Origin: Bacillota bacterium
GTDB lineage: Bacteria; Bacillota; Clostridia; Christensenellales; CAMQZB01
Length of the DNA stretch: 64,000 nt
Reading direction: 5' to 3'
NCBI GenBank assembly: GCA_044426045.1
Contig: JAWXUX010000007.1
Location: 26,318 to 90,317 of the forward strand
In this document: in pieces, positions 1 to 64,000 of the stretch
Layout of the letters: each line of letters begins with the position of its first letter
Position numbering within the stretch: the stretch's first letter is position 1
The notes under the pieces: generated by a model
What the model was told of the DNA's origin: nothing
The model's database searches: none
Seen by the model: the letters and a program-made list of their open reading frames with translations, nothing else
Made by a program: the position numbers and the translations under genes

Positions 1-274
1 AAGGTCGAAAACTTCCGTGGTACCACCCAAATAAGTTCCGAAGAACCCACTCTGCGACAGGCGTTTCAGCATTGCTGAAATATCTATCAACTGAACTAAC
101 GTGTCAGAAACGTCTGAGCCTACTTGCGAGGAGGTATGTCCCCATTGCTTTTGGTCAGCAACTCCAAGATGTTCTTCACAAGTTCTTCCACGCAACATTT
201 CCACCGACAGTTGCTCTCTGCAGTTTTCAAACTGGCTACTCTTCTTTTCATCGTCATTTTATAGTTATTCTATT
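1..274 (-). promoter_or_regulatory. T-box riboswitch leader (partial; antiterminator/terminator and regulated gene lie beyond the left edge)
   Basis: Read on the minus strand: GA/K-turn plus AGAGTA (232-260), AG bulge CAGAGAG (214-220), distal loop GGTGGAAA (198-205), T-box sequence TGGGTGGTACCACGG (15-29). A consensus promoter lies just upstream. ORF 72..317(+) is therefore spurious. Confidence 0.75.
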
Positions 275-280
275 ACTTAA

Positions 281-309
281 ATTATATAAAGTTTTTCTTA
301 TAATGTCAA
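281..309 (-). promoter_or_regulatory. sigma-70-type promoter of the T-box leader
   Basis: Minus strand TTGACA (304-309), 17-nt spacer, TATAAT (281-286). Confidence 0.6.
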
Positions 310-348
310 TCAAATAATAGCAGTTTGCACCATTTTACGCCTTTTATT

Positions 349-376
349 CAAAAAACGTGCGAAAAAATCGCACGTT
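349..376 (-). terminator. rho-independent terminator (T-runs on both strands)
   Basis: Perfect 8-bp stem ACGTGCGA/TCGCACGT (355-375) with a 5-nt loop, flanked by an A-run and a T-run. Lies just after the stop of the 405..620 gene. Confidence 0.7.
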
Positions 377-404
377 TTGGGTTTTGTTTTTTGTTATTGT
401 TTTA

Positions 405-620
405 TCACGCAAACTCGTCGTATTCTTCGATGGTTTTTTCCATTTCTTTTATTCTGTCTCGGAATATTTTTTTGTTTGTGTTGAATATTTTTTTTGCTTG
501 AATTTTTTCCTCACCAGAAAGGAGTTTTATCCTTTTGAGTTCGGTTTTTTCACGCAAGATGTTTTCTTGTATCAGTTTTTGCAACTCTTCTCTCAGGTTG
601 CCGGTTTCGGGGTCTATCAT
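405..620 (-). CDS. small hypothetical protein, charged/coiled-coil-like (71 aa)
   Basis: ATG begins 3 nt after the stop of the upstream YhcH-family gene and a terminator follows. No recognisable domain. Confidence 0.5.
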   Translation of the reverse strand: MIDPETGNLREELQKLIQENILREKTELKRIKLLSGEEKIQAKKIFNTNKKIFRDRIKEMEKTIEEYDEFA

Positions 621-623
621 ATC

Positions 624-1055
624 TTACAAAATCTCCAGTGGCACTTTCACAACAACTTTTCTCACAAATCCGCCGTCGCCGATTTTTGGGCGGTGGTAGT
701 CTTGTGGCCAAACCATAACAAATTCGCCACCGTTTAGTGTGATGTATCTATCTTCAGTTTCAAGATAATAAATATCTTTCACGTCGTTATATTCAGTTGC
801 TGAACTCGCTTCATAGGCATATCCAAAAGTTTCAACGCCTTCGAGGATTGCTTGGATGTCAACATATTTTTTGTGCGCTTCCATTTTGCAATCTGCTTTA
901 TCTTTAGTTGTGTATTCTTGAACAAGTGCAAAAATACCGTCTTCAAATTCATGTCTGCCAACTTCAAGTTTTTCAGAAACAATAGTTTCCATAACTTTCA
1001 CAACTGATGCAGGAAGATTGTAGGTTTTGATGTTTTCAATTCTGTCGTAAATCAT
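624..1055 (-). CDS. YhcH/YjgK/YiaL (EbgC-like) family protein
   Basis: Sequence MIYDRIENIKTYNLP...KMEAHKKYVDIQ...VMVWPQDYHRP is typical of the family. ATG at 1055 is preceded by AAGGAG. The longer tracked ORF (to 1166, GTG) merely translates the heptad repeat. Confidence 0.8.
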   Translation of the reverse strand: MIYDRIENIKTYNLPASVVKVMETIVSEKLEVGRHEFEDGIFALVQEYTTKDKADCKMEAHKKYVDIQAILEGVETFGYAYEASSATEYNDVKDIYYLETEDRYITLNGGEFVMVWPQDYHRPKIGDGGFVRKVVVKVPLEIL

Positions 1056-1122
1056 TTTGTATCTCCTTATCATTTTTAGTGTGGGAGAACTGTTTTGTTC
1101 TCTCGTTTGGTCTTTAAAAAAT

Positions 1123-1318
1123 AAGTGAAAAGTGAAAAGTGAAAAGTGAAAAGTTTGGTCTTGCACTCGCTCGCTCGTGCTTTCAATTTTAAGTTTTTAA
1201 CTAAAATACAATATCTCACATTCTAGCGTTTGGCTTATTGCCAACTTAAATTGGTTGCATGAGGCGAAGCCGAATGCCATACCACACTTTTCACTTTTCA
1301 CTTTTCACTTTTTACTTT
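1123..1318. repeat. heptad-armed long hairpin element, copy A
   Basis: Left arm (GTGAAAA)x4 plus GCACTCGCTCGCTCGTGC. Right arm GCATGAGGCGAAGCCGAATGC plus (TTTTCAC)x4, which is the complement. About 75-nt loop. Lies between kdgK and the YhcH-family gene. Confidence 0.8.
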
Positions 1319-1363
1319 TAAATGCTTTTAGCTTTTAAAAACATTAATAATTCATTAAATAAC

Positions 1364-2386
1364 TTATCTTTGAACTCTACCAGAACCGTCTCCGCCTGCA
1401 AGAGTTTTAACTTCGCCAACTGAAACTCTGTTGAAGTCGCCTTCTACTGAATGTTTGAGTGCTGAAGCTGCAACTGCGAATTCGATTGCATCTTGAGTGC
1501 TGTAATCGTTCAAAAGTGCGTAGATAAGACCACCACCGAAGCTGTCGCCACCGCCAACACGGTCAACGATTTTAAGGTTGTATTCTTTAGAGAAACATGC
1601 TTCTTTACCATCGTAAAGCATACCAGCCCAGTTGTTTTCTGAAGCTGAGATTGAAGTTCTCAAAGTGATTGCAACTTTTTCACAACCAAATCTTTCAACA
1701 AGTTGTTTTGCAACGTCGATATAACCTTCATGGTTAAGTGCGCCACTTTCAACGTCTGTGCCTGATGCTTTGATTCCGAATACTTTATCAGCATCTTCTT
1801 CGTTTGCGATACAAACATCAACATATTTTGTGAGTTCGCTCATGCATTTGCCAGCTTCTTCGCTTGTCCAAAGTTTTTTTCTGAAGTTAAGGTCACAAGA
1901 AATTTTAACGCCTTTTTCTTTAGCTTTTTTACAAGCTTCAAGACAAATTCCTGCAACTGTTGGGTTCAAGGCTGGTGTGATACCAGTGAAGTGGAACCAT
2001 GTTGCGCCTTCAAAGATTGCATCCCAGTCGAAATCTTCTGGTTGTGCTGTCCAGATTGAAGAACCAGCTCTGTCATAAATTACGTTTGAAGCACGTTGGC
2101 TTGCACCTTTTTCAAGGAAGTAGATACCAACTCTGTCGCCACCACGTGCGATGTGTTTAGTTTCTACGCCATATTTTCTAACTTCGTTGATTGCACATTG
2201 ACCAATGTCGTGTGCTGGAAGTTTAGTTACGAAACTAGCGTCGATACCGTAGTTAGCAAGTGAAACAGCTACGTTAGCTTCACCGCCACCGTATGTAGCT
2301 TGCATTTGATCTCCACATTGTGAAAATCTCAAGTATCCGTTTGGTGCTAGTCTTAGCATGATTTCTCCAAATGTTACAACTTTCAT
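1364..2386 (-). CDS. kdgK: 2-dehydro-3-deoxygluconokinase (PfkB family)
   Basis: MKVVTFGEIMLRLAP...GGGDSFGGGLIYAL; GGAGG RBS; adjacent to eda. Confidence 0.9.
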   Translation of the reverse strand: MKVVTFGEIMLRLAPNGYLRFSQCGDQMQATYGGGEANVAVSLANYGIDASFVTKLPAHDIGQCAINEVRKYGVETKHIARGGDRVGIYFLEKGASQRASNVIYDRAGSSIWTAQPEDFDWDAIFEGATWFHFTGITPALNPTVAGICLEACKKAKEKGVKISCDLNFRKKLWTSEEAGKCMSELTKYVDVCIANEEDADKVFGIKASGTDVESGALNHEGYIDVAKQLVERFGCEKVAITLRTSISASENNWAGMLYDGKEACFSKEYNLKIVDRVGGGDSFGGGLIYALLNDYSTQDAIEFAVAASALKHSVEGDFNRVSVGEVKTLAGGDGSGRVQR

Positions 2387-2494
2387 TATATAATACCTCC
2401 GAGTATTCTCTTTTTTTACGCAATTTTCTTGCGTGTTATTCTTTTTTTGGTTTTTATTGTCTAAATTTGAAATTTAGATGTTTTTAAAGTTCCC

Positions 2495-3103
2495 TTAATT
2501 GCTGAAGTTTCCTTCTTTCACGATGTTTCCGATTTCTGCACATTTAGCTTCGATATCGCCTTTCATCATCCATGAACCGCCAACAGCGTGGATTTTGTCC
2601 CAAGCAAGATATTCAGCCAAATTTGACGCGTCAACGCCACCAGTTGGGATGAATTTGATTTGTGGGAATGGGCCTGCAAGACCTTGCATAGCTTTGAGTC
2701 CGCCATAAACGTTTGCTGGGAAGAATTTGATAATTTTTAGACCAGCGTTGATAGCCATCATGATTTCAGTTGGTGTTACGCAACCTGGGAAATATGGGAT
2801 ATCGTGTTTTTGACAAACCGCGCAAACTTCGTCTGAAAAACCAGGGCCAACGATGAATTTTGAACCTGCTGCGATAGCTTCTTCACATTGTGCTGCGTTG
2901 ATGATTGTTCCAGCGCCGATAAGCATTTCTGGGAATTCTTTGCAACCAAGTTCGATTGCATCTCTTGCGCAAGCTGTTCTGAAAGTGATTTCCGCGATTG
3001 GAAGACCACCTGCGATCATTTTTGATAGTGTTGGGATAGTTTCTTCAATGCTGTTTAGTACAACAACTGGAACTACTCTTTTTTCGTCAACTAGTTTCAT
3101 CAT
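2495..3103 (-). CDS. eda: KDPG / 4-hydroxy-2-oxoglutarate aldolase
   Basis: VVPVVVLNSIEE...LPIAEITFRT...GAGTI...KFFPA are the typical Eda motifs. Confidence 0.9.
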   Translation of the reverse strand: MMKLVDEKRVVPVVVLNSIEETIPTLSKMIAGGLPIAEITFRTACARDAIELGCKEFPEMLIGAGTIINAAQCEEAIAAGSKFIVGPGFSDEVCAVCQKHDIPYFPGCVTPTEIMMAINAGLKIIKFFPANVYGGLKAMQGLAGPFPQIKFIPTGGVDASNLAEYLAWDKIHAVGGSWMMKGDIEAKCAEIGNIVKEGNFSN

Positions 3104-3105
3104 AA

Positions 3106-4335
3106 TTATTTTCTCCTCAAATATAGATGTTGTGGCAAGCCGTCAACCATGATTGGTGTGAGTTCAGCTTGGATGAGTGGTTTAACATAGCTCAAGAAAT
3201 CTTGAGTCACATAGTCTTTAGTTTCATTTAGCCATTCGATTGGAACTGTTTTTTCAAAGTTCGCAATTTGACCGATATCAACGAGTCCAGTTGTGCATTG
3301 GTATGGATCATTAGAAATTCTAACGAGTGTAACCATTTTGCCACTGATTCCTTCCATTGCAGCTTTAACGCCAGCACCACCAACTTGGTAGGCTTCTGTT
3401 ACGTCCACGCGTGAAGAAAGGTGAGATGCACATCTTTGAAGTGTTGAAAATTCGATTGCTCTTGTTTTGCAACCAATTCTTCTTGCACAAAGGTTAGCAA
3501 GATATCTTGATGTACCTGTGAGTGATTTGTGACCGAATGCATCAACGAATTGTTCGTTATCTGTGAGTTCAGAAACATATGTGCCGTCAGCTGTTTTCAC
3601 ACCTTCAGAAACTGCAACAACAACTGAAAGTTTTTCTTGTTGAAGTTTATCAACTTTCGCGATGAATTCTTCAACGTCGAATGGAACTTCTGGGATATAG
3701 ATAAGGTCAATACCTTCGCAATCATCACCTTTTGAAAGTGCTGTTGCGCCAGTTAGCCAACCTGCGTTTCTACCCATAACTTCAAGAATTGTCACTTGTT
3801 TTGTGCCGTAAACTAGTCCGTCACGAATGATTTCTTTTGTCATCGCACCGATATATTTTGCCGCAGAACCAAAACCTGGAGTGTGGTCTGTTAGCATCAA
3901 ATCGTTGTCGATTGTTTTTGGAATACCAATGAATTTGATATCGCTGTTAACTGTTTTTCCATAGTTATACAATTTGTTGATTGTATCCATTGAATCGTTA
4001 CCACCGATATAGAAGAATGCACCGATATCAAGTTTTTCGAAAATTTCGAAAAGTTTTACATATTCATCAGTTGAATCTTCAGCATTTTTAAGTCTGTATC
4101 TGCATGAACCAAGATAAGAACTTGGAGTTCTTTTCAAAAGTTCAATGTGTAGACTACTGTTGATGTGTTCTTTCAAGTCAACGTATTCATCTTTGAGCAA
4201 ACCTTGAATACCATTCACCATACCGTAGATTTTTTCTACACCTCTGTCTTTTGCTGATTGAAATACACCAGCAAGGCTTGAATTGATTACCGCTGTTGGT
4301 CCACCACTTTGGCCAACGATGATATTTTTCCCCAT
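3106..4335 (-). CDS. pfkA: 6-phosphofructokinase, long PfkA-family form with PPi-type signature residues
   Basis: GQSGGPTAVINSS, IGGNDS, PKTIDNDL, MGRNAGW; AAGGAG RBS. Confidence 0.9.
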   Translation of the reverse strand: MGKNIIVGQSGGPTAVINSSLAGVFQSAKDRGVEKIYGMVNGIQGLLKDEYVDLKEHINSSLHIELLKRTPSSYLGSCRYRLKNAEDSTDEYVKLFEIFEKLDIGAFFYIGGNDSMDTINKLYNYGKTVNSDIKFIGIPKTIDNDLMLTDHTPGFGSAAKYIGAMTKEIIRDGLVYGTKQVTILEVMGRNAGWLTGATALSKGDDCEGIDLIYIPEVPFDVEEFIAKVDKLQQEKLSVVVAVSEGVKTADGTYVSELTDNEQFVDAFGHKSLTGTSRYLANLCARRIGCKTRAIEFSTLQRCASHLSSRVDVTEAYQVGGAGVKAAMEGISGKMVTLVRISNDPYQCTTGLVDIGQIANFEKTVPIEWLNETKDYVTQDFLSYVKPLIQAELTPIMVDGLPQHLYLRRK

Positions 4336-4429
4336 ACAAGTTCTCCTTGATCTTTTATTTTACAATCGCAAATATTATTTTTGCAATCGCAATTATTTTA
4401 AAACCCCCATGATTTTAAAATATATTCAA

Positions 4430-5869
4430 TTAAACTGCAGACACCGCTTCTTCACTTTCCATTTCTTTATCTTCCGTGCTTTGATTTTCATCATTGCCAC
4501 CGCCGATAAGACCATATTTCTTTTTCACCTTACGCAAGCAAATAAGCCCGATTGTGAGAGATATGCAACCAATACCACCGTTTGAAAGTAGCATTGAGAT
4601 ACCAACCGCTTCCGCACCGAATGTTGTGAAGTTGATAAGAATATAAAGTGATGGAATTCTCAAACAGAAAAGTCTGAAAATATTCAAAACAAATGTCATT
4701 TTTGTGTAGCCAAAACCGAGAAGGAAACCGATAACGGCTGAGTTCACACCAAGACCCAAAACACCCCATCTTTCATATTTGAAGATAGAATAGATTGTTT
4801 CATAAAATTCTGGGTCAGAGCCGGCATAGTGACCGACAAGTTGATTCATCCAGATTGTGTAAACAAGCATACCGATAAATGAAACCACAACGTTGAAGGC
4901 GAGGATGATATAAAATACATTAACCGCTCTTCTTGGGTTGTTATTACCGAGGTTTTGACTTATGATAACAGAAATTGTTTCTTCCGTGCTTTCTGTTATT
5001 GTTGTTGTTGCCGCGCCGAGGTTGTTTGAAACGCTCATTGAGCCAACAACTGTGTCACCGAGGTCTGCCGCTATCGCATTTGAGATAACTTTACCTGATG
5101 TGAACACAAATTTACTAACAAATATTGGCCAAACAATTTTGAAATAGCTTTTTACATCGTCTTTTCTGAACTCAACTTGTTTGCGTTCGAATTTATATGT
5201 ATAGTCTTTTCTTCCAAGTTTATAGATAACAAAAATGAAGAAGAAGATGTTTGGAACCAATGTTGCAAGTGCAACGGAAATAATTTCCGCGTGAATTTCC
5301 AAGAATATTATTGTCAAAATGATTTTTGTGACAATAAGTACAAAGTTTATTGTGAATATTTTTGTTGTCGCACCACGCGATTTTTCAAACGATAGATATA
5401 TCGCATTGAAAATACCAATACCAAGCGTGATCATTTGAACTGCGAAATATTGTCCGCTGATTTCAATGATACTTTCTGGCACATTGCAAAACGCCATGAT
5501 AGCTTCAGACAAAAATAGTCCAGTACAACACAATAAAATGCATGCACCAAGTGCAAACACCAAAATCATGCGTGAAAGTCTTTTAGCTTTTTCGAAATCG
5601 TTAGCACCAATTGCCCTTGCGAGTATGATAGTTGCGGCTATTGAAAGCCCTTGACTCACAGAGTTTGCTGTGTTTTTGATTTGGTTAGTCGTTGCAACGG
5701 CTGAAACCGCAAGAGAACTTATGTCCGCAACCAATGTCAAATCGACAAGGTTATACATAAAGTTCATGATGTTCATCAAAATCATTGGTGAGGCGATAAC
5801 AAAAATAACATACCATAATTTCCCCGTGAGCATAAAGTGTCTTCTTTCTGCATCGTTCATTTTTGGCAT
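4430..5869 (-). CDS. MATE family efflux transporter
   Basis: Twelve-TM profile with a MATE-type N-terminus (LTGKLWYVIFVIASPMILMNIMNFMYNLVD). Acidic C-terminal tail. Confidence 0.85.
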   Translation of the reverse strand: MPKMNDAERRHFMLTGKLWYVIFVIASPMILMNIMNFMYNLVDLTLVADISSLAVSAVATTNQIKNTANSVSQGLSIAATIILARAIGANDFEKAKRLSRMILVFALGACILLCCTGLFLSEAIMAFCNVPESIIEISGQYFAVQMITLGIGIFNAIYLSFEKSRGATTKIFTINFVLIVTKIILTIIFLEIHAEIISVALATLVPNIFFFIFVIYKLGRKDYTYKFERKQVEFRKDDVKSYFKIVWPIFVSKFVFTSGKVISNAIAADLGDTVVGSMSVSNNLGAATTTITESTEETISVIISQNLGNNNPRRAVNVFYIILAFNVVVSFIGMLVYTIWMNQLVGHYAGSDPEFYETIYSIFKYERWGVLGLGVNSAVIGFLLGFGYTKMTFVLNIFRLFCLRIPSLYILINFTTFGAEAVGISMLLSNGGIGCISLTIGLICLRKVKKKYGLIGGGNDENQSTEDKEMESEEAVSAV

Positions 5870-6060
5870 AATTTTTTAATCTCCCTTCCTATTAAAATAA
5901 TAGAATTAATTGCATTAATATGACTTTCAAAAATATTAAATTTTTGCTTGATTCCTTTTAATTATTATCGTAAGAAATCAAGCTCAAATTTATTTATTAA
6001 TTTTTAAAAGTGTTTTTAAGTTTTTAGTTTGTTTTTGTTTAGTTTGGTTTGGATTTGTTA

Positions 6061-6819
6061 TTACAACAAGTCTTGACCACCGTTAACTTGAACAACTTCA
6101 CCAGTCATGAATGAAGCTTTTTCGCTTACTAGGAAGCCGATAACGTTTGCAACTTCTGATGCTTGACCAAGTCTTTTCAAAAGAATGTTGTTTTTCCATG
6201 ATTCGAACAATGGAAGGTTTGTTTGTTTGATAGCAGCGTGGAAAGGAGTATCAATTGTTCCTGGAGCAACTGCGTTAACTCTGATTCCGTATTCAGCAAG
6301 GTCTTTTGCAAGAGCTCTTGTCAAAAGGATGATTGCACCTTTAGATACGCCGTAGATACCAGCTCCTGGGCCACCTGCATTCCAACCTGCGTTAGAAGAG
6401 AAGTTGATGATGCTTGCGCCTGATGCTGCTTCTGATTTTTTAAGGAATGGGATTGCTGTTCTTGATACGAAGTATGCGCTGTCAAGGTTCAAAGCCATAA
6501 CTTTTCTGTAGAATTCAGTAGTCATATCTTCAAATCTAGATCTGCCACCAAGTCCACCAGCGTTGTTAACAACAACGTCGAAGTGTCCGTATTTTTCACC
6601 GATAGCTGTCACGTTTGCAACAACTTCTTCTTCAGAACAAACGTCGAAGTGATAGTATTCACATTCGATATCCATTGCTTTTAGTTCAGCAATAGTTTCT
6701 GCTGCTTGTTCGTCGTCGATACCGTTAAGGATAACTGTGTAACCTTGTGAACCGAGTTCTTTTGCTGTTGCTTTACCGATACCGCCAGTACCGCCTGTGA
6801 TAAATGCGATTTTTTTCAT
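6061..6819 (-). CDS. SDR family oxidoreductase (KduD / DEH-reductase-like by context)
   Basis: TGGTGGIGKA, NNAG and YGVSKGA motifs; AAGGAG RBS. Confidence 0.85.
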   Translation of the reverse strand: MKKIAFITGGTGGIGKATAKELGSQGYTVILNGIDDEQAAETIAELKAMDIECEYYHFDVCSEEEVVANVTAIGEKYGHFDVVVNNAGGLGGRSRFEDMTTEFYRKVMALNLDSAYFVSRTAIPFLKKSEAASGASIINFSSNAGWNAGGPGAGIYGVSKGAIILLTRALAKDLAEYGIRVNAVAPGTIDTPFHAAIKQTNLPLFESWKNNILLKRLGQASEVANVIGFLVSEKASFMTGEVVQVNGGQDLL

Positions 6820-6917
6820 AATATATATCTCCTTGTCTTATAAAAATATTTTCTTGTTTTGTTTGCAAGTTTTCGCTTGCGTTTTTTTCACTTGCAAGTT
6901 TTCACTCGCTAGTTTTC

Positions 6918-7247
6918 TTAGTCTAGGAAATCTTCTCTTGCTGGAGCGAAGATGTCTAGGATAACTGCTTTTTCGATACAAACGCCGCCGTGAATGATGT
7001 GTGGTTGTTTGCAAGTTGAATCCCCAGGGCCCATGATTTTCTTTTGGTCGCCAATTTCAAATTCCATTTTGCCAGATACAACGTATGAACATTGATCGTG
7101 GAAATGTTCGTGAAGTGCGCCAACTGCACCAACTTCAAATGTTAGTTCGCAAACCATCAAATTGTCGTTGTGTGCGATAACTTTTCTAGTTACGCCTGGT
7201 GCTACTGTTTTTGCAGGTATTTCACTGTTCACAAAATAGTTTTGCAT
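6918..7247 (-). CDS. kdgF: cupin, KdgF-like (unsaturated uronate processing)
   Basis: 109 aa. Cupin metal motif GALHEHFHDQ...HGG and a C-terminal LDIFAPAREDFL as I recall for KdgF. Sits between the lyase-like genes and the SDR. Confidence 0.65.
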   Translation of the reverse strand: MQNYFVNSEIPAKTVAPGVTRKVIAHNDNLMVCELTFEVGAVGALHEHFHDQCSYVVSGKMEFEIGDQKKIMGPGDSTCKQPHIIHGGVCIEKAVILDIFAPAREDFLD

Positions 7248-7258
7248 AATATATCTCC

Positions 7259-9148
7259 TTATTTGAATTTAATCACTGATTTATATTCAACGTTTTTACC
7301 GATTTCTCTCACCAAGACTGTTGCTCTTGTTCTGTTAACCGGATTATCCATTGTTGTTAGAAGGTAAACTTTTTTGCCTGTTGCATCGATTTCATAAACC
7401 ACTTCAATAGTGCCGTCAGAAACTGTAACAACTGCTTTTCCATCGTGGACAGCAATTTCTTTTGCGTCGATAATGTGTTCATATCCATTAGCATTATAGC
7501 CGAAATCTACTGCTCCGTCAATTGTTTTTGCACTAGCTTTGAAGCTTGCTTCAAAATGTTGCAAGAAATCGCAAGTATTTTCAACTTCGCTGTCAACATT
7601 GAATGTGTCAAGGATAGAATCTTCAGTGATTGTTAAATCTCTTGTGTAGCCAATTCCTTCATAACAGTCAGGTTTTGTTGCTTTCACGTGAGTTGCGCTG
7701 TATTCAACGCATTGACCTGGTGTGAATGACGTGATGTCAACACCATTACAGATAACTGTGTTGTGTGACATTGTTTTTCTGTGCCATTCGTTGCAAAGTC
7801 TTGCTCTGTAACCCGCGTTTGAAGGGTCTCTTGAAACCAAAACGTCATTATATGTGAACTCGATGTTCATGATGTCAGGGTGAGCATGTGATTTTGCATT
7901 CAAACCATATTTCAAGAACAAGTTGAATTTATCGTTTCTAAGCATTGCGTAGTTAGATTTTTCATAGTTCTTTGGTGCTCTTTCAATAGCAGTGTATTTT
8001 GTGAAATCAAAATCGATATTGAAAAGCAATCTTTCAATTGAATGTGTGTTGTTGATATAGAAAGGTTCAGAAAGTGGCAAACCTTGTCTTACAGTTGGTT
8101 TAGATTCGAAGAATTTGAGCATGTTGCCGTATTCACTGTCTTCACCATAAATTCTTGCCATTGCATCGAATTGGTAGCTGTATGTTTTGAGGTTAAGGTT
8201 TGGCCAACCATCGTTTGGATTTGGGAAATAATCGTTGTCAAAGGCATAATGATAGATTTCTTTATACATTTTTTCTACGATTGCTGTTGATTTTGCACCG
8301 AAGTCATAACCGTACAATTTCGCAAATACTACGAGATATGAAACACCTTCAAGAAGGAACATGTTATAGTGAGTTGAACCTTCATACCAGAAACCGTCTT
8401 CTGTTACACCTTCAGCAAGCTGTCTGTGCATACCAAATTCGCCATTGAAAGCAAATTCAACCATTTCTTCGTTTCCGTTAACAAGACCCATAACACCCAT
8501 AACTGCGTCATACCAACATCTGATGTTGTGAACTGATTCAGTTTGTGGTTTCAATACTTTATAAATTTCATTGAACCAGTTGAAGATAACTTCTTTAGTT
8601 TCTTCGTCGATATATTCTTTGATGATTTCGTATGTTTGAGCAACACGGATACCGATGATTGATTCGTTCAAGCCTTGTGGCATGATTCTTGCAGAACCCC
8701 AACCCATTTCTTCAACAGTTTCATAAACGTCAAGTTCTTTTCTGTGAAGTTTGAAGTTTGTGTAGTTTTTGCCATAGAAGTTGATGATCATTTTGACATA
8801 GTCAAGATATTTTTCTTCTTTTGTTGCTTCATAGATTGCTGCTGATGCAAGCATGTTTACGATTGCAGTGTTGCGATAGAAATATGTCCAAACACCGTCA
8901 AGCACGTCGCTTTTGAATGTTTTTCCACAAACTTCACAAACGTGGTCGTGTGGTTTATCAAGATCGAAAATCAATCTTCCGCCATCGTCGTCACAGAAAT
9001 AGTAGTGACCCCATTGGCTCATTTTTTCTGAATCGTCTGAAAAGTTTTCCATAAAAGGAGTAACTTTTTCAATCATGTCGTCCAAAGATGCTTTATACTC
9101 TGGAACTTCGTTCATGTACTTTACAAAATTATCATTAACGTATTTCAT
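7259..9148 (-). CDS. heparinase II/III-like family protein, no signal peptide
   Basis: KSHAHPDIMNIEF and DPSNAGYRARLCNEWHRKTMSHNT motifs. The ATG at 9148 (MKYVND) lies 7 nt after the upstream stop, whereas the tracked start 9187 overlaps the upstream gene. Confidence 0.8.
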   Translation of the reverse strand: MKYVNDNFVKYMNEVPEYKASLDDMIEKVTPFMENFSDDSEKMSQWGHYYFCDDDGGRLIFDLDKPHDHVCEVCGKTFKSDVLDGVWTYFYRNTAIVNMLASAAIYEATKEEKYLDYVKMIINFYGKNYTNFKLHRKELDVYETVEEMGWGSARIMPQGLNESIIGIRVAQTYEIIKEYIDEETKEVIFNWFNEIYKVLKPQTESVHNIRCWYDAVMGVMGLVNGNEEMVEFAFNGEFGMHRQLAEGVTEDGFWYEGSTHYNMFLLEGVSYLVVFAKLYGYDFGAKSTAIVEKMYKEIYHYAFDNDYFPNPNDGWPNLNLKTYSYQFDAMARIYGEDSEYGNMLKFFESKPTVRQGLPLSEPFYINNTHSIERLLFNIDFDFTKYTAIERAPKNYEKSNYAMLRNDKFNLFLKYGLNAKSHAHPDIMNIEFTYNDVLVSRDPSNAGYRARLCNEWHRKTMSHNTVICNGVDITSFTPGQCVEYSATHVKATKPDCYEGIGYTRDLTITEDSILDTFNVDSEVENTCDFLQHFEASFKASAKTIDGAVDFGYNANGYEHIIDAKEIAVHDGKAVVTVSDGTIEVVYEIDATGKKVYLLTTMDNPVNRTRATVLVREIGKNVEYKSVIKFK

Positions 9149-9155
9149 TTTATTC

Positions 9156-11150
9156 TCACCCAATCTCAATAATTTCACTTCCGTCAATTCTCACAACTGC
9201 GTTTGCAGATGAAGAAATCCCAACTGACGCGAAGTCTTTCGCTAGTATTATTTCATATTTTTTAGCTCCGCTGAATGAAGCAATACCATTTTCAACAGCG
9301 TATTTATAATCAGAATTAGAGAACGCAAAACATTCAAGCATAGTTGCATTCTTCACTTTTTCTGAGCTAGTTCTTGTTGTTTTCAAATCAACTTGGCAGA
9401 ACACGTCTGGTTCTTGAGTTGACATGATTGATTTGATTCTTGTTTCGTATTGTTTTTGTGAAACAGCCGCGTCAGCCACAACTTGATAACCAATTTTGCC
9501 ATATGTGCCAAAATCAAAATCCATTGCGTTATCCGCTTTTGGAGCGCCAACTTCATTTGTGTTTAAAATGATTTCATAGCTGTGTTCTTTTTCGCTTTTG
9601 AAAACGTCGACAAATGCGATGAAGTTCAAATTGTCAGTTACAACAGTTCTTGAAACTTCTTTCATTGCGAAGGCTTCAGGATAAATCAAAGTGTTTGTAG
9701 CTTTGAACACTACCATACCATCTTTTTCGTTAACATAATCGACCTTACCGCGGTAAGAATCGAGCAAATCCCAAAGTTTTCCGTTTTCGCCAACTCTTGC
9801 AAGAGCTGCTGTTTTATATGCGTCGTTTCCGCCTTCTGCATCAGTATAGACACCGTCAACAAGCAATGTGCTGTGGTGGTCTGCCATGATTTTACGGTTA
9901 TAACCATCTTCACAGATAAAGTATTCTCTGCCTTGGTTGATTATGTATGACATGTTGTCCGTGTGGTGATGTGAAAGACCGATTGCATCGATGTTTTCAT
10001 CACGCAAAATGCGAAGTGTGTTTTCCCATTGTTTGTCGCCACCTGGTGCGCTGCATTTCATCGAGAAAGTTTTAGCTTCTTCATCCCAACCGCTTCTGAT
10101 TGAAACAAGACCAAGGTCTGGGAAGTATCTCATTTTTGGAAGATCGTCAAGTTCTTTTTCTTCGATTATTGGATCATAGAACAAGAATTCAAGAGCTGCT
10201 TCTGGATAGATACCAGGTTTGATTTTGCTTTCTGCTGCTTCTTCGTCAAGATATTTATCAAGAACTAGATTAGCATATTTTTGAGCATAACCATCGTTAT
10301 ATTCGCTTGCAACTTTGTAATAAACAAATGGGCAGTGACCACTGTGAATATCGTGGCAATCGCCGAAGTTGTGTTGAACTGCAAAGTTACCAGCTGATTG
10401 ATACAATCTGTAGTAGAATGTGTTTTTAAGGTATCCTGAAACTTCAAAGAAGTCCTTTCCGCCTTGCTGTTTAAGAAGATGTGCATAAACAAACAACCAC
10501 ATACCGCCGTATCTCCAATACGCAATACCTTCATAGTTTGAACCGTCTTCTGTCATAAGGTCATAAACGATTTCAAAGTTTTCAAGAGCAAGTGTTGTGT
10601 ATTTAAGGAACGATTTATCTTCTTTTCCAAGAACGTAGCCCGCTGTTGCGATACCGTTCATGTTTATCCAGTTATGGTTTTGATAGTAGTTTGTTGACCA
10701 ACCATGACCGTGTGATTCAATTTTATATTCATATATGATTTCAGCGTGATGAGCAATTTTGTCATACACCGCTTTCTTTTCTTCTGCTGTCAAATAATCT
10801 TTTACCCAGTCGTAGCCAAGTGAAAGACCCCACAAAATCCAAGATGCACTCAAGTCAAGGTTAACCATGTGAGCATTGCCCCATTTTTCGTAACCTAGAA
10901 CAGCACTCATCCATCTTTTTGTTTCTTCAAGGTATTTTTGATCCCCTGACACTCTGAAACCGAGTGCAAGGTTCATGATTGCAATACCCATGAAAGTGAT
11001 TGATTTTGCCGGATGTTCTTTTGGAAGTTCAACTCCCATATATCTGTCACATTGTGCGATAAGTCTTTCATATTGACCTTTTCTCACGCCAGTGATTTCA
11101 GAGATATATTTATCAAGATCCCCAATAAATACCAAGTTGTTATTTTTCAT
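9156..11150 (-). CDS. heparinase II/III-like family protein, no signal peptide
   Basis: GLSHHHTDNMSYII motif. ATG at 11150 (MKNNNLVF) is preceded by AGAGGAAAA. Confidence 0.8.
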   Translation of the reverse strand: MKNNNLVFIGDLDKYISEITGVRKGQYERLIAQCDRYMGVELPKEHPAKSITFMGIAIMNLALGFRVSGDQKYLEETKRWMSAVLGYEKWGNAHMVNLDLSASWILWGLSLGYDWVKDYLTAEEKKAVYDKIAHHAEIIYEYKIESHGHGWSTNYYQNHNWINMNGIATAGYVLGKEDKSFLKYTTLALENFEIVYDLMTEDGSNYEGIAYWRYGGMWLFVYAHLLKQQGGKDFFEVSGYLKNTFYYRLYQSAGNFAVQHNFGDCHDIHSGHCPFVYYKVASEYNDGYAQKYANLVLDKYLDEEAAESKIKPGIYPEAALEFLFYDPIIEEKELDDLPKMRYFPDLGLVSIRSGWDEEAKTFSMKCSAPGGDKQWENTLRILRDENIDAIGLSHHHTDNMSYIINQGREYFICEDGYNRKIMADHHSTLLVDGVYTDAEGGNDAYKTAALARVGENGKLWDLLDSYRGKVDYVNEKDGMVVFKATNTLIYPEAFAMKEVSRTVVTDNLNFIAFVDVFKSEKEHSYEIILNTNEVGAPKADNAMDFDFGTYGKIGYQVVADAAVSQKQYETRIKSIMSTQEPDVFCQVDLKTTRTSSEKVKNATMLECFAFSNSDYKYAVENGIASFSGAKKYEIILAKDFASVGISSSANAVVRIDGSEIIEIG

Positions 11151-11661
11151 TATTTTCCTCTTTGTTTTTTTCTTGATTAGATTTTTCGATTTCTGTCCAA
11201 ACTTTATCCACAATACCCGCGAATAAATTGTAGAAGACTGTGAAGATTAACGCAAACAAAATTGGTTCACCCGCAAGTGCCACCGCATTTTCTTCATACG
11301 TAAAAATACTAAGCAAAACTGTGTTGATGCCCTGATATACTAAAAATACAAGAATTACAATTACTATACACTTAAAAATTTCAGCAAGGGCAAGTCCAAC
11401 ATTAGCAAAAATGCCGCGATCAAAATACTTCTTGTTCTGTATTTTCCCACGGCGTCTTATGTTGAACATGTTGTAAATAATAGGATGGAAAACAAGCACA
11501 TTCAGTATGCCGACACCGACACCGAGGAAAAATATCAAATCGAGAGGGTCTGTATATTCCGCGAGCGAAGTTCCCATCGCAATGAAGAAATAAGTCGCGC
11601 CAACAAACCACCATCTCATGATCGATATTTTAGTCTTATCTGACATATGTTTTTTTTCCAT
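11140..11661 (-). CDS. small integral membrane protein, unknown function
   Basis: About four hydrophobic helices and a Lys/Glu-rich tail. In-operon. Confidence 0.6.
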   Translation of the reverse strand: MEKKHMSDKTKISIMRWWFVGATYFFIAMGTSLAEYTDPLDLIFFLGVGVGILNVLVFHPIIYNMFNIRRRGKIQNKKYFDRGIFANVGLALAEIFKCIVIVILVFLVYQGINTVLLSIFTYEENAVALAGEPILFALIFTVFYNLFAGIVDKVWTEIEKSNQEKNKEENNEK

Positions 11662-11678
11662 CTTATATTATGTTCCTA

Positions 11679-12164
11679 TTAATATAGTTTTTTAGGTTTT
11701 TTGAATGCAGTTGCTGCAATTGCAACAAAAGAAATTCCAAAACCAGCCATCATCACATAAAGGAAGTTCAAACCTTTTTGGACAACAACTTTTGATGCAT
11801 CTGTAATAGCTGTTTGTTGAGTCAAACCATATTGGAATTCCCAAACTAGCAAGTATCCACAAATCAAAACAAGAGCAACACTCAAAAGAGCGATGATAAC
11901 TTTGCTTTTAACGCCTGGTTCAATACGAATTGAAAATACTGCAGCAATGATACTACACAAAACGAAACAGAACATTTTGAAACCAGAGATATTTCTTTCA
12001 AGTTTCAAAAGTGCATCGTTATAGATATCTGCATAAACCAAGTTGATAAGCATGATTACAACGATAAACAATTGCGCAAGTTTAAGCCAAGTGAAATCTT
12101 CCATTTTGTATTTAACACCAGCAACAATTTTGTCACCGATTGATTTAATGTTAATTTTTTTCAT
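11679..12164 (-). CDS. small integral membrane protein, unknown function
   Basis: Four hydrophobic segments; GGGGTGAAG RBS. Confidence 0.6.
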   Translation of the reverse strand: MKKINIKSIGDKIVAGVKYKMEDFTWLKLAQLFIVVIMLINLVYADIYNDALLKLERNISGFKMFCFVLCSIIAAVFSIRIEPGVKSKVIIALLSVALVLICGYLLVWEFQYGLTQQTAITDASKVVVQKGLNFLYVMMAGFGISFVAIAATAFKKPKKLY

Positions 12165-12174
12165 ATCTTCACCC

Positions 12175-13254
12175 CTATTTCAAAACGTTTGATGTGCCTG
12201 GATCAAAGAAGTGAGTTTCTTCCATTTTGATGTGGAAGTTAACTTTATCTTCAGTGTTGAAGCCTCTTGATTGAACTCTTGATTTGAATTCAAGACCATC
12301 AATAGTGATATATAGGCAATAATAGTCACCACAATATTCTCTGATATCAACATTTGCTGTGAAAACATTTGTTTTGTCTTCTTCAGTAGCTGAAACGATA
12401 GATTCTGGTCTCACGCCGAAGATGATATCTTGATCAATATATGATTTTGTGATTTCTTTTTGTTTTTCAGTTAGCTCAACAATGAAATCTTTTGACACAA
12501 ATTTACCATCATGAATTTTGCCACGAACGAAGTTCATTTGTGGTGATCCAATAAATCCACCAACGAATACGTTTGCAGGATTTTGATAGATATCTTGTGG
12601 AGATCCAATTTGTTGGATAACGCCATCTTTCAAAACAACAATTCTGTCAGCCATTGTCATCGCTTCAACTTGGTCATGCGTTACATAAATTGTAGTGATT
12701 GCAAGTTTCTTTTGAAGTTTAACGATTTCTGCTCTTGTTGATGTTCTTAGTTTAGCATCCAAGTTTGAAAGTGGTTCGTCCATAAGGAACGCTTCTGGTT
12801 CACGAGCAATCGCACGGCCAAGAGCCACACGTTGTTTTTGACCACCAGAAAGTTGTCCTGGGACACGTTTCAAATAATCTGTTATGCCAAGGAAATCTGA
12901 AGTTTCCATAACTTTGTCATGAATATCAACGTCGTCAGTGTGACGAACGATCATACTCATACCAACGTTATCGTAGTTTGTAAGGTTACCATAAAGCGCG
13001 TAATCTTGGAATACGAATGAGATATCTCTATCTACTGGTGCTTTATTGTTAACTTTTTTATCTGCGATATAAAGGTCACCTGCTGAAATTTCTTCAAGCC
13101 CAGCAAGCATTCTCAAGATTGTAGATTTTCCACAACCTGATGGTCCAACGAATACAATGAATTCGCCATCTTCTATTTCAAGATTGAAATCGAAAACTGC
13201 TTGAACATTGCCTGGATAAATCTTGTCAATATGTTCAAATCTTATTGCTCCCAT
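12175..13254 (-). CDS. sugar ABC transporter ATP-binding protein (MsmK/MsmX/UgpC-like)
   Basis: GPSGCGKST, LSGGQKQRVALGRA and FLMDEPLSNLD motifs, plus a C-terminal TOBE-like region. Start overlaps the upstream stop (TAATG). Confidence 0.9.
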   Translation of the reverse strand: MGAIRFEHIDKIYPGNVQAVFDFNLEIEDGEFIVFVGPSGCGKSTILRMLAGLEEISAGDLYIADKKVNNKAPVDRDISFVFQDYALYGNLTNYDNVGMSMIVRHTDDVDIHDKVMETSDFLGITDYLKRVPGQLSGGQKQRVALGRAIAREPEAFLMDEPLSNLDAKLRTSTRAEIVKLQKKLAITTIYVTHDQVEAMTMADRIVVLKDGVIQQIGSPQDIYQNPANVFVGGFIGSPQMNFVRGKIHDGKFVSKDFIVELTEKQKEITKSYIDQDIIFGVRPESIVSATEEDKTNVFTANVDIREYCGDYYCLYITIDGLEFKSRVQSRGFNTEDKVNFHIKMEETHFFDPGTSNVLK

Positions 13255-13718
13255 TATTCAACCCTCTCTTTCGATTTAATAAGTTTTGTTCTGTCAGCTA
13301 TTCTTTTGTAGCTTATAACGCTTGCAACGAAAAGTAACACTGCTGTCACAATGATCATTGCATAAATTGATGTTAGTTTTCCTGTTGGTTGCAAGATAAC
13401 TGGAACAACAAAAAGTGCTCTCACTACCATATAAATACCAAAACCAGTTGCAGCTTTTGTCCAGCCAATACTGTAGATATTCACACGAACCGCTGTTGTG
13501 AACAATACGAATAGTACTGCAATGTTAAACATTGTTATAGCACCCATCATATAGTTTGTAGCAATATTACCAAGAATAACGATTGTGTAGATCAATTCAC
13601 TTAGAATTGAAAACAAAATCATTGAATATGGCAATTTGTTATTTTTGAAAAGTGAAACTTCAACAAGTTTATCTTTTCTTTCAGCTGGGTTATAATTTGC
13701 TTTCATTTTTTGTTTCAT
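13254..13718 (-). CDS. small integral membrane protein, unknown function
   Basis: Four TM segments. In-operon. Confidence 0.6.
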   Translation of the reverse strand: MKQKMKANYNPAERKDKLVEVSLFKNNKLPYSMILFSILSELIYTIVILGNIATNYMMGAITMFNIAVLFVLFTTAVRVNIYSIGWTKAATGFGIYMVVRALFVVPVILQPTGKLTSIYAMIIVTAVLLFVASVISYKRIADRTKLIKSKERVE

Positions 13719-13735
13719 GCTAATCCCCCCACTTC

Positions 13736-14290
13736 TTACGCTTCTACTTCAGCTTGTTTCGCTAGCTTCAAGAAACCAAAATGGTTCTTAGCCATGATAA
13801 AGCCTAGAAGTGCTGTTGATATAATTTGCAATGCATATACTACCCAACCAACATAGAATGCTGTGTATTTTCTGATATGAGCCGTACCACCTTCATCGTC
13901 TACCCATGAAGTGTCAAGGCCATCATAAACATTGTACAAGCTTGTCACTTGCAACAAATTGTAGATTGCACTACCAATGAGAACTGCAAACAATACGCAC
14001 AAAACAATCAATGCGAATTTATCAGCAACTTTCGTTCTAACTTCCATCAACATTGCGAAAACAGCAGTTAAAATAGCCACAACACCAAACTTAAAGAAAA
14101 TTTGGTTAGCTGGTTGCATCATATCATCATGGAAATCAGCCACAAGCTTGTTTTCAGTGTATCTGTTACCGACAAGACCGAACAAATCTTGGTAGTCTGT
14201 CATGAAATATAAAGAAAATACAAATACGAGCAAAGATATTGCCGCAAACAAAAAGAACGCATTCCTTTGTTTTTTCATATTATTTTGCAT
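13736..14290 (-). CDS. small integral membrane protein, unknown function
   Basis: Four TM segments; AAGGAG RBS. Confidence 0.6.
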   Translation of the reverse strand: MQNNMKKQRNAFFLFAAISLLVFVFSLYFMTDYQDLFGLVGNRYTENKLVADFHDDMMQPANQIFFKFGVVAILTAVFAMLMEVRTKVADKFALIVLCVLFAVLIGSAIYNLLQVTSLYNVYDGLDTSWVDDEGGTAHIRKYTAFYVGWVVYALQIISTALLGFIMAKNHFGFLKLAKQAEVEA

Positions 14291-14386
14291 TTTATTCTCC
14301 TTTTACCTAGTAATTTCTTATTTATTTGGAAGGGGAACAAGTCCCCTTCCTCAATAAAATTTCTCTTGTTTTAATATTTTTAAATA

Positions 14387-16420
14387 TTAGTTACCTGACA
14401 TTGCTGCATATGCATCTTGGTATGTTGAAACATAAATTTCAAGACCAGCGTCAAGGTACAATTGATAGAATTCATCGAAAGTTGTTGCAACTACTGTACC
14501 AGTTGGAGCATTTCCAAGAGTGTAGTATTGGATGATGTTGAAGATGTATTCGCCAACTTCATCAGTTTCGATAGTTGTGTTTTCCAAAGCTTCTGTTTGA
14601 CGAGTTGTCATAGAGAATGCTGGTGGTTGCATTTTAGAGTAGTATTCACTACCGTTTGAGTTATCAGTTTCGTCACCGGCATATGAAGAATATACCATGT
14701 TAGAATTGTTTACGATTTCCCAAGATGCGAAACCTTGTGCACCAGTTGTTTGATATTCCATACCGATTTCTTTAACGAAACCTACTGCCATGATTGCACC
14801 AACATAGTCACGAAGGAATGTTGAAGCATCACCTGAAGTGAATGTGTTTGCAGCTTCCCAAGTCCAATCAGAAAGAAGTGGGTATTCAACGCCGTCTGGT
14901 CCGATGTAGTATTCACCTTCAACGATATCCATTGGAAGACCGTAGTTAGCGATGTCTGAACCTTCTTCGCTGAAGAAGAAGTCGAACAATTCAAGTGCTG
15001 CATCTTGTTCTGCTTCAGTTGCTGAAGAAGAGATTGACCAACCATCTGGTTTGATAGCACGAGTATTTTCGTTGTAGTATTGCCATGTTCCGTTGATTTC
15101 AGCAACTGGACACATAACAACTGTTACGCCTTCGTTCAATGATTCACTTGTTGTTGAAGAGATCCAGTCATAAGTCATGAAACCGAATGATGGGTTATCA
15201 GAGTCGTCAGAACCGTAAAGTGTAGTTCTGTATACAGCTGAGTTAGATTCATCATAAGTATCTGAATAGAATAGACCTTCAGCCCACATTTCAGAAAGTT
15301 TTAGAAGACCGTTGTAGAATTCTTCTTGAGTGTATGTGTAGTAGATTTCGCCGTTTTCGTCGAAGCACCACAATGCTGAGTATGAGTCAGAACCGTTAAC
15401 TTTAACACCGTCATAGTAAGTGATAAGTTTCAAAGTATCTTCTCTGTATTTTGAGTATCTTGTGAAGAATGGCCATACTTCTGAAGCTGCGCCATCAGTC
15501 AAAAGAGTTGGGTTTGCTTTAACAACACGAAGAAGAGCTACTAGTTCGTCGATATCGTATGCTGCACTTGTACCAAGGTAAAGTTCAGATGGATCATCGT
15601 ATTGTGGGTAGTTTCTTTCGATATATGATACCAATGCAGTAGCAAGAGTTTCACCATTTGCAACGTCAAGCGCGTTCATGATGTCGATGATGCTTTCATC
15701 AGTTTCTTTAGTGATATAAACGCCTTCAGATGGGTTTACAGTTCCGCCGTATTCACCAGTTCTAGCATTGTCGCCAGTGTAGAATGCAGTGTAGTACAAA
15801 GTCATTTCAGTTGCAGTGTCATAAGTTGTTGTATCAACATCGTCAAGCAATGTAGTGATCCATTCATAACGTGCAACGTAATGTCTAGCTGAGTTACCGA
15901 TTTCTGCAGTGTATGGTACGTGGTAGATTTCACCATCGTATGCAGTGATTGCAGATTCAACGTCTGGGTTTGCAGCAAGGAATGCAGCGAAGTTAGGCAT
16001 TTTGCCTGCATCGATTGCATCAGACAAGCTGATGAAGTATCCAGCAGCACCATAGTTGATAAGGTCTGTTGCGATTGAGTTACCACCGTATACAGTTGCG
16101 TCTGTGAAACCAGTTGTTGAAGCAGTTGCGATCATATCGTCTGCATCAGCATCTTGAGTTGTCACGTCGACAAATTCGTAACCGAAGTATTCTGCAAGAT
16201 ATGACCATACTGGTTTCAACATACCTTGTGTGATAACAGTGCCGTCTGACAATGTCATTGGGCTAGTTTGGTTGTATGTCATAGTTCTTGATGAGTTACC
16301 GAAACCTACGCTGAATTTAACTGTTACAGTTTCTTCAGTAGTTGAACTGCTTCCGCAGCCGGCAAAGCAAGAAAGAACGAGACAAAGTACCAATAGCAAA
16401 GCTAATTTTTTTCTCATCAT
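14387..16420 (-). CDS. large extracellular solute-binding lipoprotein of an ABC sugar importer (LplA-like)
   Basis: Lipoprotein signal MMRKKLALLLVLCLVLSCFAGCGSS. 677 aa. Adjacent to the two permease genes. Confidence 0.85.
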   Translation of the reverse strand: MMRKKLALLLVLCLVLSCFAGCGSSSTTEETVTVKFSVGFGNSSRTMTYNQTSPMTLSDGTVITQGMLKPVWSYLAEYFGYEFVDVTTQDADADDMIATASTTGFTDATVYGGNSIATDLINYGAAGYFISLSDAIDAGKMPNFAAFLAANPDVESAITAYDGEIYHVPYTAEIGNSARHYVARYEWITTLLDDVDTTTYDTATEMTLYYTAFYTGDNARTGEYGGTVNPSEGVYITKETDESIIDIMNALDVANGETLATALVSYIERNYPQYDDPSELYLGTSAAYDIDELVALLRVVKANPTLLTDGAASEVWPFFTRYSKYREDTLKLITYYDGVKVNGSDSYSALWCFDENGEIYYTYTQEEFYNGLLKLSEMWAEGLFYSDTYDESNSAVYRTTLYGSDDSDNPSFGFMTYDWISSTTSESLNEGVTVVMCPVAEINGTWQYYNENTRAIKPDGWSISSSATEAEQDAALELFDFFFSEEGSDIANYGLPMDIVEGEYYIGPDGVEYPLLSDWTWEAANTFTSGDASTFLRDYVGAIMAVGFVKEIGMEYQTTGAQGFASWEIVNNSNMVYSSYAGDETDNSNGSEYYSKMQPPAFSMTTRQTEALENTTIETDEVGEYIFNIIQYYTLGNAPTGTVVATTFDEFYQLYLDAGLEIYVSTYQDAYAAMSGN

Positions 16421-16450
16421 TTTTCTCCTTTTGATAGATATAATAATTTT

Positions 16451-16610
16451 GGGTGCATCTGAAAAATATTAATGCAAAGATTAGTTTCAAAAATTGAGTG
16501 TATTTTTTGCAATGTTTCGAAAAAATACTGGTTGTATTTTGAGAAATCTTGCAGAAAATCAAGCCAATTTTGGGAATTAAGATTTGCGTTTATATTTTTT
16601 TGAGGTGCCC
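16451..16610 (-). repeat. MITE-like palindromic intergenic element, copy 1 (inverted relative to copy 2)
   Basis: Ends are GGGTGCATCTGAAAAA and TTTTTTTGAGGTGCCC. The reverse complement aligns along its length with 21646-21826. The tracked ORFs 16335..16562(-) and 21694..21957(+) share the MIFCKIS opening only because of this repeat. Confidence 0.75.
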
Positions 16611-16615
16611 TATCT

Positions 16616-17479
16616 TTATCCTTTAACGCCACCCATGTTAACACCTTTTGCAAAGTATTTTTGGATGAACGGATAAATCACTAGAATTGGGATGATTGAA
16701 CATATGATAATCGCATATGCCAAACTGTCCGCTGAATACGCAAGTACAACTGAAGATTCTTCATAAATCTTTTGATAGTTTTCAATCAATTGTCTTAGGT
16801 ATACTTGAAGGTTTTGGTCATAGGCATCAGCAAGCAACATTCTTGACCAGTAGTATCCATTCCATCTTGATACTGCGTAGAACAAAGTTACAGTTGCGAT
16901 TGACGCTTTTGACATTGGAACGTAGATTTTAGCAAACAATTGGAATTCGTTTGCACCATCAACGATTGCTGCTTCTTCCATTTCTTTCGGAATACTTGAG
17001 AAATAGTTACGAAGCAAGATAATGTTGTATGCTTGAATACCGAAGGCAAGAACGATTCCCCATCTGCCATTGACACCCATAGATGTGTAGTTGATGTAGA
17101 GTGGGATCATACCAGCTGTGAACCACATTGTGAACACAAGAAGGAAGTTGAACTGTCTTCTGAACATTAGCTTAGATTTTTGAAGTGCATATGCACCCAT
17201 AAGTGAAATTGCCATACTGTAAGCAGTACCAGACAATGTATAGAACAAAGTGTTTGCGTAAGTGATCCAGAACGCTTTATCCATAAGAACGATTTCATAC
17301 GCTTGGTATGTCACGTCAACTGGCCACAAGATAACTTGACCTGTTTCGTATGCTAGTTTACCTGAAATAGATACGCTGAATGCGTAGATAATTGGGTAAA
17401 GGGCACATAGCGAGAACAAAATAACAAGAGAGTATGCCAAAATTTTAAATATGATTTCTGATTTATTAAGTCTATTCAT
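16616..17479 (-). CDS. carbohydrate ABC transporter permease (LplC/YtcP-like)
   Basis: Six-TM MalG-type permease. ATG at 17479 with GAGGAG 9 nt upstream; the tracked start 17485 is TTG. Confidence 0.85.
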   Translation of the reverse strand: MNRLNKSEIIFKILAYSLVILFSLCALYPIIYAFSVSISGKLAYETGQVILWPVDVTYQAYEIVLMDKAFWITYANTLFYTLSGTAYSMAISLMGAYALQKSKLMFRRQFNFLLVFTMWFTAGMIPLYINYTSMGVNGRWGIVLAFGIQAYNIILLRNYFSSIPKEMEEAAIVDGANEFQLFAKIYVPMSKASIATVTLFYAVSRWNGYYWSRMLLADAYDQNLQVYLRQLIENYQKIYEESSVVLAYSADSLAYAIIICSIIPILVIYPFIQKYFAKGVNMGGVKG

Positions 17480-17497
17480 TTTCAACCACTCCTCTTC

Positions 17498-18463
17498 TTA
17501 CCACAATGATGTTTTAGAAATACTTCTACTGATTGTGTTAGCTGCAATAACAAGCGCAAAGGCTATCATTGAGTTGAACAGTGATGCCGCGGCACCCAAT
17601 CCGTAGTTACCATAGATGATACCGATACGTTGTTCAAATGTTGACAAAACGTCGGCAGTCACGAATGTACTTGTATCATAAAGCAAAAGAACACGTTCGT
17701 AACCAATTGTTAGCATGTTACCAATTCTCATGATGATCATGATGATTAGCGTTGGAGCCATACCAGGGATTGTTACGTATTTGATTTCTTGCATTTTGTT
17801 ACCACCATCAACACGAAGTGCTTCGTAAAGTGCTGGTGAAATACCCATGATTGCAGCGAAGTATACGATTGAACTGTAACCAGATTCTTTCCAAATACCT
17901 GTGATTACATATATTGGGCGGAAGTAGTTAGATGATTTTATGATTGATGTTCCAACTGGAACAATTCCTGTGTCATACAAAAGTTGTGCAACCACACCTG
18001 TTGATTGAGCGCCGGAATAAACCAACATCAGTACGATACCTGTTATTGATACTTCTGAAAGGAAGTGAGGTAGGTATGTGATTGTTTGTGTGATTTTTCT
18101 CACAAAGCCTGAGCCGATTTCACTGAAGAACAAAGCGAGGATGATTGGTATTGGGAAACCAAACACCAACGAATACGCACTGATAACAAAAGTGTTACGG
18201 AACGCCTGCCAGAAAGCAACTTTGTTTACACCATTAACTAGGTTAGCAAAGTTTGCAAATCCTCTGAATTCACTTGCCCACATACCAATTGAAGAGTCAA
18301 AACGCTTGAATGCGATTATCAACCCGCCCATTGGTTTGTATGCCCAAATAGCCATCCAGACGATAAGTGGTAATAAAAGAACGTACAAACGCCAGTCTTT
18401 AAGAACTGCTTTGACGATCGTTTTAAATTTTCCATTTCTCATTTCTACATTTGTGTTTTGCAT
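17498..18463 (-). CDS. carbohydrate ABC transporter permease (LplB/YteP-like)
   Basis: MalF-type permease. ATG at 18463 (MQNTNVEM) is preceded by GAGGT and lies 1 nt after the upstream TGA. Confidence 0.85.
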   Translation of the reverse strand: MQNTNVEMRNGKFKTIVKAVLKDWRLYVLLLPLIVWMAIWAYKPMGGLIIAFKRFDSSIGMWASEFRGFANFANLVNGVNKVAFWQAFRNTFVISAYSLVFGFPIPIILALFFSEIGSGFVRKITQTITYLPHFLSEVSITGIVLMLVYSGAQSTGVVAQLLYDTGIVPVGTSIIKSSNYFRPIYVITGIWKESGYSSIVYFAAIMGISPALYEALRVDGGNKMQEIKYVTIPGMAPTLIIMIIMRIGNMLTIGYERVLLLYDTSTFVTADVLSTFEQRIGIIYGNYGLGAAASLFNSMIAFALVIAANTISRSISKTSLW

Positions 18464-18464
18464 T

Positions 18465-19004
18465 TCAAACCTCATCATTTACTAAGTCATATTTTTCCAT
18501 ATCCACAACCAATCCATTGACTGCCCTCAAAAGGAAGACTGCCAAAATATCAATTGTAATTATAAATAAAGTAGAAGCCAGATAATCTATTGCTCCTGTA
18601 TAAGCTCCTTCGATTATAAAAATCGCAATCCCCTTACCTATACAAAGGGAAAGATGTGAAGCTATCAGAAAACCAAGATATTTAAGCTTTCCTTTAATTA
18701 TCAAGTTTCTGTCGCGTTTCCAATATATAAAGAATGGAAGTGCGAAAAACATTCCTGCACCAACTTCATAAATCACAAAATTGATAAAAGACATATCAGT
18801 TGTGAAATAAAGCAAGCAGTTTGATATCAAAAGCGATATCGCACCGTATCTCCCCCAACGCATGAGAACAACGAATAGCACCACCCATTTTAATGTGTAA
18901 AAATAAGGCGTGTCCATCGAATTCCCAAATTTGACACTGAGAAAGTTAGCAACTGTTGCAAGAACGGCAAAAATGAATATATCTATATTTCGAAATTGTT
19001 TCAT
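18465..19004 (-). CDS. integral membrane protein, unknown function (first gene of the transporter operon)
   Basis: 179 aa with 5-6 hydrophobic helices. Confidence 0.6.
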   Translation of the reverse strand: MKQFRNIDIFIFAVLATVANFLSVKFGNSMDTPYFYTLKWVVLFVVLMRWGRYGAISLLISNCLLYFTTDMSFINFVIYEVGAGMFFALPFFIYWKRDRNLIIKGKLKYLGFLIASHLSLCIGKGIAIFIIEGAYTGAIDYLASTLFIITIDILAVFLLRAVNGLVVDMEKYDLVNDEV

Positions 19005-19323
19005 TTTTATTCCTTTGTTGATTTTCCGAAAATCGAATACCCGCCACCCAAATACCCATCGCCCTTAGGGTGTATAATTCCCCAAAGATTGCCTCTTGGG
19101 GGATATATATTTGATTTTTGTTATGTATCAACAATATTAAATTTAGTATTTACCTATTCAGTACAATTTTCTGCCAATTTGTGTCGCAAAATTCTACATG
19201 GTGTTTTTTGACATATTGGCGTTTTTGAAATTCATATATATGAATAAGATTTATATCTATTCTATTTTAGCATATCGTTTTAATCTTGTCAATAGCAATT
19301 GCAAAAAAAATTATATTTTTTGT

Positions 19324-19429
19324 ATACTTTTTATGTACATTTTGCATTTAATTTTCCCAAAAGTACCATGGCCGAAAATTATACATTTTTTTGATATGCG
19401 GTATGTACATTTATCGATACTTTTTATGT
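19324..19429. promoter_or_regulatory. candidate operator repeats
   Basis: ATACTTTTTATGT occurs at 19324-19336 and 19417-19429. TATGTACATTT (contains the palindrome ATGTACAT) occurs at 19332-19342 and 19402-19412. Confidence 0.3.
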
Positions 19430-19431
19430 GG

Positions 19432-20181
19432 TTAACTGAAATACCCGAGTTGGATAGATATCTTTTCAGCGGCGATTTTAAGTTCCAGTGCCATCTGCTC
19501 AACATCCTCTCCTTCACGATATAAGTCGGAAAGGGATATGGCGGCAACAACCTTGCCTGTGTAGTCAAAAATTGGTGCGGCGCAACAAGAAAGCATTGTG
19601 TCGTTTTCTCTATCGTCAAGCGAATACCCTTTTTTCTTTGTTTCGGTGAGTTGCGTTTCAAGCCTTTCTCTTGAAGTGATTGAATTTTCCGTCGCTGGCT
19701 CGAAATCGATTTTCTCAAGCAGTTCGCAAAGAAGTTCCTTGCTGAGGTTTGCCATAATGGCTTTTCCAAGCGCTGTTATGTGGGCGCGTTTTCTTGAACC
19801 GAGATCGCAAGAGGCAAGCCTCACGCCATCGGCGACGTATTTATGTATGTAGACAATAGATCTGCCACTGAGCACGCCAACAAAACCTGTCTTGCCATAT
19901 TTATCAGCAAGTGGGTCAAGCTGTTGCGCACATTGCGAAACCACGTCCAAATCATTGACGTATTGCATGCCGAGAGTGAATGCTTCAAGCCCTAGGCGAT
20001 ATTTTTTATCATTGTACCTGCTTGGCACGATGAAATTTAGCTCGAGCAATGTTTGCAATATAACAAACGCACTGCTTTTTGGCACTTCGAGGTGCTCTGC
20101 AATGGTTTGCAAAGTCACGCCGTCCTTGTTCTTGGCAACAAACTTCATCATCTGCGCCGATCTCAAAACTGTCCTGTTCAT
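19432..20181 (-). CDS. IclR family transcriptional regulator (KdgR-like by context)
   Basis: wHTH LQTIAEHLEVPKSSAFVILQTL plus an IclR effector domain. ATG at 20181 is preceded by AGGGGAAAT. Confidence 0.85.
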   Translation of the reverse strand: MNRTVLRSAQMMKFVAKNKDGVTLQTIAEHLEVPKSSAFVILQTLLELNFIVPSRYNDKKYRLGLEAFTLGMQYVNDLDVVSQCAQQLDPLADKYGKTGFVGVLSGRSIVYIHKYVADGVRLASCDLGSRKRAHITALGKAIMANLSKELLCELLEKIDFEPATENSITSRERLETQLTETKKKGYSLDDRENDTMLSCCAAPIFDYTGKVVAAISLSDLYREGEDVEQMALELKIAAEKISIQLGYFS

Positions 20182-20405
20182 ATTTCCCCTGTGTTGATGT
20201 GTATTTTTATTACCACCGTTTTCTCTCATCTTTTCAAACTGTAGTATATATTTTCCGCCACAGCTTAATCTCATCTTTTAACTGCGACATATTTTCATTT
20301 ATTATAGTATTTTTATATTTTCATTTGCACATGTTTTCAAATTTGCATTTTTGCATTTTAACATACTTGCATATTTGCATTAGTGCTGACATTCCATTTG
20401 ACAAA

Positions 20406-21350
20406 TTAAAAAATCATCAAGATTTTTGCCACATAAATCAGCACAAAAAGTGACAATGTGGAAAAAAGCGTTGTTGAAGCGACTATGCCCCCAGCGAGTT
20501 CAGCATCGGCACCTTGTTCTTGCGCCATGATGTAACTTGACACCGCAACTGGCGTTGCAAACACAATAAGAACGATTGCAAACATTTCCTCCCTGTAGCC
20601 AAGGAAATAGAAGATTGTGCAAATAATCCCAGGAACTACAACCAAACGAAGAATTGTTCCAATCAAGATGTTCCATTTATCTGCTCTGAGTTTATCAAGT
20701 TTCAAATTGCCACCCAAACAAATCATTGCAAATATAGTTGCGATTGAAGAGACGTTCGAAAGCGTTTTTTCAATCATATATGGAAGCTCGATATTAATAG
20801 CAAGCACAACAAGCCCGAGCACACTTGCAATAATCAACGGATTTTTGCAAATTTTTATTATCATATTTTTCACGCCACCAGTTTTGCCAGTTTGCGAATA
20901 AAATTCCAAGATAAATGTGGCATAAACATTGAACGTTCCCACAACTAGCGCCAAATAGCAAGAAACCATCGCAACGCCGGTGTCACCATAAAGGCTTGAC
21001 ATCAAATATGTTCCAAATAAAACGAAGTTTGAACGAAAGCCCGCTTGGATGATTACGCTGAGTTTTCTCACGTCTTTATAAATAAACCTGAAAATAAACC
21101 AACATCCCAAAAACGCACCAGTGATTGATGCAAGCAATTGAAGTGCAAAAGTCACGTCGAAATTTGCAACATCCCTGCCGTTATAGATATTCAAAAAGAG
21201 CATCACAGGAAGCAAGACCGTGAAAGACAACTTGTTTCCACTTTTCAAAAATTCCTCGCTGACAATTTTTTTCTTAGTGCAAAATGCCCCAAGCAAAATG
21301 AGGAAAAACAGTGGCAACACTATATTCGCGGTAAAAAGCAACTCTTCCAT
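20406..21350 (-). CDS. AEC (auxin efflux carrier) family transporter
   Basis: Ten-TM profile with a typical AEC-type N-terminus MEELLFTANIVLPLFFLILLGAF. Confidence 0.85.
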   Translation of the reverse strand: MEELLFTANIVLPLFFLILLGAFCTKKKIVSEEFLKSGNKLSFTVLLPVMLFLNIYNGRDVANFDVTFALQLLASITGAFLGCWFIFRFIYKDVRKLSVIIQAGFRSNFVLFGTYLMSSLYGDTGVAMVSCYLALVVGTFNVYATFILEFYSQTGKTGGVKNMIIKICKNPLIIASVLGLVVLAINIELPYMIEKTLSNVSSIATIFAMICLGGNLKLDKLRADKWNILIGTILRLVVVPGIICTIFYFLGYREEMFAIVLIVFATPVAVSSYIMAQEQGADAELAGGIVASTTLFSTLSLFVLIYVAKILMIF

Positions 21351-21559
21351 TTATTCATACTCCTAAATCATTTTTATAATTATAAACTTACATCCACCAT
21401 TATAAACCAAGTTTAAACAAAATGCAATACCTTTTTTTAAATTATTTTGATGTTTTTAAAACTTTTTTCGTACCTTTCAATCACCCCCAATCATTTACCA
21501 TAAAAAAAAGCATCTGTATCTCCAAAGGAAATAAAGATGCTTGATTTTCATTATATATG

Positions 21560-21594
21560 CATTTTACATTTTGCATTTTACATTTTGCATTTTG
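21560..21594. repeat. tandem heptad repeat (CATTTTR)x5
   Basis: Read directly from the sequence. About 210 nt upstream of the AEC transporter start. Confidence 0.6.
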
Positions 21595-21645
21595 CAAATT
21601 TGAATACATGTTGATATATTCACATGCACAGTTGCAAATATTTAA

Positions 21646-21826
21646 GGGAACTTCTAAAAACTCTTAACGCAAATCTTAATTCCCAAAAAAGGCTTGATTT
21701 TCTGCAAAATTTCTCGTCGCGAGCGAAGCGACACGCCTGAATATACCCGATATTACTTCGAAATATTGCAAAAAATACGCACTTTTTTTGAAATTAATCT
21801 TTGGTCAATACTTTTTAGAAGTGCCC
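21646..21826 (+). repeat. MITE-like palindromic intergenic element, copy 2
   Basis: Terminal inverted repeats GGGAACTTCTAAAAA and TTTTTAGAAGTGCCC, flanked by TTAA on both sides. Abuts the putP stop. Carries an extra GC-rich insert CGTCGCGAGCGAAGCGACACGCC. Confidence 0.75.
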
Positions 21827-21830
21827 TTAA

Positions 21831-23330
21831 TTATTCAGCGATGAATTCAACAACTTTGTCAAATTCTTCTTGCATTTCAGCTTCTGGTTCTTTATCGAGA
21901 AGTGTCACAACGACAATCGCGATAAGAGAAACGACGAACGCTGGCAAAAGTTCATAAACCGAGAAAATTCCGCCGACAGTTGTTTTCAAGAAGTAGAACA
22001 CGATTGAACCAATACCACCAGAGCAAATACCCCAAACGGCAGCTTTTCTTGTCATGCGTTTCCAATAGATACTCATAACAACAGTTGGACCAAACGCGGC
22101 ACCAAGACCAGCCCACGCAAAGCTTACAATGCCAAATACTGAACTGTTTGGATCAAGTGCAAGCAAAACGGCAAGAAGTGCAACGACAACTACGCTTATT
22201 CTGCTCACCCAAACAACTTCTTTATCTGACGCGTCTTTTTTGATAAGACCTTTATAAAAGTCGGATGCGATAACTGAAGATGTAACCAAAAGTTGAGAAT
22301 CAGCTGTTGACATGATTGCCGCAAGAACTGCAGAAATCAATATACCCGCAATGATTGCAGGGAAGAATTCATAAATCAAAACAATGAAGATTGTTTCTTC
22401 GGCGCCTGAGGCGAGAAGTCCGCCAGTTGACGATAGATAAACTTTACCAAACATACCAACCAAAACTGCAAAGGCAAGAGAGATAACAACCCAAACCATA
22501 GCAATCACAGTTGCAGGCTTAACTTCTTTTGGCGATTTGATTGCCATGAATCTTGCAAGGATGTGTGGTTGACCGCAATAGCCAAGCCCCCAAGCAAGAG
22601 AGGAGAAGATAAGAAGCCATGTAACAGTTCCGCCACTTGGGAAGAAATTCCAAGCACCTTCTTCAAGCATTGCAAATGTCGCTTCCGCACCACCGAGGTT
22701 TGTCACCACGATAACAGGAACAACGATGATTGCAATAAACATCAAAATGCCTTGCATAACATCAGTGAAACAAACTGCCATGAATCCGCCAAGGAATGTG
22801 TAGGCAATGATGATAATCGAGCTTATGATTAGCGCTGTTGTGTATTCAACAGGGAAAATTTGCATGAATAATTTTGCACCTGCGGCAAACATTGAAGACG
22901 TGTAGACAACAAAGAAGAACACGATTGCAATACCAGTTGCAGTTCTGATGATTTTTGTTGTGTCTTTGAATCTGTTTTCAAAATAGTCAGGCAATGTCAA
23001 AGCGTTTCCTGAAATTTCAGTGTAGCCACGAAGTCTTTTTGCAACGAACATCCAGTTTAGAAGTGTTCCCACAGCAAGACCAATTGCTGTCCACCAAGCT
23101 TCAAGCGAGCCAGCAAGTGAAAGATAGGCAAGCCCAGGAAGCCCCATAAGAAGCCATCCGCTCATGTCTGACGCTTGCGCACTTAGCGCTGAAGTCCAAA
23201 CATTGAGTTTTCTGCCACCGAGAATATAGTCTTGCGCATTCTTATTTTTATTATAATAATATGCACCAATACCAATCATCAGTAAAAGATAAAGTATTAT
23301 GACCGTTAGAATTGTTGATTGTTCTGTCAT
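21831..23330 (-). CDS. putP: sodium:proline symporter (SSS family)
   Basis: DYILGGRKLNVWTSALSAQASDMSGWLLMGLPG is the typical PutP motif. Confidence 0.9.
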   Translation of the reverse strand: MTEQSTILTVIILYLLLMIGIGAYYYNKNKNAQDYILGGRKLNVWTSALSAQASDMSGWLLMGLPGLAYLSLAGSLEAWWTAIGLAVGTLLNWMFVAKRLRGYTEISGNALTLPDYFENRFKDTTKIIRTATGIAIVFFFVVYTSSMFAAGAKLFMQIFPVEYTTALIISSIIIIAYTFLGGFMAVCFTDVMQGILMFIAIIVVPVIVVTNLGGAEATFAMLEEGAWNFFPSGGTVTWLLIFSSLAWGLGYCGQPHILARFMAIKSPKEVKPATVIAMVWVVISLAFAVLVGMFGKVYLSSTGGLLASGAEETIFIVLIYEFFPAIIAGILISAVLAAIMSTADSQLLVTSSVIASDFYKGLIKKDASDKEVVWVSRISVVVVALLAVLLALDPNSSVFGIVSFAWAGLGAAFGPTVVMSIYWKRMTRKAAVWGICSGGIGSIVFYFLKTTVGGIFSVYELLPAFVVSLIAIVVVTLLDKEPEAEMQEEFDKVVEFIAE

Positions 23331-23405
23331 AGTTTTCCCTCCGTAATATTTTTTTAACCCTTATATTGTTTTTTGATTTTAATTTGGAAAATTAAAATCA
23401 AAAAA

Positions 23406-23549
23406 AGTGAATAGTGAATGGTGAATAGTGAATAGTGAAGGTAAGCACTCCGCTTCGCCTCGTGCATACTATATTAAAATAATGGAAAGCACGAGGCGTA
23501 GCCGAGTGCATTACCACCACTATTCACTATTACTTATTCTCTATTCACT
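23406..23549. repeat. heptad-armed long hairpin element, copy B
   Basis: Arms are (GTGAATA/GTGAATG)x5 plus GCACTCCGCTTCGCCTCGTGCA, against GCACGAGGCGTAGCCGAGTGCA plus complementary TATTCAC-type heptads. 22-nt AT-rich loop. Confidence 0.8.
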
Positions 23550-23611
23550 CATACTATACTTCATTAGTTTACACGAGTGAAGTACTGTTTGTCAAGCATT
23601 TAGCCTTGCGG

Positions 23612-24718
23612 TTAGGCATTTTGCCAAACCTTGTCGATCTCGCCACCGCCTAGCATGACACCTTCAAATTGTTCGCCCCATGTTTCGTCGCAATATAAAA
23701 CTGCGTATTGACCGCAAGTCACCGCCCTGTCGCCTGTTGGGAAGAAAACTTCCATACTGCCATCATCCGCGATTTTTGCAGTTGCGGGGATTGATTTTCC
23801 GCGATATCTGAATTTTGCAAGGCAAGAGAATTCTGAAACTTCTGGTTTTTTAGTGATGAAGTTGAATTTGTCGCATTTCGCTTTTCTTGAAACGAGTTCT
23901 TCGCCGTCGCCGTTTTGGACGTAGAGAATATTTTTTTCAAGGTCTTTTTTCAAAACGAACCATCTGCCGTTTTCATATCCCTTAACGCCACCGATATTAA
24001 GCCCGCGACGTTGACCGATTGTGTAGTACATAAGCCCGATGTGCTCGCCGATAACTTTGCCATCAAGTGTGCACATTTTGCCAGATTTGGCAGGCAAGTA
24101 GTTTTGAAGGAATTTTCTGAAATTTCTTTCGCCGATAAAGCAAATACCCGTTGAATCTTTCTTTTCCGCCGTTGCGAGGGATAGCTCGTCTGCAATCTTG
24201 CGAACTTCGGGTTTTTCGATATCCGCAAGCGGGAAAAGACAACTGCTCGCTTGTGCATATGATAATTGGTTCAAGAAATAACTTTGGTCTTTATTTTTGT
24301 CGCTTGCCATTTTCAAATAAACAAGCCCGTCGATTTCCGTTCTTGCGACGTAGTGACCCGTTGCAATCATGTCGCCACCGATTGATTTTGCAAACTTCAA
24401 GAATGGTCCGAACTTCACTTCGCGATTGCAAAGCACGTCGGGATTAGGAGTTTTGCCCGCCTTGTAGCTTTCGAGAAAATACGTGAACACGTTTTCATAA
24501 TATTCCTTTGCGTAGTTCACACTGTAAAACGGAATGCCAATGGAATTTGCCACTGACTTTGCATCTTCATAATCAACATCAGATGTACATCTGCCGTTTT
24601 CGTCTTGCTCCTCCCAGTTTTTCATGAAAACACCAATCACTTCATGCCCTTGGTCAAGCAATATTTTTGCGGCAACCGAGCTGTCCACCCCGCCGCTTAA
24701 TCCTAGAATCACTCTCAT
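23612..24718 (-). CDS. mnmA: tRNA 2-thiouridine(34) synthase
   Basis: MRVILGLSGGVDSSVAA PP-loop and a full-length MnmA-like sequence. Confidence 0.95.
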   Translation of the reverse strand: MRVILGLSGGVDSSVAAKILLDQGHEVIGVFMKNWEEQDENGRCTSDVDYEDAKSVANSIGIPFYSVNYAKEYYENVFTYFLESYKAGKTPNPDVLCNREVKFGPFLKFAKSIGGDMIATGHYVARTEIDGLVYLKMASDKNKDQSYFLNQLSYAQASSCLFPLADIEKPEVRKIADELSLATAEKKDSTGICFIGERNFRKFLQNYLPAKSGKMCTLDGKVIGEHIGLMYYTIGQRRGLNIGGVKGYENGRWFVLKKDLEKNILYVQNGDGEELVSRKAKCDKFNFITKKPEVSEFSCLAKFRYRGKSIPATAKIADDGSMEVFFPTGDRAVTCGQYAVLYCDETWGEQFEGVMLGGGEIDKVWQNA

Positions 24719-24809
24719 GTTATAGTCCTTTTTTTATATTGTTTTTGTTGAATTTTTTTATGTTATTTTTTATGTTATTTTTTATATTATATATAGTAAG
24801 CACAAAATG

Positions 24810-25595
24810 CTAGTTATTGCCCCATTCAAAATCGTCAGAATTGATTGTTATCACCTCAGGTTCTTCGCTTTCATCTTGGGAAACGCTAGCTGTGTTTTTT
24901 GATTTGCCCGAGAAAATCTTTTTGGCTTTATCCGCAATAGTTCGCGTTGCAACTGTATCAACTGCGCCAACACCGCTTTTGAAAGCAGCGGTAACACCCG
25001 CCGTGATTTTTTCCGCGCTGTTTTTCATTTTGTTTTTGAGTGAAGCGTTCTTTTTTGCTTCAAGTTCGGCAAGCCTTATTTCCTCAAGGCGTTTTGCAAG
25101 GCGTTTTTCATATATATCCGAAACGATTATCCAAAGATTACCCGCAGAAAACGCAATCAGCATTATGCAAGAAAAAAGTTGGTACTGAATGCCTTCGCCC
25201 CACGTGCCAAAAAGCACAACGATTGTCACAATGTAAGTCACAATCCCCAAAATTCTGCGCAGAATTTTGCACATCTTCGCCATTTTTCCAAGCTCATCTA
25301 GCTTGCTTTTGCCATTTTCAAGCGTCCCCAGCATTGACCAAATGGAAAGCACCGCCATGACAATGAACATCAAATAAAAAATCGCACCGAAAATTATCAT
25401 CACCACATCGCTGATTTTGCCAAGATTGTTAAGGCAAATCACGCCATAAGACACGAAAATCAACATTGACACAAGATAAAAAGCAGTCAAATACACCCGA
25501 AATTTCCTAGACAAAAAATCCGTGCTAGTATCAACCACGTTTTCCACCTTTTTATCCATCCACCTATCAAAAAATGATTTATTACTTCCAGACAT
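24810..25595 (-). CDS. membrane protein with a charged/disordered C-terminal tail, unknown function
   Basis: Four TM helices followed by a Lys/Glu-rich coiled region. Confidence 0.6.
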   Translation of the reverse strand: MSGSNKSFFDRWMDKKVENVVDTSTDFLSRKFRVYLTAFYLVSMLIFVSYGVICLNNLGKISDVVMIIFGAIFYLMFIVMAVLSIWSMLGTLENGKSKLDELGKMAKMCKILRRILGIVTYIVTIVVLFGTWGEGIQYQLFSCIMLIAFSAGNLWIIVSDIYEKRLAKRLEEIRLAELEAKKNASLKNKMKNSAEKITAGVTAAFKSGVGAVDTVATRTIADKAKKIFSGKSKNTASVSQDESEEPEVITINSDDFEWGNN

Positions 25596-25718
25596 ATCAC
25601 ACCACCGTTTTTTCTATCTTCGTTTTTTACTATCTTATATGATAACATATTGGGGGAGAGATTGTCAAATGGCACGCAGTTAGGGTTTTGGGGAGCAGAG
25701 TTTTTGGGACGCTGTTTT

Positions 25719-25925
25719 AAGGTGAAAGGTGAAAGGTGAAAGGTGAAAGGTGTGGTAGGCACTCGCTTCGCTCGTGCACCCCATTTGGATTTGGACAGCA
25801 AAATAGGAACGTTCCTATTTAATAGTTACGTTCCTACAAGTGGTTACAAATATAATTGAAAAGCACAAGGCGAAGCCGCGTGCATTACCACACCTTTCAC
25901 CTTTCACCTTTCACCTTTCACCTTA
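25719..25925. repeat. heptad-armed long hairpin element, copy C
   Basis: TTAA-(GGTGAAA)x4-GGTGTGGTAGGCACTCGCTTCGCTCGTGCA ... GCACAAGGCGAAGCCGCGTGCATTACCACACC-(TTTCACC)x4-TTAA. About 80-nt loop containing the palindrome AATAGGAACGTTCCTATT (25802-25819). Confidence 0.85.
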
Positions 25926-25940
25926 AGCGAAGCGTTTCAC

Positions 25941-26960
25941 CTACTTAAGTCCCATCTCCAAAAGTTTTCCCTCAAACTCCCCATAGGCAGCACAGATATC
26001 ATCTTCGATTTGCTCTTTCACTTCGTCATATGGGAAATCGATTTTTTCCCACCATTCCACAAGGTTTTTCATGCCTTGTTCTAGGGTTATTTGTGGGTTA
26101 TATTCCGGCACGGCTTTTTGGATTTTTTCGTTTGAGAACACCGCGCAATACACTTTTTCATAGTTCAAGTGCGTGCACACTGTTGGCCAAATTTTGCGGA
26201 GAAGTGCTGATGGAACATATATGAATTTCGGTTCTTTTCCGACAGCTTTGCCAATCGCGCGATACAAATCTTCCCACACAACAACTTCGGTGTTAGTGAT
26301 ATGATAAAAATCGTTGTATGTTTTTTCGTTGCCACAGCAAAGCACGTATCCTTTCGCAAGATCTGGCGAGAAAGTGAACGACCATGGGATAACACCTTCG
26401 CCAATCATCACAACAGGTTTGCCTTCCTTTATTCTTCTTGCGATGTTGCGATTTTGACGGAACGTGCCAACGGTTTGCGAGCCTTCGCCAAAAGTTAGGC
26501 ACGGTCTTATGATTGTGATTCCCGCACTGTGTTTGCCCATTTCCCCTTGCAAATATCTATCCATTTCCGCCTTGTTGAAGCCATAGGCAAAAGAATCGTC
26601 GAAAGTGAGCGCTTCTTTATCTTCTGAAACTGGAAGGCTTTTATATGGTCTTTGATATGCCGAACTGCTTGAAGTCACGATGATTTGTTTGCACCTTTCG
26701 CCAAACAAACCAAGCATTTGTTTTGCATCTTCCACGTTGAACATGATCATATCAATAACAACGTCAACTTCAACAGCTTTCATTTTGCTTTCAAAATCGG
26801 CGGTGTCCTTTCTGTCCCCCAAAATCACATTCACGCCGTTTGGCATTGCCACATCACGCATACCACGATTGAAAACAGTGACATCGTGCCCCGCTTCCAC
26901 CGCTTGTTTCACAATTTGCGAACTGATAACGCCAGTTCCGCCTAAAATCAAAATCTTCAT
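25941..26960 (-). CDS. NAD-dependent epimerase/dehydratase family protein
   Basis: MKILILGGTGVISSQIV Rossmann motif; AAGGAG RBS. Confidence 0.85.
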   Translation of the reverse strand: MKILILGGTGVISSQIVKQAVEAGHDVTVFNRGMRDVAMPNGVNVILGDRKDTADFESKMKAVEVDVVIDMIMFNVEDAKQMLGLFGERCKQIIVTSSSSAYQRPYKSLPVSEDKEALTFDDSFAYGFNKAEMDRYLQGEMGKHSAGITIIRPCLTFGEGSQTVGTFRQNRNIARRIKEGKPVVMIGEGVIPWSFTFSPDLAKGYVLCCGNEKTYNDFYHITNTEVVVWEDLYRAIGKAVGKEPKFIYVPSALLRKIWPTVCTHLNYEKVYCAVFSNEKIQKAVPEYNPQITLEQGMKNLVEWWEKIDFPYDEVKEQIEDDICAAYGEFEGKLLEMGLK

Positions 26961-27256
26961 CTTTTTCTCCTTATAAACGCGAAAATATCGCTTATGTCAA
27001 TATAATATCACGATTGAATGCAAAAAACAATATTATATTTGAATTTTCCTACAATTTTATAATAAAACCATTGGTAAATTGCCATTTTTTAACAACAAAT
27101 TTCCATAGGAGTATTCCCTTTTTCGTTATTTTGTGGTACAATAATATAATTAAACCAAATTGGCGGGAAAGTATTGAATTGTATTTCGATGTATTTGATG
27201 TGCCAAGGGGAAATTTGGTTTTAAATGAGAAAATATATACAAAAGAGAGGGAAATT

Positions 27257-28063
27257 ATGAGAAACACTATTTTGAAACGCACACTTGCCCTTTTCCTAGT
27301 TTTCGTTTTGGCTTTCACAAGCTTGAACCTAGATTGGAATTTACAAACTGTTTCGGCGGATACGGAATCTTCCACTGAAAATACTGCCGTGGCGGTAAAA
27401 ACAGCTGCCGATGTGTCACCGTATTATTTTGACGAATCGGACAACGTGTTTAGAACAACGACGGACGATGCAATAGTATCCGTGTATTATACTGATTCAA
27501 ATGAAGATACAATCACCCTTGACAAGGAGTGTACGGTTTATTATGTTTTGACTGGATCTGAAACTAGCGAATATTACAAAAGTGAATATTTGGCATATGT
27601 TGATGTTAAGACGGATACTGAAATCACTAGCACCCTTGAAACTGACGTTACAGAATGCGATGTTGCAAGTTCCACTTCCGTTGTTTCTGACAACAGTGAT
27701 GACGTTGTAATATTCGACGTGAACGCTGGCATAGATGTTTATCTTACATACCCAAACACTGACAGCGATGCCGAACCTATCAAATATTGGAAAGAACTTG
27801 ATTTGTGGCGCGTAAATGACGACATAACCAACACAGTTGAGCCAATCATTAATTCAACATTTATTAACGAGGATTCAAATTATCGCCTTACTGGAGATAC
27901 TGAGCTTCAATCTTCACTTATTATATCATCTGGCGTGACAGCAAACATCGATTTGAATGGATATGTTCTTTCTTTTGCGGATGAATATAAAGAAGCAGCC
28001 GTTGAAGGCACTATTTTGTATGTTAAAGGCACGTTGAATATTTATGACAGCCGTGGGAGATAA
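27257..28063 (+). CDS. giant surface protein, fragment 1 (signal peptide and N-terminal region)
   Basis: ATG at 27257 preceded by GAGAGGG. The frame ends at TAA 28061-28063. Confidence 0.6.
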   Translation: MRNTILKRTLALFLVFVLAFTSLNLDWNLQTVSADTESSTENTAVAVKTAADVSPYYFDESDNVFRTTTDDAIVSVYYTDSNEDTITLDKECTVYYVLTGSETSEYYKSEYLAYVDVKTDTEITSTLETDVTECDVASSTSVVSDNSDDVVIFDVNAGIDVYLTYPNTDSDAEPIKYWKELDLWRVNDDITNTVEPIINSTFINEDSNYRLTGDTELQSSLIISSGVTANIDLNGYVLSFADEYKEAAVEGTILYVKGTLNIYDSRGR

Positions 28064-31000
28064 AGATGCAACGCATTATTGGAATGGTTCGGATGTTGTT
28101 GACACTGATCCTAACCCTGATAATAATAATGACTACAAATTCAAAGGCGGTGCAATCACAGGTGGTGCTACTTCAAAAATAACAAACAACACAAACGTTG
28201 GGCTTGTTTATGGCGGGGGCGGAATTTTCGTTCTCAGCTCGGGTAAAGTGAACATGTATGCCGGAACAATCATCGGCAACAAAACAAAAACAACCAATTC
28301 TTATGGCGGCGGTGTTTATGTTTGGAACGGCGGTGTGTTCAACATGTATGGCGGTGAAATCAGTTATAACTCCTCTGCTTCCATTGGTGGCGGTGTTTAT
28401 TCTGATGGCGAGTTCAACTTGATTGGCGGTAAAATCAAAAATAACACTGCAACCTACGGCGCTGGGATTTACGCCGATGGCGAAGTTTCAAACGATGATG
28501 CCAAGGTTACAATAAGCGGTGGCACGATTTCTGCCAACACTGCAACCTACGGCGCTGGTATTTATGTTGCGGGCACGGTTGTTATGAATGGCGGCTCCGT
28601 GACAGGTAACAAAGCTGACACCGGCACAGGTGGTGGTGCTTATCTCAAGGACGGTTCATTCACGGTTTCTGATGATGCCAAAATCTCAGGCAACACAGCG
28701 GTGAGAACAACAGGAACAACAACCAACAACGTGAACATCCCAAATAACAGCATGACAATCACAGTTGCGGGCGCTCTTACTGGCACAATTGGCGTTATTC
28801 GCCAAAGCGGAACTGGCACAGTTGCAACTTATTCAGGCACATATTCCGAATTAGGACTAACAAACATCACCTCAGACGATACCTCTTATTATAGATTAAT
28901 CAATGAAGACGGCACAGTTGAGCTTATACTGTCTCAAATCATTGACGGAAAAAACGATTCTATTGTATATTACAAAGATGCAATCACCATAAATGCAGTG
29001 ACAGACTCCGACGGCACAACAACAGAATCAAGCCCTTTCTTTGCCAAGACTGATCTCACAGGCGCAGCGACATACACTGTCACTCCAACAACAGGTGCGG
29101 GAACTTATGATAAAAGCACTGGCAAGTTGACTGTTACAAGCGTTGGTGAATTTAAAATTGAAGTTTCTGTTGAAAACACCGAAAATGATCCTCCGAAATA
29201 TGGCACAGCAACTTTGACAGTTACGCAAGCAACAATCACCCTTGATAGCATTTCCGCAATAGCGAGTGCCTATGATTCTAACAACCGATATGTCGAACTT
29301 GATCAAAGCGTATACGTTGAAGTCACCAACGAAGATGGATATCAAATCACAGGCGTTATTAATAACGACGATGTCGCTTTAGACTTTTCTGATTCATACG
29401 GATATATCACAAGCACAAGTTATAGCACTGATGACTTCACTGGCTCAAAAGGCTATGACATCACCGTTCACGGTTTGACACTTACTGGTGCGGACAGCGG
29501 GAATTATATGCTTATCATCAATTTAGATGATGATAACCCACCAACAGTTACAATAAACACAGCAATCCCATATATCGCATGGCCTGCTGCAACAGATATC
29601 ACATATGGCGAAACAACTGCAAATTCAATCCTTTCGGGCGGAAAAGTTGTTGTTAAACTTGCTGACGGCAATGACCAGTATGTTGATATCACACAATACG
29701 GCGATTTTGAATGGACAACCGAAATATCTGGCAAAAATGTCGGAAGCTACGCCCATGCAGTTCAGTTTGATTTTGATGGCAAAGACGGAGATGATACTAG
29801 TACCGTCGGAGATTGGGTTTGGAATGCTACCGACGGAGATTCAGATAATACCAACGGAAATTGGGTCTTGAAGGATACCGACGGAAATGTGGTTTACACT
29901 ATTTCAGGTGCCGTTATAACTGCCCTAGAATCTCAAATTCACTACGTGAGCTATGACGTTCAAGCGGCAGCGGTTTCTTTTGAAGTTTCTGGCAATGCTG
30001 TTGTAACCGACGGAACTTTTTCTCCAACATACACCACGACGTGTGAAGTGGGAAGTATAGCTCTCGCAACCGATACATCAGCTGGATACAAAATTTTATA
30101 TTACTATATCGACGATAATGGTATTCAATATGACGACTATTCTGAAATTGAAACAGGTGGTACAATCCAATATTATATCGGTGCGGAATTTGTCAACGCC
30201 GATGGTAGCACGAATTATAACTATCACCACTCTGGTTCTGCCGACAGTACTGCAAAACAAATTGCAGTGTTGAATATTTTTGACGAAACAGATCTAACTG
30301 AATATTCAACTACTTTTGTTTATACAGCTTCTGCTGATGCAACAGATGATACAACGGCTAATACAGCAGCCACTTCAATTTCTGCTTACGCTGGCGATAT
30401 CGTTGTTTTGCCAACGCTTACTACTGATGCCAATAACGATGTTGCTGATTATATCGGTTGGAAATATGACGGCACTATTTATGATTTTGGCAGCAGATTC
30501 ACTCAACCTGACAGCGACGTTGAATTCACAGCAGTGGCAGCGGAAACTGCATATGAAATTTCTGGCTCAATCAGCGGAATAGATCTTGACACAACAAAGG
30601 GCGCACTTAGCGGTGTTTCAATTTTCCTTATGCAAGGTAGCGAACTTATTGCAAGCGATGTGACTAACGCTGACGGCACATATTCAATATCTGCACCAGA
30701 CGGCAGATACACACTTGTTGCAATGCGTGACCTTGGTAGTATTGTCAACCAAGAAAGCATATTTATTGAAGTTTCTAACGTAGATAATTCTGACGACTAT
30801 GCAGTTTCGCAAGATATTGAACTTCCAAACATTCGCCAAAGCATTTCCTTGAATGTTGATGCAGGTTTCACAGGCATCACAGCATCAGGGCTTTATGGCT
30901 TTATTGGAGCTGAAGAAGAAAACACAATCAACGTGAATGTGGATCAAGTGGATTTGTACGGCACTGAATATTCCGCAATTCTTGCAGCGGCAGCGGAGGA

Positions 31001-33188
31001 TGACCTCACAACCGACAATGTGAAGTTGTTTTATGACATCAATGCAACCGAGCAACCTACTTTTGAAACAACCGACGACAACACAAACGACGTTGCAACC
31101 ATAGACGATGGCGACACTATCCCGCTTAAAGATTTCGACAGTGGATTCACTTTTTATATCCCAATCGCGGGTATGTATCAAGACAAAGACTACTACTATG
31201 TTTATAAAAGTGATGCGAGCGGAATTGTTGAAATTTTGACACAATCCAACAGCATTATCAAAGACGATGAATATTTCAGCATATTGGATAATGACACCCT
31301 CGTTATCCACACAACAGAGCCAGTGGTTTTCGCACTCGCGTTTGAAAATGATACATACACAATGGAGGGTGCAGAACTCACTTCCAAAGTATATAGCAGT
31401 GATTCGATTTCGTTGGAGAATTTGGGAATATTCACTAGTGGCAGCACATACACAGATAAGACTGGTACTGTTGAAAATATTCTCCTCAACACGTCAGATT
31501 ACGACTGTTCATATATTGTCACTCCAATAAGTGGGGCTGGCGTGTTTGATGAAGAAAACAACACTTTGAAAGTCACAAAAGTTGGCACATTTGAAATTTC
31601 AGTTGTGATTCCAGCAAGCGAAACTACAAATGCTCGCGAATGGATTATAACTTCAACGCTCACTGTTGATCCAAAACCTGTTTATATCAGTGGCATTGAA
31701 ACAATAGACCGAAGCTATATTGACGGGTACTACTACGCTCAAATCGAAAGCGGCATTGGAACAATTACTGGTATCATAAACGAAGATACTGTTTATGTTG
31801 ATACCTCTTCTGCTAGCGGAACTATCACTGATGCAGCTGATGTAGATTCTGAGCAAGATGATTATGATGCTATCCTTACTGCTACCGATAGAACTTTCAA
31901 TGTTTCCGTCAGCGGTGTCAAACTCACTGGTGACGATGCTGGTAACTACACAATTCAAAGCGTGGCTGATTCAACGGTTTATATCGACGTCAATGACACA
32001 TATTTCTCTTGGCCAACAGCAACAAGCATAACATACGGACAAACTTTGAACGATTCAACACTGTACGGCGGTAAGGTTTATGTTGTTGAAAAAGATGCTA
32101 CTCAAGTCGAAACTATCACTTTGATTGATGGCGATTTTGTTTGGGACAACACTGCCCTATCGGTAGTGAACGATGCAGGCACATATAACGCCGCAGTTTC
32201 TTTTGTGGTGAATGATGAAAACACAGACACTTTTGAAACTGAAATTACACTTGATGAAGCTACTACCTTTAAAACTGATGTTACTTTTGTATCTGGCACA
32301 CTTACTGACACACTTACTGACACAAATTACGTGAAAGGCGATACTATACAAGCAGGCACGGAAATAACTTCAGGCACAACAGTACTTGCGAACATCTCCT
32401 ACCAAGAAAAATATGCATATGTTGAAAGCACAACTCAATATATTTCATATGTAATCAATGTAACGCCAGTGGTGTTCAGTGTTTCAGACGATACGCAAGT
32501 AGCTTCAAGCTATGGTTCTGCGCTATATCCAACGGTTGTTGGCACATACACAGAAATCATCACTGATACAGACGGAACAACAATTTCCGAAGAGAGGACA
32601 TTGCCTTTAAGCGACTATAACGTTATATACTTCCAATCAACAGATGCTGGCTATGTCACAATCGAAAACCCAACTGAAGTTGGAACATATCTTGTCGGTT
32701 GTGAATTCACAAGCACAAACTATCACCATTCAGGCACAAGCGAAAGCACGGCTAAGCAAATTGGTTCTTTTTATATCACCGAAAGCAACGAAACCGTGAC
32801 AACATACAATGTGAATTTTTATGTTAACAACGTGAAAAACGATGATTTGTCAACAACTGTTAAATATCAAGACGTATTGATTTTGCCAACGATAGCTGGT
32901 GATGATTATATCGGTTGGGCAAATTCAGATGGAACTTTTTATGAATTTGGTGCAAGACTTCCATATACTTTCGAATCGGACACTACACTAAACGCAGTTG
33001 CGGCTCCAGAAACATATGCAATTTCGGGAACAATCAAAGGAACTGAACTTGGGCAATCAACTGACAGCGGCATCGCGGGGCTTAGCCACATTGCAATCAC
33101 AATCATGCAAGGAAGCGAAATCATTGCAACAACTGAAACAAAAAGCGATGATGAAAGCACTGCTGATATAAACGAAGTAGGCACATAG
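28044..33188 (+). CDS. giant surface protein, fragment 2
   Basis: +1 frame relative to fragment 1, open from 28038. Ends at the in-frame TAG 33186-33188. Confidence 0.6.
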   Translation: MTAVGDKDATHYWNGSDVVDTDPNPDNNNDYKFKGGAITGGATSKITNNTNVGLVYGGGGIFVLSSGKVNMYAGTIIGNKTKTTNSYGGGVYVWNGGVFNMYGGEISYNSSASIGGGVYSDGEFNLIGGKIKNNTATYGAGIYADGEVSNDDAKVTISGGTISANTATYGAGIYVAGTVVMNGGSVTGNKADTGTGGGAYLKDGSFTVSDDAKISGNTAVRTTGTTTNNVNIPNNSMTITVAGALTGTIGVIRQSGTGTVATYSGTYSELGLTNITSDDTSYYRLINEDGTVELILSQIIDGKNDSIVYYKDAITINAVTDSDGTTTESSPFFAKTDLTGAATYTVTPTTGAGTYDKSTGKLTVTSVGEFKIEVSVENTENDPPKYGTATLTVTQATITLDSISAIASAYDSNNRYVELDQSVYVEVTNEDGYQITGVINNDDVALDFSDSYGYITSTSYSTDDFTGSKGYDITVHGLTLTGADSGNYMLIINLDDDNPPTVTINTAIPYIAWPAATDITYGETTANSILSGGKVVVKLADGNDQYVDITQYGDFEWTTEISGKNVGSYAHAVQFDFDGKDGDDTSTVGDWVWNATDGDSDNTNGNWVLKDTDGNVVYTISGAVITALESQIHYVSYDVQAAAVSFEVSGNAVVTDGTFSPTYTTTCEVGSIALATDTSAGYKILYYYIDDNGIQYDDYSEIETGGTIQYYIGAEFVNADGSTNYNYHHSGSADSTAKQIAVLNIFDETDLTEYSTTFVYTASADATDDTTANTAATSISAYAGDIVVLPTLTTDANNDVADYIGWKYDGTIYDFGSRFTQPDSDVEFTAVAAETAYEISGSISGIDLDTTKGALSGVSIFLMQGSELIASDVTNADGTYSISAPDGRYTLVAMRDLGSIVNQESIFIEVSNVDNSDDYAVSQDIELPNIRQSISLNVDAGFTGITASGLYGFIGAEEENTINVNVDQVDLYGTEYSAILAAAAEDDLTTDNVKLFYDINATEQPTFETTDDNTNDVATIDDGDTIPLKDFDSGFTFYIPIAGMYQDKDYYYVYKSDASGIVEILTQSNSIIKDDEYFSILDNDTLVIHTTEPVVFALAFENDTYTMEGAELTSKVYSSDSISLENLGIFTSGSTYTDKTGTVENILLNTSDYDCSYIVTPISGAGVFDEENNTLKVTKVGTFEISVVIPASETTNAREWIITSTLTVDPKPVYISGIETIDRSYIDGYYYAQIESGIGTITGIINEDTVYVDTSSASGTITDAADVDSEQDDYDAILTATDRTFNVSVSGVKLTGDDAGNYTIQSVADSTVYIDVNDTYFSWPTATSITYGQTLNDSTLYGGKVYVVEKDATQVETITLIDGDFVWDNTALSVVNDAGTYNAAVSFVVNDENTDTFETEITLDEATTFKTDVTFVSGTLTDTLTDTNYVKGDTIQAGTEITSGTTVLANISYQEKYAYVESTTQYISYVINVTPVVFSVSDDTQVASSYGSALYPTVVGTYTEIITDTDGTTISEERTLPLSDYNVIYFQSTDAGYVTIENPTEVGTYLVGCEFTSTNYHHSGTSESTAKQIGSFYITESNETVTTYNVNFYVNNVKNDDLSTTVKYQDVLILPTIAGDDYIGWANSDGTFYEFGARLPYTFESDTTLNAVAAPETYAISGTIKGTELGQSTDSGIAGLSHIAITIMQGSEIIATTETKSDDESTADINEVGT

Positions 33189-33242
33189 TCAATCAGCGTT
33201 CCCGACGGCAGATACACTCTTGTTATTTCGCGCGACCAAACC

Positions 33243-34514
33243 GTGAACAATGTTATTTCATCATTTGTTGAAGTTAGTGGCGAAGCTGTTCCAGATCAAG
33301 ATTTCACAATTTCTGACACTCTTCAAAACACAACTTTGGAAATTGCTTCAGGCGTTGGTGCAATCACCGTTTCTGGCGTGAATGATTTGATTGAAACTGA
33401 TAAAGAAAACTCAATCAATATCAGCATAAGTTCGGCAGATATTTATGGAGATGACCAAATTGAATATGCGGAAATAACAACTCTTGCCAGTGAGGCGGGA
33501 ATAGAAGCCAACAATTTGAAAGTCTTTTACAGTATTGATATCGAGCAACTTGACAGCAATTCTGGCTCGTTCACCGCACTTGTTGACCTCAATGAAAGTT
33601 ACGACACAACGGTCATAGATGATAATACATATTTGACTTTCTATATCCCGATTGCGGCTTCATATCAAGGCATGGATAACTATGTTGTTTATCGTTATCA
33701 TGAAGGCGAAGTTGATACACTCACAACAACTGCAAACGACTATGGCGAATATATCGAACTTATTGATAATGGCGCGACACTGCTTGTCAAGGCGAGCAAA
33801 TTCTCGCTTTATGGCGTTGCGTTTTATGATAACGAAGTGGTTGCAACAACGACAACAACTTCTTCATCATCAGGCGGTGGGTCACTTTCGTTCGATGTTT
33901 CGTTTGATTTGAATGGCGGAACTGGTTCTGCTGAAAGCTATACTCCAGATAAAAATTCAACGATAACTCTTCCAACCGACATAACAAAAGACGGTTATGT
34001 GCTAGCGGGTTGGGAAAATTCAAGAACTGGCGAATTTTATGCGGTGGGCAGTGAATTCACGATGAGCTCACAAGATGCGAATTTCGTCGCGGTTTGGGAA
34101 GTTGCAACGGCTTCATATTTCACGCTTTACTACTCTAGCGACGGTGCGACTATCCAAAGCGATGTTGATATCGCAAGTGGCTCGACTGTTGAAATTGCTA
34201 GCTTCGATTTGCAAAAAGACGGTTATGTTTTTGCGGGATTCCGCAGTGACTACGACGGCGTGCTTTATCAATCTGGCGAGGAATTCAAAATGCCAAGCGA
34301 TGATGTTGTGATGACTTGCGAATGGCAAGAAGTTGTGGCTGGCGAGATTGTCACTGATTCTTCATCAACATGTATTTGGTGGATTATTTTGGTTATTGTT
34401 ATAATATTTGTTTTCTTCATTTTCTTCATCATTTGGAAAAGAAAGAAAGACGAGGAAGAGGAAGAAGAATTGGAAGAATTGGAAGAAGCTGGAACAGGAA
34501 GAATGGAGCGATAA
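33243..34514 (+). CDS. giant surface protein, fragment 3 (same frame as fragment 2; homology resumes at 33189)
   Basis: 33243 minus 28044 is a multiple of 3. The codons right after the TAG read SISVPDGRYTLV, matching the paralogous repeat. Confidence 0.6.
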   Translation: MNNVISSFVEVSGEAVPDQDFTISDTLQNTTLEIASGVGAITVSGVNDLIETDKENSINISISSADIYGDDQIEYAEITTLASEAGIEANNLKVFYSIDIEQLDSNSGSFTALVDLNESYDTTVIDDNTYLTFYIPIAASYQGMDNYVVYRYHEGEVDTLTTTANDYGEYIELIDNGATLLVKASKFSLYGVAFYDNEVVATTTTTSSSSGGGSLSFDVSFDLNGGTGSAESYTPDKNSTITLPTDITKDGYVLAGWENSRTGEFYAVGSEFTMSSQDANFVAVWEVATASYFTLYYSSDGATIQSDVDIASGSTVEIASFDLQKDGYVFAGFRSDYDGVLYQSGEEFKMPSDDVVMTCEWQEVVAGEIVTDSSSTCIWWIILVIVIIFVFFIFFIIWKRKKDEEEEEELEELEEAGTGRMER

Positions 34515-34616
34515 ACCAATGCTTTTGGCTCTCCAAAAAAGCAAAAAAACCACGGCATGTTTGACTTTGCTTGAACTGGCAAGACAAAACAAGGCGTAGG
34601 AAAAGATTAATATTAA

Positions 34617-34656
34617 AAGGCGATGAATATATTTATTCATCGCCTTTCTTTTTTAT
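34617..34656 (+). terminator. rho-independent terminator shared by convergent genes
   Basis: 12-bp stem AAGGCGATGAAT/ATTCATCGCCTT (34617-34646) followed by TCTTTTTTAT. Confidence 0.75.
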
Positions 34657-34737
34657 AAAATTATATATAGCAAAGTTTGCATTTAAAACTTGAACCTTAC
34701 TTGCTTGTTATCTGTTACCCGTTATGTTATCTTGCTT

Positions 34738-35994
34738 TTATTTTGCTTTTATCTTGCTCGCAAAATATTTCACAATTCCTCTTGCCATAAGCACAGCAAA
34801 AACCACGCTGAGAACTGTGATGATAAATCCCGAACTGCCGTGCGATACGCTTCCTGGTTGCAACATGATTTGCAAATTGAAATTCGCCACTGCAAAGTCA
34901 ATCAAAATTCCCACAACAAGTGCAACCACGATTGATGTTGAAAGATAAATCGCTGTGATTTTTTTGCCGAGCGCTTTATTTATCAGCATGATAGACGCAA
35001 TGTTTGTGACAGGGCCAACAAACAAAAACACGAACGCAGAACCAAGCGACATGCCCTTTGCAACAAGGGAAATCGCAATCGGAATTGAAGCGACCGAACA
35101 AATATACATCGGCAAGCCAACAATCACCATTGCTATCATTGCAAATATACCGCCGTCAAGCCCAATCGATACGAAAAAGTCCGCTGGGATGAATGTGCTT
35201 ATCAATGTGGCAATGACTATGCCCACCAAAAGTCGCACTGAAAGTTCGTCAAGAAACCCGCCATATGCACTTTTCAATGCTGGCAATAATTGAGAAAAGC
35301 CTTTCTTTTCGCCTCTAGGTTCTTCATGACATCCGCAGCCGCAGTGGTCTTCTTTCTTTTCTTCGTGACATCCGCAACTGCAGTGGTCTTCAACTACTTC
35401 TTCGTGACATCCGCAACTGCAGTGGTCTTCAACTACTTCTTCATGACATCCGCAACCGCAGTGCTCGTCTTCATGTTTTTCTTCATGACATCCGCAACCG
35501 CAGTGATGTTCTTTTATTTCTTCATGACCGCCACAGCCACAACCGCAACTGTCGCCAATTCCATCAGTTTTCACAACCTCGTCTTTCGCAAAAACATCAA
35601 CAAGCGTGCCCGCAATAATGCCGGAAACAAATGCCGTGATTGGCCTCACAATCGCCATAAACGCGCCCATAAGCGAATATGTCGCAAGAATACTATCCAC
35701 GCCCGTTTGTGGCGTAGAAGTCAAAAATGACACCACTGCACCGTTTGAAGCACCGTTTTTCTTCAGCCCCAAAGCTGTTGGAACAACCCCGCACGAACAA
35801 AGTGGCAATGGCACGCCCACAACAGACGCTTTCAACACTGATGAAAAATCATCCTTGCCCATGTGTTTCAAAATCGTTTCTTTTTTTATAAATGCATCCA
35901 TGATTGCAACAAAAAGCAATCCTAGCATAAGATATGGCGCAATGTCGATAAACATATCAACAAAATTCACCACAAATAATTTCAAATATTCCAT
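34738..35994 (-). CDS. UPF0718/ArsP-like permease with a Cys/His-rich metal-binding insert (putative metal transporter)
   Basis: VGVPLPLCSCGVVP permease motif. The insert has repeated HCGCGCHEE units. An ArsR-family gene is adjacent. Confidence 0.8.
   Translation of the reverse strand: MEYLKLFVVNFVDMFIDIAPYLMLGLLFVAIMDAFIKKETILKHMGKDDFSSVLKASVVGVPLPLCSCGVVPTALGLKKNGASNGAVVSFLTSTPQTGVDSILATYSLMGAFMAIVRPITAFVSGIIAGTLVDVFAKDEVVKTDGIGDSCGCGCGGHEEIKEHHCGCGCHEEKHEDEHCGCGCHEEVVEDHCSCGCHEEVVEDHCSCGCHEEKKEDHCGCGCHEEPRGEKKGFSQLLPALKSAYGGFLDELSVRLLVGIVIATLISTFIPADFFVSIGLDGGIFAMIAMVIVGLPMYICSVASIPIAISLVAKGMSLGSAFVFLFVGPVTNIASIMLINKALGKKITAIYLSTSIVVALVVGILIDFAVANFNLQIMLQPGSVSHGSSGFIITVLSVVFAVLMARGIVKYFASKIKAK
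35317..35556. repeat. 39-nt (13-codon) tandem repeats encoding (HC[GS]CGCHEExxED)n
   Basis: About five to six in-frame units are visible in the DNA and protein. Two central units are near-identical. Confidence 0.8.
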
Positions 35995-36003
35995 TTACTC
36001 TCC

Positions 36004-36351
36004 TTATTTCAATTTATCGTTGCCGTGTTGCATATGCACAAGCCCCGTGTTCAATATTTCCAAAATGTGTCCGTCATCCAACGAATAAAAAGTTTTTCGC
36101 CCCTCGCGCTGAGTTTTCACTACCTTATAATGCCTCAAAATTTTCAATTGATAAGAAACCGCCGGTTGTTGCATTTTTAACATAATCGCCAAATCATGCA
36201 CACAAAGCCTGCCATCTTGAAGCGCAAACAACAACTTAATCCGCGTGCCATCCCCAAATATCTTGAAAAAATCCGCCAAATCAGTCAACATAATATCGCT
36301 AGGCATATCCGCTTGTGCTCTGCCCGCTATTTCACAACAAAATTTTTCCAC
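36004..36351 (-). CDS. ArsR/SmtB family metalloregulator
   Basis: LFKIFGDGTRIKLLFAL...LCVHDLA...QPAVSYQLKILR. GTG start preceded by AAGGAGGAG. Confidence 0.85.
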   Translation of the reverse strand: MEKFCCEIAGRAQADMPSDIMLTDLADFFKIFGDGTRIKLLFALQDGRLCVHDLAIMLKMQQPAVSYQLKILRHYKVVKTQREGRKTFYSLDDGHILEILNTGLVHMQHGNDKLK

Positions 36352-36553
36352 TCTGCTCCTCCTTATATAAGCGTATGCTTATATGTTTATATTATTATAT
36401 TCGCAATTTCCAAAAATGTCAAGCAGATTTTCAAATTGTTTTCTATTAATTTATATATGGCACAATAAAACACTTGTGCAATTATTGACAAAGCAAACAT
36501 CATATAGTATAATTGCATTAAACGTTTTTATGAGTAAAATAAGGAGATGGGGA

Positions 36554-37342
36554 GTGCGATTCCCTGAGATAAATATGTTTTGGATTGATGCTATTTTATA
36601 TGTTATGATATATAGTTTTGCGGGCTGGGTGTGCGAATGCGTGTATTGCTCAGTTTTGGATGCGAAACTCACTAACCGTGGATTTTTGAATGGTCCATTT
36701 TGCCCGATGTACGGCGTGGCGGCAGTCGTGATGGTGTGGGCGCTCAACTTTTTACCACAGTATATAAGCGTTGTTTTTGTTGGAAGCGTGATAATCGCAT
36801 CACTGATTGAATATGTCACAAGTTGGGGCATGGAAGTTTTGTTCAAGGCGAAGTGGTGGGACTATTCAAAAAAGCGTTTCAATATCAATGGCAGGGTTTG
36901 CCTTTTGAACTCAACGCTGTTTGGAATTCTCGGTGTGGTGCTGATGTTCGATTTGCACCCAGCAATCAGCGGGGTTGTCACATATTTCGGTTATGAATTC
37001 AAAATGGGATTTTTGATTGCATTCTTGATGTATTTCACTTTCGACCTTTCTGTCACGCTCTACAGCGTTCTTGGACTCAATATACAGCTCAAAAGAATTG
37101 CAGAACTAAAGGAAAAAATAGAAACAAAATATTCGACAATTTCCGAAATACTTTCCGCAAAAGAGAGCGAAGAAAAATCAAGGCTGGAAATGGCATATGA
37201 AAACCTCTCGCACAAGTCGGACATATTAAAACGCCGAATCTTGGACGCCTTTCCCGACGTGCAAAGCTTGAAATATAATAAAACCCTAGATGATTTGAAA
37301 AACCACCTCAAAAAAGGAAGAAATAAAAACGACGAACAATAA
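36554..37342 (+). CDS. membrane protein, putative ABC-transporter type IV / DUF1113-like
   Basis: YSFAGWVCECVYCS...GFLNGPFCPMYG motif. Start is uncertain: GTG 36554 has AAGGAG 7 nt upstream; the alternative is ATG 36575. Confidence 0.6.
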   Translation: MRFPEINMFWIDAILYVMIYSFAGWVCECVYCSVLDAKLTNRGFLNGPFCPMYGVAAVVMVWALNFLPQYISVVFVGSVIIASLIEYVTSWGMEVLFKAKWWDYSKKRFNINGRVCLLNSTLFGILGVVLMFDLHPAISGVVTYFGYEFKMGFLIAFLMYFTFDLSVTLYSVLGLNIQLKRIAELKEKIETKYSTISEILSAKESEEKSRLEMAYENLSHKSDILKRRILDAFPDVQSLKYNKTLDDLKNHLKKGRNKNDEQ

Positions 37343-37399
37343 TCAATGAGCATTAAAAAAGCACTATAGAAAAAACTATAGTGCTTATATTTTGCGTGT

Positions 37400-38209
37400 T
37401 TAAGATTTGGCTTCTTCGATTGCAGAGACAATTTCGCTGTTTAATCTGGCGTAGCCTTTTTTTACGTCCATTTCAAATTCGTTCCTTGGCAGCTCCATCG
37501 ATGTATCGTTTATCACAATAATCAATCGGATTTCATCCATTTGGGATTTTTTAAATTCAGCGTGTTCATTTACAAACGTGATTTTCTCGTCTCTGTCCCA
37601 TCCATCATCAGTAACATCCGCAACCCAAATTCCCCACAGGTCTTCATCATCAATATATTCAAAAAAACTGTCCGTTCCAAGCACACCAAACACATCGGAA
37701 ATGTCTTCGTCGCCACTTTGGTTGGTGAACTCAATATATACCATATCGTAGATTTCCGAATCGGAATTTGCATCTTTAACGAATATGATATCAGCTTCAA
37801 TTCCAGCCCCCAAAGAAGATGCTTTGAAGGAAACATATTCATATCCACCATAAATATTTATGTTATAAAACAGAAACAGCCCCACCAAAACAGAAACAGC
37901 CACGCAAGAAGCAACAACAAAAACTCGCTTGTGTTTTTTTAGATATTCAACAGCTGAATTTTTCAAATTGCGAATCGCATCCACTGCATTCTGAGGCTTT
38001 GCATTTTCCCCCGACAATATTTCGTCAGCGGAAACGCCCAAAATTTCCGCAAGTGGAATAATCAAAGAAGAATCTGGCATGCCTTTGCCTGTTTCCCATC
38101 TGGAAACAGCTTTATCAGTTACGGAAAGTTTTTCCGCAAGTTCCTTTTGTGTTAAGCCTTTTTCCTGCCTTAAACTAGAAATAAGTTTGCCTGAGTTTTT
38201 CATGTCCAT
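37400..38209 (-). CDS. XRE-family HTH protein with a TM anchor and extracytoplasmic domain
   Basis: LRQEKGLTQKELAEKLSVTDKAVSRWETG HTH, then TM VFVVASCVAVSVLVGLFLF. ATG at 38209 is preceded by GAGGTG. Confidence 0.75.
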   Translation of the reverse strand: MDMKNSGKLISSLRQEKGLTQKELAEKLSVTDKAVSRWETGKGMPDSSLIIPLAEILGVSADEILSGENAKPQNAVDAIRNLKNSAVEYLKKHKRVFVVASCVAVSVLVGLFLFYNINIYGGYEYVSFKASSLGAGIEADIIFVKDANSDSEIYDMVYIEFTNQSGDEDISDVFGVLGTDSFFEYIDDEDLWGIWVADVTDDGWDRDEKITFVNEHAEFKKSQMDEIRLIIVINDTSMELPRNEFEMDVKKGYARLNSEIVSAIEEAKS

Positions 38210-38389
38210 AACGATCACCTCACTTTTTATGCTTGAATTATATCATGTCCACGACGAATTTTCAAGATTTTAACGATTTTTTGGACTCTACGAAAAATAG
38301 AGTCTCTGTTTTTACTCCAAAATCATTTAAAATACCTCGAATGATTTTACAAAATGATGACAATTTTTCATTTTACCTATCCAAATACC

Positions 38390-38728
38390 TTATATGCATA
38401 ATCTTATAATGAGTATTAGGCAAATCACTGCTGCTATTAATAGGAGTATTCTGTTTTTTAAATTTAACCATAATCTATCTGCCCTTGAAGGGATTTTCCT
38501 GCGAATAGTTTCAAATACGCCTGATTTTTTATATTTATAGTTCAACACTGAGCTTGAAATTACACTTATAAAGAATATTATAGTTGCAAGTCCTATTTCT
38601 GCAAACCAAAATAAAGCCATACCAAACAGAAAAAACATGCCTATCATGTTGTTATAATTCATTATACTTAGCCACTTATAATAATCAAGCTGTTCTTCCT
38701 TATTCCAATCTGTGATATCAATTTTCAT
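38390..38728 (-). CDS. small membrane protein, unknown function
   Basis: Three hydrophobic helices; AAGGAG RBS. Confidence 0.5.
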   Translation of the reverse strand: MKIDITDWNKEEQLDYYKWLSIMNYNNMIGMFFLFGMALFWFAEIGLATIIFFISVISSSVLNYKYKKSGVFETIRRKIPSRADRLWLNLKNRILLLIAAVICLILIIRLCI

Positions 38729-38878
38729 ATTTCTCCTTTTTATTTAATTTATTTTTAATCTTTACACAATGAAGTGAGCTTAGAGTTATAATACATTTTC
38801 GATTGTTTGTTCACATCTATATCTTCCTCTCTTTCCGTCATCTTGTGCATATAAACCCGCTTTTTAGGCAATGCTATG

Positions 38879-39622
38879 TCACTCAAACGAGGTTTTAAAC
38901 TCATCGAAATCAAAATCACTAACTATTTCATATATTCCAGTCGTGATGCCATTTTTTGCTTCTTCTGGCACATAGATGGTGTTTTGCGATACAAAAACAG
39001 TCCTGTCTATTTCTTCAAAATACAAGCAAACATTCCCATTTAATGATCCTGGTGCTATTGCCAGTTTAGGAACGCCGTTATCATCATATTCATACGGTAT
39101 CATTTCTGCGTTTATTTCAAGATTATAAAAAATTTCTAAACTGCCACTTTGCATATCTGAAACCAATTCGTAATCCTGCAATTCGCCATTCCAAATTTGA
39201 TAGGAAACTTCGCCTTGATTTTGGAATTTGTCATTGCAAGACATGATATCACTGCTTTGATTTTCAGTAACAAAAATAAGAATTGGTCTTGACCACTCAT
39301 TTTGAGTTCCAACCGATATATTGGAATCACCAACGGAAACACCAGTCACAATTCCTGTTTCTTGGTCGATTGATACACTTGCATGTGAGGACATCCATGT
39401 ATATTCAATTTTTTCAAGTTGCTCAGGCGTTGCCAGTTCGCCGTTATTCAAATAACATTCAAATTCAAGCTGATATTCTTCGCCAACAGCAAGAACATCC
39501 TTTTCCGCATATATAACAAAGCCAGCCACTTGCTTTGCGTTCCAACTCAAATAACACAACACAGCTGCAATAAAAACCGCAACAATGCCAATAAAAATTA
39601 TTATATTTCGCTTTTTTCGCAT
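38879..39622 (-). CDS. signal-anchored protein with a Big_2-like Ig domain
   Basis: N-terminal TM. LAVGEEYQLE...VSIDQETGIVTGVSVGDSNISV resembles bacterial Ig-like group 2. Confidence 0.6.
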   Translation of the reverse strand: MRKKRNIIIFIGIVAVFIAAVLCYLSWNAKQVAGFVIYAEKDVLAVGEEYQLEFECYLNNGELATPEQLEKIEYTWMSSHASVSIDQETGIVTGVSVGDSNISVGTQNEWSRPILIFVTENQSSDIMSCNDKFQNQGEVSYQIWNGELQDYELVSDMQSGSLEIFYNLEINAEMIPYEYDDNGVPKLAIAPGSLNGNVCLYFEEIDRTVFVSQNTIYVPEEAKNGITTGIYEIVSDFDFDEFKTSFE

Positions 39623-39835
39623 TTGTTTTCTCCTTTATATATCATAACAGCAAAACATCATCTTGCGTTGCGTTTTTGATTACCTTTGTGTACACTGCAA
39701 GTATAACATACCTTTGCATTTTGTCAAGTACATTCCGAGGATGGCAGATATAGCGCCCAAGTGGTTGGATTTTGTTGGATTAGAATTCTAGATATTCAAC
39801 ACCAATCAGGTAACTTGATTTTTTCACTGACTGGT

Positions 39836-39872
39836 GCTGAAAAGAAGAACCAAAGTTTACACCTTGGGTTCT
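39836..39872 (-). terminator. probable rho-independent terminator after fic
   Basis: Stem AGAACCCAAG/CTTTGGTTCT (one mismatch) followed on the minus strand by TCTTTTC. Confidence 0.45.
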
Positions 39873-39888
39873 TTTGTTATATATAGTT

Positions 39889-40776
39889 TTAAAAAGATAT
39901 CTTAAAATACTCCATAGCACGCTTGAAATTATCTTGAGCTGAAAGGCATGTGTCCCCGAGATAGCCTTTTTCGCTTTCCCACTCTTTGAGACCACGATAA
40001 TAAAATAACTTGTGCGTTTCATCTATAACAAACGGCACGATATTATTTTTTAGGCACTGTTTCAATATTATCAGCCTACCGACCCTGCCGTTGCCATCTT
40101 GAAAAGGGTGAATACATTCAAATTTATAGTGGAAATCGAGGATATCATCTAGTTCAATTTGTTGTTTTTCGTTATATTCACAAATAAGTTTCTTAAGCTC
40201 TTTTGCGACATCTTCAGGACTTGTGGTGTTGCTTCCACCAATCTGGTTTGGCAATTTTTTATATTCGCCGACATTAAACCAACTTTTTTTGCTGTCGCTT
40301 GTGCCATTTTTCAGCACCATATGCAATTCTTTGATGAACTTTTCACTGAGACGCGCAGATGCATTTTCTATAACCATATCAATACATCTGAAATGGTTTG
40401 CCGTTTCTATGATATCATCCACATTGTGAACTTTATCAGACATGCCGATTGTGTTTGTTTCAAAAATATAGCGAGTTTCATCGTGCGTCAGCTTGCTTCC
40501 CTCGATATGGTTCGAATTATACGTCAAATCAATCTGAAGTTTATGGTAAATACCCCCGCTGGTTTTGCCATTCATTTCCTCACTGAGCCTATAAAGCAAA
40601 TTATCACTCTGATTTTTCGCCGTGTTTTTTCGCAATGGCTTAACTGCACTTTCAGGAATATTCCAAGTCTTGCCAGTCAAAAATGCCCCTGCTATTTGCC
40701 CACTAGCACAATAATTTCGCACACTTCGATCCGAAACTCCCCATTTCAAAGCCACTTCCTTTACAGATAAATACAT
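39889..40776 (-). CDS. fic: Fic family protein with N-terminal HTH
   Basis: HPFQDGNGRVGR active-site motif and SNHIEG, an [ST]xxxE[GN] auto-inhibition motif. GGAGGTGG RBS. Confidence 0.9.
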   Translation of the reverse strand: MYLSVKEVALKWGVSDRSVRNYCASGQIAGAFLTGKTWNIPESAVKPLRKNTAKNQSDNLLYRLSEEMNGKTSGGIYHKLQIDLTYNSNHIEGSKLTHDETRYIFETNTIGMSDKVHNVDDIIETANHFRCIDMVIENASARLSEKFIKELHMVLKNGTSDSKKSWFNVGEYKKLPNQIGGSNTTSPEDVAKELKKLICEYNEKQQIELDDILDFHYKFECIHPFQDGNGRVGRLIILKQCLKNNIVPFVIDETHKLFYYRGLKEWESEKGYLGDTCLSAQDNFKRAMEYFKISF

Positions 40777-40798
40777 ACGCCACCTCCGCCATATAGCT

Positions 40799-40827
40799 AT
40801 TATACTAAACTATCGGCAAAAAGTCAA
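40799..40827 (-). promoter_or_regulatory. sigma-70-type promoter of fic
   Basis: Minus strand TTGACT (40822-40827), 17-nt spacer, TATAAT (40799-40804). Confidence 0.6.
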
Positions 40828-40863
40828 TATCAAAACAAATATATTGCACATCTTTTTGCCGAT
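40812..40863. promoter_or_regulatory. 12-bp inverted repeat overlapping the fic -35 box (candidate operator)
   Basis: ATCGGCAAAAAG (40812-40823) and CTTTTTGCCGAT (40852-40863). Confidence 0.4.
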
Positions 40864-40895
40864 AACGGCACTGCTTACACCCTCCCCAAAAATCC

Positions 40896-40937
40896 ACACA
40901 AAAAAGCCCACTTTAGTGATGAACTAAAAGTGGGCTT
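40896..40937 (-). terminator. rho-independent terminator after the DarT-like gene
   Basis: Stem AAGCCCACTTTTAG/CTAAAGTGGGCTT followed on the minus strand by TTTTTTGTGTG. Confidence 0.7.
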
Positions 40938-41048
40938 ATTTATGTGAGTTAGACACCAAAAGTACATTTTGGCGAGTGTGTATGCAACCTAAAGTGCATT
41001 TTTATAGATGTTTGCAACTAGAAGTACATACTATTTATATTGAAACTT

Positions 41049-42077
41049 CTATATAACATTTGTTTCATCTATTGGCTTCTCTATACATGCCAATATATTG
41101 TGTTCCACATACAAACTTATCCTCAGTATTTTTGTTTTTTCATAATGCGGTATTTTATTTATTCCTATAGGTCTTGTATCCTGATAGTTCATCATGCACT
41201 TAAGTTTTCGTTCAAAAAGAATTTCGTTTTTACCATTTAGCCATTGAAAAACAAACTCTAGCTCTATTTGTGACAATTCATCTAATTCTCGTTTTTCCAT
41301 TTGGTGTTTATCGTATTTACATTTATCCAAAGTATCCGTAAAATTAAAAGTAACACTATTTTCATTAAATATAATATCTTCAACAAATAAACCGTTCTTC
41401 TCAAACATGTCACTTCTGCATACTTTTACTTTATCTTTATATTTATAAAATAATTTTTCATTTTTAGCCTTCAAAAGAGTCATAAATGTAGATTTTTCCA
41501 CGTGATTTCTGCACAATATAACATTTAAACTGTCATCGATATTATACTCATTAGGACATAAAATTTCTGCATGCCTATATTTTCTATCCTCATAATCTGC
41601 AAAGTTATTACCATAAATCTTTTTAAAATTTAATTTAGCAAAATCATCTTCACCACTATACAACTCTGCTCCATGTCCAGCCTGACTGAATTCAGAAAAA
41701 GCAACACCGTTTGTTTTTAAAATTTTTTCCATATCAAAAAGAAAAAATATTGGTACAGTGACATTTGCATTTCTATCACCGTCATACCTCAAATCAGGAT
41801 GCTTATACCCCTCATTATAATATTGAGTTGGAGTCATCGGTCTAAAATAAAATCTAGCACTAGACAAAGCTTCACTCTCCGTCATGTTAATTACTTGCAT
41901 ACTAGCGTTATCATTTTTCATCAACTGCTTATCCGATACTTGTAATCTACTATATATATATCCAGTTGACAAAATATTCACTGCATTTGTGATATCTGTA
42001 TAATGATATGCAAATTTAGGCCACCATGCAACATCTGCTATTTCACAGTTATTTTTTATTATTTCTGAATATGTCAT
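41049..42077 (-). CDS. darT: DarT-like (DUF4433) ADP-ribosyltransferase with a ~130-aa C-terminal extension
   Basis: FAYHYTDITNAVNILSTGYIYSR, ARFYFRPMTP, FSEFSQAG and YRHAEILCPNEYNIDDSLNVILCRN match my recollection of DarT motifs. The start is coupled to the macro gene (GAGGGG RBS inside its end). Confidence 0.65.
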   Translation of the reverse strand: MTYSEIIKNNCEIADVAWWPKFAYHYTDITNAVNILSTGYIYSRLQVSDKQLMKNDNASMQVINMTESEALSSARFYFRPMTPTQYYNEGYKHPDLRYDGDRNANVTVPIFFLFDMEKILKTNGVAFSEFSQAGHGAELYSGEDDFAKLNFKKIYGNNFADYEDRKYRHAEILCPNEYNIDDSLNVILCRNHVEKSTFMTLLKAKNEKLFYKYKDKVKVCRSDMFEKNGLFVEDIIFNENSVTFNFTDTLDKCKYDKHQMEKRELDELSQIELEFVFQWLNGKNEILFERKLKCMMNYQDTRPIGINKIPHYEKTKILRISLYVEHNILACIEKPIDETNVI

Positions 42078-42081
42078 TAAA

Positions 42082-42933
42082 CTACCCCTCTAATCCGAAG
42101 GCTCTTCCGCGGCCTTCATTAAGCTGATAGCCATCAACAAATACACCTTGCTTATCCATAATACGGACTTTCGAAATATATCCTAGGTCATTTAGTAATT
42201 TACAAAAAATGCTTTTTATATTATTGCTTTCGCTTTTAAATATCAAATCATTTCTAACCTCATCCCATATTCCATACAATTCTTCAAAGGTTGTAATATA
42301 TTCTTCATTTCCACATTTAAAAATATAGTTTTCGCCATCTTTTTCAACAGTCCAATCATTTTCAAAAATATATGAAATCATTCTACATTGCTCTTCAACA
42401 TCGTCAAGAACACCTCTAAATGACATATTTTTTGCATCTTTTTTGAGCCAATCCATAGTTCCTTTTGGATTTTTGTGTTCAGGTTCGATATTCTCGCCAG
42501 GTCCTATATAGATATAAACATCTATAGGCAACGGCTTCAAATATTTTTCCATTATCGGACGCACATCATTCCAAGACAATTCCCCATTCCCGCATCCCAA
42601 TCTAGGAAACGCTATTGAAGTTATACTTTTTTCCGCATACGTACTAACGAATTTTCTTAGACCATCTTCTATATATTCAAGTTTTGACGGATTCCTCCAA
42701 TGCTCTTTAGTTGGAAATAGCAACACCCAATGATCAGGGAAATAGAACAACATAAGTTTTCCTGTTTTTAAAGCATGCTTTTCGCAAACTTTTTTATAGT
42801 CATCAAACATTCTAGGATATCTATTTTTGAATGTCAATGCAAGACCCTTTCCCATAACTCCAACTGTATTGACCGTATTAACAATAACTTGCGCCGGACT
42901 ATCAAATATATTACCTTCTACATATTCTAACAT
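42082..42933 (-). CDS. darG: macrodomain protein (DarG-like antitoxin candidate)
   Basis: VIVNTVNTVGVMGKGLA and SIAFPRLGCGNGEL macro motifs, plus a ~130-aa C-terminal domain. Confidence 0.7.
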   Translation of the reverse strand: MLEYVEGNIFDSPAQVIVNTVNTVGVMGKGLALTFKNRYPRMFDDYKKVCEKHALKTGKLMLFYFPDHWVLLFPTKEHWRNPSKLEYIEDGLRKFVSTYAEKSITSIAFPRLGCGNGELSWNDVRPIMEKYLKPLPIDVYIYIGPGENIEPEHKNPKGTMDWLKKDAKNMSFRGVLDDVEEQCRMISYIFENDWTVEKDGENYIFKCGNEEYITTFEELYGIWDEVRNDLIFKSESNNIKSIFCKLLNDLGYISKVRIMDKQGVFVDGYQLNEGRGRAFGLEG

Positions 42934-42941
42934 TTAACACC

Positions 42942-43160
42942 TCATTTCAACTTAATCTTTTCACCATTAGGCAACACAAAATCGCATTCAATTTTGCAAC
43001 CTGTCACCATAGCAATTGTATCTAAATTATCCAAACTGAATGAACCCCGTTTAATTTTTTGCGAAAATGCTTGCGGAGTTACATTCATTCTTTTTGCAAT
43101 CTCCGCAGCAGTCAAGTCCGTTTTAGCACATAAAGTTTTTATCTGTTCATCTATTCTCAT
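42942..43160 (-). CDS. XRE-family HTH protein
   Basis: DLTAAEIAKRMNVTPQAFSQKIKRG. ATG at 43160 preceded by GAGGT. Stop lies 8 nt before the macro gene. Confidence 0.7.
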   Translation of the reverse strand: MRIDEQIKTLCAKTDLTAAEIAKRMNVTPQAFSQKIKRGSFSLDNLDTIAMVTGCKIECDFVLPNGEKIKLK

Positions 43161-43253
43161 ACTATACCTCACATTTATTATAAACTATTTCGTTTAAAAT
43201 GTCAATATATACGTTGATTTTATATTACTTAATATATTGTATATTTTTATACT

Positions 43254-43865
43254 TTACACCATTTTTATAAACTCGCTCGCAATATCCACATCGTCAATTC
43301 TTATTGTTATTTCTTCATCGGTGGCAAAGCCCATGAAATTTATATTGCCGTACCATGTGATTTTACAATCTATCACTGCGAAGTTTTGATGTACTTTTTC
43401 TTTTTGAATCACTTTAATTCCAAAGTTTTGAAGGTGCTCTATATTTCGCGATACGGCGTCTTTCATTTCTGGTTTGAAAGATTCTGTTTGTGTTGTTATT
43501 ATTGTCACGACAGTGCCGTTTAGCATTGCTATGGCAAATTCTTTTGCTATATTTGTTATTCTATCTTTTTTCAAAGATGAGGCGAACACTACAATTTCAC
43601 AATTTGCTTTTCTTATATCTTCATAGAATGCTTTTGAGTAATTTTCTGTGTTATAAATAATATTTGGATTGTTTTCTACCCCTTCGCACCCTAATATTTT
43701 ATAGCCTATTTCCGCATAACTTTTAACCCTTTTGTGATACATTCTTTCAAGCACTGGCACGTGGATATCGGCGTAGTCGTATATCACTACATCCTTTTTG
43801 TTATCTAGCAAGCGATGAAGTCTGCCAGCATATTGAGCAACTTTGCCCTTCCATGCTATTGGCAT
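43254..43865 (-). CDS. helicase motif VI plus HKD-like domain fragment (C-terminal 203 aa)
   Basis: Same frame as the upstream fragment. Its first Met lies 13 codons after the TAA. Confidence 0.55.
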   Translation of the reverse strand: MPIAWKGKVAQYAGRLHRLLDNKKDVVIYDYADIHVPVLERMYHKRVKSYAEIGYKILGCEGVENNPNIIYNTENYSKAFYEDIRKANCEIVVFASSLKKDRITNIAKEFAIAMLNGTVVTIITTQTESFKPEMKDAVSRNIEHLQNFGIKVIQKEKVHQNFAVIDCKITWYGNINFMGFATDEEITIRIDDVDIASEFIKMV

Positions 43866-43904
43866 TGCAAGAAAAAGGGTATCTAATCTCGGGAAATCAA
43901 ATCC

Positions 43905-46187
43905 TTAACCCACGTATTTACCCGTTGCGATTATAACTAGGCTGTCGCAATCTTTATATTCTGCGAGTTTTTCACTTGCCAATCGCTTTTCTTTAGCAGA
44001 CATTGTGCCAACCAATTTGACTATGTTCTCGCACTTATCTTTCAAAAGCTCGCTCAATAGTTCCACATGACCTACTCGCTCGGTCAAAACAAGTGGCGTT
44101 CTTCCATTTCCTAGTGCTGAAACAACATCACCAACTATCATTTTATTTCTCTCGCTATTTTTTGCAATGTCATTATATATTTGAGAGATTTGCTTTTCGT
44201 CTTTTATTGCCGTCACTTTCAATTTTGTAAATCTAGGGGAAATATAATGCTCAAATGGACGATTGCCCGCCTCCGTTTTGGCATCAACTCGGTATCTTAT
44301 ATCCCCACACTGCAAGAAAATTATTGGATGGTGCCCGTCTTGTCTTGTTGGAGTTGCAGTTAGCCCATAAACATACCTCGCACTTGCACACTTCAAAATC
44401 TTTTCAAAATTCACCGCCGACACATGATGGCATTCGTCAACTATTATTTGCCCATAGTTTCGCACAAGTTCCTTGACCTCGCCACCCTCAAATAGCGATT
44501 GCATAATAGCCACATCAACTTTGCCATTCAATGTGTTTTTGCCACCGCCAAGAATGCCAACTGGGCTTAACTGTTTTTTGCGTCCACGCTTTTTAGGCTG
44601 ATCTTCGACATCAATTTCTGGTTGTTGCAAAATCAAAAATTCCTCAAGTGATTTTTGCCACTGAGAAAGCAAGCTTTGAGTGTGAACTAGCACAAGGGTG
44701 TTTGTTTTATGTTTTGCTATTATATTAGCAGAAACCACCGTTTTTCCAAAAGCAGTAGTTGCAGAAAGCACCCCCGTGTCATGCGCAAGCAAAGCGTTCA
44801 CTGCCAAAGATTGTTTTTCTCGCAATTTGCCTTTAAATTCTGCTTGAATTTCCTTTCCAAAGTTCCTTTCGTCTACAATCTTATAACTCACATCTGCATT
44901 TTCCAGCATGCGAACAAGCGATTCTTTCCCTCCTCTTGGGATTGAAATATAATCACCATCATCTTCTGCAAGCGTTATTATCCGCGGTTTATTATATATC
45001 GGCAGTCGCATAGCTTGCGATTTATAGAAATCAGGATTTCTGAATGAAACCAACCTTTTAATCTGCGTTTGTACTTTTTGCGATAAACCAGCTTTACCTA
45101 TATAAATCGTTCCAGCCTCCACTATTTCCACTTCACTGCAAGTGAAATCTTCTTTTGAGATTACGGTTTTTCTAGCATTTTGCCACGGCTTTTTGTTCTC
45201 ACTTTCTTCATCTGTTGTGACTAGCTCACCTAAATCAGAATTAACGCATAGAACTGCCACTTTTCCCTCTACTTCTACAAGTGTTATCTTCTTAGCTTCA
45301 GAAAGATACGCCCATTGGTCTTTTATTGGAGCGAAATCATCATCCACAAACACACTGTTACCATTCTTTCTAGCAAGTCCTTGCAACGGCAGTGCAATAA
45401 GATTGCCAAAACCACCGTGTGGCATATTGTCTTGGTTTGGGAAAAGTCTATCGTATGAATCAAATTTGATATCGCTTCGGCTGCTCATTGCAAACGTCAA
45501 AAGACCGCTCCCCAACTTTCTTGCCAAATAGCTAGGAACGCACTCTGCAAAAAATATCCAAACATGTGCGCCGTTTCCCGAGCGAGAACGCTCAATATAT
45601 ACTGGAATTTCATGTTCTTGTGCAACTCCCTTAAAAGCTAAAACATCTTTTTCGTATTCTGCATCGTCAAAGTCCAATGCTAAAAAATGGCAAGCTTCAT
45701 CTTTTAGCATTGGATAAATTCCCAACACATCTTTCCCTTGCGAATCCTTGCCACGTAAATGATTTTCTATGACTTCATCACTTATAGATTTCAATTTCCT
45801 ATGCGGACAAGTTGCACATTTATATTTCTTTTTGTCACACAAATAACTGTTCCATTCATTTAAACAAACGGGCTGATATCCACTCTTTCCTGTTTTGGCA
45901 CTGTACCACCGCCGAGCAAATACATCATCCCGCCCCTTGAAAAGCGAGCGAAACAACGTAATTTTGTCTTCCTTTGAACTTTGCATATTAACTTGCAGTA
46001 TTTTATTTTGAGTGTTTCTATCTTCTGCTAGAACTGGCAGGCTATCTTCATTTACAGCCAATAAACTTTCTATATCTACATTTAAATCACGCAGTCTATC
46101 ACGAAAAACACCATTCTCAAACCGCAATCTTTCGTTTTCTAAAAGCAATTTGTCGTATAAAGTTTTTAATTCGTCGTAGTTATTCAT
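43905..46187 (-). CDS. AEP-helicase fragment (N-terminal 760 aa)
   Basis: Tracked ORF 43905..46208. Ends at the premature TAA between helicase motifs V and VI. Confidence 0.6.
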   Translation of the reverse strand: MNNYDELKTLYDKLLLENERLRFENGVFRDRLRDLNVDIESLLAVNEDSLPVLAEDRNTQNKILQVNMQSSKEDKITLFRSLFKGRDDVFARRWYSAKTGKSGYQPVCLNEWNSYLCDKKKYKCATCPHRKLKSISDEVIENHLRGKDSQGKDVLGIYPMLKDEACHFLALDFDDAEYEKDVLAFKGVAQEHEIPVYIERSRSGNGAHVWIFFAECVPSYLARKLGSGLLTFAMSSRSDIKFDSYDRLFPNQDNMPHGGFGNLIALPLQGLARKNGNSVFVDDDFAPIKDQWAYLSEAKKITLVEVEGKVAVLCVNSDLGELVTTDEESENKKPWQNARKTVISKEDFTCSEVEIVEAGTIYIGKAGLSQKVQTQIKRLVSFRNPDFYKSQAMRLPIYNKPRIITLAEDDGDYISIPRGGKESLVRMLENADVSYKIVDERNFGKEIQAEFKGKLREKQSLAVNALLAHDTGVLSATTAFGKTVVSANIIAKHKTNTLVLVHTQSLLSQWQKSLEEFLILQQPEIDVEDQPKKRGRKKQLSPVGILGGGKNTLNGKVDVAIMQSLFEGGEVKELVRNYGQIIVDECHHVSAVNFEKILKCASARYVYGLTATPTRQDGHHPIIFLQCGDIRYRVDAKTEAGNRPFEHYISPRFTKLKVTAIKDEKQISQIYNDIAKNSERNKMIVGDVVSALGNGRTPLVLTERVGHVELLSELLKDKCENIVKLVGTMSAKEKRLASEKLAEYKDCDSLVIIATGKYVG

Positions 46188-46194
46188 TAATTCA

Positions 46195-47157
46195 TTAAGC
46201 TTCTTCAATTAAATCAAATATTGAATTTTGCACATTTGCTCTAGTTTCAGGTGTATTTCTTACATAATTCAAGTCAAAATTCAAATCTATTGGCAGGGCT
46301 CCTTGTGCGATAAGTTGTTTATTTCCTTTATACTCGCTATTATCCCAGCAAAGTGTGTGCCCCCAATTATTTCTCAAATTCTCAGTTGCACCCGCCCATG
46401 TACCACCTTTGTTATAGTCAGCTTTCACCACAACAGTTCCCAAAGCCTGGGCATATATATATTTATTTCTTTGCATTGCCATTCCAACGTTAAATCCCGC
46501 ACTAGGACTGCTTGCGGAAATCAACACTAGCTTGCCATCACGTATCGCTTTCGCTGTTTTGCCATTTTTAATTTTCCTAGCCATAGAATCCGACAAAAAT
46601 TCAATCGCAACACCACCGATATTGATAGCTTCACTTGTTGCAACAGTATCCACTCCTTTAGCTCCGCCAGAAGCAATATAAAATTGTGATTCAACTGCTT
46701 TTTTAACCATTTCTTCAGTAAATTTCACATCTGCTCCTGAGACATTTCTTGAGCCGACATATCCAATAGACTCATTGTTTAACAAGTCGATATCTCCACA
46801 ATAATAAAATAGCGGTGGACAGCTTTGCTTAAGCTTTCTTTTTAAATTTTTTGGATACTCATCATCTGCTCTTGTCACTATGTTTATACCCATGCCATTC
46901 AGCTTTTCAATCTCAAACGCTAAACTGCCACCTCTATCTAGCAATCGTTTTATTCTATCTGCTTTACCACTATCAAAGCACAGAATATCATTAAAATCTG
47001 CTATACCAAAATCCAGCAAATCTTGTGGCGATTTTTTATGGACAATCAGTTGACTGGAAATTTCTGCCCACTCTTTTGGGAGCAATGGACTTATTCCTTC
47101 ACCAACACCAATATGGCTGCACAAACAGAATATTACTTCGCTAATTTTATTTTTCAT
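46195..47157 (-). CDS. DprA/Smf-like (SLOG Rossmann) protein
   Basis: GYVGSRNVSGADV...ASGGAKGVDTVATSEAI...QRNKYIYA. Start overlaps the RecQ stop (TAATG). Confidence 0.8.
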   Translation of the reverse strand: MKNKISEVIFCLCSHIGVGEGISPLLPKEWAEISSQLIVHKKSPQDLLDFGIADFNDILCFDSGKADRIKRLLDRGGSLAFEIEKLNGMGINIVTRADDEYPKNLKRKLKQSCPPLFYYCGDIDLLNNESIGYVGSRNVSGADVKFTEEMVKKAVESQFYIASGGAKGVDTVATSEAINIGGVAIEFLSDSMARKIKNGKTAKAIRDGKLVLISASSPSAGFNVGMAMQRNKYIYAQALGTVVVKADYNKGGTWAGATENLRNNWGHTLCWDNSEYKGNKQLIAQGALPIDLNFDLNYVRNTPETRANVQNSIFDLIEEA

Positions 47158-49214
47158 TATAACTCCTTACTACTGCTATCTGCAAGTGCAAAAGGGAAAA
47201 CACATTGTACACCTTTTTCCATTAATTTATATCCACACACGGTCAAAGTCCATTTTGAATCTATAACATCATCAACCAATATGATTTTTTCAGGAAAATT
47301 TTCTACATTTTTCACTGAAAATGATTTTTGGGCGTTATAGCACTGAAATGAACTATTCTCCATTTCTTTTTGCACTTTTGCCTCACTTTTATCAATCAAT
47401 GATACAAATTCTAATTTTAACGATTGAGCTAATCTCTTTGCAAAATCTTCAACTATGTCACTTCTCAATGAAGGAACGCACGTGATGTGGGTGTATCCCG
47501 CACCTCTTAACTTTTCGGATAGCACTTTTGCACTCTTTCCCACCAATTCATCACTAAATCTTTTTTCTATATATTTACCCTTCTTAACCAATTCCCCATA
47601 ACCTGGGTCTCCATATTTACTCAAACAAATTCCAATTTCATTTAAAGGTTTTATTTTGCTAGCCTTCGGAGTTATAGATGTTGTTGCCCACATCTTTCTC
47701 GGCTCTATAGGAATGGTTAAGCTATTCAAATATTCGAGTGCTCCACTTCTCTCTTCATTTGACAGTTCGGTATTAAAGATATCATGTCCCAAACAGTTTG
47801 CACATTTGCCACAATTTTTTCCATTGTCATCATCTAAGCAATTAACAACAAATTTACTATAGCATGAATTGATTTCTACAAGATCTTTAATTTGCTCTTT
47901 TTCTCTTCTTCTTATGGCTTTTATCTCTTCATAATGTTTTTCATTATATTCATACTTATTCGTCGTTATATAATAATAGTTTTTTTCTTTATAGATAGCA
48001 CGTTCATTTTCTAGAAAATTTAAAGTCTTTTCAATATTGCTTTTGCGTTTATTGACATAACTTGATATTTGCCCTAGTCTTATTCCATCATGCCCCCCAA
48101 TCACACCATAAACTTGTTCACATTCGTCCCTTGATGGAAATGCGGTTTCTATAAAATATTCAGTTATATTGTCATCCTCTTCTCCCGAAAGCAAAATTGC
48201 ATAAGCCTTATCTATATTTCTTCCCGCTCTGCCAATTTGTTGATAGTATGTAACGATATTTGCAGGTTTTTGAAAATGAATAACGAAACCTATATCACCC
48301 TTATCATACCCCATACCAAGCTTGATTGTGGCAACGATAACCTTGATTTTATTTTTTGAAAACTTCTCAAGAGCAATCCTGTTTTGCTCTTCATTTTCAC
48401 TTCTTGAATAATAAGGCGCTGAACTTATTCCATTTTTATTCAAAAAGGAAGATAAATAATCACAATCTCTTTGCGTTAAACAATATATAATTCCCGTGCC
48501 TGGCAACTTGTTAATATTTTTCAAAATCCAAGCATATCTATCCGCCCTATCTTTCATCTTAACGACTTGAATAGCTAGTGATTCTCTTGTGAGTGGTCCT
48601 CTTGAAACAAATACATCTTCTCCAAGCTGAACTTTCAAATCTTCAACAACACGATCGTTTGCAGTTGCCGTAGTTGCAAGTATTGGTATATTTGATAGGG
48701 TGGACTTTATAACTTTATATAAATTACTATATTTCAATCTGAAATCGTGCCCCCAATCAGATATGCAGTGTGCTTCATCAATCACAAACAACCCAATTCT
48801 TATGCTGTGAATTGCTTCTTGCACTTCTTGCAAAAACAAAGTCTCTGGCGTTATAAGCAACAAATCAATTTCATCATCTTTTAAACTTTGGATTATTTCA
48901 CTCCGCCTTTCTGCAGTAGTCGAATTCAGCTGTTCGCACCTGAGCCCCAATTTATTAGCTGCTTGTATTTGATTTTCCATAAGAACTAACAATGGACTTA
49001 TGACAAATGTTGTGCCTTTACCTTGTTTTCTCAATAGTTTAGTGCAAACGAAATATACTAAACTCTTACCCCAACCTGTCTTTTGAACAACTAGCGTCCT
49101 CTTTTTTGTCATCGTTTCTTCAATCGCTTCATATTGACCATCGCGAAAATCGCTATTGCTACCATATAAAGTATGCAAAATTTCATAACTTTCATTTTTT
49201 AGCTCAGTGTTCAT
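47157..49214 (-). CDS. recQ: RecQ-family helicase fused to a C-terminal phosphoribosyltransferase (ComF-like) domain
   Basis: QKTGWGKSL, DEAHCISDWGHDFR, QQIGRAGR and the zinc motif CGKCANC. PRTase motif IILVDDVIDSKWT near the C-terminus. Confidence 0.85.
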   Translation of the reverse strand: MNTELKNESYEILHTLYGSNSDFRDGQYEAIEETMTKKRTLVVQKTGWGKSLVYFVCTKLLRKQGKGTTFVISPLLVLMENQIQAANKLGLRCEQLNSTTAERRSEIIQSLKDDEIDLLLITPETLFLQEVQEAIHSIRIGLFVIDEAHCISDWGHDFRLKYSNLYKVIKSTLSNIPILATTATANDRVVEDLKVQLGEDVFVSRGPLTRESLAIQVVKMKDRADRYAWILKNINKLPGTGIIYCLTQRDCDYLSSFLNKNGISSAPYYSRSENEEQNRIALEKFSKNKIKVIVATIKLGMGYDKGDIGFVIHFQKPANIVTYYQQIGRAGRNIDKAYAILLSGEEDDNITEYFIETAFPSRDECEQVYGVIGGHDGIRLGQISSYVNKRKSNIEKTLNFLENERAIYKEKNYYYITTNKYEYNEKHYEEIKAIRRREKEQIKDLVEINSCYSKFVVNCLDDDNGKNCGKCANCLGHDIFNTELSNEERSGALEYLNSLTIPIEPRKMWATTSITPKASKIKPLNEIGICLSKYGDPGYGELVKKGKYIEKRFSDELVGKSAKVLSEKLRGAGYTHITCVPSLRSDIVEDFAKRLAQSLKLEFVSLIDKSEAKVQKEMENSSFQCYNAQKSFSVKNVENFPEKIILVDDVIDSKWTLTVCGYKLMEKGVQCVFPFALADSSSKEL

Positions 49215-49353
49215 ATTTTATTCCCTTATTTGTTTTATATTTAGCAACTGCGTTATTAAAAATCTAATTCTCTCGTTATAATCCTGAAAAAAATCTGCCG
49301 ACCAGATATCTAGTGATTTCAATGCTTTTGTATTCCAGAATAAAGAACAACTT

Positions 49354-50349
49354 CTACTTTTTAGACGTTTCTATTTGCTTTTGCGTTTTTTTCAACGCAT
49401 CAATATATTCTTTTTCGACTGGAGAAAGCAACTCATCTTCTAGTTTCTTATATTTTTCATATTCTTGATCTGCTTTGATAATCGCCTGTTTATTGCTTAT
49501 GCTCCCACCACCAATCAACACACCTTGTCCGTATCTTTGTGCAAAATCATCAATTTCTACGACCCAATCTTTCATATACATTGGCTCTCTTCTCATTGCC
49601 CTTAGTTCTGCCAAATCAAAAAAAGCAGTCACCAAACGATTTAACACAGCAAGTTCATCTTCTTTTAAATAGTTCTTGGCTATTCTAGTTTCACTTTTTA
49701 TTGGTCTATCCCCTTTGAAAGTTGTTAAACCCATAAATGGCAACTCTGAATTGGCACGCTGATATATAACTTCCGATGCTGTGCTTTTATGTGTTGCATA
49801 ATGGAGTTTATTTTGCACAACCTTGAAAAACTCTACTGTTTCTTCTGCCTTTGGACTATAATCAACACTAGTTGCATATAAGTCCAAAACTTGCCTATAC
49901 AAAACTTTTTCGCTAGAACGAATATCTCTTATCCTTTCAAGCAGTTCTTTCCAATAACTTCCGCCACCAGCTTGTTTCAGTTTTTCATCATTTATAGTGA
50001 ATCCTTTTATTAAATATTCTCTTAAAATATTCATCGCCCATTTTCTAAACTCTGTGCCACGAAGGGACTTCACTCGATATCCTACTGAAATTATAACATC
50101 TAAATTGTATAATTTTACCCTATAACTCTTGCCGTCACTTGCAGTTGTCAAGGATTCCTTGACAACTGCAATCTCATCAAGTTCACCCTCTTTGAATGTA
50201 TTATTTATATGCAAACTTATATTTTGTTTGCTTGTTTGAAAAAGCTCTGTCATTTGCATTTGAGAAAGCCAAACTGTTTCGTCCTCCACTTGAACATCTA
50301 TTTTAGTTGAGCCATCTATTGATGTATAAATTATCATTTCGCTATTCAT
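49354..50349 (-). CDS. RhuM family (virulence-associated) protein
   Basis: VWLSQMQMTELFQTSKQNISLHI...YNLDVIISVGYRVKS..GTEFRKWA is typical of RhuM. Confidence 0.8.
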   Translation of the reverse strand: MNSEMIIYTSIDGSTKIDVQVEDETVWLSQMQMTELFQTSKQNISLHINNTFKEGELDEIAVVKESLTTASDGKSYRVKLYNLDVIISVGYRVKSLRGTEFRKWAMNILREYLIKGFTINDEKLKQAGGGSYWKELLERIRDIRSSEKVLYRQVLDLYATSVDYSPKAEETVEFFKVVQNKLHYATHKSTASEVIYQRANSELPFMGLTTFKGDRPIKSETRIAKNYLKEDELAVLNRLVTAFFDLAELRAMRREPMYMKDWVVEIDDFAQRYGQGVLIGGGSISNKQAIIKADQEYEKYKKLEDELLSPVEKEYIDALKKTQKQIETSKK

Positions 50350-50467
50350 GCCACCCTCCCCACATAAGTTACTTTTGTGAATTATTCATATTACATTAAA
50401 TTTTATCACGATATATTAAATTTGTCAATGTTTGCGGGCAATTAACCGCTAGTTCATTGCATTAAAG

Positions 50468-51991
50468 CTATATCCCCCTCACCACCGATTCTCCGCCCTT
50501 AAATTCTAGTTTTAGGGTGGTTTTGTTTATGACTATTATTCTTTGCAGCAGGCTTTTCATTAGTGCTGTGTCGAACGATTGGAGCAGGGTGGCTTGTTTG
50601 GATATTTCTAGGATTTTGGCTTTTCTTGATTCGGTTAGGATTTTTTCTGCGTTTAGGGTTTTTATTTTGGCTTGTGCGGATTCTTTTGCCCTCAGTTCTT
50701 TGGATAGGATTTCTATTTGATTTTGATAGACATCATCAGTTATTTCGCTGTTTTTTCTTGCGGTATGCAAAGCTATGGCTTGTTGTTGCAAGGTTATTAT
50801 TTCTTCTTCTATTGTGTCTATTTCAGCTGTTTTATCGGCGTTTATTGCTGCCTCTATTGTATTTGTTATTTGATTTGCATTCAACATATTTTCTGCCAAC
50901 TCTTTCAGTGCAGATAGGTAGGCTTTTTCAACGTCGGATTCTTTCAGCGTTATACTCTCGCATTTGCCATCGTGGTTTGCTATTCTGTGAGTGCAGACCC
51001 ATGTTGGGATTTCTTTGCCGTTTGGGTTCTTTCTTATCAGCCTTCTATATCTTGACATACAGTCTCCACAGATTATCATGCCACTGAATGGGTATTTGCT
51101 GACGTATTTTCCTTCGCCTGTTTTGGTTGCGTAGTCAGCTTTTTTTCTTATTTTTATCTCCTCCTGAACTAGGTCGAAAAATTCTTTTTCTATTATTGCA
51201 GGGTGACTGTTTTCCACATAGTACATTGGCATTTTGCCGTCGTTCTTTATACGTTTAGGACTCAGCACATCAGGTTTATAGGTTTTGCCTAGAATTGCAT
51301 CACCTTTATATTTGATGTTTTCAAGCATACGCATAATTGTTGAGCGTTGCCAATTTGTTCCGTTTCGCTTTGTTGGGATATCATCACGTTTGAGACCATC
51401 GACTATTTGGTTCACAGAATATCCACATAGGTATTCCCTGAATATCCTTTTGACAATATCCCCCTCTTCTTCCACAATTTCTAGCGTGTTATCTTCTGTC
51501 ATTTTATAACCCAACACGCCTTTTCCAACAACCACATGACCTTTAGAAAATTTTTCTTCATACGCCCATTTTTGGTTTAGACTATTGGTGCTGACATCGT
51601 TTTCCGCAATGCTCGCAGCTATTATAAGGTAGATTTCACTGCTGGTTTGAAACGTGGATATGTGTTCTTTATCAAAGATAACTTCCACGTTCATATCTCG
51701 CAGTTCTCTCACTGTTTGCAAAAGCTCTGCCGTGTTTCTTCCGAACCTTTGCACTGATTTTGTGTATATCACATCAATCCCACCAGCTTTGCAATCTTCT
51801 ATCATTTTCACGAACTGCAGCCTTTTTTCTTGCGTTCTGCCACTGATTCCTTTATCTGCATATATTCCGCAAAGCTCCACTTCTTCGCTTCTTTCAAGAT
51901 GCTCTTGCCAATAGCATTTCTGAAACTCAAAGCTGTGCGATCCGCCATCACTTTTGCCAGATACTCTGATATACGCCACTGCTTTTTTCAT
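50468..51991 (-). CDS. large serine recombinase
   Basis: N-terminal resolvase domain AVAYIRVSG...YADKGISG...SVQRFGRN, a recombinase domain, a Cys zinc ribbon (CGDC...C..C) and a C-terminal coiled coil. Confidence 0.9.
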   Translation of the reverse strand: MKKAVAYIRVSGKSDGGSHSFEFQKCYWQEHLERSEEVELCGIYADKGISGRTQEKRLQFVKMIEDCKAGGIDVIYTKSVQRFGRNTAELLQTVRELRDMNVEVIFDKEHISTFQTSSEIYLIIAASIAENDVSTNSLNQKWAYEEKFSKGHVVVGKGVLGYKMTEDNTLEIVEEEGDIVKRIFREYLCGYSVNQIVDGLKRDDIPTKRNGTNWQRSTIMRMLENIKYKGDAILGKTYKPDVLSPKRIKNDGKMPMYYVENSHPAIIEKEFFDLVQEEIKIRKKADYATKTGEGKYVSKYPFSGMIICGDCMSRYRRLIRKNPNGKEIPTWVCTHRIANHDGKCESITLKESDVEKAYLSALKELAENMLNANQITNTIEAAINADKTAEIDTIEEEIITLQQQAIALHTARKNSEITDDVYQNQIEILSKELRAKESAQAKIKTLNAEKILTESRKAKILEISKQATLLQSFDTALMKSLLQRIIVINKTTLKLEFKGGESVVRGI

Positions 51992-52225
51992 AACTTTACC
52001 TCCTTATATTTTTACAAACACACAATACCGCAAAGAACTTTTTAAGTCTAGTAAATAAGTTCTTCACGAGCATTTATTTTGCTCCTCTGCCAATTTTTCT
52101 ATCTTTCGTTTTTCCTTGAACGTTATAAGCCCCATCAGCCATAATTTATTTGCAAGTGCCTTTGTATATATTATATTGAAATTAATTTTATCTATCATCG
52201 TTTTCCCTTTGCCCACTTTTGGGCA

Positions 52226-52258
52226 TGAAAAAAGCATCATCCGAGGATAATGCTTTTT
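52226..52258 (-). terminator. rho-independent terminator (bidirectional)
   Basis: Stem AAAGCATCATCC/GGATAATGCTTT flanked by an A-run and a T-run. Lies after the Bro-N gene. Confidence 0.6.
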
Positions 52259-52325
52259 GGTTTGTTTATTTTACTTTCAAACCGTGACAAATTGTCACGA
52301 ACTGAATTATACTACCTTTTCGTTA

Positions 52326-53174
52326 CTAATCATTATCTTCATCGAGTTGATGCTGAATTTTCACTTCTAAAGCTGGTTTATCTTTTGCATTTAACGACGA
52401 AACAACCGACATCCCCAACTCTTCTTCAATGTTATTACGAGCGTTCTTAGCAACTTTTCCGCCACGTCCAGCCACATTTTTATTCTCATCAAAAGTCTTT
52501 GGCTTAACTTGTTTTGATATCGCAGTCGTTGTTACTTCCGCAAGCTGTGCAAGTGTGAGTTCAATATCCGTCATATTATCACGAAGATTTTCTTTTTTCA
52601 AATCCTTGAGCTGTTTGTATTCTGACGTTGTCATTCCACTCCACGCTTTTAACATTTCGTTTGTGAGTATTGCATAATCTCTTTGGTCTTCAACTCCCCT
52701 TGTTTGCCATTCGTCAGTAAGTTTCTTTCTCATCTCAATGGTTTGAAGTCTTTGATTTATCCAACCTTCCGTATATCCCTTTTTGCGATAATAATCTGCA
52801 CCACGAAGAATAGCTTTCTCTGGGTCTGCCATTTCATCAAGCCTTTGACTGCCAACTTCCGCAAGCCACATTTTGAACGGTTCTGCGTTCTTTGATGGAA
52901 TAGATTGGATAAGGCGGAGTATTCCTTTGGTATCAAGCACGTCGGTTTTGTATTTTTTGCCGTCAGATGCCTCTAATTTCAGTTGCACGATTTCTTCGTG
53001 CAACTGACTGCCTTCTGCTTTTAGCTTCCTTTTTAAGTCACTCCAATAATTTCTTGGAATATTACTCTCACTTAAAACTCCACATACATCAACAACAGAA
53101 AAGTACCATTCTTCCTTTTCTGCATCCCATTGCGACCTTATTTTTCTTTCGTGAAATAATTGTATCTTTCCCAT
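52326..53174 (-). CDS. Bro-N / DinD-like DNA-binding (antirepressor-type) protein
   Basis: IRSQWDAEKEEWYFSVVDVCGVLSES...PFKMWLAEVG. ATG at 53174 is preceded by AAGAGG. Confidence 0.7.
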   Translation of the reverse strand: MGKIQLFHERKIRSQWDAEKEEWYFSVVDVCGVLSESNIPRNYWSDLKRKLKAEGSQLHEEIVQLKLEASDGKKYKTDVLDTKGILRLIQSIPSKNAEPFKMWLAEVGSQRLDEMADPEKAILRGADYYRKKGYTEGWINQRLQTIEMRKKLTDEWQTRGVEDQRDYAILTNEMLKAWSGMTTSEYKQLKDLKKENLRDNMTDIELTLAQLAEVTTTAISKQVKPKTFDENKNVAGRGGKVAKNARNNIEEELGMSVVSSLNAKDKPALEVKIQHQLDEDND

Positions 53175-53285
53175 AATTAACCTCTTTTTTAATACCGTAA
53201 GTATAGCACAATTAATCGCTTTTGTAAAGATGAAAAGCAAAATACAACAGCCGTTTTCAGCGTTGCCTTGATATTCTATTACTTT

Positions 53286-53495
53286 TTACTTGAGATTTCT
53301 CGCTGACTCATAGCCGATTCCCACGCCCACTTTGAACGCTAGGCTAAATGTTTCTAGTCTTTCTATTGCTGTCATTTCTGCCATTAGCTCCCTTGCTTTT
53401 TCTAGCCACTCTCTTTGTTCTGCCGTTAGGTCTTTTTCAAGTTTTTCGTCCACTGCACCAAGCAGTTTCCTGAGTTGATGCCATTCTTCTGGCAT
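53286..53495 (-). CDS. small helical protein; probably the frameshifted C-terminal part of the upstream ORF
   Basis: Its frame is open upstream to a TAG at about 53550, encoding AKKKAYDGNISGYDIQ before the Met. It overlaps ORF 53426..53914 in another frame. Confidence 0.45.
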   Translation of the reverse strand: MPEEWHQLRKLLGAVDEKLEKDLTAEQREWLEKARELMAEMTAIERLETFSLAFKVGVGIGYESARNLK

Positions 53496-53914
53496 TTGAA
53501 TATCATAGCCACTGATGTTACCATCATAAGCTTTCTTCTTTGCCTATAAATATTTCTAATTTCCAAAACCCAATCACCTTTCGCACTTACATCATCAATC
53601 TTTGTGTTAAGCCATAGCGCTATCATATAAGATTCATCCATTTCTTCATCAATGTCTGCAGAATTCACTAGACCAATAATATCAAACTTACTCAATCCAA
53701 CACTACACTCAGCTTTGCGCAGATATATTCTATACTCACCATCATCAAACAAATATTTAGCATAAAAATATTCTCCACATTTCCACTCCCTCACTTGAGA
53801 CATGTGTCCCAAGTATTCTCTTAACTCACTTTTTACTTCAGCTATCGAAATTGCATACTTAATTTGATCATCAAAATCCGCTTTTCCCTCCTTCGTCATT
53901 ACTACTTCAATCAT
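53426..53914 (-). CDS. hypothetical protein (mobile-element associated); the 3' end is likely out of frame
   Basis: GGGAGAA RBS. The last ~40 aa (RQRRKLMMVTSVAMIFKCQKNG...) look like out-of-frame translation. Confidence 0.5.
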   Translation of the reverse strand: MIEVVMTKEGKADFDDQIKYAISIAEVKSELREYLGHMSQVREWKCGEYFYAKYLFDDGEYRIYLRKAECSVGLSKFDIIGLVNSADIDEEMDESYMIALWLNTKIDDVSAKGDWVLEIRNIYRQRRKLMMVTSVAMIFKCQKNGINSGNCLVQWTKNLKKT

Positions 53915-53996
53915 ATTTCTCCCTGTTATTATGTAAGCATTGTTGCGAACACTAGCCTTTAAATTAAGGCTCAGATGCCCTGAGCCTCTTTCCTGT

Positions 53997-54410
53997 TTAT
54001 TTTATTTTTGAAATTGCCTCATGAATAGCAAAGAACGCATCTTCATTATCCATTACCTTAGAGTCAATATTATGTGATACCGCCATAAATTTTCTGACAA
54101 TATCCCTGACAGCTTCATTGCTTTTTAAAAACTCAACCATATCTGGAGCAAGCTCTTCGCGCCCTATGCCAACTAATTCACACAAATACCATTCCATTTC
54201 GCCATCTAATTTTAATGCTTCAATAAACTTATTTAGCAAATCGCCCACTGGAGGGTTTCTCTTTCCCTTTTCAATGTCCGACAAATAAGAAGGCGCAATC
54301 CCAAGCTCACCTGCAAGCCCACGCAAACTCATCCCCAAACTAGCCCTGCGATCCTTAACAAACTCACCAAACTGCTGATTTTGCTCTTTTAAATCTTTTA
54401 TCCGTGTCAT
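53997..54410 (-). CDS. XRE-family transcriptional regulator
   Basis: SLGMSLRGLAGELGIAPSYLSDIEKGKRNPP. ATG at 54410 preceded by GGAGG; the tracked start 54422 is TTG. Confidence 0.8.
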   Translation of the reverse strand: MTRIKDLKEQNQQFGEFVKDRRASLGMSLRGLAGELGIAPSYLSDIEKGKRNPPVGDLLNKFIEALKLDGEMEWYLCELVGIGREELAPDMVEFLKSNEAVRDIVRKFMAVSHNIDSKVMDNEDAFFAIHEAISKIK

Positions 54411-54441
54411 ATTAGCCTCCAAAATTCATATGTTCGCTAAC

Positions 54442-54470
54442 ATGATAACACAACACTTTGTATTTGTCAA
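54442..54470 (-). promoter_or_regulatory. candidate promoter of the XRE gene
   Basis: Minus strand TTGACA (54465-54470), 17 nt, TATCAT (54442-54447). Confidence 0.5.
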
Positions 54471-54610
54471 TAGTTTTAGAAAAATTTTTTATTGAATATT
54501 ATTTTATTATCTTAATATTAGCATATAGGCATAAAGCACATACTGTTCTTTATATAATTACATCAAATTGCAATGCATACCACGCTTTTTATACAAGGGA
54601 TATATATTAT

Positions 54611-54640
54611 TTAGTGTATATATGTAAATATATACACTAA
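54611..54640. promoter_or_regulatory. perfect 13-bp inverted repeat (candidate operator or hairpin)
   Basis: TTAGTGTATATAT-GTAA-ATATATACACTAA. Confidence 0.5.
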
Positions 54641-55035
54641 AAACACTATGGTTTTGGTTACTTATATCTTTATCTTTCTATAATAGCAATCACTATTTAA
54701 CCCAATGCACATACCTATCTATCAAGTTACGCAATAATATTCATACGCCTACGAAATGCAATAAACACATTCCCTTGCATTTATCTTATCCTCTATTTTT
54801 GATTGTTTATTTTATTCCACACACTATTTCATTAAACAAACTATAAATAGCAAAAAAATTTTATTCGATTTAGTTTCGTATTTTCTATTTATTGTATAAA
54901 TATCAAAATGTTTTGTAAATTTGATTCTAAACCATCTTCACCTTGACTATTTCCCTCGTAAATACAATCTTAGAAATCGGTTATTGCAATTCTGTTTATC
55001 TCATTGATTCCTTTTAATAAAATAAGCAGTGCTAC

Positions 55036-55064
55036 TTGACTTTATAATTTATACCTGATATAAT
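55036..55064 (+). promoter_or_regulatory. candidate sigma-70 promoter of the plus-strand two-gene unit
   Basis: TTGACT (55036-55041), 17 nt, TATAAT (55059-55064). About 78 nt upstream of the start. Confidence 0.55.
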
Positions 55065-55141
55065 AAAGTAGCAATAAAGTAATCGCATTTCTTATCATCA
55101 ATATCAGCAGTATATATATTATATACAATAAGGAGTTTCAA

Positions 55142-55663
55142 TTGAAAACACTTCAAGAACTTTATCTTTACAATGATAAAGTATCTGCTTTTATACATTT
55201 TATAGCGTACGCAATATCTTGGATATTGGGAATAGTTATCTTTCATATAAAAGCTGAATATAATTTTGCTGGATCATACTTAATTTTTGCCCTTTCTCTC
55301 TTAACCGAATTCATACCACAATTATCTAATATAAAGGGTAAAATTGCTAGTCTAATTCACATGCTTTTTTGTCTCATTATAGCATTCATTCTAGTCTTCT
55401 CTATATTACTATTGAGTGATTTATTAACCGAACATTTACTAATTACTTTATATCACTATTTATTTATCGCATCAATAATAGTTATCACTTATATATTATT
55501 AAATTTGATTTTGATTACAGTATTCCCTCCAATTGACAAAAATATTACAAAACATTACCCAAGTAAAGATTCTCAATATTATTCAATGGTCGAGGAAGCA
55601 TTTGTCAAAAACTTACACAATGGCCATTTAGGCAATGTAATTGGAGGTAATAAGGATGAATAA
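55142..55663 (+). CDS. integral membrane protein, unknown function
   Basis: TTG start with AAGGAG 6 nt upstream. Four to five TM helices. Overlaps the ParA-like gene by 8 nt. Confidence 0.6.
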   Translation: MKTLQELYLYNDKVSAFIHFIAYAISWILGIVIFHIKAEYNFAGSYLIFALSLLTEFIPQLSNIKGKIASLIHMLFCLIIAFILVFSILLLSDLLTEHLLITLYHYLFIASIIVITYILLNLILITVFPPIDKNITKHYPSKDSQYYSMVEEAFVKNLHNGHLGNVIGGNKDE

Positions 55664-56801
55664 TACCGTAGCTTTCTTAAGCGGAAAAGGTGGTAGCGGA
55701 AAGACCACAATAGCCCTAAGTGTTTCATCAATGCTATCTAAATGCAACATAAAAATATTGCTGTTAGATTGTGACTTAAACACGAATGGAGCAACTTATT
55801 TCTACGAAGAAAAACTTTCGCAATCGAAAAACATACTGTCATTTCAGGATCTCATCTGCGACGATATTGATATTGACACTATTACACAAATAAATAGTAA
55901 TATGTTTTTTATTCCATCTATGACTAAATTCTCAGAAAAAAACACACTTCCTTCGTTATTTGATAGCCATGCAAAATTAAATTTCAATAGAAACATGCAA
56001 AAATTATTATCTAATTATGATGTTATACTATATGATTGTCAAGCTGGATACTCAGAAGTTTTAGAACTTGTTTTGCCTTTAGTTGATACAAATTTGATAG
56101 TAATGGAATCCGATGCTATTAGTGCATCATCATTAAGAAACTTATATTTAAAAATTGGACATTTATTGAATGACAATCATACTTATCAAATATTCAACAA
56201 AGTATCAAGTGATGAGTATAAAATATACTCAAAATTATCCAAAGAAACTTTCTTCCCTAATATTGAAACTGTTCTTTTTAATTGGGAAATCAGGAAAGCA
56301 TTTGCATTAGCAAACGTTCCAAACATTGACCATTTAACAGCAAGTTATGGTAGCCAAATCAACAATATATGTATGATTTTATTTAAAAATAATCTTCACA
56401 AAAAGCTTGAAAGTTACAAACAAATACTTTTTAAACTGAATATTAACGAAGAACTAGACTCACTAAAAAAAGAGCACCTAGAACTTCTCAAGTCTACAAG
56501 ATTGCAAAATCCTAAAAAAATAAATATCTATTTAGGCACAACTTTAACATGCACTATCTTGATTCTATATAGCCTTATTTTTCAAATATACGATATCTAT
56601 TACCGATTTGAGAATTTACTATCACTTACAATATCAGCATTATTTCTAACCATACTAGTAATAAGTATATTGTTGCCATCACTTAACAAATCCAAAGAGT
56701 TATCGCTTAAACGAAAAAATATAGATAATTTAGAAAAACAATTAGTTGACTTAGAAAACCGGCACGAATCCTTATCTCTTGACATAATAAAACTTGATTA
56801 A
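55656..56801 (+). CDS. ParA/MinD-family P-loop ATPase with C-terminal TM helices and a coiled coil
   Basis: Deviant Walker A SGKGGSGKTT, then LLLDCDL and VILYDCQAG. Two hydrophobic helices near the C-terminus. ATG preceded by GGAGG. Confidence 0.8.
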   Translation: MNNTVAFLSGKGGSGKTTIALSVSSMLSKCNIKILLLDCDLNTNGATYFYEEKLSQSKNILSFQDLICDDIDIDTITQINSNMFFIPSMTKFSEKNTLPSLFDSHAKLNFNRNMQKLLSNYDVILYDCQAGYSEVLELVLPLVDTNLIVMESDAISASSLRNLYLKIGHLLNDNHTYQIFNKVSSDEYKIYSKLSKETFFPNIETVLFNWEIRKAFALANVPNIDHLTASYGSQINNICMILFKNNLHKKLESYKQILFKLNINEELDSLKKEHLELLKSTRLQNPKKINIYLGTTLTCTILILYSLIFQIYDIYYRFENLLSLTISALFLTILVISILLPSLNKSKELSLKRKNIDNLEKQLVDLENRHESLSLDIIKLD

Positions 56802-57282
56802 TGATATATCCATATATTATTAAGTGCTATTCACTCTCGCCATAAACATACAACATAAAATTAATATATAGCAAAATTATTACTATAAAAATTGAACTTC
56901 AATCTTGTCAATAAGCCACTAGCCAAACTGGCAACTTGACCGTAAGTATCAATTTACCCACCCCTTGACAAATAAAAAACTCACACCGCATGCTTTATGT
57001 TGGCAGATGGTGTGAGTTAGATAGTTTTTTATAGTTAGATTTTAATTTTTTAATTAATTGGGCGTCGGTCATTAAATCGCCTTCATCGTGGAGGTCGGAT
57101 AAATAGTATGCGTAGTCTTCTGCTAGACCGATGTTTTAAACTACACTAACCCGCTATATTACATCATTTGCATTTTTCCATAATATTGCTTCTTTAATTT
57201 ATTTACTAAATGGAGACTATAAAACAAAAGTATAGCTATGTCTTAAAAATTTTCATTTTATCCTAAATATTTTGTAGCACCA

Positions 57283-58653
57283 TTAATATATTTCATCGCC
57301 TTTTTTCCACACTGATTCAATATAAGATTTTAATTTCTCATAATAAATATTATTATTTAGGTACACATTCTCATCTTTCCACCAATTGAAATTGCTATGA
57401 TATAAATGTGTATTTTTAAAATTTTCTATAACCAATTTTCCTTTATCTAAGCCATACTCCTCTGGATTTTTAAAAATTTTAGACCCTGGCAATGGAGTGA
57501 ATCTCAGCAATGAAACGCTGTCAATGCAACCTTTCATTTCTCTTAAAAAATTTAACGTATCCTTATTTGTTTGCTCGCTTTCAAAAGGAAACCCGCTAAC
57601 GATAAAACATTTTACATATATTGATTTTTGATGCGTATTTTTTATAGCTATTCTAGCGTCATTAACAACACATGTCTTATCCATCTTATCCAAAATCAAA
57701 TCGCTACCAGTTTCAACACCAAATTTTATTTCCACACATCCTGCAGAATATAACACATCTAAAATATCGTCATCCCCTGCAATTTGATCAACTCTTGCCG
57801 CTAAAGACCATTTCAAATTTAATTCTGCGATTTTATCGCAAATCTTTCTTGCTTTAATTTTATTTGTAAGGAAGCAATCATCAATTATTGCAAAGCCACC
57901 GATCTCATATTTCTCCTTTAGATGCTTTAACTCAGCATAAATATTTTCAGGCGACCGATATCTCGTCGGCGAATTATTTCCATCTTTAGACGCACCGCAA
58001 TACTTGCAGCCTTGCGAACACCCCCGACTAAACAGCATATGCACCATTTTGATACCGTGATTATTTGCAACCCTACCCGCCATGACAACATCATTAATGT
58101 TTAACAATTCTCTTGCAGGAAACTCCAAGCTATTCAAATCAACTATATCTTTACGCTTTATTAATTTAGAAATTTCACCACTTACAGCATCTTTAACATA
58201 AGTACCATTAACGTAGTATTGTCCATTTCTTACCTCTTCAAAACGAGCCAAGAACTCCGCCATACTATTTTCGCCTTCTCCTGCAAATATCAAATTTACA
58301 CTTAATTGCTCAAATACCTCTTTATAATGTTTTTCAGCATGATATCCTCCGGCCACATAATAAGCATTACTATTAAATTCAGATTTTTCTGTAAAAGCAG
58401 CAAATATTGAGTGCGAATATGCCGAAACCATACTTATGGCTACAAGATCATAGATTTTTAGATCTAACGCATAATTTTCCTCATCGATACTTATCAAATC
58501 TATATCCCAACCCGCATGCTTAATTATAGGCGCCAAATATAGCACCCCAAAAGGCGGGAATTCTTTTCTTTTTTTCTTAAAATGAGCTACTTCATATGAA
58601 GACACATACACTAACGCACATCTTTTCTTTATATTAGATATTTCTTCTATCAT
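57283..58653 (-). CDS. B12-binding-domain radical SAM protein
   Basis: FPPFGVLYLA B12-domain signature and the CxxxCxxC cluster SRGCSQGCKYCG. Paralogous to the C-terminal half of the 60188..62754 gene. Confidence 0.85.
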   Translation of the reverse strand: MIEEISNIKKRCALVYVSSYEVAHFKKKRKEFPPFGVLYLAPIIKHAGWDIDLISIDEENYALDLKIYDLVAISMVSAYSHSIFAAFTEKSEFNSNAYYVAGGYHAEKHYKEVFEQLSVNLIFAGEGENSMAEFLARFEEVRNGQYYVNGTYVKDAVSGEISKLIKRKDIVDLNSLEFPARELLNINDVVMAGRVANNHGIKMVHMLFSRGCSQGCKYCGASKDGNNSPTRYRSPENIYAELKHLKEKYEIGGFAIIDDCFLTNKIKARKICDKIAELNLKWSLAARVDQIAGDDDILDVLYSAGCVEIKFGVETGSDLILDKMDKTCVVNDARIAIKNTHQKSIYVKCFIVSGFPFESEQTNKDTLNFLREMKGCIDSVSLLRFTPLPGSKIFKNPEEYGLDKGKLVIENFKNTHLYHSNFNWWKDENVYLNNNIYYEKLKSYIESVWKKGDEIY

Positions 58654-58735
58654 TTTGGCTATAAGTGCTTAACTAAAACACAACTCCTTCTTCGCAAAGC
58701 TGTTTTGCGAAATTTTCAATCAGCATAAAGATCTA

Positions 58736-59293
58736 TTATTGATTGATTTTTTTATACAATAAGTTTGAATATCCCTCATTGTTTTTATTTGCAGTATTCA
58801 ACTCTAGCTCTTCGACTACACCATATACCAGTCTATTCGACTCCTCTACAGAAAGGTCTTTTTTATCGCACTCTATTTCAATAAAATATCCGAGATTCTT
58901 AACCTTATCTAAAGCTATTTTACAACAATCTTTATATCTATACTCAATCCTTTTCTTTTCAACACAGAGAATACGCTCTATATCAAGATAAGCTAATAGC
59001 TTTTCCATTTTAGTAATACTACCAATTACAACACTCACTTCATCCATGAATGTTTCTTCATCATTTTTTCCAAAATGAATCTGCTTATAATCCAGTGTTG
59101 CCCAACTATCCGCCTGTCTAATTCTTAGGCATTTATCCATATCTACAAAAAAATCACAATGCTTTGGCGAGTAGTAAATGTCTTTTTGAGTACTTTCATG
59201 AATAATCTCACATTCCAATCGCAATTTATCGCAAAGCTCAGTGTATTTTTGCAAAGAAACTTCTAATTTGATTTCAACTTCTATATTTTCCAT
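58736..59293 (-). CDS. CYTH-domain protein (triphosphate tunnel metalloenzyme / class IV adenylate cyclase-like)
   Basis: N-terminal EVEIKLEV (ExExK) signature, ~185 aa; GAGGG RBS. Confidence 0.7.
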   Translation of the reverse strand: MENIEVEIKLEVSLQKYTELCDKLRLECEIIHESTQKDIYYSPKHCDFFVDMDKCLRIRQADSWATLDYKQIHFGKNDEETFMDEVSVVIGSITKMEKLLAYLDIERILCVEKKRIEYRYKDCCKIALDKVKNLGYFIEIECDKKDLSVEESNRLVYGVVEELELNTANKNNEGYSNLLYKKINQ

Positions 59294-59377
59294 AAAGTAC
59301 CCTCACTTATTTTTATGATTGAATTATATCACATTATTCATCAAATGCAAAACATTAATACCCATAATATATGCTAA

Positions 59378-60163
59378 CTACTTATTTCTTAATGAAATTA
59401 AATTTTCCATTATCCAAGTTGCTACACCATCTTCTTGATTAGAACCACAAATGTAGTTAGCTATATTTTTTATCTCAATTGTCGCATTTTTGACAGCAAC
59501 CCCAATAGAACAATTTTCTATCATATCTTTGTCGTTATTATCATCTCCAAAAGCCAAAACATTAATTCTTCCAAAACCATAATCTTTCAAAACTATATCT
59601 ATCGCATTCATTTTGTTAGATGTTTTTGACATAATTTGCACAAGATTATTATTACATTTATTAATAGTAATCATAGAATTATATTGACACAGTGTATTAA
59701 TGTCAAATTTTTCATTTATTTCAATAGTAATTTTCATTATTTTATTTAAATAAATACTATTTTCATACAGTATTGCATTCCAAATCGCATCTGCCATAAA
59801 TGGGGAATTTTCACTGCAATATAAATTTTCTCCTGTTTCAATATCAAAATACTTAATCCCGTCACACTGCAAGAAATTTATTATATCAATACCAATGTTT
59901 GGGTCAATATAGCTATTTTTAATAATTTTTCCATTAGAATATACAGTTGCTCCATTATTTGCAATAATACCATCTACATCAAGGCATGTTTTTTCTAACA
60001 TATTAAAAACCACCCTTAATGGTCTAGCTGTAGCAAGAAATACGACTATCCCCAATTCTCTACACTTATTGATAACCTGAATTGAATATTTTGATATGCT
60101 TTTATCATCATGCAACAAAGATCCATCCAAATCTATCGCCAATAACTTTATATCATGACACAT
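59378..60163 (-). CDS. Cof-type HAD-IIB family phosphatase
   Basis: Motif I LAIDLDGSLL, motif IV AFGDDNNDKDM; AGGAG RBS. Confidence 0.85.
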   Translation of the reverse strand: MCHDIKLLAIDLDGSLLHDDKSISKYSIQVINKCRELGIVVFLATARPLRVVFNMLEKTCLDVDGIIANNGATVYSNGKIIKNSYIDPNIGIDIINFLQCDGIKYFDIETGENLYCSENSPFMADAIWNAILYENSIYLNKIMKITIEINEKFDINTLCQYNSMITINKCNNNLVQIMSKTSNKMNAIDIVLKDYGFGRINVLAFGDDNNDKDMIENCSIGVAVKNATIEIKNIANYICGSNQEDGVATWIMENLISLRNK

Positions 60164-60187
60164 TAAATCTCCTAAGAAAACAACAGA

Positions 60188-62754
60188 TCAATAAATTACT
60201 TTATCATTTTTCCATATCCTTTCAATGTATTGTTCTAACACTTTATAATACGTATTTTTCTTTTTGAATTCTGTCTCATCTTTCCACCAATTAAAATTCC
60301 CATGGTATAAATGTAAGTTATCAAAATTTTCTAAAATTAATTTCTCTTTATCAATGCCATATTTCTCTGGGTTAGAAAAATTGGTGAACCTGGCAATGGC
60401 GTAAATCGCAACAATGATACACTATCAATTTTTTTATGTAATTTCTTTAAAAATAACAGCGTTTCCTTCGTCGTAACTGCTGTTTCTCCTGGGAACCCAC
60501 TAACGATAAAACATTTAACGTAAAAGCCTTGTTCATGCGCTAAATTTATTGCATTTTCAGCGCACATTGAGCTACACCCCTTATTCATATAATTCAATAT
60601 TATATTACTTCCAGATTCAATTCCAAATTTTATTTCTACACAACCCGCATCTTTCAAAGAACCCAAAATATCCAAATCAATTTGGTCGGCTCTAGCAGCA
60701 AGTGACCATTTTAAATTTAGTGAAGCATTTTCAATTGCTTTACAAATTTTAATGGCAGCGTTCTTATCGGTTAAAAAACAATCATCAATTATAGCAAATC
60801 CATCTATTTTATAGGTTTTCTTTAACAAAATTAATTCTTCTACAATATTGTCTGGCGACCTATATCTAACAGGGCTATTTTTCCCATCTTTCGTCGCACC
60901 GCAATACAGACACATCTTTGAACAGCCTCGACTAAATAGAACATGTACTATTCTAACATTGCTATCATTTCTTAATCTTCCCGTCATTACAATGTCACTT
61001 TCCGGCAAAAGGTCTCGAGCAGGAAACGGTATGCTATTTAATTTGACGGTATCCTTGCTCTCTTTAAATTTGTATAATGACATTTTTAAAGGACTCGCTC
61101 CTTCACTTTTAGATTGCGATTCTTTATCTATCATAAATGTGCCATTAATATATGTTTTAGGACATCTAGCTCCAAAATATTTGTTTAAAAATTCAGTTAA
61201 CGCATTTTCTCCCTCTCCTGAAAATACTAGGTCTACATACATATCTCTCATCACATCTTGATAGTATTTTTCAGCATGATATCCTCCAGCAACCATATAA
61301 CGACCTCGTTTAAACTTGCTAGTATCTACAAATTTCTTAAAGATAGCATGCCCATATGAAGACACCATGCTCAAACCAACAACATCAGCATCGCTTAAAT
61401 CATGCGTGAAAGCGTTTTCGCTTATACTTTTGATTTCTACATCCCAACCAGCATCTCGAATTATACTTGCCAAATATAATATTCCAAATGGAGGAAACTC
61501 TTTTCTATATTCTTTGAAATGCGCCACTTCATATGATGATATGTATATTAAAACAAATTTATATTTTAACCTTATATTTAATTGGCTACTAAAATCTTTA
61601 TCGTCATCATTTACTGCATTCTTTTTATTCTCTTTAATACACTCTGCAACTTTATCATATATCCCGAGGCACCTTTCCACAATAATATTTGAAGATTCCA
61701 CATCTATTTTATCCCACTTCGAAGAAAAATAATCCTGATACACGGGCTTTACCACATCATTTTTGGCAGATTCTGAATACTTCCATCGTGATGAATCAAC
61801 CTGATATGTTATTATATTCTTACTCATTCTTCCTAATATTTTCGCGACATTGCACCCTATTTTATTTATCAATATTTTATCTTTGTTTTTATTAAGGTTA
61901 AGATAATATGTTGCTTTTTCACTGTCCGTTTCTACATATGTTAATGCTTTCATTGGTATGTTCGCTGAATATGTAATAAATCTAGCTCTAGTTCCAAAAT
62001 CTTCGCTATGTTCATTATAAAATTTAATTTCAACTCTCGGACACTCTCTTTTTATTTTTGCTATTCTCAACATTTGTTGAAGGTTTGTATCAAATAAATT
62101 TTCAAAAGTAGTTGTCTCAACTTCTATATTTAAATCATATTTACACAATATTTTTAATTTTAATTTTGTATTATTGCACAAATTTTTTAATTGGAGATAT
62201 TCATTGTTCTCATCCATGTCTTTTACTGGCTGCGACAAAATATATCTATTTCTATCATCTTTATCAAGATTTTTATTTTTTATATATGCAACTACCTTGC
62301 GTTTATTCTTTTTTTGTCCAAAACTTACTTGCCCCAAGAAATCCATATCCCCAGCAAGCATTTCTACAACCTCTTTATCTCCACCTTTATCCATTATATT
62401 AATAATTTTTTTTACCATCTTGTCTGGATTTAAAACATATTTTTCCCATTTGATGATATTTATTATAACAATAAATATAGAAACTATTAGACACTGTAAC
62501 ACTGAATCAATAGTTAAAAATGAAATACCCTCTATGCTTGGTAATATATCTCCTTCACTAGAGTCTTGCAGCTTACTGAATATTAATTGAAAGCTAGTAT
62601 TATCAGCAATATACGGAATAACTCTTTCAAAATAATTTGCAAAAAGTACAATAATAGCAATACCTATTAAAAATAACATCCTCGGTTTTTTCTCAGATAT
62701 TTGTGTTGCAAGAATTGTGCCAAGCAACATTGACGCTACAGCAGAATAATACAT
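60188..62754 (-). pseudogene. membrane-anchored unknown domain fused to a B12-binding radical SAM domain; -1 frameshift near the 3' end
   Basis: Tracked ORF is 60337..62766. ATG at 62754 (MYYSAV) is preceded by GGAGG. CxxxCxxC cluster SRGCSKMCLYCG. After the A5/T5 tract at 60376-60380 another frame continues NPEKYGIDKEKLILENF...NFNWWKDE... to TGA at 60188, matching the paralog's C-terminus. Confidence 0.75.
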
Positions 62755-63064
62755 TTTATCCTCCATTAATATAATTTTTTAACCATAAATAATATTGACA
62801 TTACCTTGCAATAATAATCAATCACTAAAATACAAATCACGAGTGTAAACTTTATCCAGTACGTCTGCGAGGTCTTCTGAATAGCGGTTTGCTATTATGA
62901 CGTCGGCGAGGAATTTAAATTCGTCGATAGTTCTCATTACTTTAGAATTGAAAACAAGCCCTCTGCCATCAAAAGTTCAAAGATGACCACTTCTCTATGC
63001 CTTTTGCTTTAATTCGCTTCATAGCCCCCTGAATTGAGCTTTGACGAAAGTTGTCATTTTATTA

Positions 63065-63670
63065 CTATCTTCCTTTATACATCTTATCGTAATAATCTGC
63101 ATATTCTCCGCTTAAGATGTCTTGCCACCATTTTTTGTTGTTTAGATACCAATCGATTGTTTTTTTTATACCATCAGCGAACTTAGTTTCTGGGAGCCAG
63201 CCTAGTTCGTTGTGGATTTTTGTTGGATCGATGGCGTAGCGCATGTCGTGACCTTTTCTGTCGGTTACGTATTTGATTAGGCTTTCTGGTTTATTGAGTT
63301 CTTTTAAAATCAGCTTTACAATGTCTATGTTTGCCATTTCGTTGTGACCACCGATGTTATATACTTCGCCTATTCTTCCTTTATGTATGATCAAATCGAT
63401 TGCTTTACAATGATCTTCAACGTATAGCCAATCTCTCACGTTTAAACCTTCGCCATAAACCGGGAGGTCTTTATTATTCAAACAATTTGCAATCATAAGT
63501 GGAATCAATTTTTCCGGGAAGTGGTACGGTCCATAGTTATTTGAACATCTTGAGATTGTCACCGGCAAGCCGTATGTTCTGTGATACGCTTGCACCAACA
63601 AATCAGCACTGGCTTTGCTTGCGCTGTATGGGCTTGATGTATGAATTGGCGTTTCTTCAGTGAACAGCAG
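63065..63670 (-). pseudogene. rfbB: dTDP-glucose 4,6-dehydratase, 5'-truncated (about the C-terminal 200 aa only)
   Basis: [55 protein letters not shown]... is the RfbB core. Homology stops at about 63670, next to an in-frame TAG, and no N-terminal Rossmann part is present. Confidence 0.8.
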
Positions 63671-64000
63671 CTACCCACAATTATAATGGCTAGCATTATA
63701 TATTCAATATTCTCCCTTTATACTCCACTTCTCAGTGATAGAGTAATCGCAACTGTTTTTCGTAGCTCAAGTGATCAATACAGGCTCGTGTTAGTTTCTT
63801 TTTTACTCACGAAAACAATAAAAATCGTGTTCCATAGCTGTCCACTTTTTTGTATGCAATTTGAGTTGGTTTGCCAATATGGCGATTTTAGATTCATCGT
63901 CTATTATTTGATTATCTCTCGTTTATCCAATTATTCCACTACCAAAATAATTCAATCAATAATAAATAGCCATTACTCTTATCCCAACAAAAGAAATACC

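Follow-up and report, generated by a model that had tools for sequence, protein, structure and literature searches.

A PsyrTA-type (RqlHI) toxin-antitoxin pair adjacent to a nonsense-disrupted primase-helicase gene in a Bacillota defence island

PsyrTA, also designated RqlHI, is a toxin-antitoxin anti-phage system that has already been described (Sberro 2013; Russell & Mulvey 2015, PMC4670107; Millman 2022, bioRxiv 10.1101/2022.05.11.491447). Toxicity of the E. coli toxin RqlH resides in its phosphoribosyltransferase (PRTase) domain, which is genotoxic and triggers the SOS response, filamentation, and growth arrest. The antitoxin RqlI binds RqlH; residues 1-320 of RqlI are enough, and its C-terminal HTH region is dispensable in E. 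coli (PMC4670107). Phage protection by PsyrTA has been reported, and no psyrA deletion mutant was recovered, possibly, according to the authors, because of toxicity (bioRxiv 10.1101/2022.05.11.491447). In a 2015 survey, RqlI was nearly confined to Gram-negative bacteria (PMC4670107). In the related ShosTA (DprA-PRTase) system, a PRTase toxin that binds PRPP and disrupts purine metabolism is likewise neutralised by a DprA-like antitoxin (PMC11961720; PMC12961424).

We analysed a window of 64,000 nucleotides from a Bacillota metagenome-assembled genome (MAG; contig JAWXUX010000007.1). ORF calling revealed that the minus strand between positions 43254 and 49214 holds three abutting genes:

47157..49214, minus strand: gene 1, ORF of 685 amino acids; psyrT/rqlH-type toxin gene with a RecQ-family SF2 helicase core, Zn-binding CGKCANC, and a C-terminal PRTase (IILVDDVIDSKWT)
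46195..47157, minus strand: gene 2, ORF of 320 amino acids; psyrA/rqlI-type antitoxin gene with a DprA-like Rossmann domain and no C-terminal HTH
43254..46208, minus strand: gene 3, interrupted ORF

Base 47157 is common to the stop codon of gene 1 and the start codon of gene 2 (TAATG). The stop codon of gene 2 (TAA, 46197..46195) is followed after 7 nt by the in-frame ATG of gene 3 at 46187; with the TTG at 46208 as an alternative start codon, gene 3 would extend into gene 2. A preliminary description of this DNA had reported the TAATG overlap correctly and put the second gap at 8 nt, which we measured as 7 nt. All motifs that it listed are found in the translations (gene 1, DEAHC, CGKCANC, and IILVDDVIDSKWT; gene 2, ASGGAKGVD; gene 3, LALDFDD, SGNGAHVW, GKT, DECHH, TATP, QYAGRLHR, and HQNFAVIDCKITWYGNIN), and Pfam and PADLOC profile searches agree with its domain calls through matches far beyond chance.

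Genes 1 and 2 and the PsyrTA family

The product of gene 1 matches the PADLOC PsyrT model over HMM positions 5-688 of 689 (E 6.2e-236). Its helicase core matches Pfam DEAD (3.5e-24) and Helicase_C (1.5e-19) and passes the cutoff of the TIGR00614 recQ_fam model (266 bits; cutoff 219.8), and RecQ catalytic cores are the best PDB matches of the full-length structure model. By sequence, the Pribosyltran match is sub-threshold (E 0.0049). When the C-terminal 186 amino acids were modelled (pLDDT 78.7), type I PRTases filled all of the top 50 PDB matches, which include ComF (7p0h) and ShosT (8zvd/8zvc); the predicted fold thus confirms a C-terminal PRTase domain. The gene 1 product retains all alignment columns that do not vary among 15 homologues. 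The nearest sequenced PsyrT relative is 64% identical; orthologues of a typical metagenome PsyrT share only about 40-45% identity, and identity to E. coli PsyrT is probably lower still.

Gene 2 matches the PADLOC PsyrA model (E 1.1e-92, HMM positions 6-305 of 398) and Pfam DNA_processg_A (E 1.7e-35), and its PDB sequence matches are DprA (3uqz) and ShosA (9vzo). The PADLOC ShosA model scores far more weakly than PsyrA (2.4e-25 vs 1e-92). Of 62 metagenome loci with room for a downstream gene, 57 have a PsyrA homologue directly after PsyrT. PsyrA is the sole conserved neighbour of PsyrT (53 loci), the next family occurring in 4 loci. Thus, the full-length PADLOC matches, the RecQ and PRTase folds, and the DprA and ShosA matches identify genes 1 and 2, on sequence and modelled structure, as an ordinary copy of PsyrTA. 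The preliminary description had regarded the RecQ-PRTase and DprA-like genes as coupled; the PADLOC assignment and the kept pairing bear them out as a functional pair. Identity, architecture, fold, and conserved pairing together define this pair, which we designate module 1 (46195-49214).

The PsyrTA/RqlHI plan recurs here: a RecQ-like helicase ending in a PRTase domain is paired with a DprA-like protein, and the toxin gene comes first, its stop codon overlapping the start codon of the antitoxin gene on the same strand. The copy differs in its PsyrA, which has 320 amino acids and lacks the C-terminal HTH (E. coli RqlI has 400), and in its host, a Bacillota MAG. The resemblance to ShosTA extends to the fold of the PsyrT C-terminal domain, for which ShosT structures rank among the best matches, and to the match between ShosA and PsyrA. 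However, ShosT is described with PRTase and pyrophosphatase activities and helicase is unmentioned (PMC11961720), whereas the PRTase of PsyrT is fused to a RecQ core.

Gene 3 and its nonsense codon

Gene 3 is divided by an in-frame stop codon:

43905..46208, minus strand: N-terminal fragment with a coiled-coil leader, Cys-cluster, AEP prim-pol domain, and SF2 helicase motifs I-V
43905..43907, minus strand: in-frame TAA nonsense codon inside helicase motif V (GKYVG*GFDFPRLD)
43254..43904, minus strand: in-frame remainder of 216 codons with the rest of motif V, motif VI (QYAGRLHR), and a divergent PLD-like domain

The fragment comprises 760 amino acids from the ATG or 767 from the TTG and can be aligned over its whole length with 23 full-length homologues, which have about 950 amino acids. 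It matches Pfam AEP-TOTE (PF22548, 6.4e-97), ResIII (9e-23), and DEAD (2e-10), as well as the PADLOC Cas-associated PrimPol model (E 4.9e-87). The name "TOTE conflict system AEP", which the preliminary description had suggested, was right (PF22548, E 6e-97). The remainder matches Pfam PLDc_2 (E 1.3e-10) and, at about 1e-7, the PLD models of PADLOC DrmC and MkoC. Its HKD motif is degenerate (HQN...GNIN, with HxK changed to HxN); HxK...GSxN is kept in 103 of 119 close homologues. The PLD segment is 34% identical to homologues, compared with 57% among the homologues themselves.

Gene 3 belongs to a separate family of at least 8000 proteins, each about 950 amino acids long, that join an AEP-TOTE primase-polymerase, an SF2 helicase, and a C-terminal nuclease. 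This nuclease varies among the relatives (40 PLD, 17 DUF559, 11 none). The nearest sequenced relative of gene 3 is 57% identical. In a census without matched control, the best neighbour family occurred in 11 of 80 loci, that is, there is no conserved neighbour. The family is very large, and its members are stand-alone single genes. Context and architecture indicate that they are most likely DNA-targeting conflict proteins.

Described systems resemble gene 3 in part. TOTE is expanded as TPR, OB, TBP, Effector conflict systems in a passage of bioRxiv 10.1101/2025.09.15.676423 that cites Aravind et al. 2022. Only the AEP domain family is common to gene 3 and these systems; no TPR, OB/CSD, or TBP genes adjoin gene 3 in the window, and none of the three is among the 25 commonest Pfam families in 150 neighbours of gene 3 homologues. 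The AEP domain also matches the Cas-associated PrimPol model of CAPP (NF040561, PADLOC "PrimPol"), and a type II-A CRISPR-Cas locus lies beside one gene 3 homologue. However, the gene 3 AEP domain forms one protein with an SF2 helicase and a PLD domain and scores 95.5 bits against NF040561, below the 200-bit cutoff; a scan of the ORFs at 33-63 kb of the window, around the cluster, yielded no cas genes. The layout of SF2 helicase followed by HKD nuclease recalls DISARM DrmC and Mokosh MkoC, whose PLD models match the C-terminal domain. These matches are weak and confined to the domain level, gene 3 has HxN in place of the catalytic HxK, and DISARM and Mokosh lack the N-terminal AEP domain of gene 3.

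Glu occupies the position of the stop codon in 23 of 23 aligned homologues, which indicates a change from GAA to TAA. TAA is the commonest stop codon in the window, where it ends 24 of 36 long ORFs, and is therefore a genuine stop in this genome. Two independent Logan assemblies (SRR26557943 and SRR26557939) carry the gene 3 TAA in 100% identical DNA, and a protein of 760 amino acids from an NCBI MAG is identical to the fragment and ends at the TAA. The helicase segment after the stop (residues 769-845) is normally conserved, with 0 of 38 invariant columns changed, which suggests that the lesion is recent. Gene 3 as read from these sequences is a pseudogene inactivated by a nonsense mutation, and the catalytic Lys of its PLD domain is also lost; the disruption leaves no working third component at this locus. 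The TAA had been touched on merely in passing in the preliminary description.

Two modules in a defence island

The cluster lies among defence-type genes. The window encodes DarG, DarT, Fic (PDC-S04), RhuM (PDC-S05), and Bro-N (PDC-S13), which substantiates the earlier view of this DNA as conflict or defence DNA. The mobile defence island around genes 1 and 2 has a low GC content, and a large serine recombinase gene lies on the far side of the RhuM gene, about 1.3 kb upstream of the cluster. AbiE, DUF4143 ATPases, and Schlafen/AlbA_2 proteins surround homologues elsewhere. Two promoter-like sites flank the cluster:

50400..50428, minus strand: putative promoter, 11/12 match plus TG extension, upstream of the RhuM gene
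43177..43205, minus strand: putative promoter, TTGACA-17-TATAAT, 12/12 match to the sigma-70 consensus

The upstream site may start a RhuM-psyrT-psyrA-gene 3 transcript. Co-transcription is suggested by the 1-nt overlap, the 7-nt gap, and the lack of minus-strand terminator-like sites between 50400..50428 and 43254. The second site, just downstream of the gene 3 stop, is taken to begin the following unit (HTH-DarG-DarT), which places the 3' boundary of the cluster here. Gene 3 is probably still co-transcribed with psyrTA, which would reflect solely the tight packing of the island. A 7-nt spacing without a terminator is also expected of a real operon partner.

The preliminary description had proposed that the three genes form one system. 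We examined the best 80 of at least 593 confirmed gene 3 candidates in species-representative genomes and the best 80 of at least 595 confirmed metagenomic PsyrT candidates. PsyrT or PsyrA occurred in 0 of the 80 gene 3 loci (56 with at least 3 kb upstream), an AEP gene in 0 of the 80 PsyrT loci (39 with at least 2.5 kb downstream), and the triad in 0 of 29 IMG/VR loci. The triad was also absent around the nearest relatives of each gene. Because these samples hold the best 80 matches, a rare lineage-specific triad may have been missed. No sample taken showed co-occurrence outside this genome, an outcome that the preliminary description itself had named as speaking against its proposal. We favour, with a probability of roughly 0.8, a chance neighbourhood of two independent modules in a defence island.

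It is improbable that gene 3, or the cluster as a whole, serves an integrative element carrying the large serine recombinase in replication or DNA processing, the primase-helicase priming or establishing the element's DNA. In favour of this reading, the recombinase gene lies nearby, and AEP-helicase fusions are typical of mobile-element replication. Full-length PLD-less relatives of gene 3 occur in 96 plasmid records; the two that we inspected belong to conjugative plasmids and have relaxase/T4SS or ParB genes as neighbours. Relatives also occur on 29 IMG/VR contigs. However, those 29 come from 2.9 million contigs, compared with at least 593 matches in species-representative genomes, and 50,697 phage genomes contained 0 full-length relatives. 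The 150 immediate neighbours of gene 3 homologues include 3 integrases, with no relaxase, T4SS, or Rep among their top 25 families, and metabolic genes surround the closest relatives. The architecture, in which a ResIII/XPB-like SF2 translocase is joined to a C-terminal nuclease of either PLD or DUF559 type, is restriction-like rather than replicative, and genes 1 and 2 are PsyrTA rather than replication genes. This alternative, raised in the preliminary description, thus finds no support for the PLD-bearing form but may still apply to the PLD-less relatives on conjugative plasmids.

Still less credence attaches to a single three-component system in which PsyrTA senses or signals, the AEP-helicase-PLD protein is an extra DNA-targeting effector, and the TAA is a recent knock-out or tolerated. 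The overlapping or abutting ORFs with no terminator-like site between them, the DNA- or nucleotide-directed domains in all three genes, and the island setting are in its favour. The missing co-occurrence in 80, 80, and 29 related loci and around the nearest relatives largely refutes it; moreover, PsyrTA is strictly a module of two genes, which sufficed as a pair when tested in published work, gene 3 relatives stand alone in unrelated contexts, and gene 3 is disrupted here.

A housekeeping role of genes 1 and 2 in recombination or transformation (as RecQ helicase and DprA) is suggested by their RecQ-family and DNA_processg_A matches and the RecQ core fold, but is very unlikely: both miss their NCBIfam equivalog cutoffs (TIGR01389 RecQ, 302 of 640 bits; DprA, 84 of 191 bits), the PsyrT and PsyrA models match end to end with far better scores, gene 1 has a PRTase where housekeeping RecQ has a C-terminal HRDC domain, and the pair lies in a low-GC mobile island.

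Under the two-module reading, toxicity, neutralisation, and phage defence of module 1 are assumed from the literature on orthologues or by analogy. PsyrA, translated from the overlapping downstream ORF, would bind and neutralise PsyrT. Phage infection may upset the balance between PsyrT and PsyrA; the freed PRTase could disturb nucleotide and DNA metabolism, and phage and host replication would stall. Module 2 (43254-46208) would be one copy of a family that combines an AEP prim-pol, an SF2 translocase, and an exchangeable nuclease (PLD, DUF559, or none), and would have lost its function through the recent GAA-to-TAA mutation in helicase motif V. Rather than a new three-gene system, the locus adds to the known PsyrTA pair another copy, together with an adjacent pseudogene.

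Organization of the locus

Three minus-strand genes lie at 43254–49214 of the window, all of which were found as ORFs, although the third is interrupted. Gene 1 (psyrT) encodes a RecQ-type helicase fused to a phosphoribosyltransferase (PRTase), gene 2 (psyrA) encodes a DprA-like protein, and gene 3 encodes an AEP primase-polymerase, an SF2 helicase and a PLD-like domain. The preliminary description grouped them as a tightly coupled triad, and the motifs it quoted are all seen in the translations. As it stated, the stop codon of gene 1 overlaps the start codon of gene 2 (TAATG), base 47157 being common to both. Genes 2 and 3 are likewise near-abutting, but the gap between the TAA of gene 2 (46197..46195) and the in-frame ATG at 46187 is 7 nt rather than 8 nt; an alternative TTG start at 46208 would overlap gene 2. 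The gene 3 frame (46208..43254) comprises 984 sense codons and one internal TAA (GKYVG*GFDFPRLD). In minus-strand order, the genes of the region are those for the serine recombinase, RhuM, PsyrT, PsyrA, the gene 3 pseudogene, HTH, DarG, DarT and Fic.

Features of the 39–54 kb stretch
52326–53240, beyond the recombinase: Bro-N gene, PADLOC candidate defence family PDC-S13, near full length, E 1.5e-123
50468..51991, beside the island: large serine recombinase (Resolvase, Recombinase and Zn ribbon)
50428..50400, minus: sigma-70-like site, 11/12, ahead of RhuM
49354..50349, before psyrT in minus-strand order: RhuM, PADLOC candidate family PDC-S05, near full length, E 9e-148
47157..49214, minus: psyrT (gene 1), ORF of 685 aa
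46195..47157, minus: psyrA (gene 2), ORF of 320 aa
43254..46208, minus: gene 3, one frame with an internal TAA at 43907..43905
43205..43177, minus: perfect sigma-70 consensus match, between the gene 3 stop and HTH-DarG-DarT
42942..43172, minus: small HTH gene, 76 aa, following the gene 3 pseudogene
42082..42933, minus: DarG (macro domain), PADLOC DarG E 3.6e-62
41049..42077, minus: DarT, 342 aa, Pfam DarT E 1e-23
39889–40776, after DarT in minus-strand order: Fic/HTH_17 protein, PADLOC candidate family PDC-S04, near full length, E 1e-108

Because three single genes within it match PADLOC candidate families nearly full length, the whole 39–54 kb stretch reads as a defence island. Spacing suggests that RhuM, psyrT, psyrA and gene 3 may form one transcript, since no terminator-like site was found on the minus strand between the two promoter-like sites; the same spacing is also what tight packing of the island alone would give.

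Several other features were observed in the region. About 135 residues of DarT lie outside the DarT domain and carry no domain assignment. Past the serine recombinase, the segment 53997–56801 contains HTH genes and a ParA-like ATPase (55641..56801), and two B12-binding radical SAM proteins of 456 and 809 aa (57283–58653 and 60337–62766) flank CYTH and HAD genes. An ORF of 1714 aa occupies 28044..33188 on the plus strand.

Identity and fold of PsyrT and PsyrA

Profile searches of Pfam, NCBIfam and PADLOC, as proposed in the preliminary description, assign genes 1 and 2 to PsyrT and PsyrA and gene 3 to a protein with AEP-TOTE, helicase and PLDc_2 domains. Gene 1 contains the Pfam domains DEAD and Helicase_C and exceeds the cutoff of the RecQ family model TIGR00614 (266 bits; cutoff 219.8). 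The decisive match is to PADLOC PsyrT, which is end to end (HMM positions 5–688 of 689; E 6.2e-236) and identifies gene 1 as PsyrT. Gene 2 contains the DprA domain DNA_processg_A (Pfam E 1.7e-35), matches PADLOC PsyrA over HMM positions 6–305 of 398 (E 1.1e-92), and finds DprA (3uqz) and ShosA (9vzo) by sequence among solved structures. Housekeeping RecQ and DprA were rejected as identities, both proteins falling under the NCBIfam equivalog cutoffs (302 versus 640 bits for TIGR01389 and 84 versus 191 bits for TIGR00732). PADLOC matches of PsyrT to DpdF, Cas3-like and BrxH models reflect generic helicase similarity, with scores far under that of PsyrT.

The C-terminal PRTase is marginal by sequence (Pribosyltran E 0.0049). 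Its PRPP loop aligns with that of PRPP synthetase (1dkr), and the loop residues D648, D649, D652, S653 and T656 do not vary across 16 sequences. In the full-length PsyrT model (pLDDT 76), the top fold matches are RecQ catalytic cores (E about 1e-22); the fold search was swamped by RecQ structures, and the C terminus was therefore modelled separately. The top 50 PDB matches of modelled residues 500–685 (pLDDT 78.7, pTM 0.81) are all type I PRTases, including ComF (7p0h) and the PsyrT-related ShosT (8zvd, 8zvc, 8zvb). Thus, the PRTase first proposed from a short motif, weakly supported by sequence, is borne out by the fold.

Genes 1 and 2 are a further member of PsyrTA (RqlHI), the known toxin-antitoxin system that protects against phage. 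In E. coli, expression of the toxin RqlH alone causes SOS induction, filamentation and mutagenesis; this toxicity is located in the PRTase domain, and RqlI, encoded second in an operon with rqlH first, binds and neutralises RqlH (PMC4670107). E. coli RqlI is 400 aa in length, of which residues 1–320 are fully active and the C-terminal HTH is dispensable (PMC4670107). Compared with this protein, PsyrA of the window is a short form that lacks the C-terminal HTH. Its 320 aa correspond in length to RqlI(1-320), the minimal active fragment, and the C-terminal part of the PsyrA HMM that it leaves uncovered corresponds to the dispensable HTH region. The PsyrA that accompanies the closest PsyrT relative measures 319 aa, and the median in metagenome loci is 392 aa. 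The locus adds an uncultured lineage of Bacillota to the range of PsyrTA, here with an antitoxin that is short and has no HTH.

Millman et al. placed PsyrTA among phage-protective two-gene toxin-antitoxin systems and did not obtain a psyrA deletion mutant, possibly owing to toxicity (bioRxiv 10.1101/2022.05.11.491447). ShosT is toxic through its binding of PRPP and the disruption of purine metabolism (PMC11961720; PMC12961424). Carried over from the orthologues in the literature, toxicity of PsyrT, its neutralisation through PsyrA binding, and phage protection would apply to the window's pair. In a putative model, phage infection would free or activate PsyrT, which would then upset nucleotide and DNA metabolism and replication would stall. 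One possibility is that the RecQ helicase module senses phage DNA structures.

Gene 3 is separate from PsyrTA and recently inactivated

In comparing the surroundings of gene 3 and PsyrT homologues, we examined 80 loci for each. The gene 3 loci come from species-representative genomes and were the best among the candidates confirmed, which numbered at least 593. Neither PsyrT nor PsyrA has a homologue in any of these 80 loci, 56 of which had at least 3 kb upstream. Clustering of neighbouring ORFs revealed no conserved partner of gene 3, and the commonest neighbour family was seen in 11 of the 80 loci, where its median distance was 4.7 kb. On the PsyrT side, PsyrA lies directly downstream in 57 of the 62 metagenome loci that continue for 900 nt or more past PsyrT and is the sole conserved neighbour (53 loci; next family, 4 loci). 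An AEP-TOTE gene was present in none of the 80 PsyrT loci, 39 of which extend at least 2.5 kb downstream. Nor was PsyrTA found in the 29 IMG/VR loci that carry relatives of gene 3.

The nearest relatives give the same picture. Metabolic genes surround P0003, a homologue 57% identical to gene 3, and another homologue, P0015, adjoins a Schlafen/AlbA_2 gene. A 64%-identical PsyrT is followed by PsyrA and then by an SLFN-g3 helicase. The three genes do not co-occur in any of these sets, an outcome that the preliminary description had itself named as refuting its proposal, and the triad is not a unit. Of the candidate multi-gene defence system proposed earlier, the assignment to defence DNA stands and the triad does not.

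A helicase gene of ~1630–1650 aa recurs in two of the loci. The copy in L165 (3042–7922; DEAD and UvrD) is found immediately upstream of the closest PsyrTA relative. That in L188, an IMG/VR contig (1829–6772; matched only by a RecQ-like helicase core), lies upstream of RhuM and a gene 3 homologue. The same island components appear reshuffled between L165 and L188.

Alignment with 23 homologues places the internal TAA of gene 3 (43907..43905) on the invariant Glu of GKYVGEGFD in helicase motif V, where it arose through a single change, GAA to TAA. The TAA recurs in assemblies made independently from two runs (SRR26557943 and SRR26557939), both of which match the window DNA at 100% identity. The window lacks an uninterrupted gene 3 ORF of ~950 aa that would span the C-terminal domain as well as motifs V and VI. 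Programmed read-through or recoding was rejected, since TAA is a genuine stop in the window and the one used most, ending 24 of 36 long ORFs, psyrT and psyrA among them.

The helicase residues that follow the stop (769–845) retain 71% identity, compared with 78% in intact homologues, and 0 of 38 invariant columns are changed. This normal conservation indicates that the nonsense mutation is recent. The PLD segment is divergent (34% identity to homologues versus 57% among homologues). Decay after the stop was ruled out as the cause by the normal conservation of the post-stop helicase and by degenerate PLD motifs in intact homologues; the latter indicate that the divergence is older than the stop and recurrent in the family. 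The 760-aa product retains an intact AEP domain with conserved DxD, SxH and Cys cluster, whereas helicase motif VI is missing. From its sequence, the window copy is predicted to work no longer as a helicase-nuclease. Gene 3 belongs to a large stand-alone family, and its inactivation in the window is recent; the appropriate annotation of the locus is PsyrTA with an adjoining pseudogene rather than a new three-gene system.

Architecture and likely role of the gene 3 family

The N-terminal fragment of gene 3 matches Pfam AEP-TOTE (PF22548) with E 6.4e-97 and 324 bits against a cutoff of 27, together with ResIII and DEAD; the remaining helicase and PLDc_2 (Pfam E 1.3e-10) follow the stop. Homology searches returned at least 8000 matches, all with E ≤1e-10. 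Of the best 120, nearly all measure 940–980 aa and combine AEP-TOTE, ResIII/DEAD and PLDc_2. Among the matches listed, no intact relative exceeds 57% identity, and the sole closer match is the identical 760-aa product (an NCBI "Bacillota bacterium" MAG and Logan assemblies).

The family name given in the preliminary description, "TOTE conflict system AEP domain", proved correct for the domain but not for the system. TOTE denotes TPR, OB, TBP, Effector conflict systems, according to the citation of Aravind et al. 2022 in bioRxiv 10.1101/2025.09.15.676423. Gene 3 shares only the AEP domain family with them: TPR, OB (cold-shock-like) and TBP genes were absent by Pfam from 20 of the larger ORFs that flank the cluster at 33–63 kb and from the 25 most frequent families among 150 neighbours of gene 3 homologues, and only 3 of 80 gene 3 loci contain a TPR/Sel1-like family. 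Gene 3 also differs from CRISPR-associated PrimPol, scoring 95.5 bits against the NF040561 cutoff of 200, with no cas gene found among its scanned neighbours at 33–63 kb of the window.

The C-terminal module is variable. Gene 3 relatives in the 80 genome loci carry a PLD domain in 40 cases (27 with an intact motif, 13 degenerate), DUF559, a restriction-endonuclease-like domain, in 17, and no module in 11. The PLD motif of the window copy is HQNFAVIDCKITWYGNIN, which departs from HxK(x)4D(x)6G(S/T)xN by Lys to Asn and Ser to Asn; HQN...GNIN thus replaces the HxK...GSxN kept in 103 of 119 close homologues. The catalytic His or Lys is missing in a third of PLD forms, even in intact genes (13 of 40 loci from species representatives), pointing to a frequent non-catalytic role for this domain.

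The most frequent neighbours of gene 3 homologues (n=150) are AbiEii (7), AbiEi (3), DUF4143/AAA_14 ATPases (4), SNF2 (2) and Schlafen/AlbA_2 (2), and integrases number only 3; a PADLOC census of the neighbours gives per-family counts that lack a matched control and are of descriptive use only. One intact homologue, P0110, is flanked by a DUF4143/AAA_14 ATPase on one side and on the other by a type II-A CRISPR-Cas locus that is complete, with Cas9, Cas1, Cas2 and Csn2 (L172; ERZ15610166 NODE_47, 5603–16355). The exchangeable nuclease, the heterogeneous neighbours, the homologue abutting CRISPR-Cas and the absence of a full-length relative from 50,697 phage genomes count as evidence for a conflict or restriction-like family.

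A mobile-element function is the alternative. Relatives of ~811 aa that lack the PLD domain occur in 96 plasmid records, and the two such loci that were inspected lie on conjugative alphaproteobacterial plasmids, NZ_CP076848.1 (L166) and NZ_CP014801.1 (L167). On one of these the PLD-less gene sits between toxin-antitoxin modules and T4SS/relaxase genes, and on the other it is near ParB, a zincin-like metallopeptidase and DUF736. Both settings suggest a possible plasmid-establishment role for the PLD-less subfamily. Counting against a mobile-element role, 0 full-length relatives occur in 50,697 phage genomes and integrases account for only 3 of the 150 neighbours; no relaxase, T4SS or Rep family is among the top 25 neighbour families. 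Judged by architecture and context, proteins of the PLD-type subfamily are most likely conflict proteins that stand alone and target DNA.

The literature searched contained no described PrimPol-helicase-PLD defence system and no experimental report on the gene 3 family. Its nearest entry was an unrelated PrimPol-RT paper, and a preprint on component modularity held nothing on AEP. It is tempting to speculate that the gene 3 family is a widespread single-protein anti-phage or anti-plasmid system in which primase-polymerase activity forms part of immunity, and that the window copy was stacked behind PsyrTA in one transcript and has just been inactivated. We hold this reading tentatively, at a probability of roughly 0.4; in a weaker variant, this lineage would have coupled gene 3 functionally to PsyrTA. 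The gene 3 family, which is very large, stand-alone and equipped with an exchangeable nuclease, merits more attention than the locus, and an intact member, not the window copy, is a reasonable candidate for a defence screen.

What the first reader, a model, noticed from the sequence alone, without database searches (positions are those of the whole stretch)
57283..62766. Unrecognised four-gene cassette: TM-fused B12-radical SAM, Cof-type HAD phosphatase, CYTH (triphosphate tunnel) and a second B12-radical SAM
SEEN: Four co-directional minus-strand genes are separated by 24, 84 and 82 nt, in the most AT-rich part of the window. Gene 1 (60188-62754) has 3-4 N-terminal TM helices and then ~300 aa with no motif I recognise. 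It ends in a B12-binding/radical-SAM module (FPPFGILYLA; SRGCSKMCLYCG). Gene 2 is a Cof-type HAD (DLDGSLL; GDDNNDKDM). Gene 3 is a CYTH protein (EVEIKLEV). Gene 4 (57283-58653) is a stand-alone paralog of the rSAM module (FPPFGVLYLA; SRGCSQGCKYCG) that aligns by eye over its entire length with the C-terminal half of gene 1. KNOWN: CYTH/TTM enzymes act on triphosphate substrates (class IV adenylate cyclases, triphosphatases). HAD-IIB Cof enzymes are phosphatases. Radical SAM enzymes of the viperin type make chain-terminating nucleotides in antiviral defence. B12-rSAM enzymes typically alkylate unactivated carbons. INFERENCE: The combination of an rSAM pair, a triphosphate-handling enzyme and a phosphatase suggests synthesis or processing of a modified nucleotide or phosphorylated small molecule. 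The cassette sits in an island next to Fic, DarT-like and helicase modules, so it could be a new defence or toxin-like system. A RiPP or natural-product role is the alternative. I cannot match it to any named system from memory.
Basis: partly seen in the sequence, partly recalled or inferred. Interest (0 to 1): 0.85.

Follow-up and report, generated by a model that had tools for sequence, protein, structure and literature searches.

The report
Membrane-anchored radical SAM plus CYTH module
The four genes are real, but the conserved unit is an undescribed pair: a triphosphate-handling CYTH enzyme and a membrane-anchored B12-type radical SAM enzyme, found in bacterial anti-phage defence islands and most likely making or processing a modified nucleotide.

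Summary
In detail: four co-directional minus-strand genes, with the stated motifs, spacings and AT-richness. Gene 1 carries a 1-nt deletion in a T-run, and intact 855/859-aa alleles exist elsewhere. The four-gene set is lineage-specific. What recurs is a pair: CYTH directly upstream of a ~770-aa protein made of 2-3 TM helices, a new ~290-aa domain and a B12-type rSAM module. All nine other lineages with a readable upstream flank have this pair. Six of seven independent contexts lie beside known defence systems or recombinases (PsyrTA, DarTG, Shosta, Sir2-pAgo, DISARM-like). Gene 4 is a duplicated catalytic half of gene 1. The HAD occurs only in this lineage but is under purifying selection. 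Unfused relatives of the rSAM sit in a cassette of dNMP kinase, rSAM, AlkZ-like DNA glycosylase and MazG/NUDIX. The new domain also exists as a separate membrane protein next to rSAM genes. No curated rSAM family, viperin model, RNA family or paper matches; only the untested PADLOC candidate PDC-M51 hits weakly. Best reading (about 0.5): a radical enzyme that modifies a nucleotide, with CYTH and HAD trimming the phosphate tail, used in defence. Chemistry and phenotype are untested.

The parts
60188..62754 (-). g1: membrane-anchored B12-type radical SAM protein. It is 855 aa when intact; here it is frameshifted by a T6->T5 deletion at 60376-60380, and the open frame from 62766 ends at 60337.
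   Evidence: ORF and translation. Intact alleles P0121/P0203 and frameshifted alleles both exist. Pfam B12-binding 44.2 bits, Radical_SAM 69.7 bits. AF2 model pLDDT 78.
62443..62751 (-). g1 N-terminal membrane anchor: 2 strong TM segments and 1 weak one. Loop charges place the rest of the protein in the cytoplasm.
   Evidence: Kyte-Doolittle scan and loop charges. AF2 helices 2-21, 29-54, 86-110.
61582..62439 (-). g1 middle domain ('N-dom', about aa 110-395): new, with no Pfam or PDB sequence match. Invariant residues are G139 D140 M141 (AGDMDF), E189, C208, F249 Y250, R260 R262 (LRARFI), Y277 and W351. It has a weak PLD-like fold without the HKD motif.
   Evidence: Alignments A2/A4. Pfam and PDB profile searches empty. 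Foldseek best hit PLD1, E 7.8e-4, TMq 0.33. Family search over 1.84 billion representatives.
60367..61569 (-). g1 catalytic half: Rossmann-like B12-binding domain (about aa 400-530) and radical SAM core with CSKMCLYC (about aa 600-800).
   Evidence: Pfam. Foldseek nearest solved structures are QCMT/MgmA 9ccb, AprD4 6fd2, TsrM and OxsB.
59378..60163 (-). g2: Cof-type HAD-IIB phosphatase, an accessory gene specific to this lineage.
   Evidence: Hydrolase_3 166 bits; TIGR00099 143.7 against cut-off 137. Found only in window-type loci and in L098. dN/dS 0.24 against L098.
58736..59293 (-). g3: CYTH / triphosphate tunnel metalloenzyme with all catalytic residues intact.
   Evidence: PF01928 62.8 bits; TIGR00318 73.5 against 57.95. 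Nearest solved structure SaTTM 7ns8, E 3.4e-14. E5 E7 K9 R57 R59 K70 E85 K113 R115 D129 E139 E141 are invariant in 8 module CYTHs. dN/dS 0.07.
57283..58653 (-). g4: stand-alone B12-type radical SAM protein, a duplicated catalytic half of a g1-type gene.
   Evidence: 56% identical to the g1 C-half. Sister to g1 inside the fused clade in an NJ tree. dN/dS 0.09 against the 80%-identical L098 copy.

Best explanation
Shown:
- The recurring unit is two genes. One is a catalytically intact CYTH enzyme. The other is a cytoplasm-facing, membrane-anchored enzyme built of TM helices, a new domain (N-dom) and a class-B-type (B12-binding-like) radical SAM module.
- In this lineage the unit has expanded. 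The catalytic half was duplicated to give g4, and a Cof-type HAD phosphatase was added.

Inferred mechanism:
- The rSAM module uses a 5'-deoxyadenosyl radical, possibly with cobalamin, to modify a nucleotide, probably a deoxynucleotide, on the base or the sugar.
- CYTH works on the triphosphate tail of the substrate or product. It fills the slot that MazG, NUDIX or a dNMP kinase fills in unfused relatives.
- Here, HAD removes the last phosphate.
- The product acts as an antimetabolite or poison of replication during phage infection. This follows the logic of viperin-plus-kinase systems and of the OxsB/OxsA pair in oxetanocin synthesis.
- N-dom with its TM helices holds or regulates the rSAM at the membrane. 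Its role is the least understood part.
For: 1. CYTH lies directly upstream of the fused rSAM in every other lineage with a readable upstream flank: Merdimonas, C. transplantifaecale, Blautia, and the P0051, P0005, P0003, L108, L175 and L120 types. Gaps are 1-5 nt or the genes overlap by 4-7 nt.

2. Six of seven independent contexts hold known defence or mobility genes within about 5 kb:
- window: PsyrTA, DarTG, TOTE-type primase-helicase, Fic
- L008: Shosta directly upstream
- L022: a Sir2-pAgo fusion
- L012: Vsr, C5 methylase and a DrmE_C-like protein
- L004/L007: integrase, MazE, TIR
- L099: integrase

3. Unfused relatives sit in a cassette of dNMP kinase, rSAM, AlkZ-like glycosylase and MazG or NUDIX. 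Among the genome loci, 46 have AlkZ, 29 the kinase and 22 MazG.

4. N-dom also occurs as a separate TM protein of about 260-380 aa directly next to rSAM genes. L185 and L191 have it beside B12-type rSAMs, and L191 also has AlkZ. L186 has the operon ExoIII - dCTP deaminase - rSAM - TM/N-dom inside a mobile element.

5. The only defence-library hit is candidate PDC-M51: A = rSAM at 35-72 bits, and B = kinase at 39.5 bits to the actinomycete kinase.

6. The CYTH catalytic residues are invariant. HAD, CYTH and g4 are under purifying selection at dS > 1.

7. OxsB, a cobalamin-dependent rSAM of the oxetanocin A pathway, is a precedent for this enzyme class in making a nucleoside analogue (PMC12931638). 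That it acts on 2'-deoxyadenosine phosphates together with the phosphohydrolase OxsA is from my own knowledge.
Against: - There is no experimental or direct sequence evidence for the substrate.
- The rSAM half is equally close to enzymes that act on proteins, sugars and RNA (QCMT, AprD4, TsrM, MiaB).
- Cobalamin binding cannot be read from the sequence. AprD4, the second-nearest solved structure, is treated as unrelated to the B12-dependent enzymes in the B12-rSAM review (PMC12931638).
- The fused Firmicutes clade has no kinase or glycosylase neighbour, so the nucleotide link rests on CYTH and on relatives only 33-43% identical.
- The membrane anchor has no obvious role in a purely cytosolic nucleotide pathway.
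- Defence is guilt by association only. PDC-M51 is itself an untested candidate.
- g1 is frameshifted in this window.
Confidence: 0.5

Rival explanations
1. Signal-and-effector system of the Pycsar/CBASS type. CYTH acts as a class IV nucleotide cyclase that makes a cyclic nucleotide on infection. N-dom binds the signal and activates the membrane segment (depolarisation), the rSAM module, or both.
For: g3 scores above the NCBIfam cyaB (class IV adenylate cyclase) cut-off, and NCBI names it so. The partner has TM helices followed by a cytosolic domain of unknown function with an invariant Arg pair that could bind phosphate. The two genes are tightly coupled. The loci lie in defence islands.
Against: N-dom/TM proteins pair with rSAM genes in loci that have no CYTH at all (L185, L191, L186), so N-dom is not a dedicated receptor for a CYTH product. 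The closest solved CYTH is deposited as a triphosphate tunnel metalloenzyme (SaTTM); that SaTTM is a hydrolase rather than a cyclase is from my own knowledge. In unfused relatives the equivalent slot is filled by hydrolases and kinases (MazG, NUDIX, dNMP kinase). A 450-aa conserved rSAM enzyme is an unusual effector.
Confidence: 0.15
2. Modification of a cell-envelope glycopolymer or lipid. A membrane-bound PLD-like/rSAM enzyme methylates or deoxygenates a sugar, sugar-nucleotide or lipid head group. HAD and CYTH act on phosphorylated intermediates. Any phage resistance would come from receptor alteration.
For: The protein has a membrane anchor. The N-dom fold is closest to PLD-superfamily phosphodiester transferases, including phosphatidylserine synthase. 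AprD4, a sugar diol-dehydratase, is among the nearest solved rSAMs. Cof-type HADs are often sugar phosphatases. Remnants of rfbB/ugd lie just upstream of g1 (identified by eye). UDP-glucose dehydrogenase and an NTP-transferase lie about 2 kb downstream in L008.
Against: The HKD catalytic motif is absent from N-dom, and there is no invariant His. The Foldseek match is weak (TMq 0.33). Most contexts have no polysaccharide genes and instead have integrases and defence systems. Relatives are linked to DNA and nucleotide enzymes, not glycosyltransferases.
Confidence: 0.12
3. Nucleotide-pool or DNA-damage housekeeping: repair or salvage of a damaged or unusual deoxynucleotide rather than immunity.
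For: Base-excision-repair and pool-sanitising genes (AlkZ-like, ExoIII, MazG, NUDIX) accompany relatives. In Patescibacteria the rSAM lies near ribonucleotide reductase and NUDIX in apparently stable contexts.
Against: The fused pair is patchy. Only 3 of the 80 genome-representative loci are of the fused type. It sits beside integrases, transposases and defence systems, and its flanks vary within one protein cluster. A housekeeping repair enzyme would not be expected to tolerate the frameshift polymorphism seen here.
Confidence: 0.1
4. RiPP or other natural-product tailoring.
For: Many class-B rSAMs tailor peptides and natural products. The best NCBIfam hit of the actinomycete relatives is the RiPP enzyme ApyD, at 197 bits against a cut-off of 750.
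Against: There is no precursor-peptide, protease, transporter, NRPS or PKS gene in any of the contexts examined. The recurring unit is only two genes. All family scores are far below cut-offs. antiSMASH/RODEO were not available.
Confidence: 0.05

Closest known systems
Prokaryotic viperins (pVip), often with a nucleotide kinase
   Same: A radical SAM enzyme sits next to enzymes that act on the phosphate tail of nucleotides, in defence islands. The proposed logic, a modified nucleotide that poisons viral replication, is the same.
   Different: No pVip or viperin model hits g1 or g4. The rSAM here is a ~450-aa class-B-type module with a Rossmann (B12-binding-like) domain, fused to TM helices and a new domain. 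The partner is CYTH, not a kinase.
PADLOC candidate PDC-M51 (A = rSAM, B = kinase-like protein); untested as far as I could find
   Same: It is the only defence-library model that matches. PDC-M51A hits g1/g4 at 39-41 bits and relatives at 35-72 bits. PDC-M51B hits the dNMP kinase of the actinomycete cassette at 39.5 bits.
   Different: The scores are low and cover mainly the rSAM core. The window has no PDC-M51B homologue. CYTH, HAD, TM and N-dom are not part of PDC-M51. No paper in the library mentions PDC-M51.
OxsB/OxsA of oxetanocin A biosynthesis
   Same: A cobalamin-dependent rSAM works with a phosphohydrolase to make an antiviral nucleoside analogue. [quoted passage not shown] OxsB is among the structural neighbours (rank 8, E 4.6e-17).
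   Different: Identity is about 15%, and there is no sequence-level hit. The phosphohydrolase there is an HD-domain protein (own knowledge), not CYTH or HAD. OxsB is soluble, and the pathway is plasmid-borne secondary metabolism.
Nearest solved rSAMs: QCMT/MgmA (9ccb) and AprD4 (6fd2)
   Same: They share the overall architecture of a Rossmann domain, a TIM-barrel rSAM core and a C-terminal domain (Foldseek E 3.7e-21 and 3e-20; phmmer E 4e-6 and 4e-9).
   Different: Identity is 17-21%. Their substrates are a protein glutamine and an aminoglycoside sugar. NCBIfam models for both families score far below cut-off (58-77 against 360, 56-59 against 500).
CYTH / triphosphate tunnel metalloenzymes (SaTTM Saci_0718; class IV adenylate cyclase CyaB)
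   Same: g3 is a full member: it has the Pfam CYTH domain, the ExExK motif and all tunnel residues.
   Different: I found no described case of a CYTH gene paired with a radical SAM gene. Whether it cyclises or hydrolyses is unknown.
Pycsar/CBASS (cyclase plus TM effector)
   Same: A two-gene layout of a small nucleotide-handling enzyme plus a larger protein with N-terminal TM helices, in defence islands.
   Different: CYTH is unrelated to the cyclases of those systems (own knowledge). The large protein carries a complete rSAM enzyme. N-dom pairs with rSAMs even where CYTH is absent.

Membership tests
Radical SAM superfamily | CxxxCxxC cluster motif and a Pfam PF04055 match above the gathering score | tested here: met
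   CSKMCLYC in g1 and CSQGCKYC in g4. PF04055 scores 69.7 and 63.1 bits against 29.5.
Class B (cobalamin-dependent) radical SAM enzymes | N-terminal Rossmann-type B12-binding domain (PF02310) preceding the rSAM core | tested here: met
   g1 scores 44.2 bits against 32.1. g4 scores 30.5, just under the cut-off. The structural neighbours are QCMT, TsrM and OxsB.
Class B (cobalamin-dependent) radical SAM enzymes | Actual binding and use of cobalamin | not testable with these tools
   No universal sequence motif exists. AprD4, the second-nearest structure, is grouped as unrelated to the B12-dependent enzymes in PMC12931638.
Characterised B12-rSAM families (BchE, HpnJ, PhpK, ApyD, QCMT, AprD4, BzaD, HpnR, ladderane rSAM) | NCBIfam score at or above the curated cut-off | tested here: not met
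   The best hit is BchE, at 94.8 bits (g1) and 125.5 bits (g4) against 481. All others are further below their cut-offs.
Prokaryotic viperin (pVip) | Match to the viperin models (NCBIfam NF038283; PADLOC pVip) | tested here: not met
   g1 and g4 give no hit at E <= 0.01 in either library.
PADLOC candidate PDC-M51 | Both components present (A = rSAM, B = kinase-like) with strong model matches | tested here: not met
   A matches at only 39-41 bits over the rSAM core. None of the four cassette proteins hits the PDC-M51B model.
CYTH / triphosphate tunnel metalloenzyme | PF01928 match, N-terminal ExExK and conserved basic and acidic tunnel residues | tested here: met
   62.8 bits against 23.2. E5-x-E7-x-K9 and R57, R59, K70, E85, K113, R115, D129, E139, E141 are invariant.
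Class IV adenylate cyclase (CyaB) | Cyclase rather than hydrolase activity | not testable with these tools
   TIGR00318 scores 73.5 against 57.95, but the nearest solved relative is the TTM SaTTM. Activity needs an assay.
Cof-type HAD-IIB phosphatase | TIGR00099 above cut-off, with motif I DxDGxL and motif IV GDxxND | tested here: met
   143.7 bits against 137. DLDGSLL and GDDNNDKDM are present.
Phospholipase D superfamily (for N-dom) | HxK(x)4D catalytic motif | tested here: not met
   There is no invariant His in 68 sequences. The invariant residues are G139, M141, E189, C208, F249, Y250, R260, R262, Y277 and W351.
Phospholipase D superfamily (for N-dom) | PLD fold | tested here: inconclusive

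The most novel reading that the evidence does not exclude
This would be a new family of immune (or antibiotic-producing) enzymes. A class-B, possibly cobalamin-using, radical SAM enzyme makes a base- or sugar-modified deoxynucleotide that poisons replication.
- The rSAM is tethered to the membrane by a previously unrecognised HKD-less PLD-like domain. That domain is a general partner of radical SAM enzymes, whether fused or encoded separately.
- CYTH, MazG, NUDIX, kinase or HAD set the phosphorylation state of the product.
- In some lineages, base-excision enzymes (AlkZ-like, ExoIII) protect the producer's own DNA.
Probability: 0.35. Interest if true: 0.85.

Novelty: new variant of a known kind. 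Interest (0 to 1): 0.72.

Why it matters
If the reading is right, rSAM-based nucleotide immunity extends beyond viperins to the chemically much more versatile B12-type enzymes, which methylate, contract rings and dehydrate. New antiviral nucleoside analogues could then be found in gut Firmicutes, actinomycetes and Patescibacteria.

The work also defines a new domain of about 290 aa. It is fused to, or encoded next to, radical SAM enzymes in many lineages and has no annotation anywhere.

It gives CYTH proteins, whose cellular roles are mostly unknown, a concrete and testable partner.

Finally, it links three cassettes into one theme that can be tested with a handful of constructs:
- the untested PADLOC candidate PDC-M51
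- the widespread actinomycete cassette of kinase, rSAM, AlkZ and MazG
- the gut mobile-element operon of ExoIII, dCTP deaminase, rSAM and TM/N-dom

Tried and rejected
- **N-dom by sequence.** Pfam scans of 18 members and a profile search of all PDB sequences found nothing. hhalign against the window's PLDc_2 protein was not significant. PADLOC and Pfam on ten stand-alone TM/N-dom proteins found nothing.
- **Riboswitch or other RNA element.** None was found in L001 (the near-identical copy of the cassette locus) or in three homologous loci at E <= 0.1.
- **Phage or plasmid carriage.**
  - Megablast of the cassette against plasmids found nothing.
  - tblastn against plasmids and phages found only distant rSAMs of 24-29% identity.
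  - Three IMG/VR scans found only three partial matches of 30% identity, or none.
  - So I rejected the idea that this is a phage gene.
- **Housekeeping rSAM families.** BchE, HpnJ and the others are rejected on score.
- **Viperin membership.** Rejected.
- **Four genes as the conserved unit.** Rejected. HAD and g4 are absent from all other lineages.
- **Literature.** Eight searches (CYTH with radical SAM; TTM with anti-phage; AlkZ/rSAM/MazG/kinase; PDC-M51; cobalamin rSAM with anti-phage or antiviral) found no description. The rSAM defence systems that did turn up, Ophion and HXS, are unrelated architectures.
- **Accessory neighbours.** PDB sequence searches for the 134-aa Patescibacteria neighbour and the 176-aa L186 neighbour gave nothing useful.

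Full report
**1. What is in the window**

Four minus-strand ORFs occupy 57283-62766, with gaps of 24, 84 and 82 nt. This is the most AT-rich stretch of the window, GC 0.30-0.32.

Domain calls:
- g1 has Pfam B12-binding (aa 421-526) and Radical_SAM (aa 610-773).
- g4 has the same two domains.
- g2 is a Hydrolase_3/Cof HAD, TIGR00099 143.7 bits against 137.
- g3 is a CYTH protein above the NCBIfam cyaB cut-off, 73.5 against 57.95.

g1 is interrupted. After ...PGSPIFL the conserved sequence continues in another frame (PEKYGIDKEKL...KVIY, stop at 60188). Intact alleles of 855/859 aa read ...PIFSNPEKYG... (P0121). The window therefore has T5 instead of T6 at 60376-60380.

Both alleles occur in public assemblies: four contigs intact and four frameshifted, including two NCBI MAG proteins. 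The lesion removes about 55 C-terminal residues, several of them nearly invariant.

The real start is 62754: GGAGG lies 5 nt upstream, and P0121 starts there. NCBI names the four products radical SAM protein, HAD family hydrolase, class IV adenylate cyclase and radical SAM protein, in a Bacillota MAG.

**2. Not a known rSAM family**

Every NCBIfam rSAM model is far under its cut-off. The best is BchE, at 95-125 bits against 481. No viperin model hits. PADLOC gives only a weak hit to candidate PDC-M51A, 39-41 bits.

By sequence, the nearest solved proteins are AprD4 and 9ccb. By fold, an AF2 model of g1 (pLDDT 78) is closest to QCMT/MgmA, AprD4, TsrM, OxsB, MiaB and CysS. This is the generic class-B-type architecture, with no pointer to a substrate.

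**3. The recurring unit is a pair, not four genes**

A search with g4 found about 70 proteins of roughly 770 aa with the g1 architecture. It also found a separate clade of about 430-aa stand-alone enzymes. I examined contexts from exact-sequence look-ups and from scans of species-representative genomes and metagenomes.

Findings on the fused type:
- Every fused gene with a readable upstream flank has a 183-214-aa CYTH gene immediately upstream on the same strand. The gap is 1-5 nt or the genes overlap by 4-7 nt.
- This holds in nine lineages besides the window: Merdimonas faecis, Clostridium transplantifaecale, a Blautia MAG, and the P0051, P0005, P0003, L108, L175 and L120 types.
- The CYTH proteins keep all catalytic tunnel residues.

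Findings on the HAD and g4:
- HAD appears only in window-type loci, in the contigs that carry the intact g1 allele, and in L098.
- L098 is a variant from the same study, with products 62-83% identical and the order HAD-CYTH-rSAM456.
- Between the window and L098, dS exceeds 1 while dN/dS is 0.24 (HAD), 0.07 (CYTH) and 0.09 (g4). The three genes are therefore maintained together by selection.
- g4 and its L098 orthologue are sister to the C-terminal half of g1, inside the fused clade (NJ tree; 56% identity). g4 is thus a duplicated catalytic half that lost the membrane part.

**4. Genomic setting**

The window's island holds:
- PsyrTA at 46195-49214 (PsyrT 783 bits, PsyrA 309 bits)
- a TOTE-type AEP primase-helicase with a PLD protein at 43254-46208
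- DarTG at 41049-42933
- a Fic/PDC-S04 protein at 39889-40776
- a large serine recombinase, RhuM and a Bro-N protein

Other copies of the pair lie in these settings:
- directly after a Shosta system (L008)
- two genes after a Sir2-pAgo fusion (L022)
- before a Vsr / C5-methylase / DrmE_C-like / helicase set (L012)
- next to tyrosine integrases, MazE and a TIR protein (L004, L007)
- next to an integrase (L099)

One context, L019, shows only cell-wall-binding repeat proteins.

The pair is rare among species representatives: 3 of 80 loci. It is absent from phage and plasmid collections apart from distant rSAMs. No riboswitch or other Rfam element was found in L001 (the near-identical copy of the cassette locus) or in three homologous loci.

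**5. What the relatives say**

The stand-alone clade includes actinomycetes, Verrucomicrobia and Acidobacteria. It lies in a conserved cassette: thymidylate-kinase-like dNMP kinase, then rSAM, then AlkZ-like DNA glycosylase, then MazG or NUDIX. Among the genome loci, 46 have AlkZ, 29 the kinase and 22 MazG.

In Patescibacteria and Bdellovibrionales the rSAM faces a conserved 134-aa protein with no Pfam match. It can also lie near ribonucleotide reductase and NUDIX. The actinomycete kinase hits PDC-M51B at 39.5 bits, and the rSAMs hit PDC-M51A at 35-72 bits. The whole family is therefore a distant relative of that untested rSAM-plus-kinase candidate.

**6. The unknown region of g1**

Residues 1-108 hold two strong hydrophobic segments and one weak one. 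Loop charges put the remainder in the cytoplasm.

Residues about 110-395 (N-dom) are homologous across the fused family. The invariant residues are G139-D140-M141 (AGDMDF), E189, C208, F249-Y250, R260 and R262 (LRARFI), Y277 and W351.

N-dom matches nothing in Pfam or in PDB sequences. An AF2 model of the domain (pLDDT 78, pTM 0.77) gives only PLD-superfamily proteins at the top of a Foldseek PDB search. These are PLD1 (E 7.8e-4), PLD2, PLD3, Tdp1 and phosphatidylserine synthase, all with low TM-scores. The HKD motif is absent.

A profile search of 1.84 billion representatives found 73 proteins. Besides the fused enzymes, there is a family of about 250-380-aa proteins made only of the TM helices and N-dom. 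In all three contexts I could read, these sit directly beside a radical SAM gene:
- L185: a distant B12-type rSAM starts 9 nt downstream.
- L191: a 430-aa family member follows, and an AlkZ-like gene is divergent.
- L186-L190: the operon is exodeoxyribonuclease III - dCTP deaminase - rSAM (non-B12, weakly pVip-like at 49 bits) - TM/N-dom - 176-aa protein. It lies between serine recombinases beside a PDC-S39 gene, and the TM/N-dom protein (P0187) is indexed in 157 blocks of the assembly collection.

The fused and split arrangements show that N-dom is a dedicated partner of radical SAM enzymes, independent of CYTH.

**7. Interpretation**

Shown:
- the anatomy
- the pairing with CYTH
- the partnership between N-dom and rSAM enzymes
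- the duplication that gave g4
- purifying selection on HAD, CYTH and g4
- the island setting
- the nucleotide and base-excision neighbours of relatives

Inferred:
- The rSAM modifies a nucleotide, probably a deoxynucleotide.
- CYTH occupies the phosphate-tail slot that MazG, NUDIX or a kinase fills elsewhere.
- HAD takes the product down to the nucleoside in this lineage.
- The product serves defence.

Precedents for this logic:
- viperin with a kinase
- OxsB, the cobalamin-dependent rSAM of oxetanocin A synthesis (PMC12931638), with its phosphohydrolase partner OxsA (own knowledge)

I put this reading at about 0.5.

Rivals:
- **Cyclase-signal/effector reading, 0.15.** It is weakened because N-dom pairs with rSAMs where no CYTH exists.
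- **Envelope-modification reading, 0.12.** It rests on the membrane anchor, the weak PLD-like fold and polysaccharide genes or remnants in two contexts.
- **Housekeeping repair or salvage, 0.1**, and **RiPP tailoring, 0.05.** Both fit the distribution poorly.

**8. Novelty**

I found no paper that pairs CYTH with a radical SAM enzyme, or a cobalamin-type rSAM with phage defence. The rSAM defence systems in the literature searched, Ophion (rSAM + PHP + PRTase) and HXS, are different.

I rate this a new variant of a known kind, rSAM-based nucleotide-centred defence. It contains one new element: the TM/N-dom partner domain.

The main caveats are that all functional claims rest on association, that cobalamin use is unproven, and that g1 is frameshifted in this window.

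Noticed in passing
window 46195-49214 (-): A complete PsyrTA (RqlHI-type) pair: a 685-aa helicase (PsyrT model 782.9 bits) and a 320-aa DprA-like protein (PsyrA 309.2 bits).
   Followed up: partly
window 41049-42933 (-): A DarTG toxin-antitoxin/defence pair: DarT (Pfam 84.5 bits) and a macro-domain DarG (PADLOC 208.7 bits).
   Followed up: partly
window 43254-46208 (-): A 767-aa protein with a TOTE conflict-system AEP primase domain (PF22548, 324 bits) fused to a ResIII/DEAD helicase. It is followed by a 203-aa PLDc_2 protein that weakly resembles DrmC.
   Followed up: partly
window 39889-40776 (-): An HTH-Fic protein that strongly matches PADLOC candidate PDC-S04 (359.7 bits) and also SoFic.
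   Followed up: no
window 62800-63700 (-): Directly upstream of g1 lie what look, by eye, like decayed polysaccharide genes. One is a truncated dTDP-glucose 4,6-dehydratase-like ORF (63065-63601). The others are out-of-frame fragments resembling the C-terminus of UDP-glucose dehydrogenase. The island seems to have been inserted into, or next to, a sugar-nucleotide locus. No HMM check was run.
   Followed up: no
window 55142-56801 (+): Convergent with the cassette are a 173-aa multi-TM protein with no family match and an overlapping 386-aa ParA/MinD-type ATPase (AAA_31, 69 bits) with a hydrophobic C-terminal tail. They accompany the cassette in the same-strain contigs L001-L003. In L098 the contig ends about 700 nt after g4, so their presence there cannot be judged.
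   Followed up: partly
window 60376-60380: The g1 frameshift lies in a T-run (T5 here, T6 in intact alleles), and both alleles are present in public assemblies. This could be phase variation, decay or assembly error.
   Followed up: partly
L186-L190, about 4362-8496: A very widespread mobile-element operon (its TM/N-dom protein P0187 is indexed in 157 blocks of the assembly collection): DUF1413 - exodeoxyribonuclease III - dCTP deaminase - 359-aa radical SAM (weakly pVip-like) - TM/N-dom protein - 176-aa unknown. It lies between serine recombinases and next to a PDC-S39 gene. It looks like an undescribed defence candidate in its own right.
   Followed up: partly
L025-L097 (e.g. L080 about 6100-9800; L038, L060, L074): A conserved actinomycete cassette of thymidylate-kinase-like protein, B12-type rSAM, AlkZ-like DNA glycosylase and MazG (or NUDIX), often with a large HTH regulator nearby. 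It is distantly related to PADLOC candidate PDC-M51. I found no description of it.
   Followed up: partly
L114 2696-4000: In one Bacilli-type metagenome locus, the CYTH upstream of the rSAM is the C-terminal part of a 434-aa ORF with about 245 extra N-terminal residues of unknown nature. It may be a fusion or a mis-called start.
   Followed up: no
L099/L100, downstream of the pair: An 1141-aa Y4jQ-family protein is followed by two response-regulator proteins, one fused to a PNP_UDP_1 nucleosidase domain. This may be another conflict system next to the CYTH-rSAM pair.
   Followed up: no
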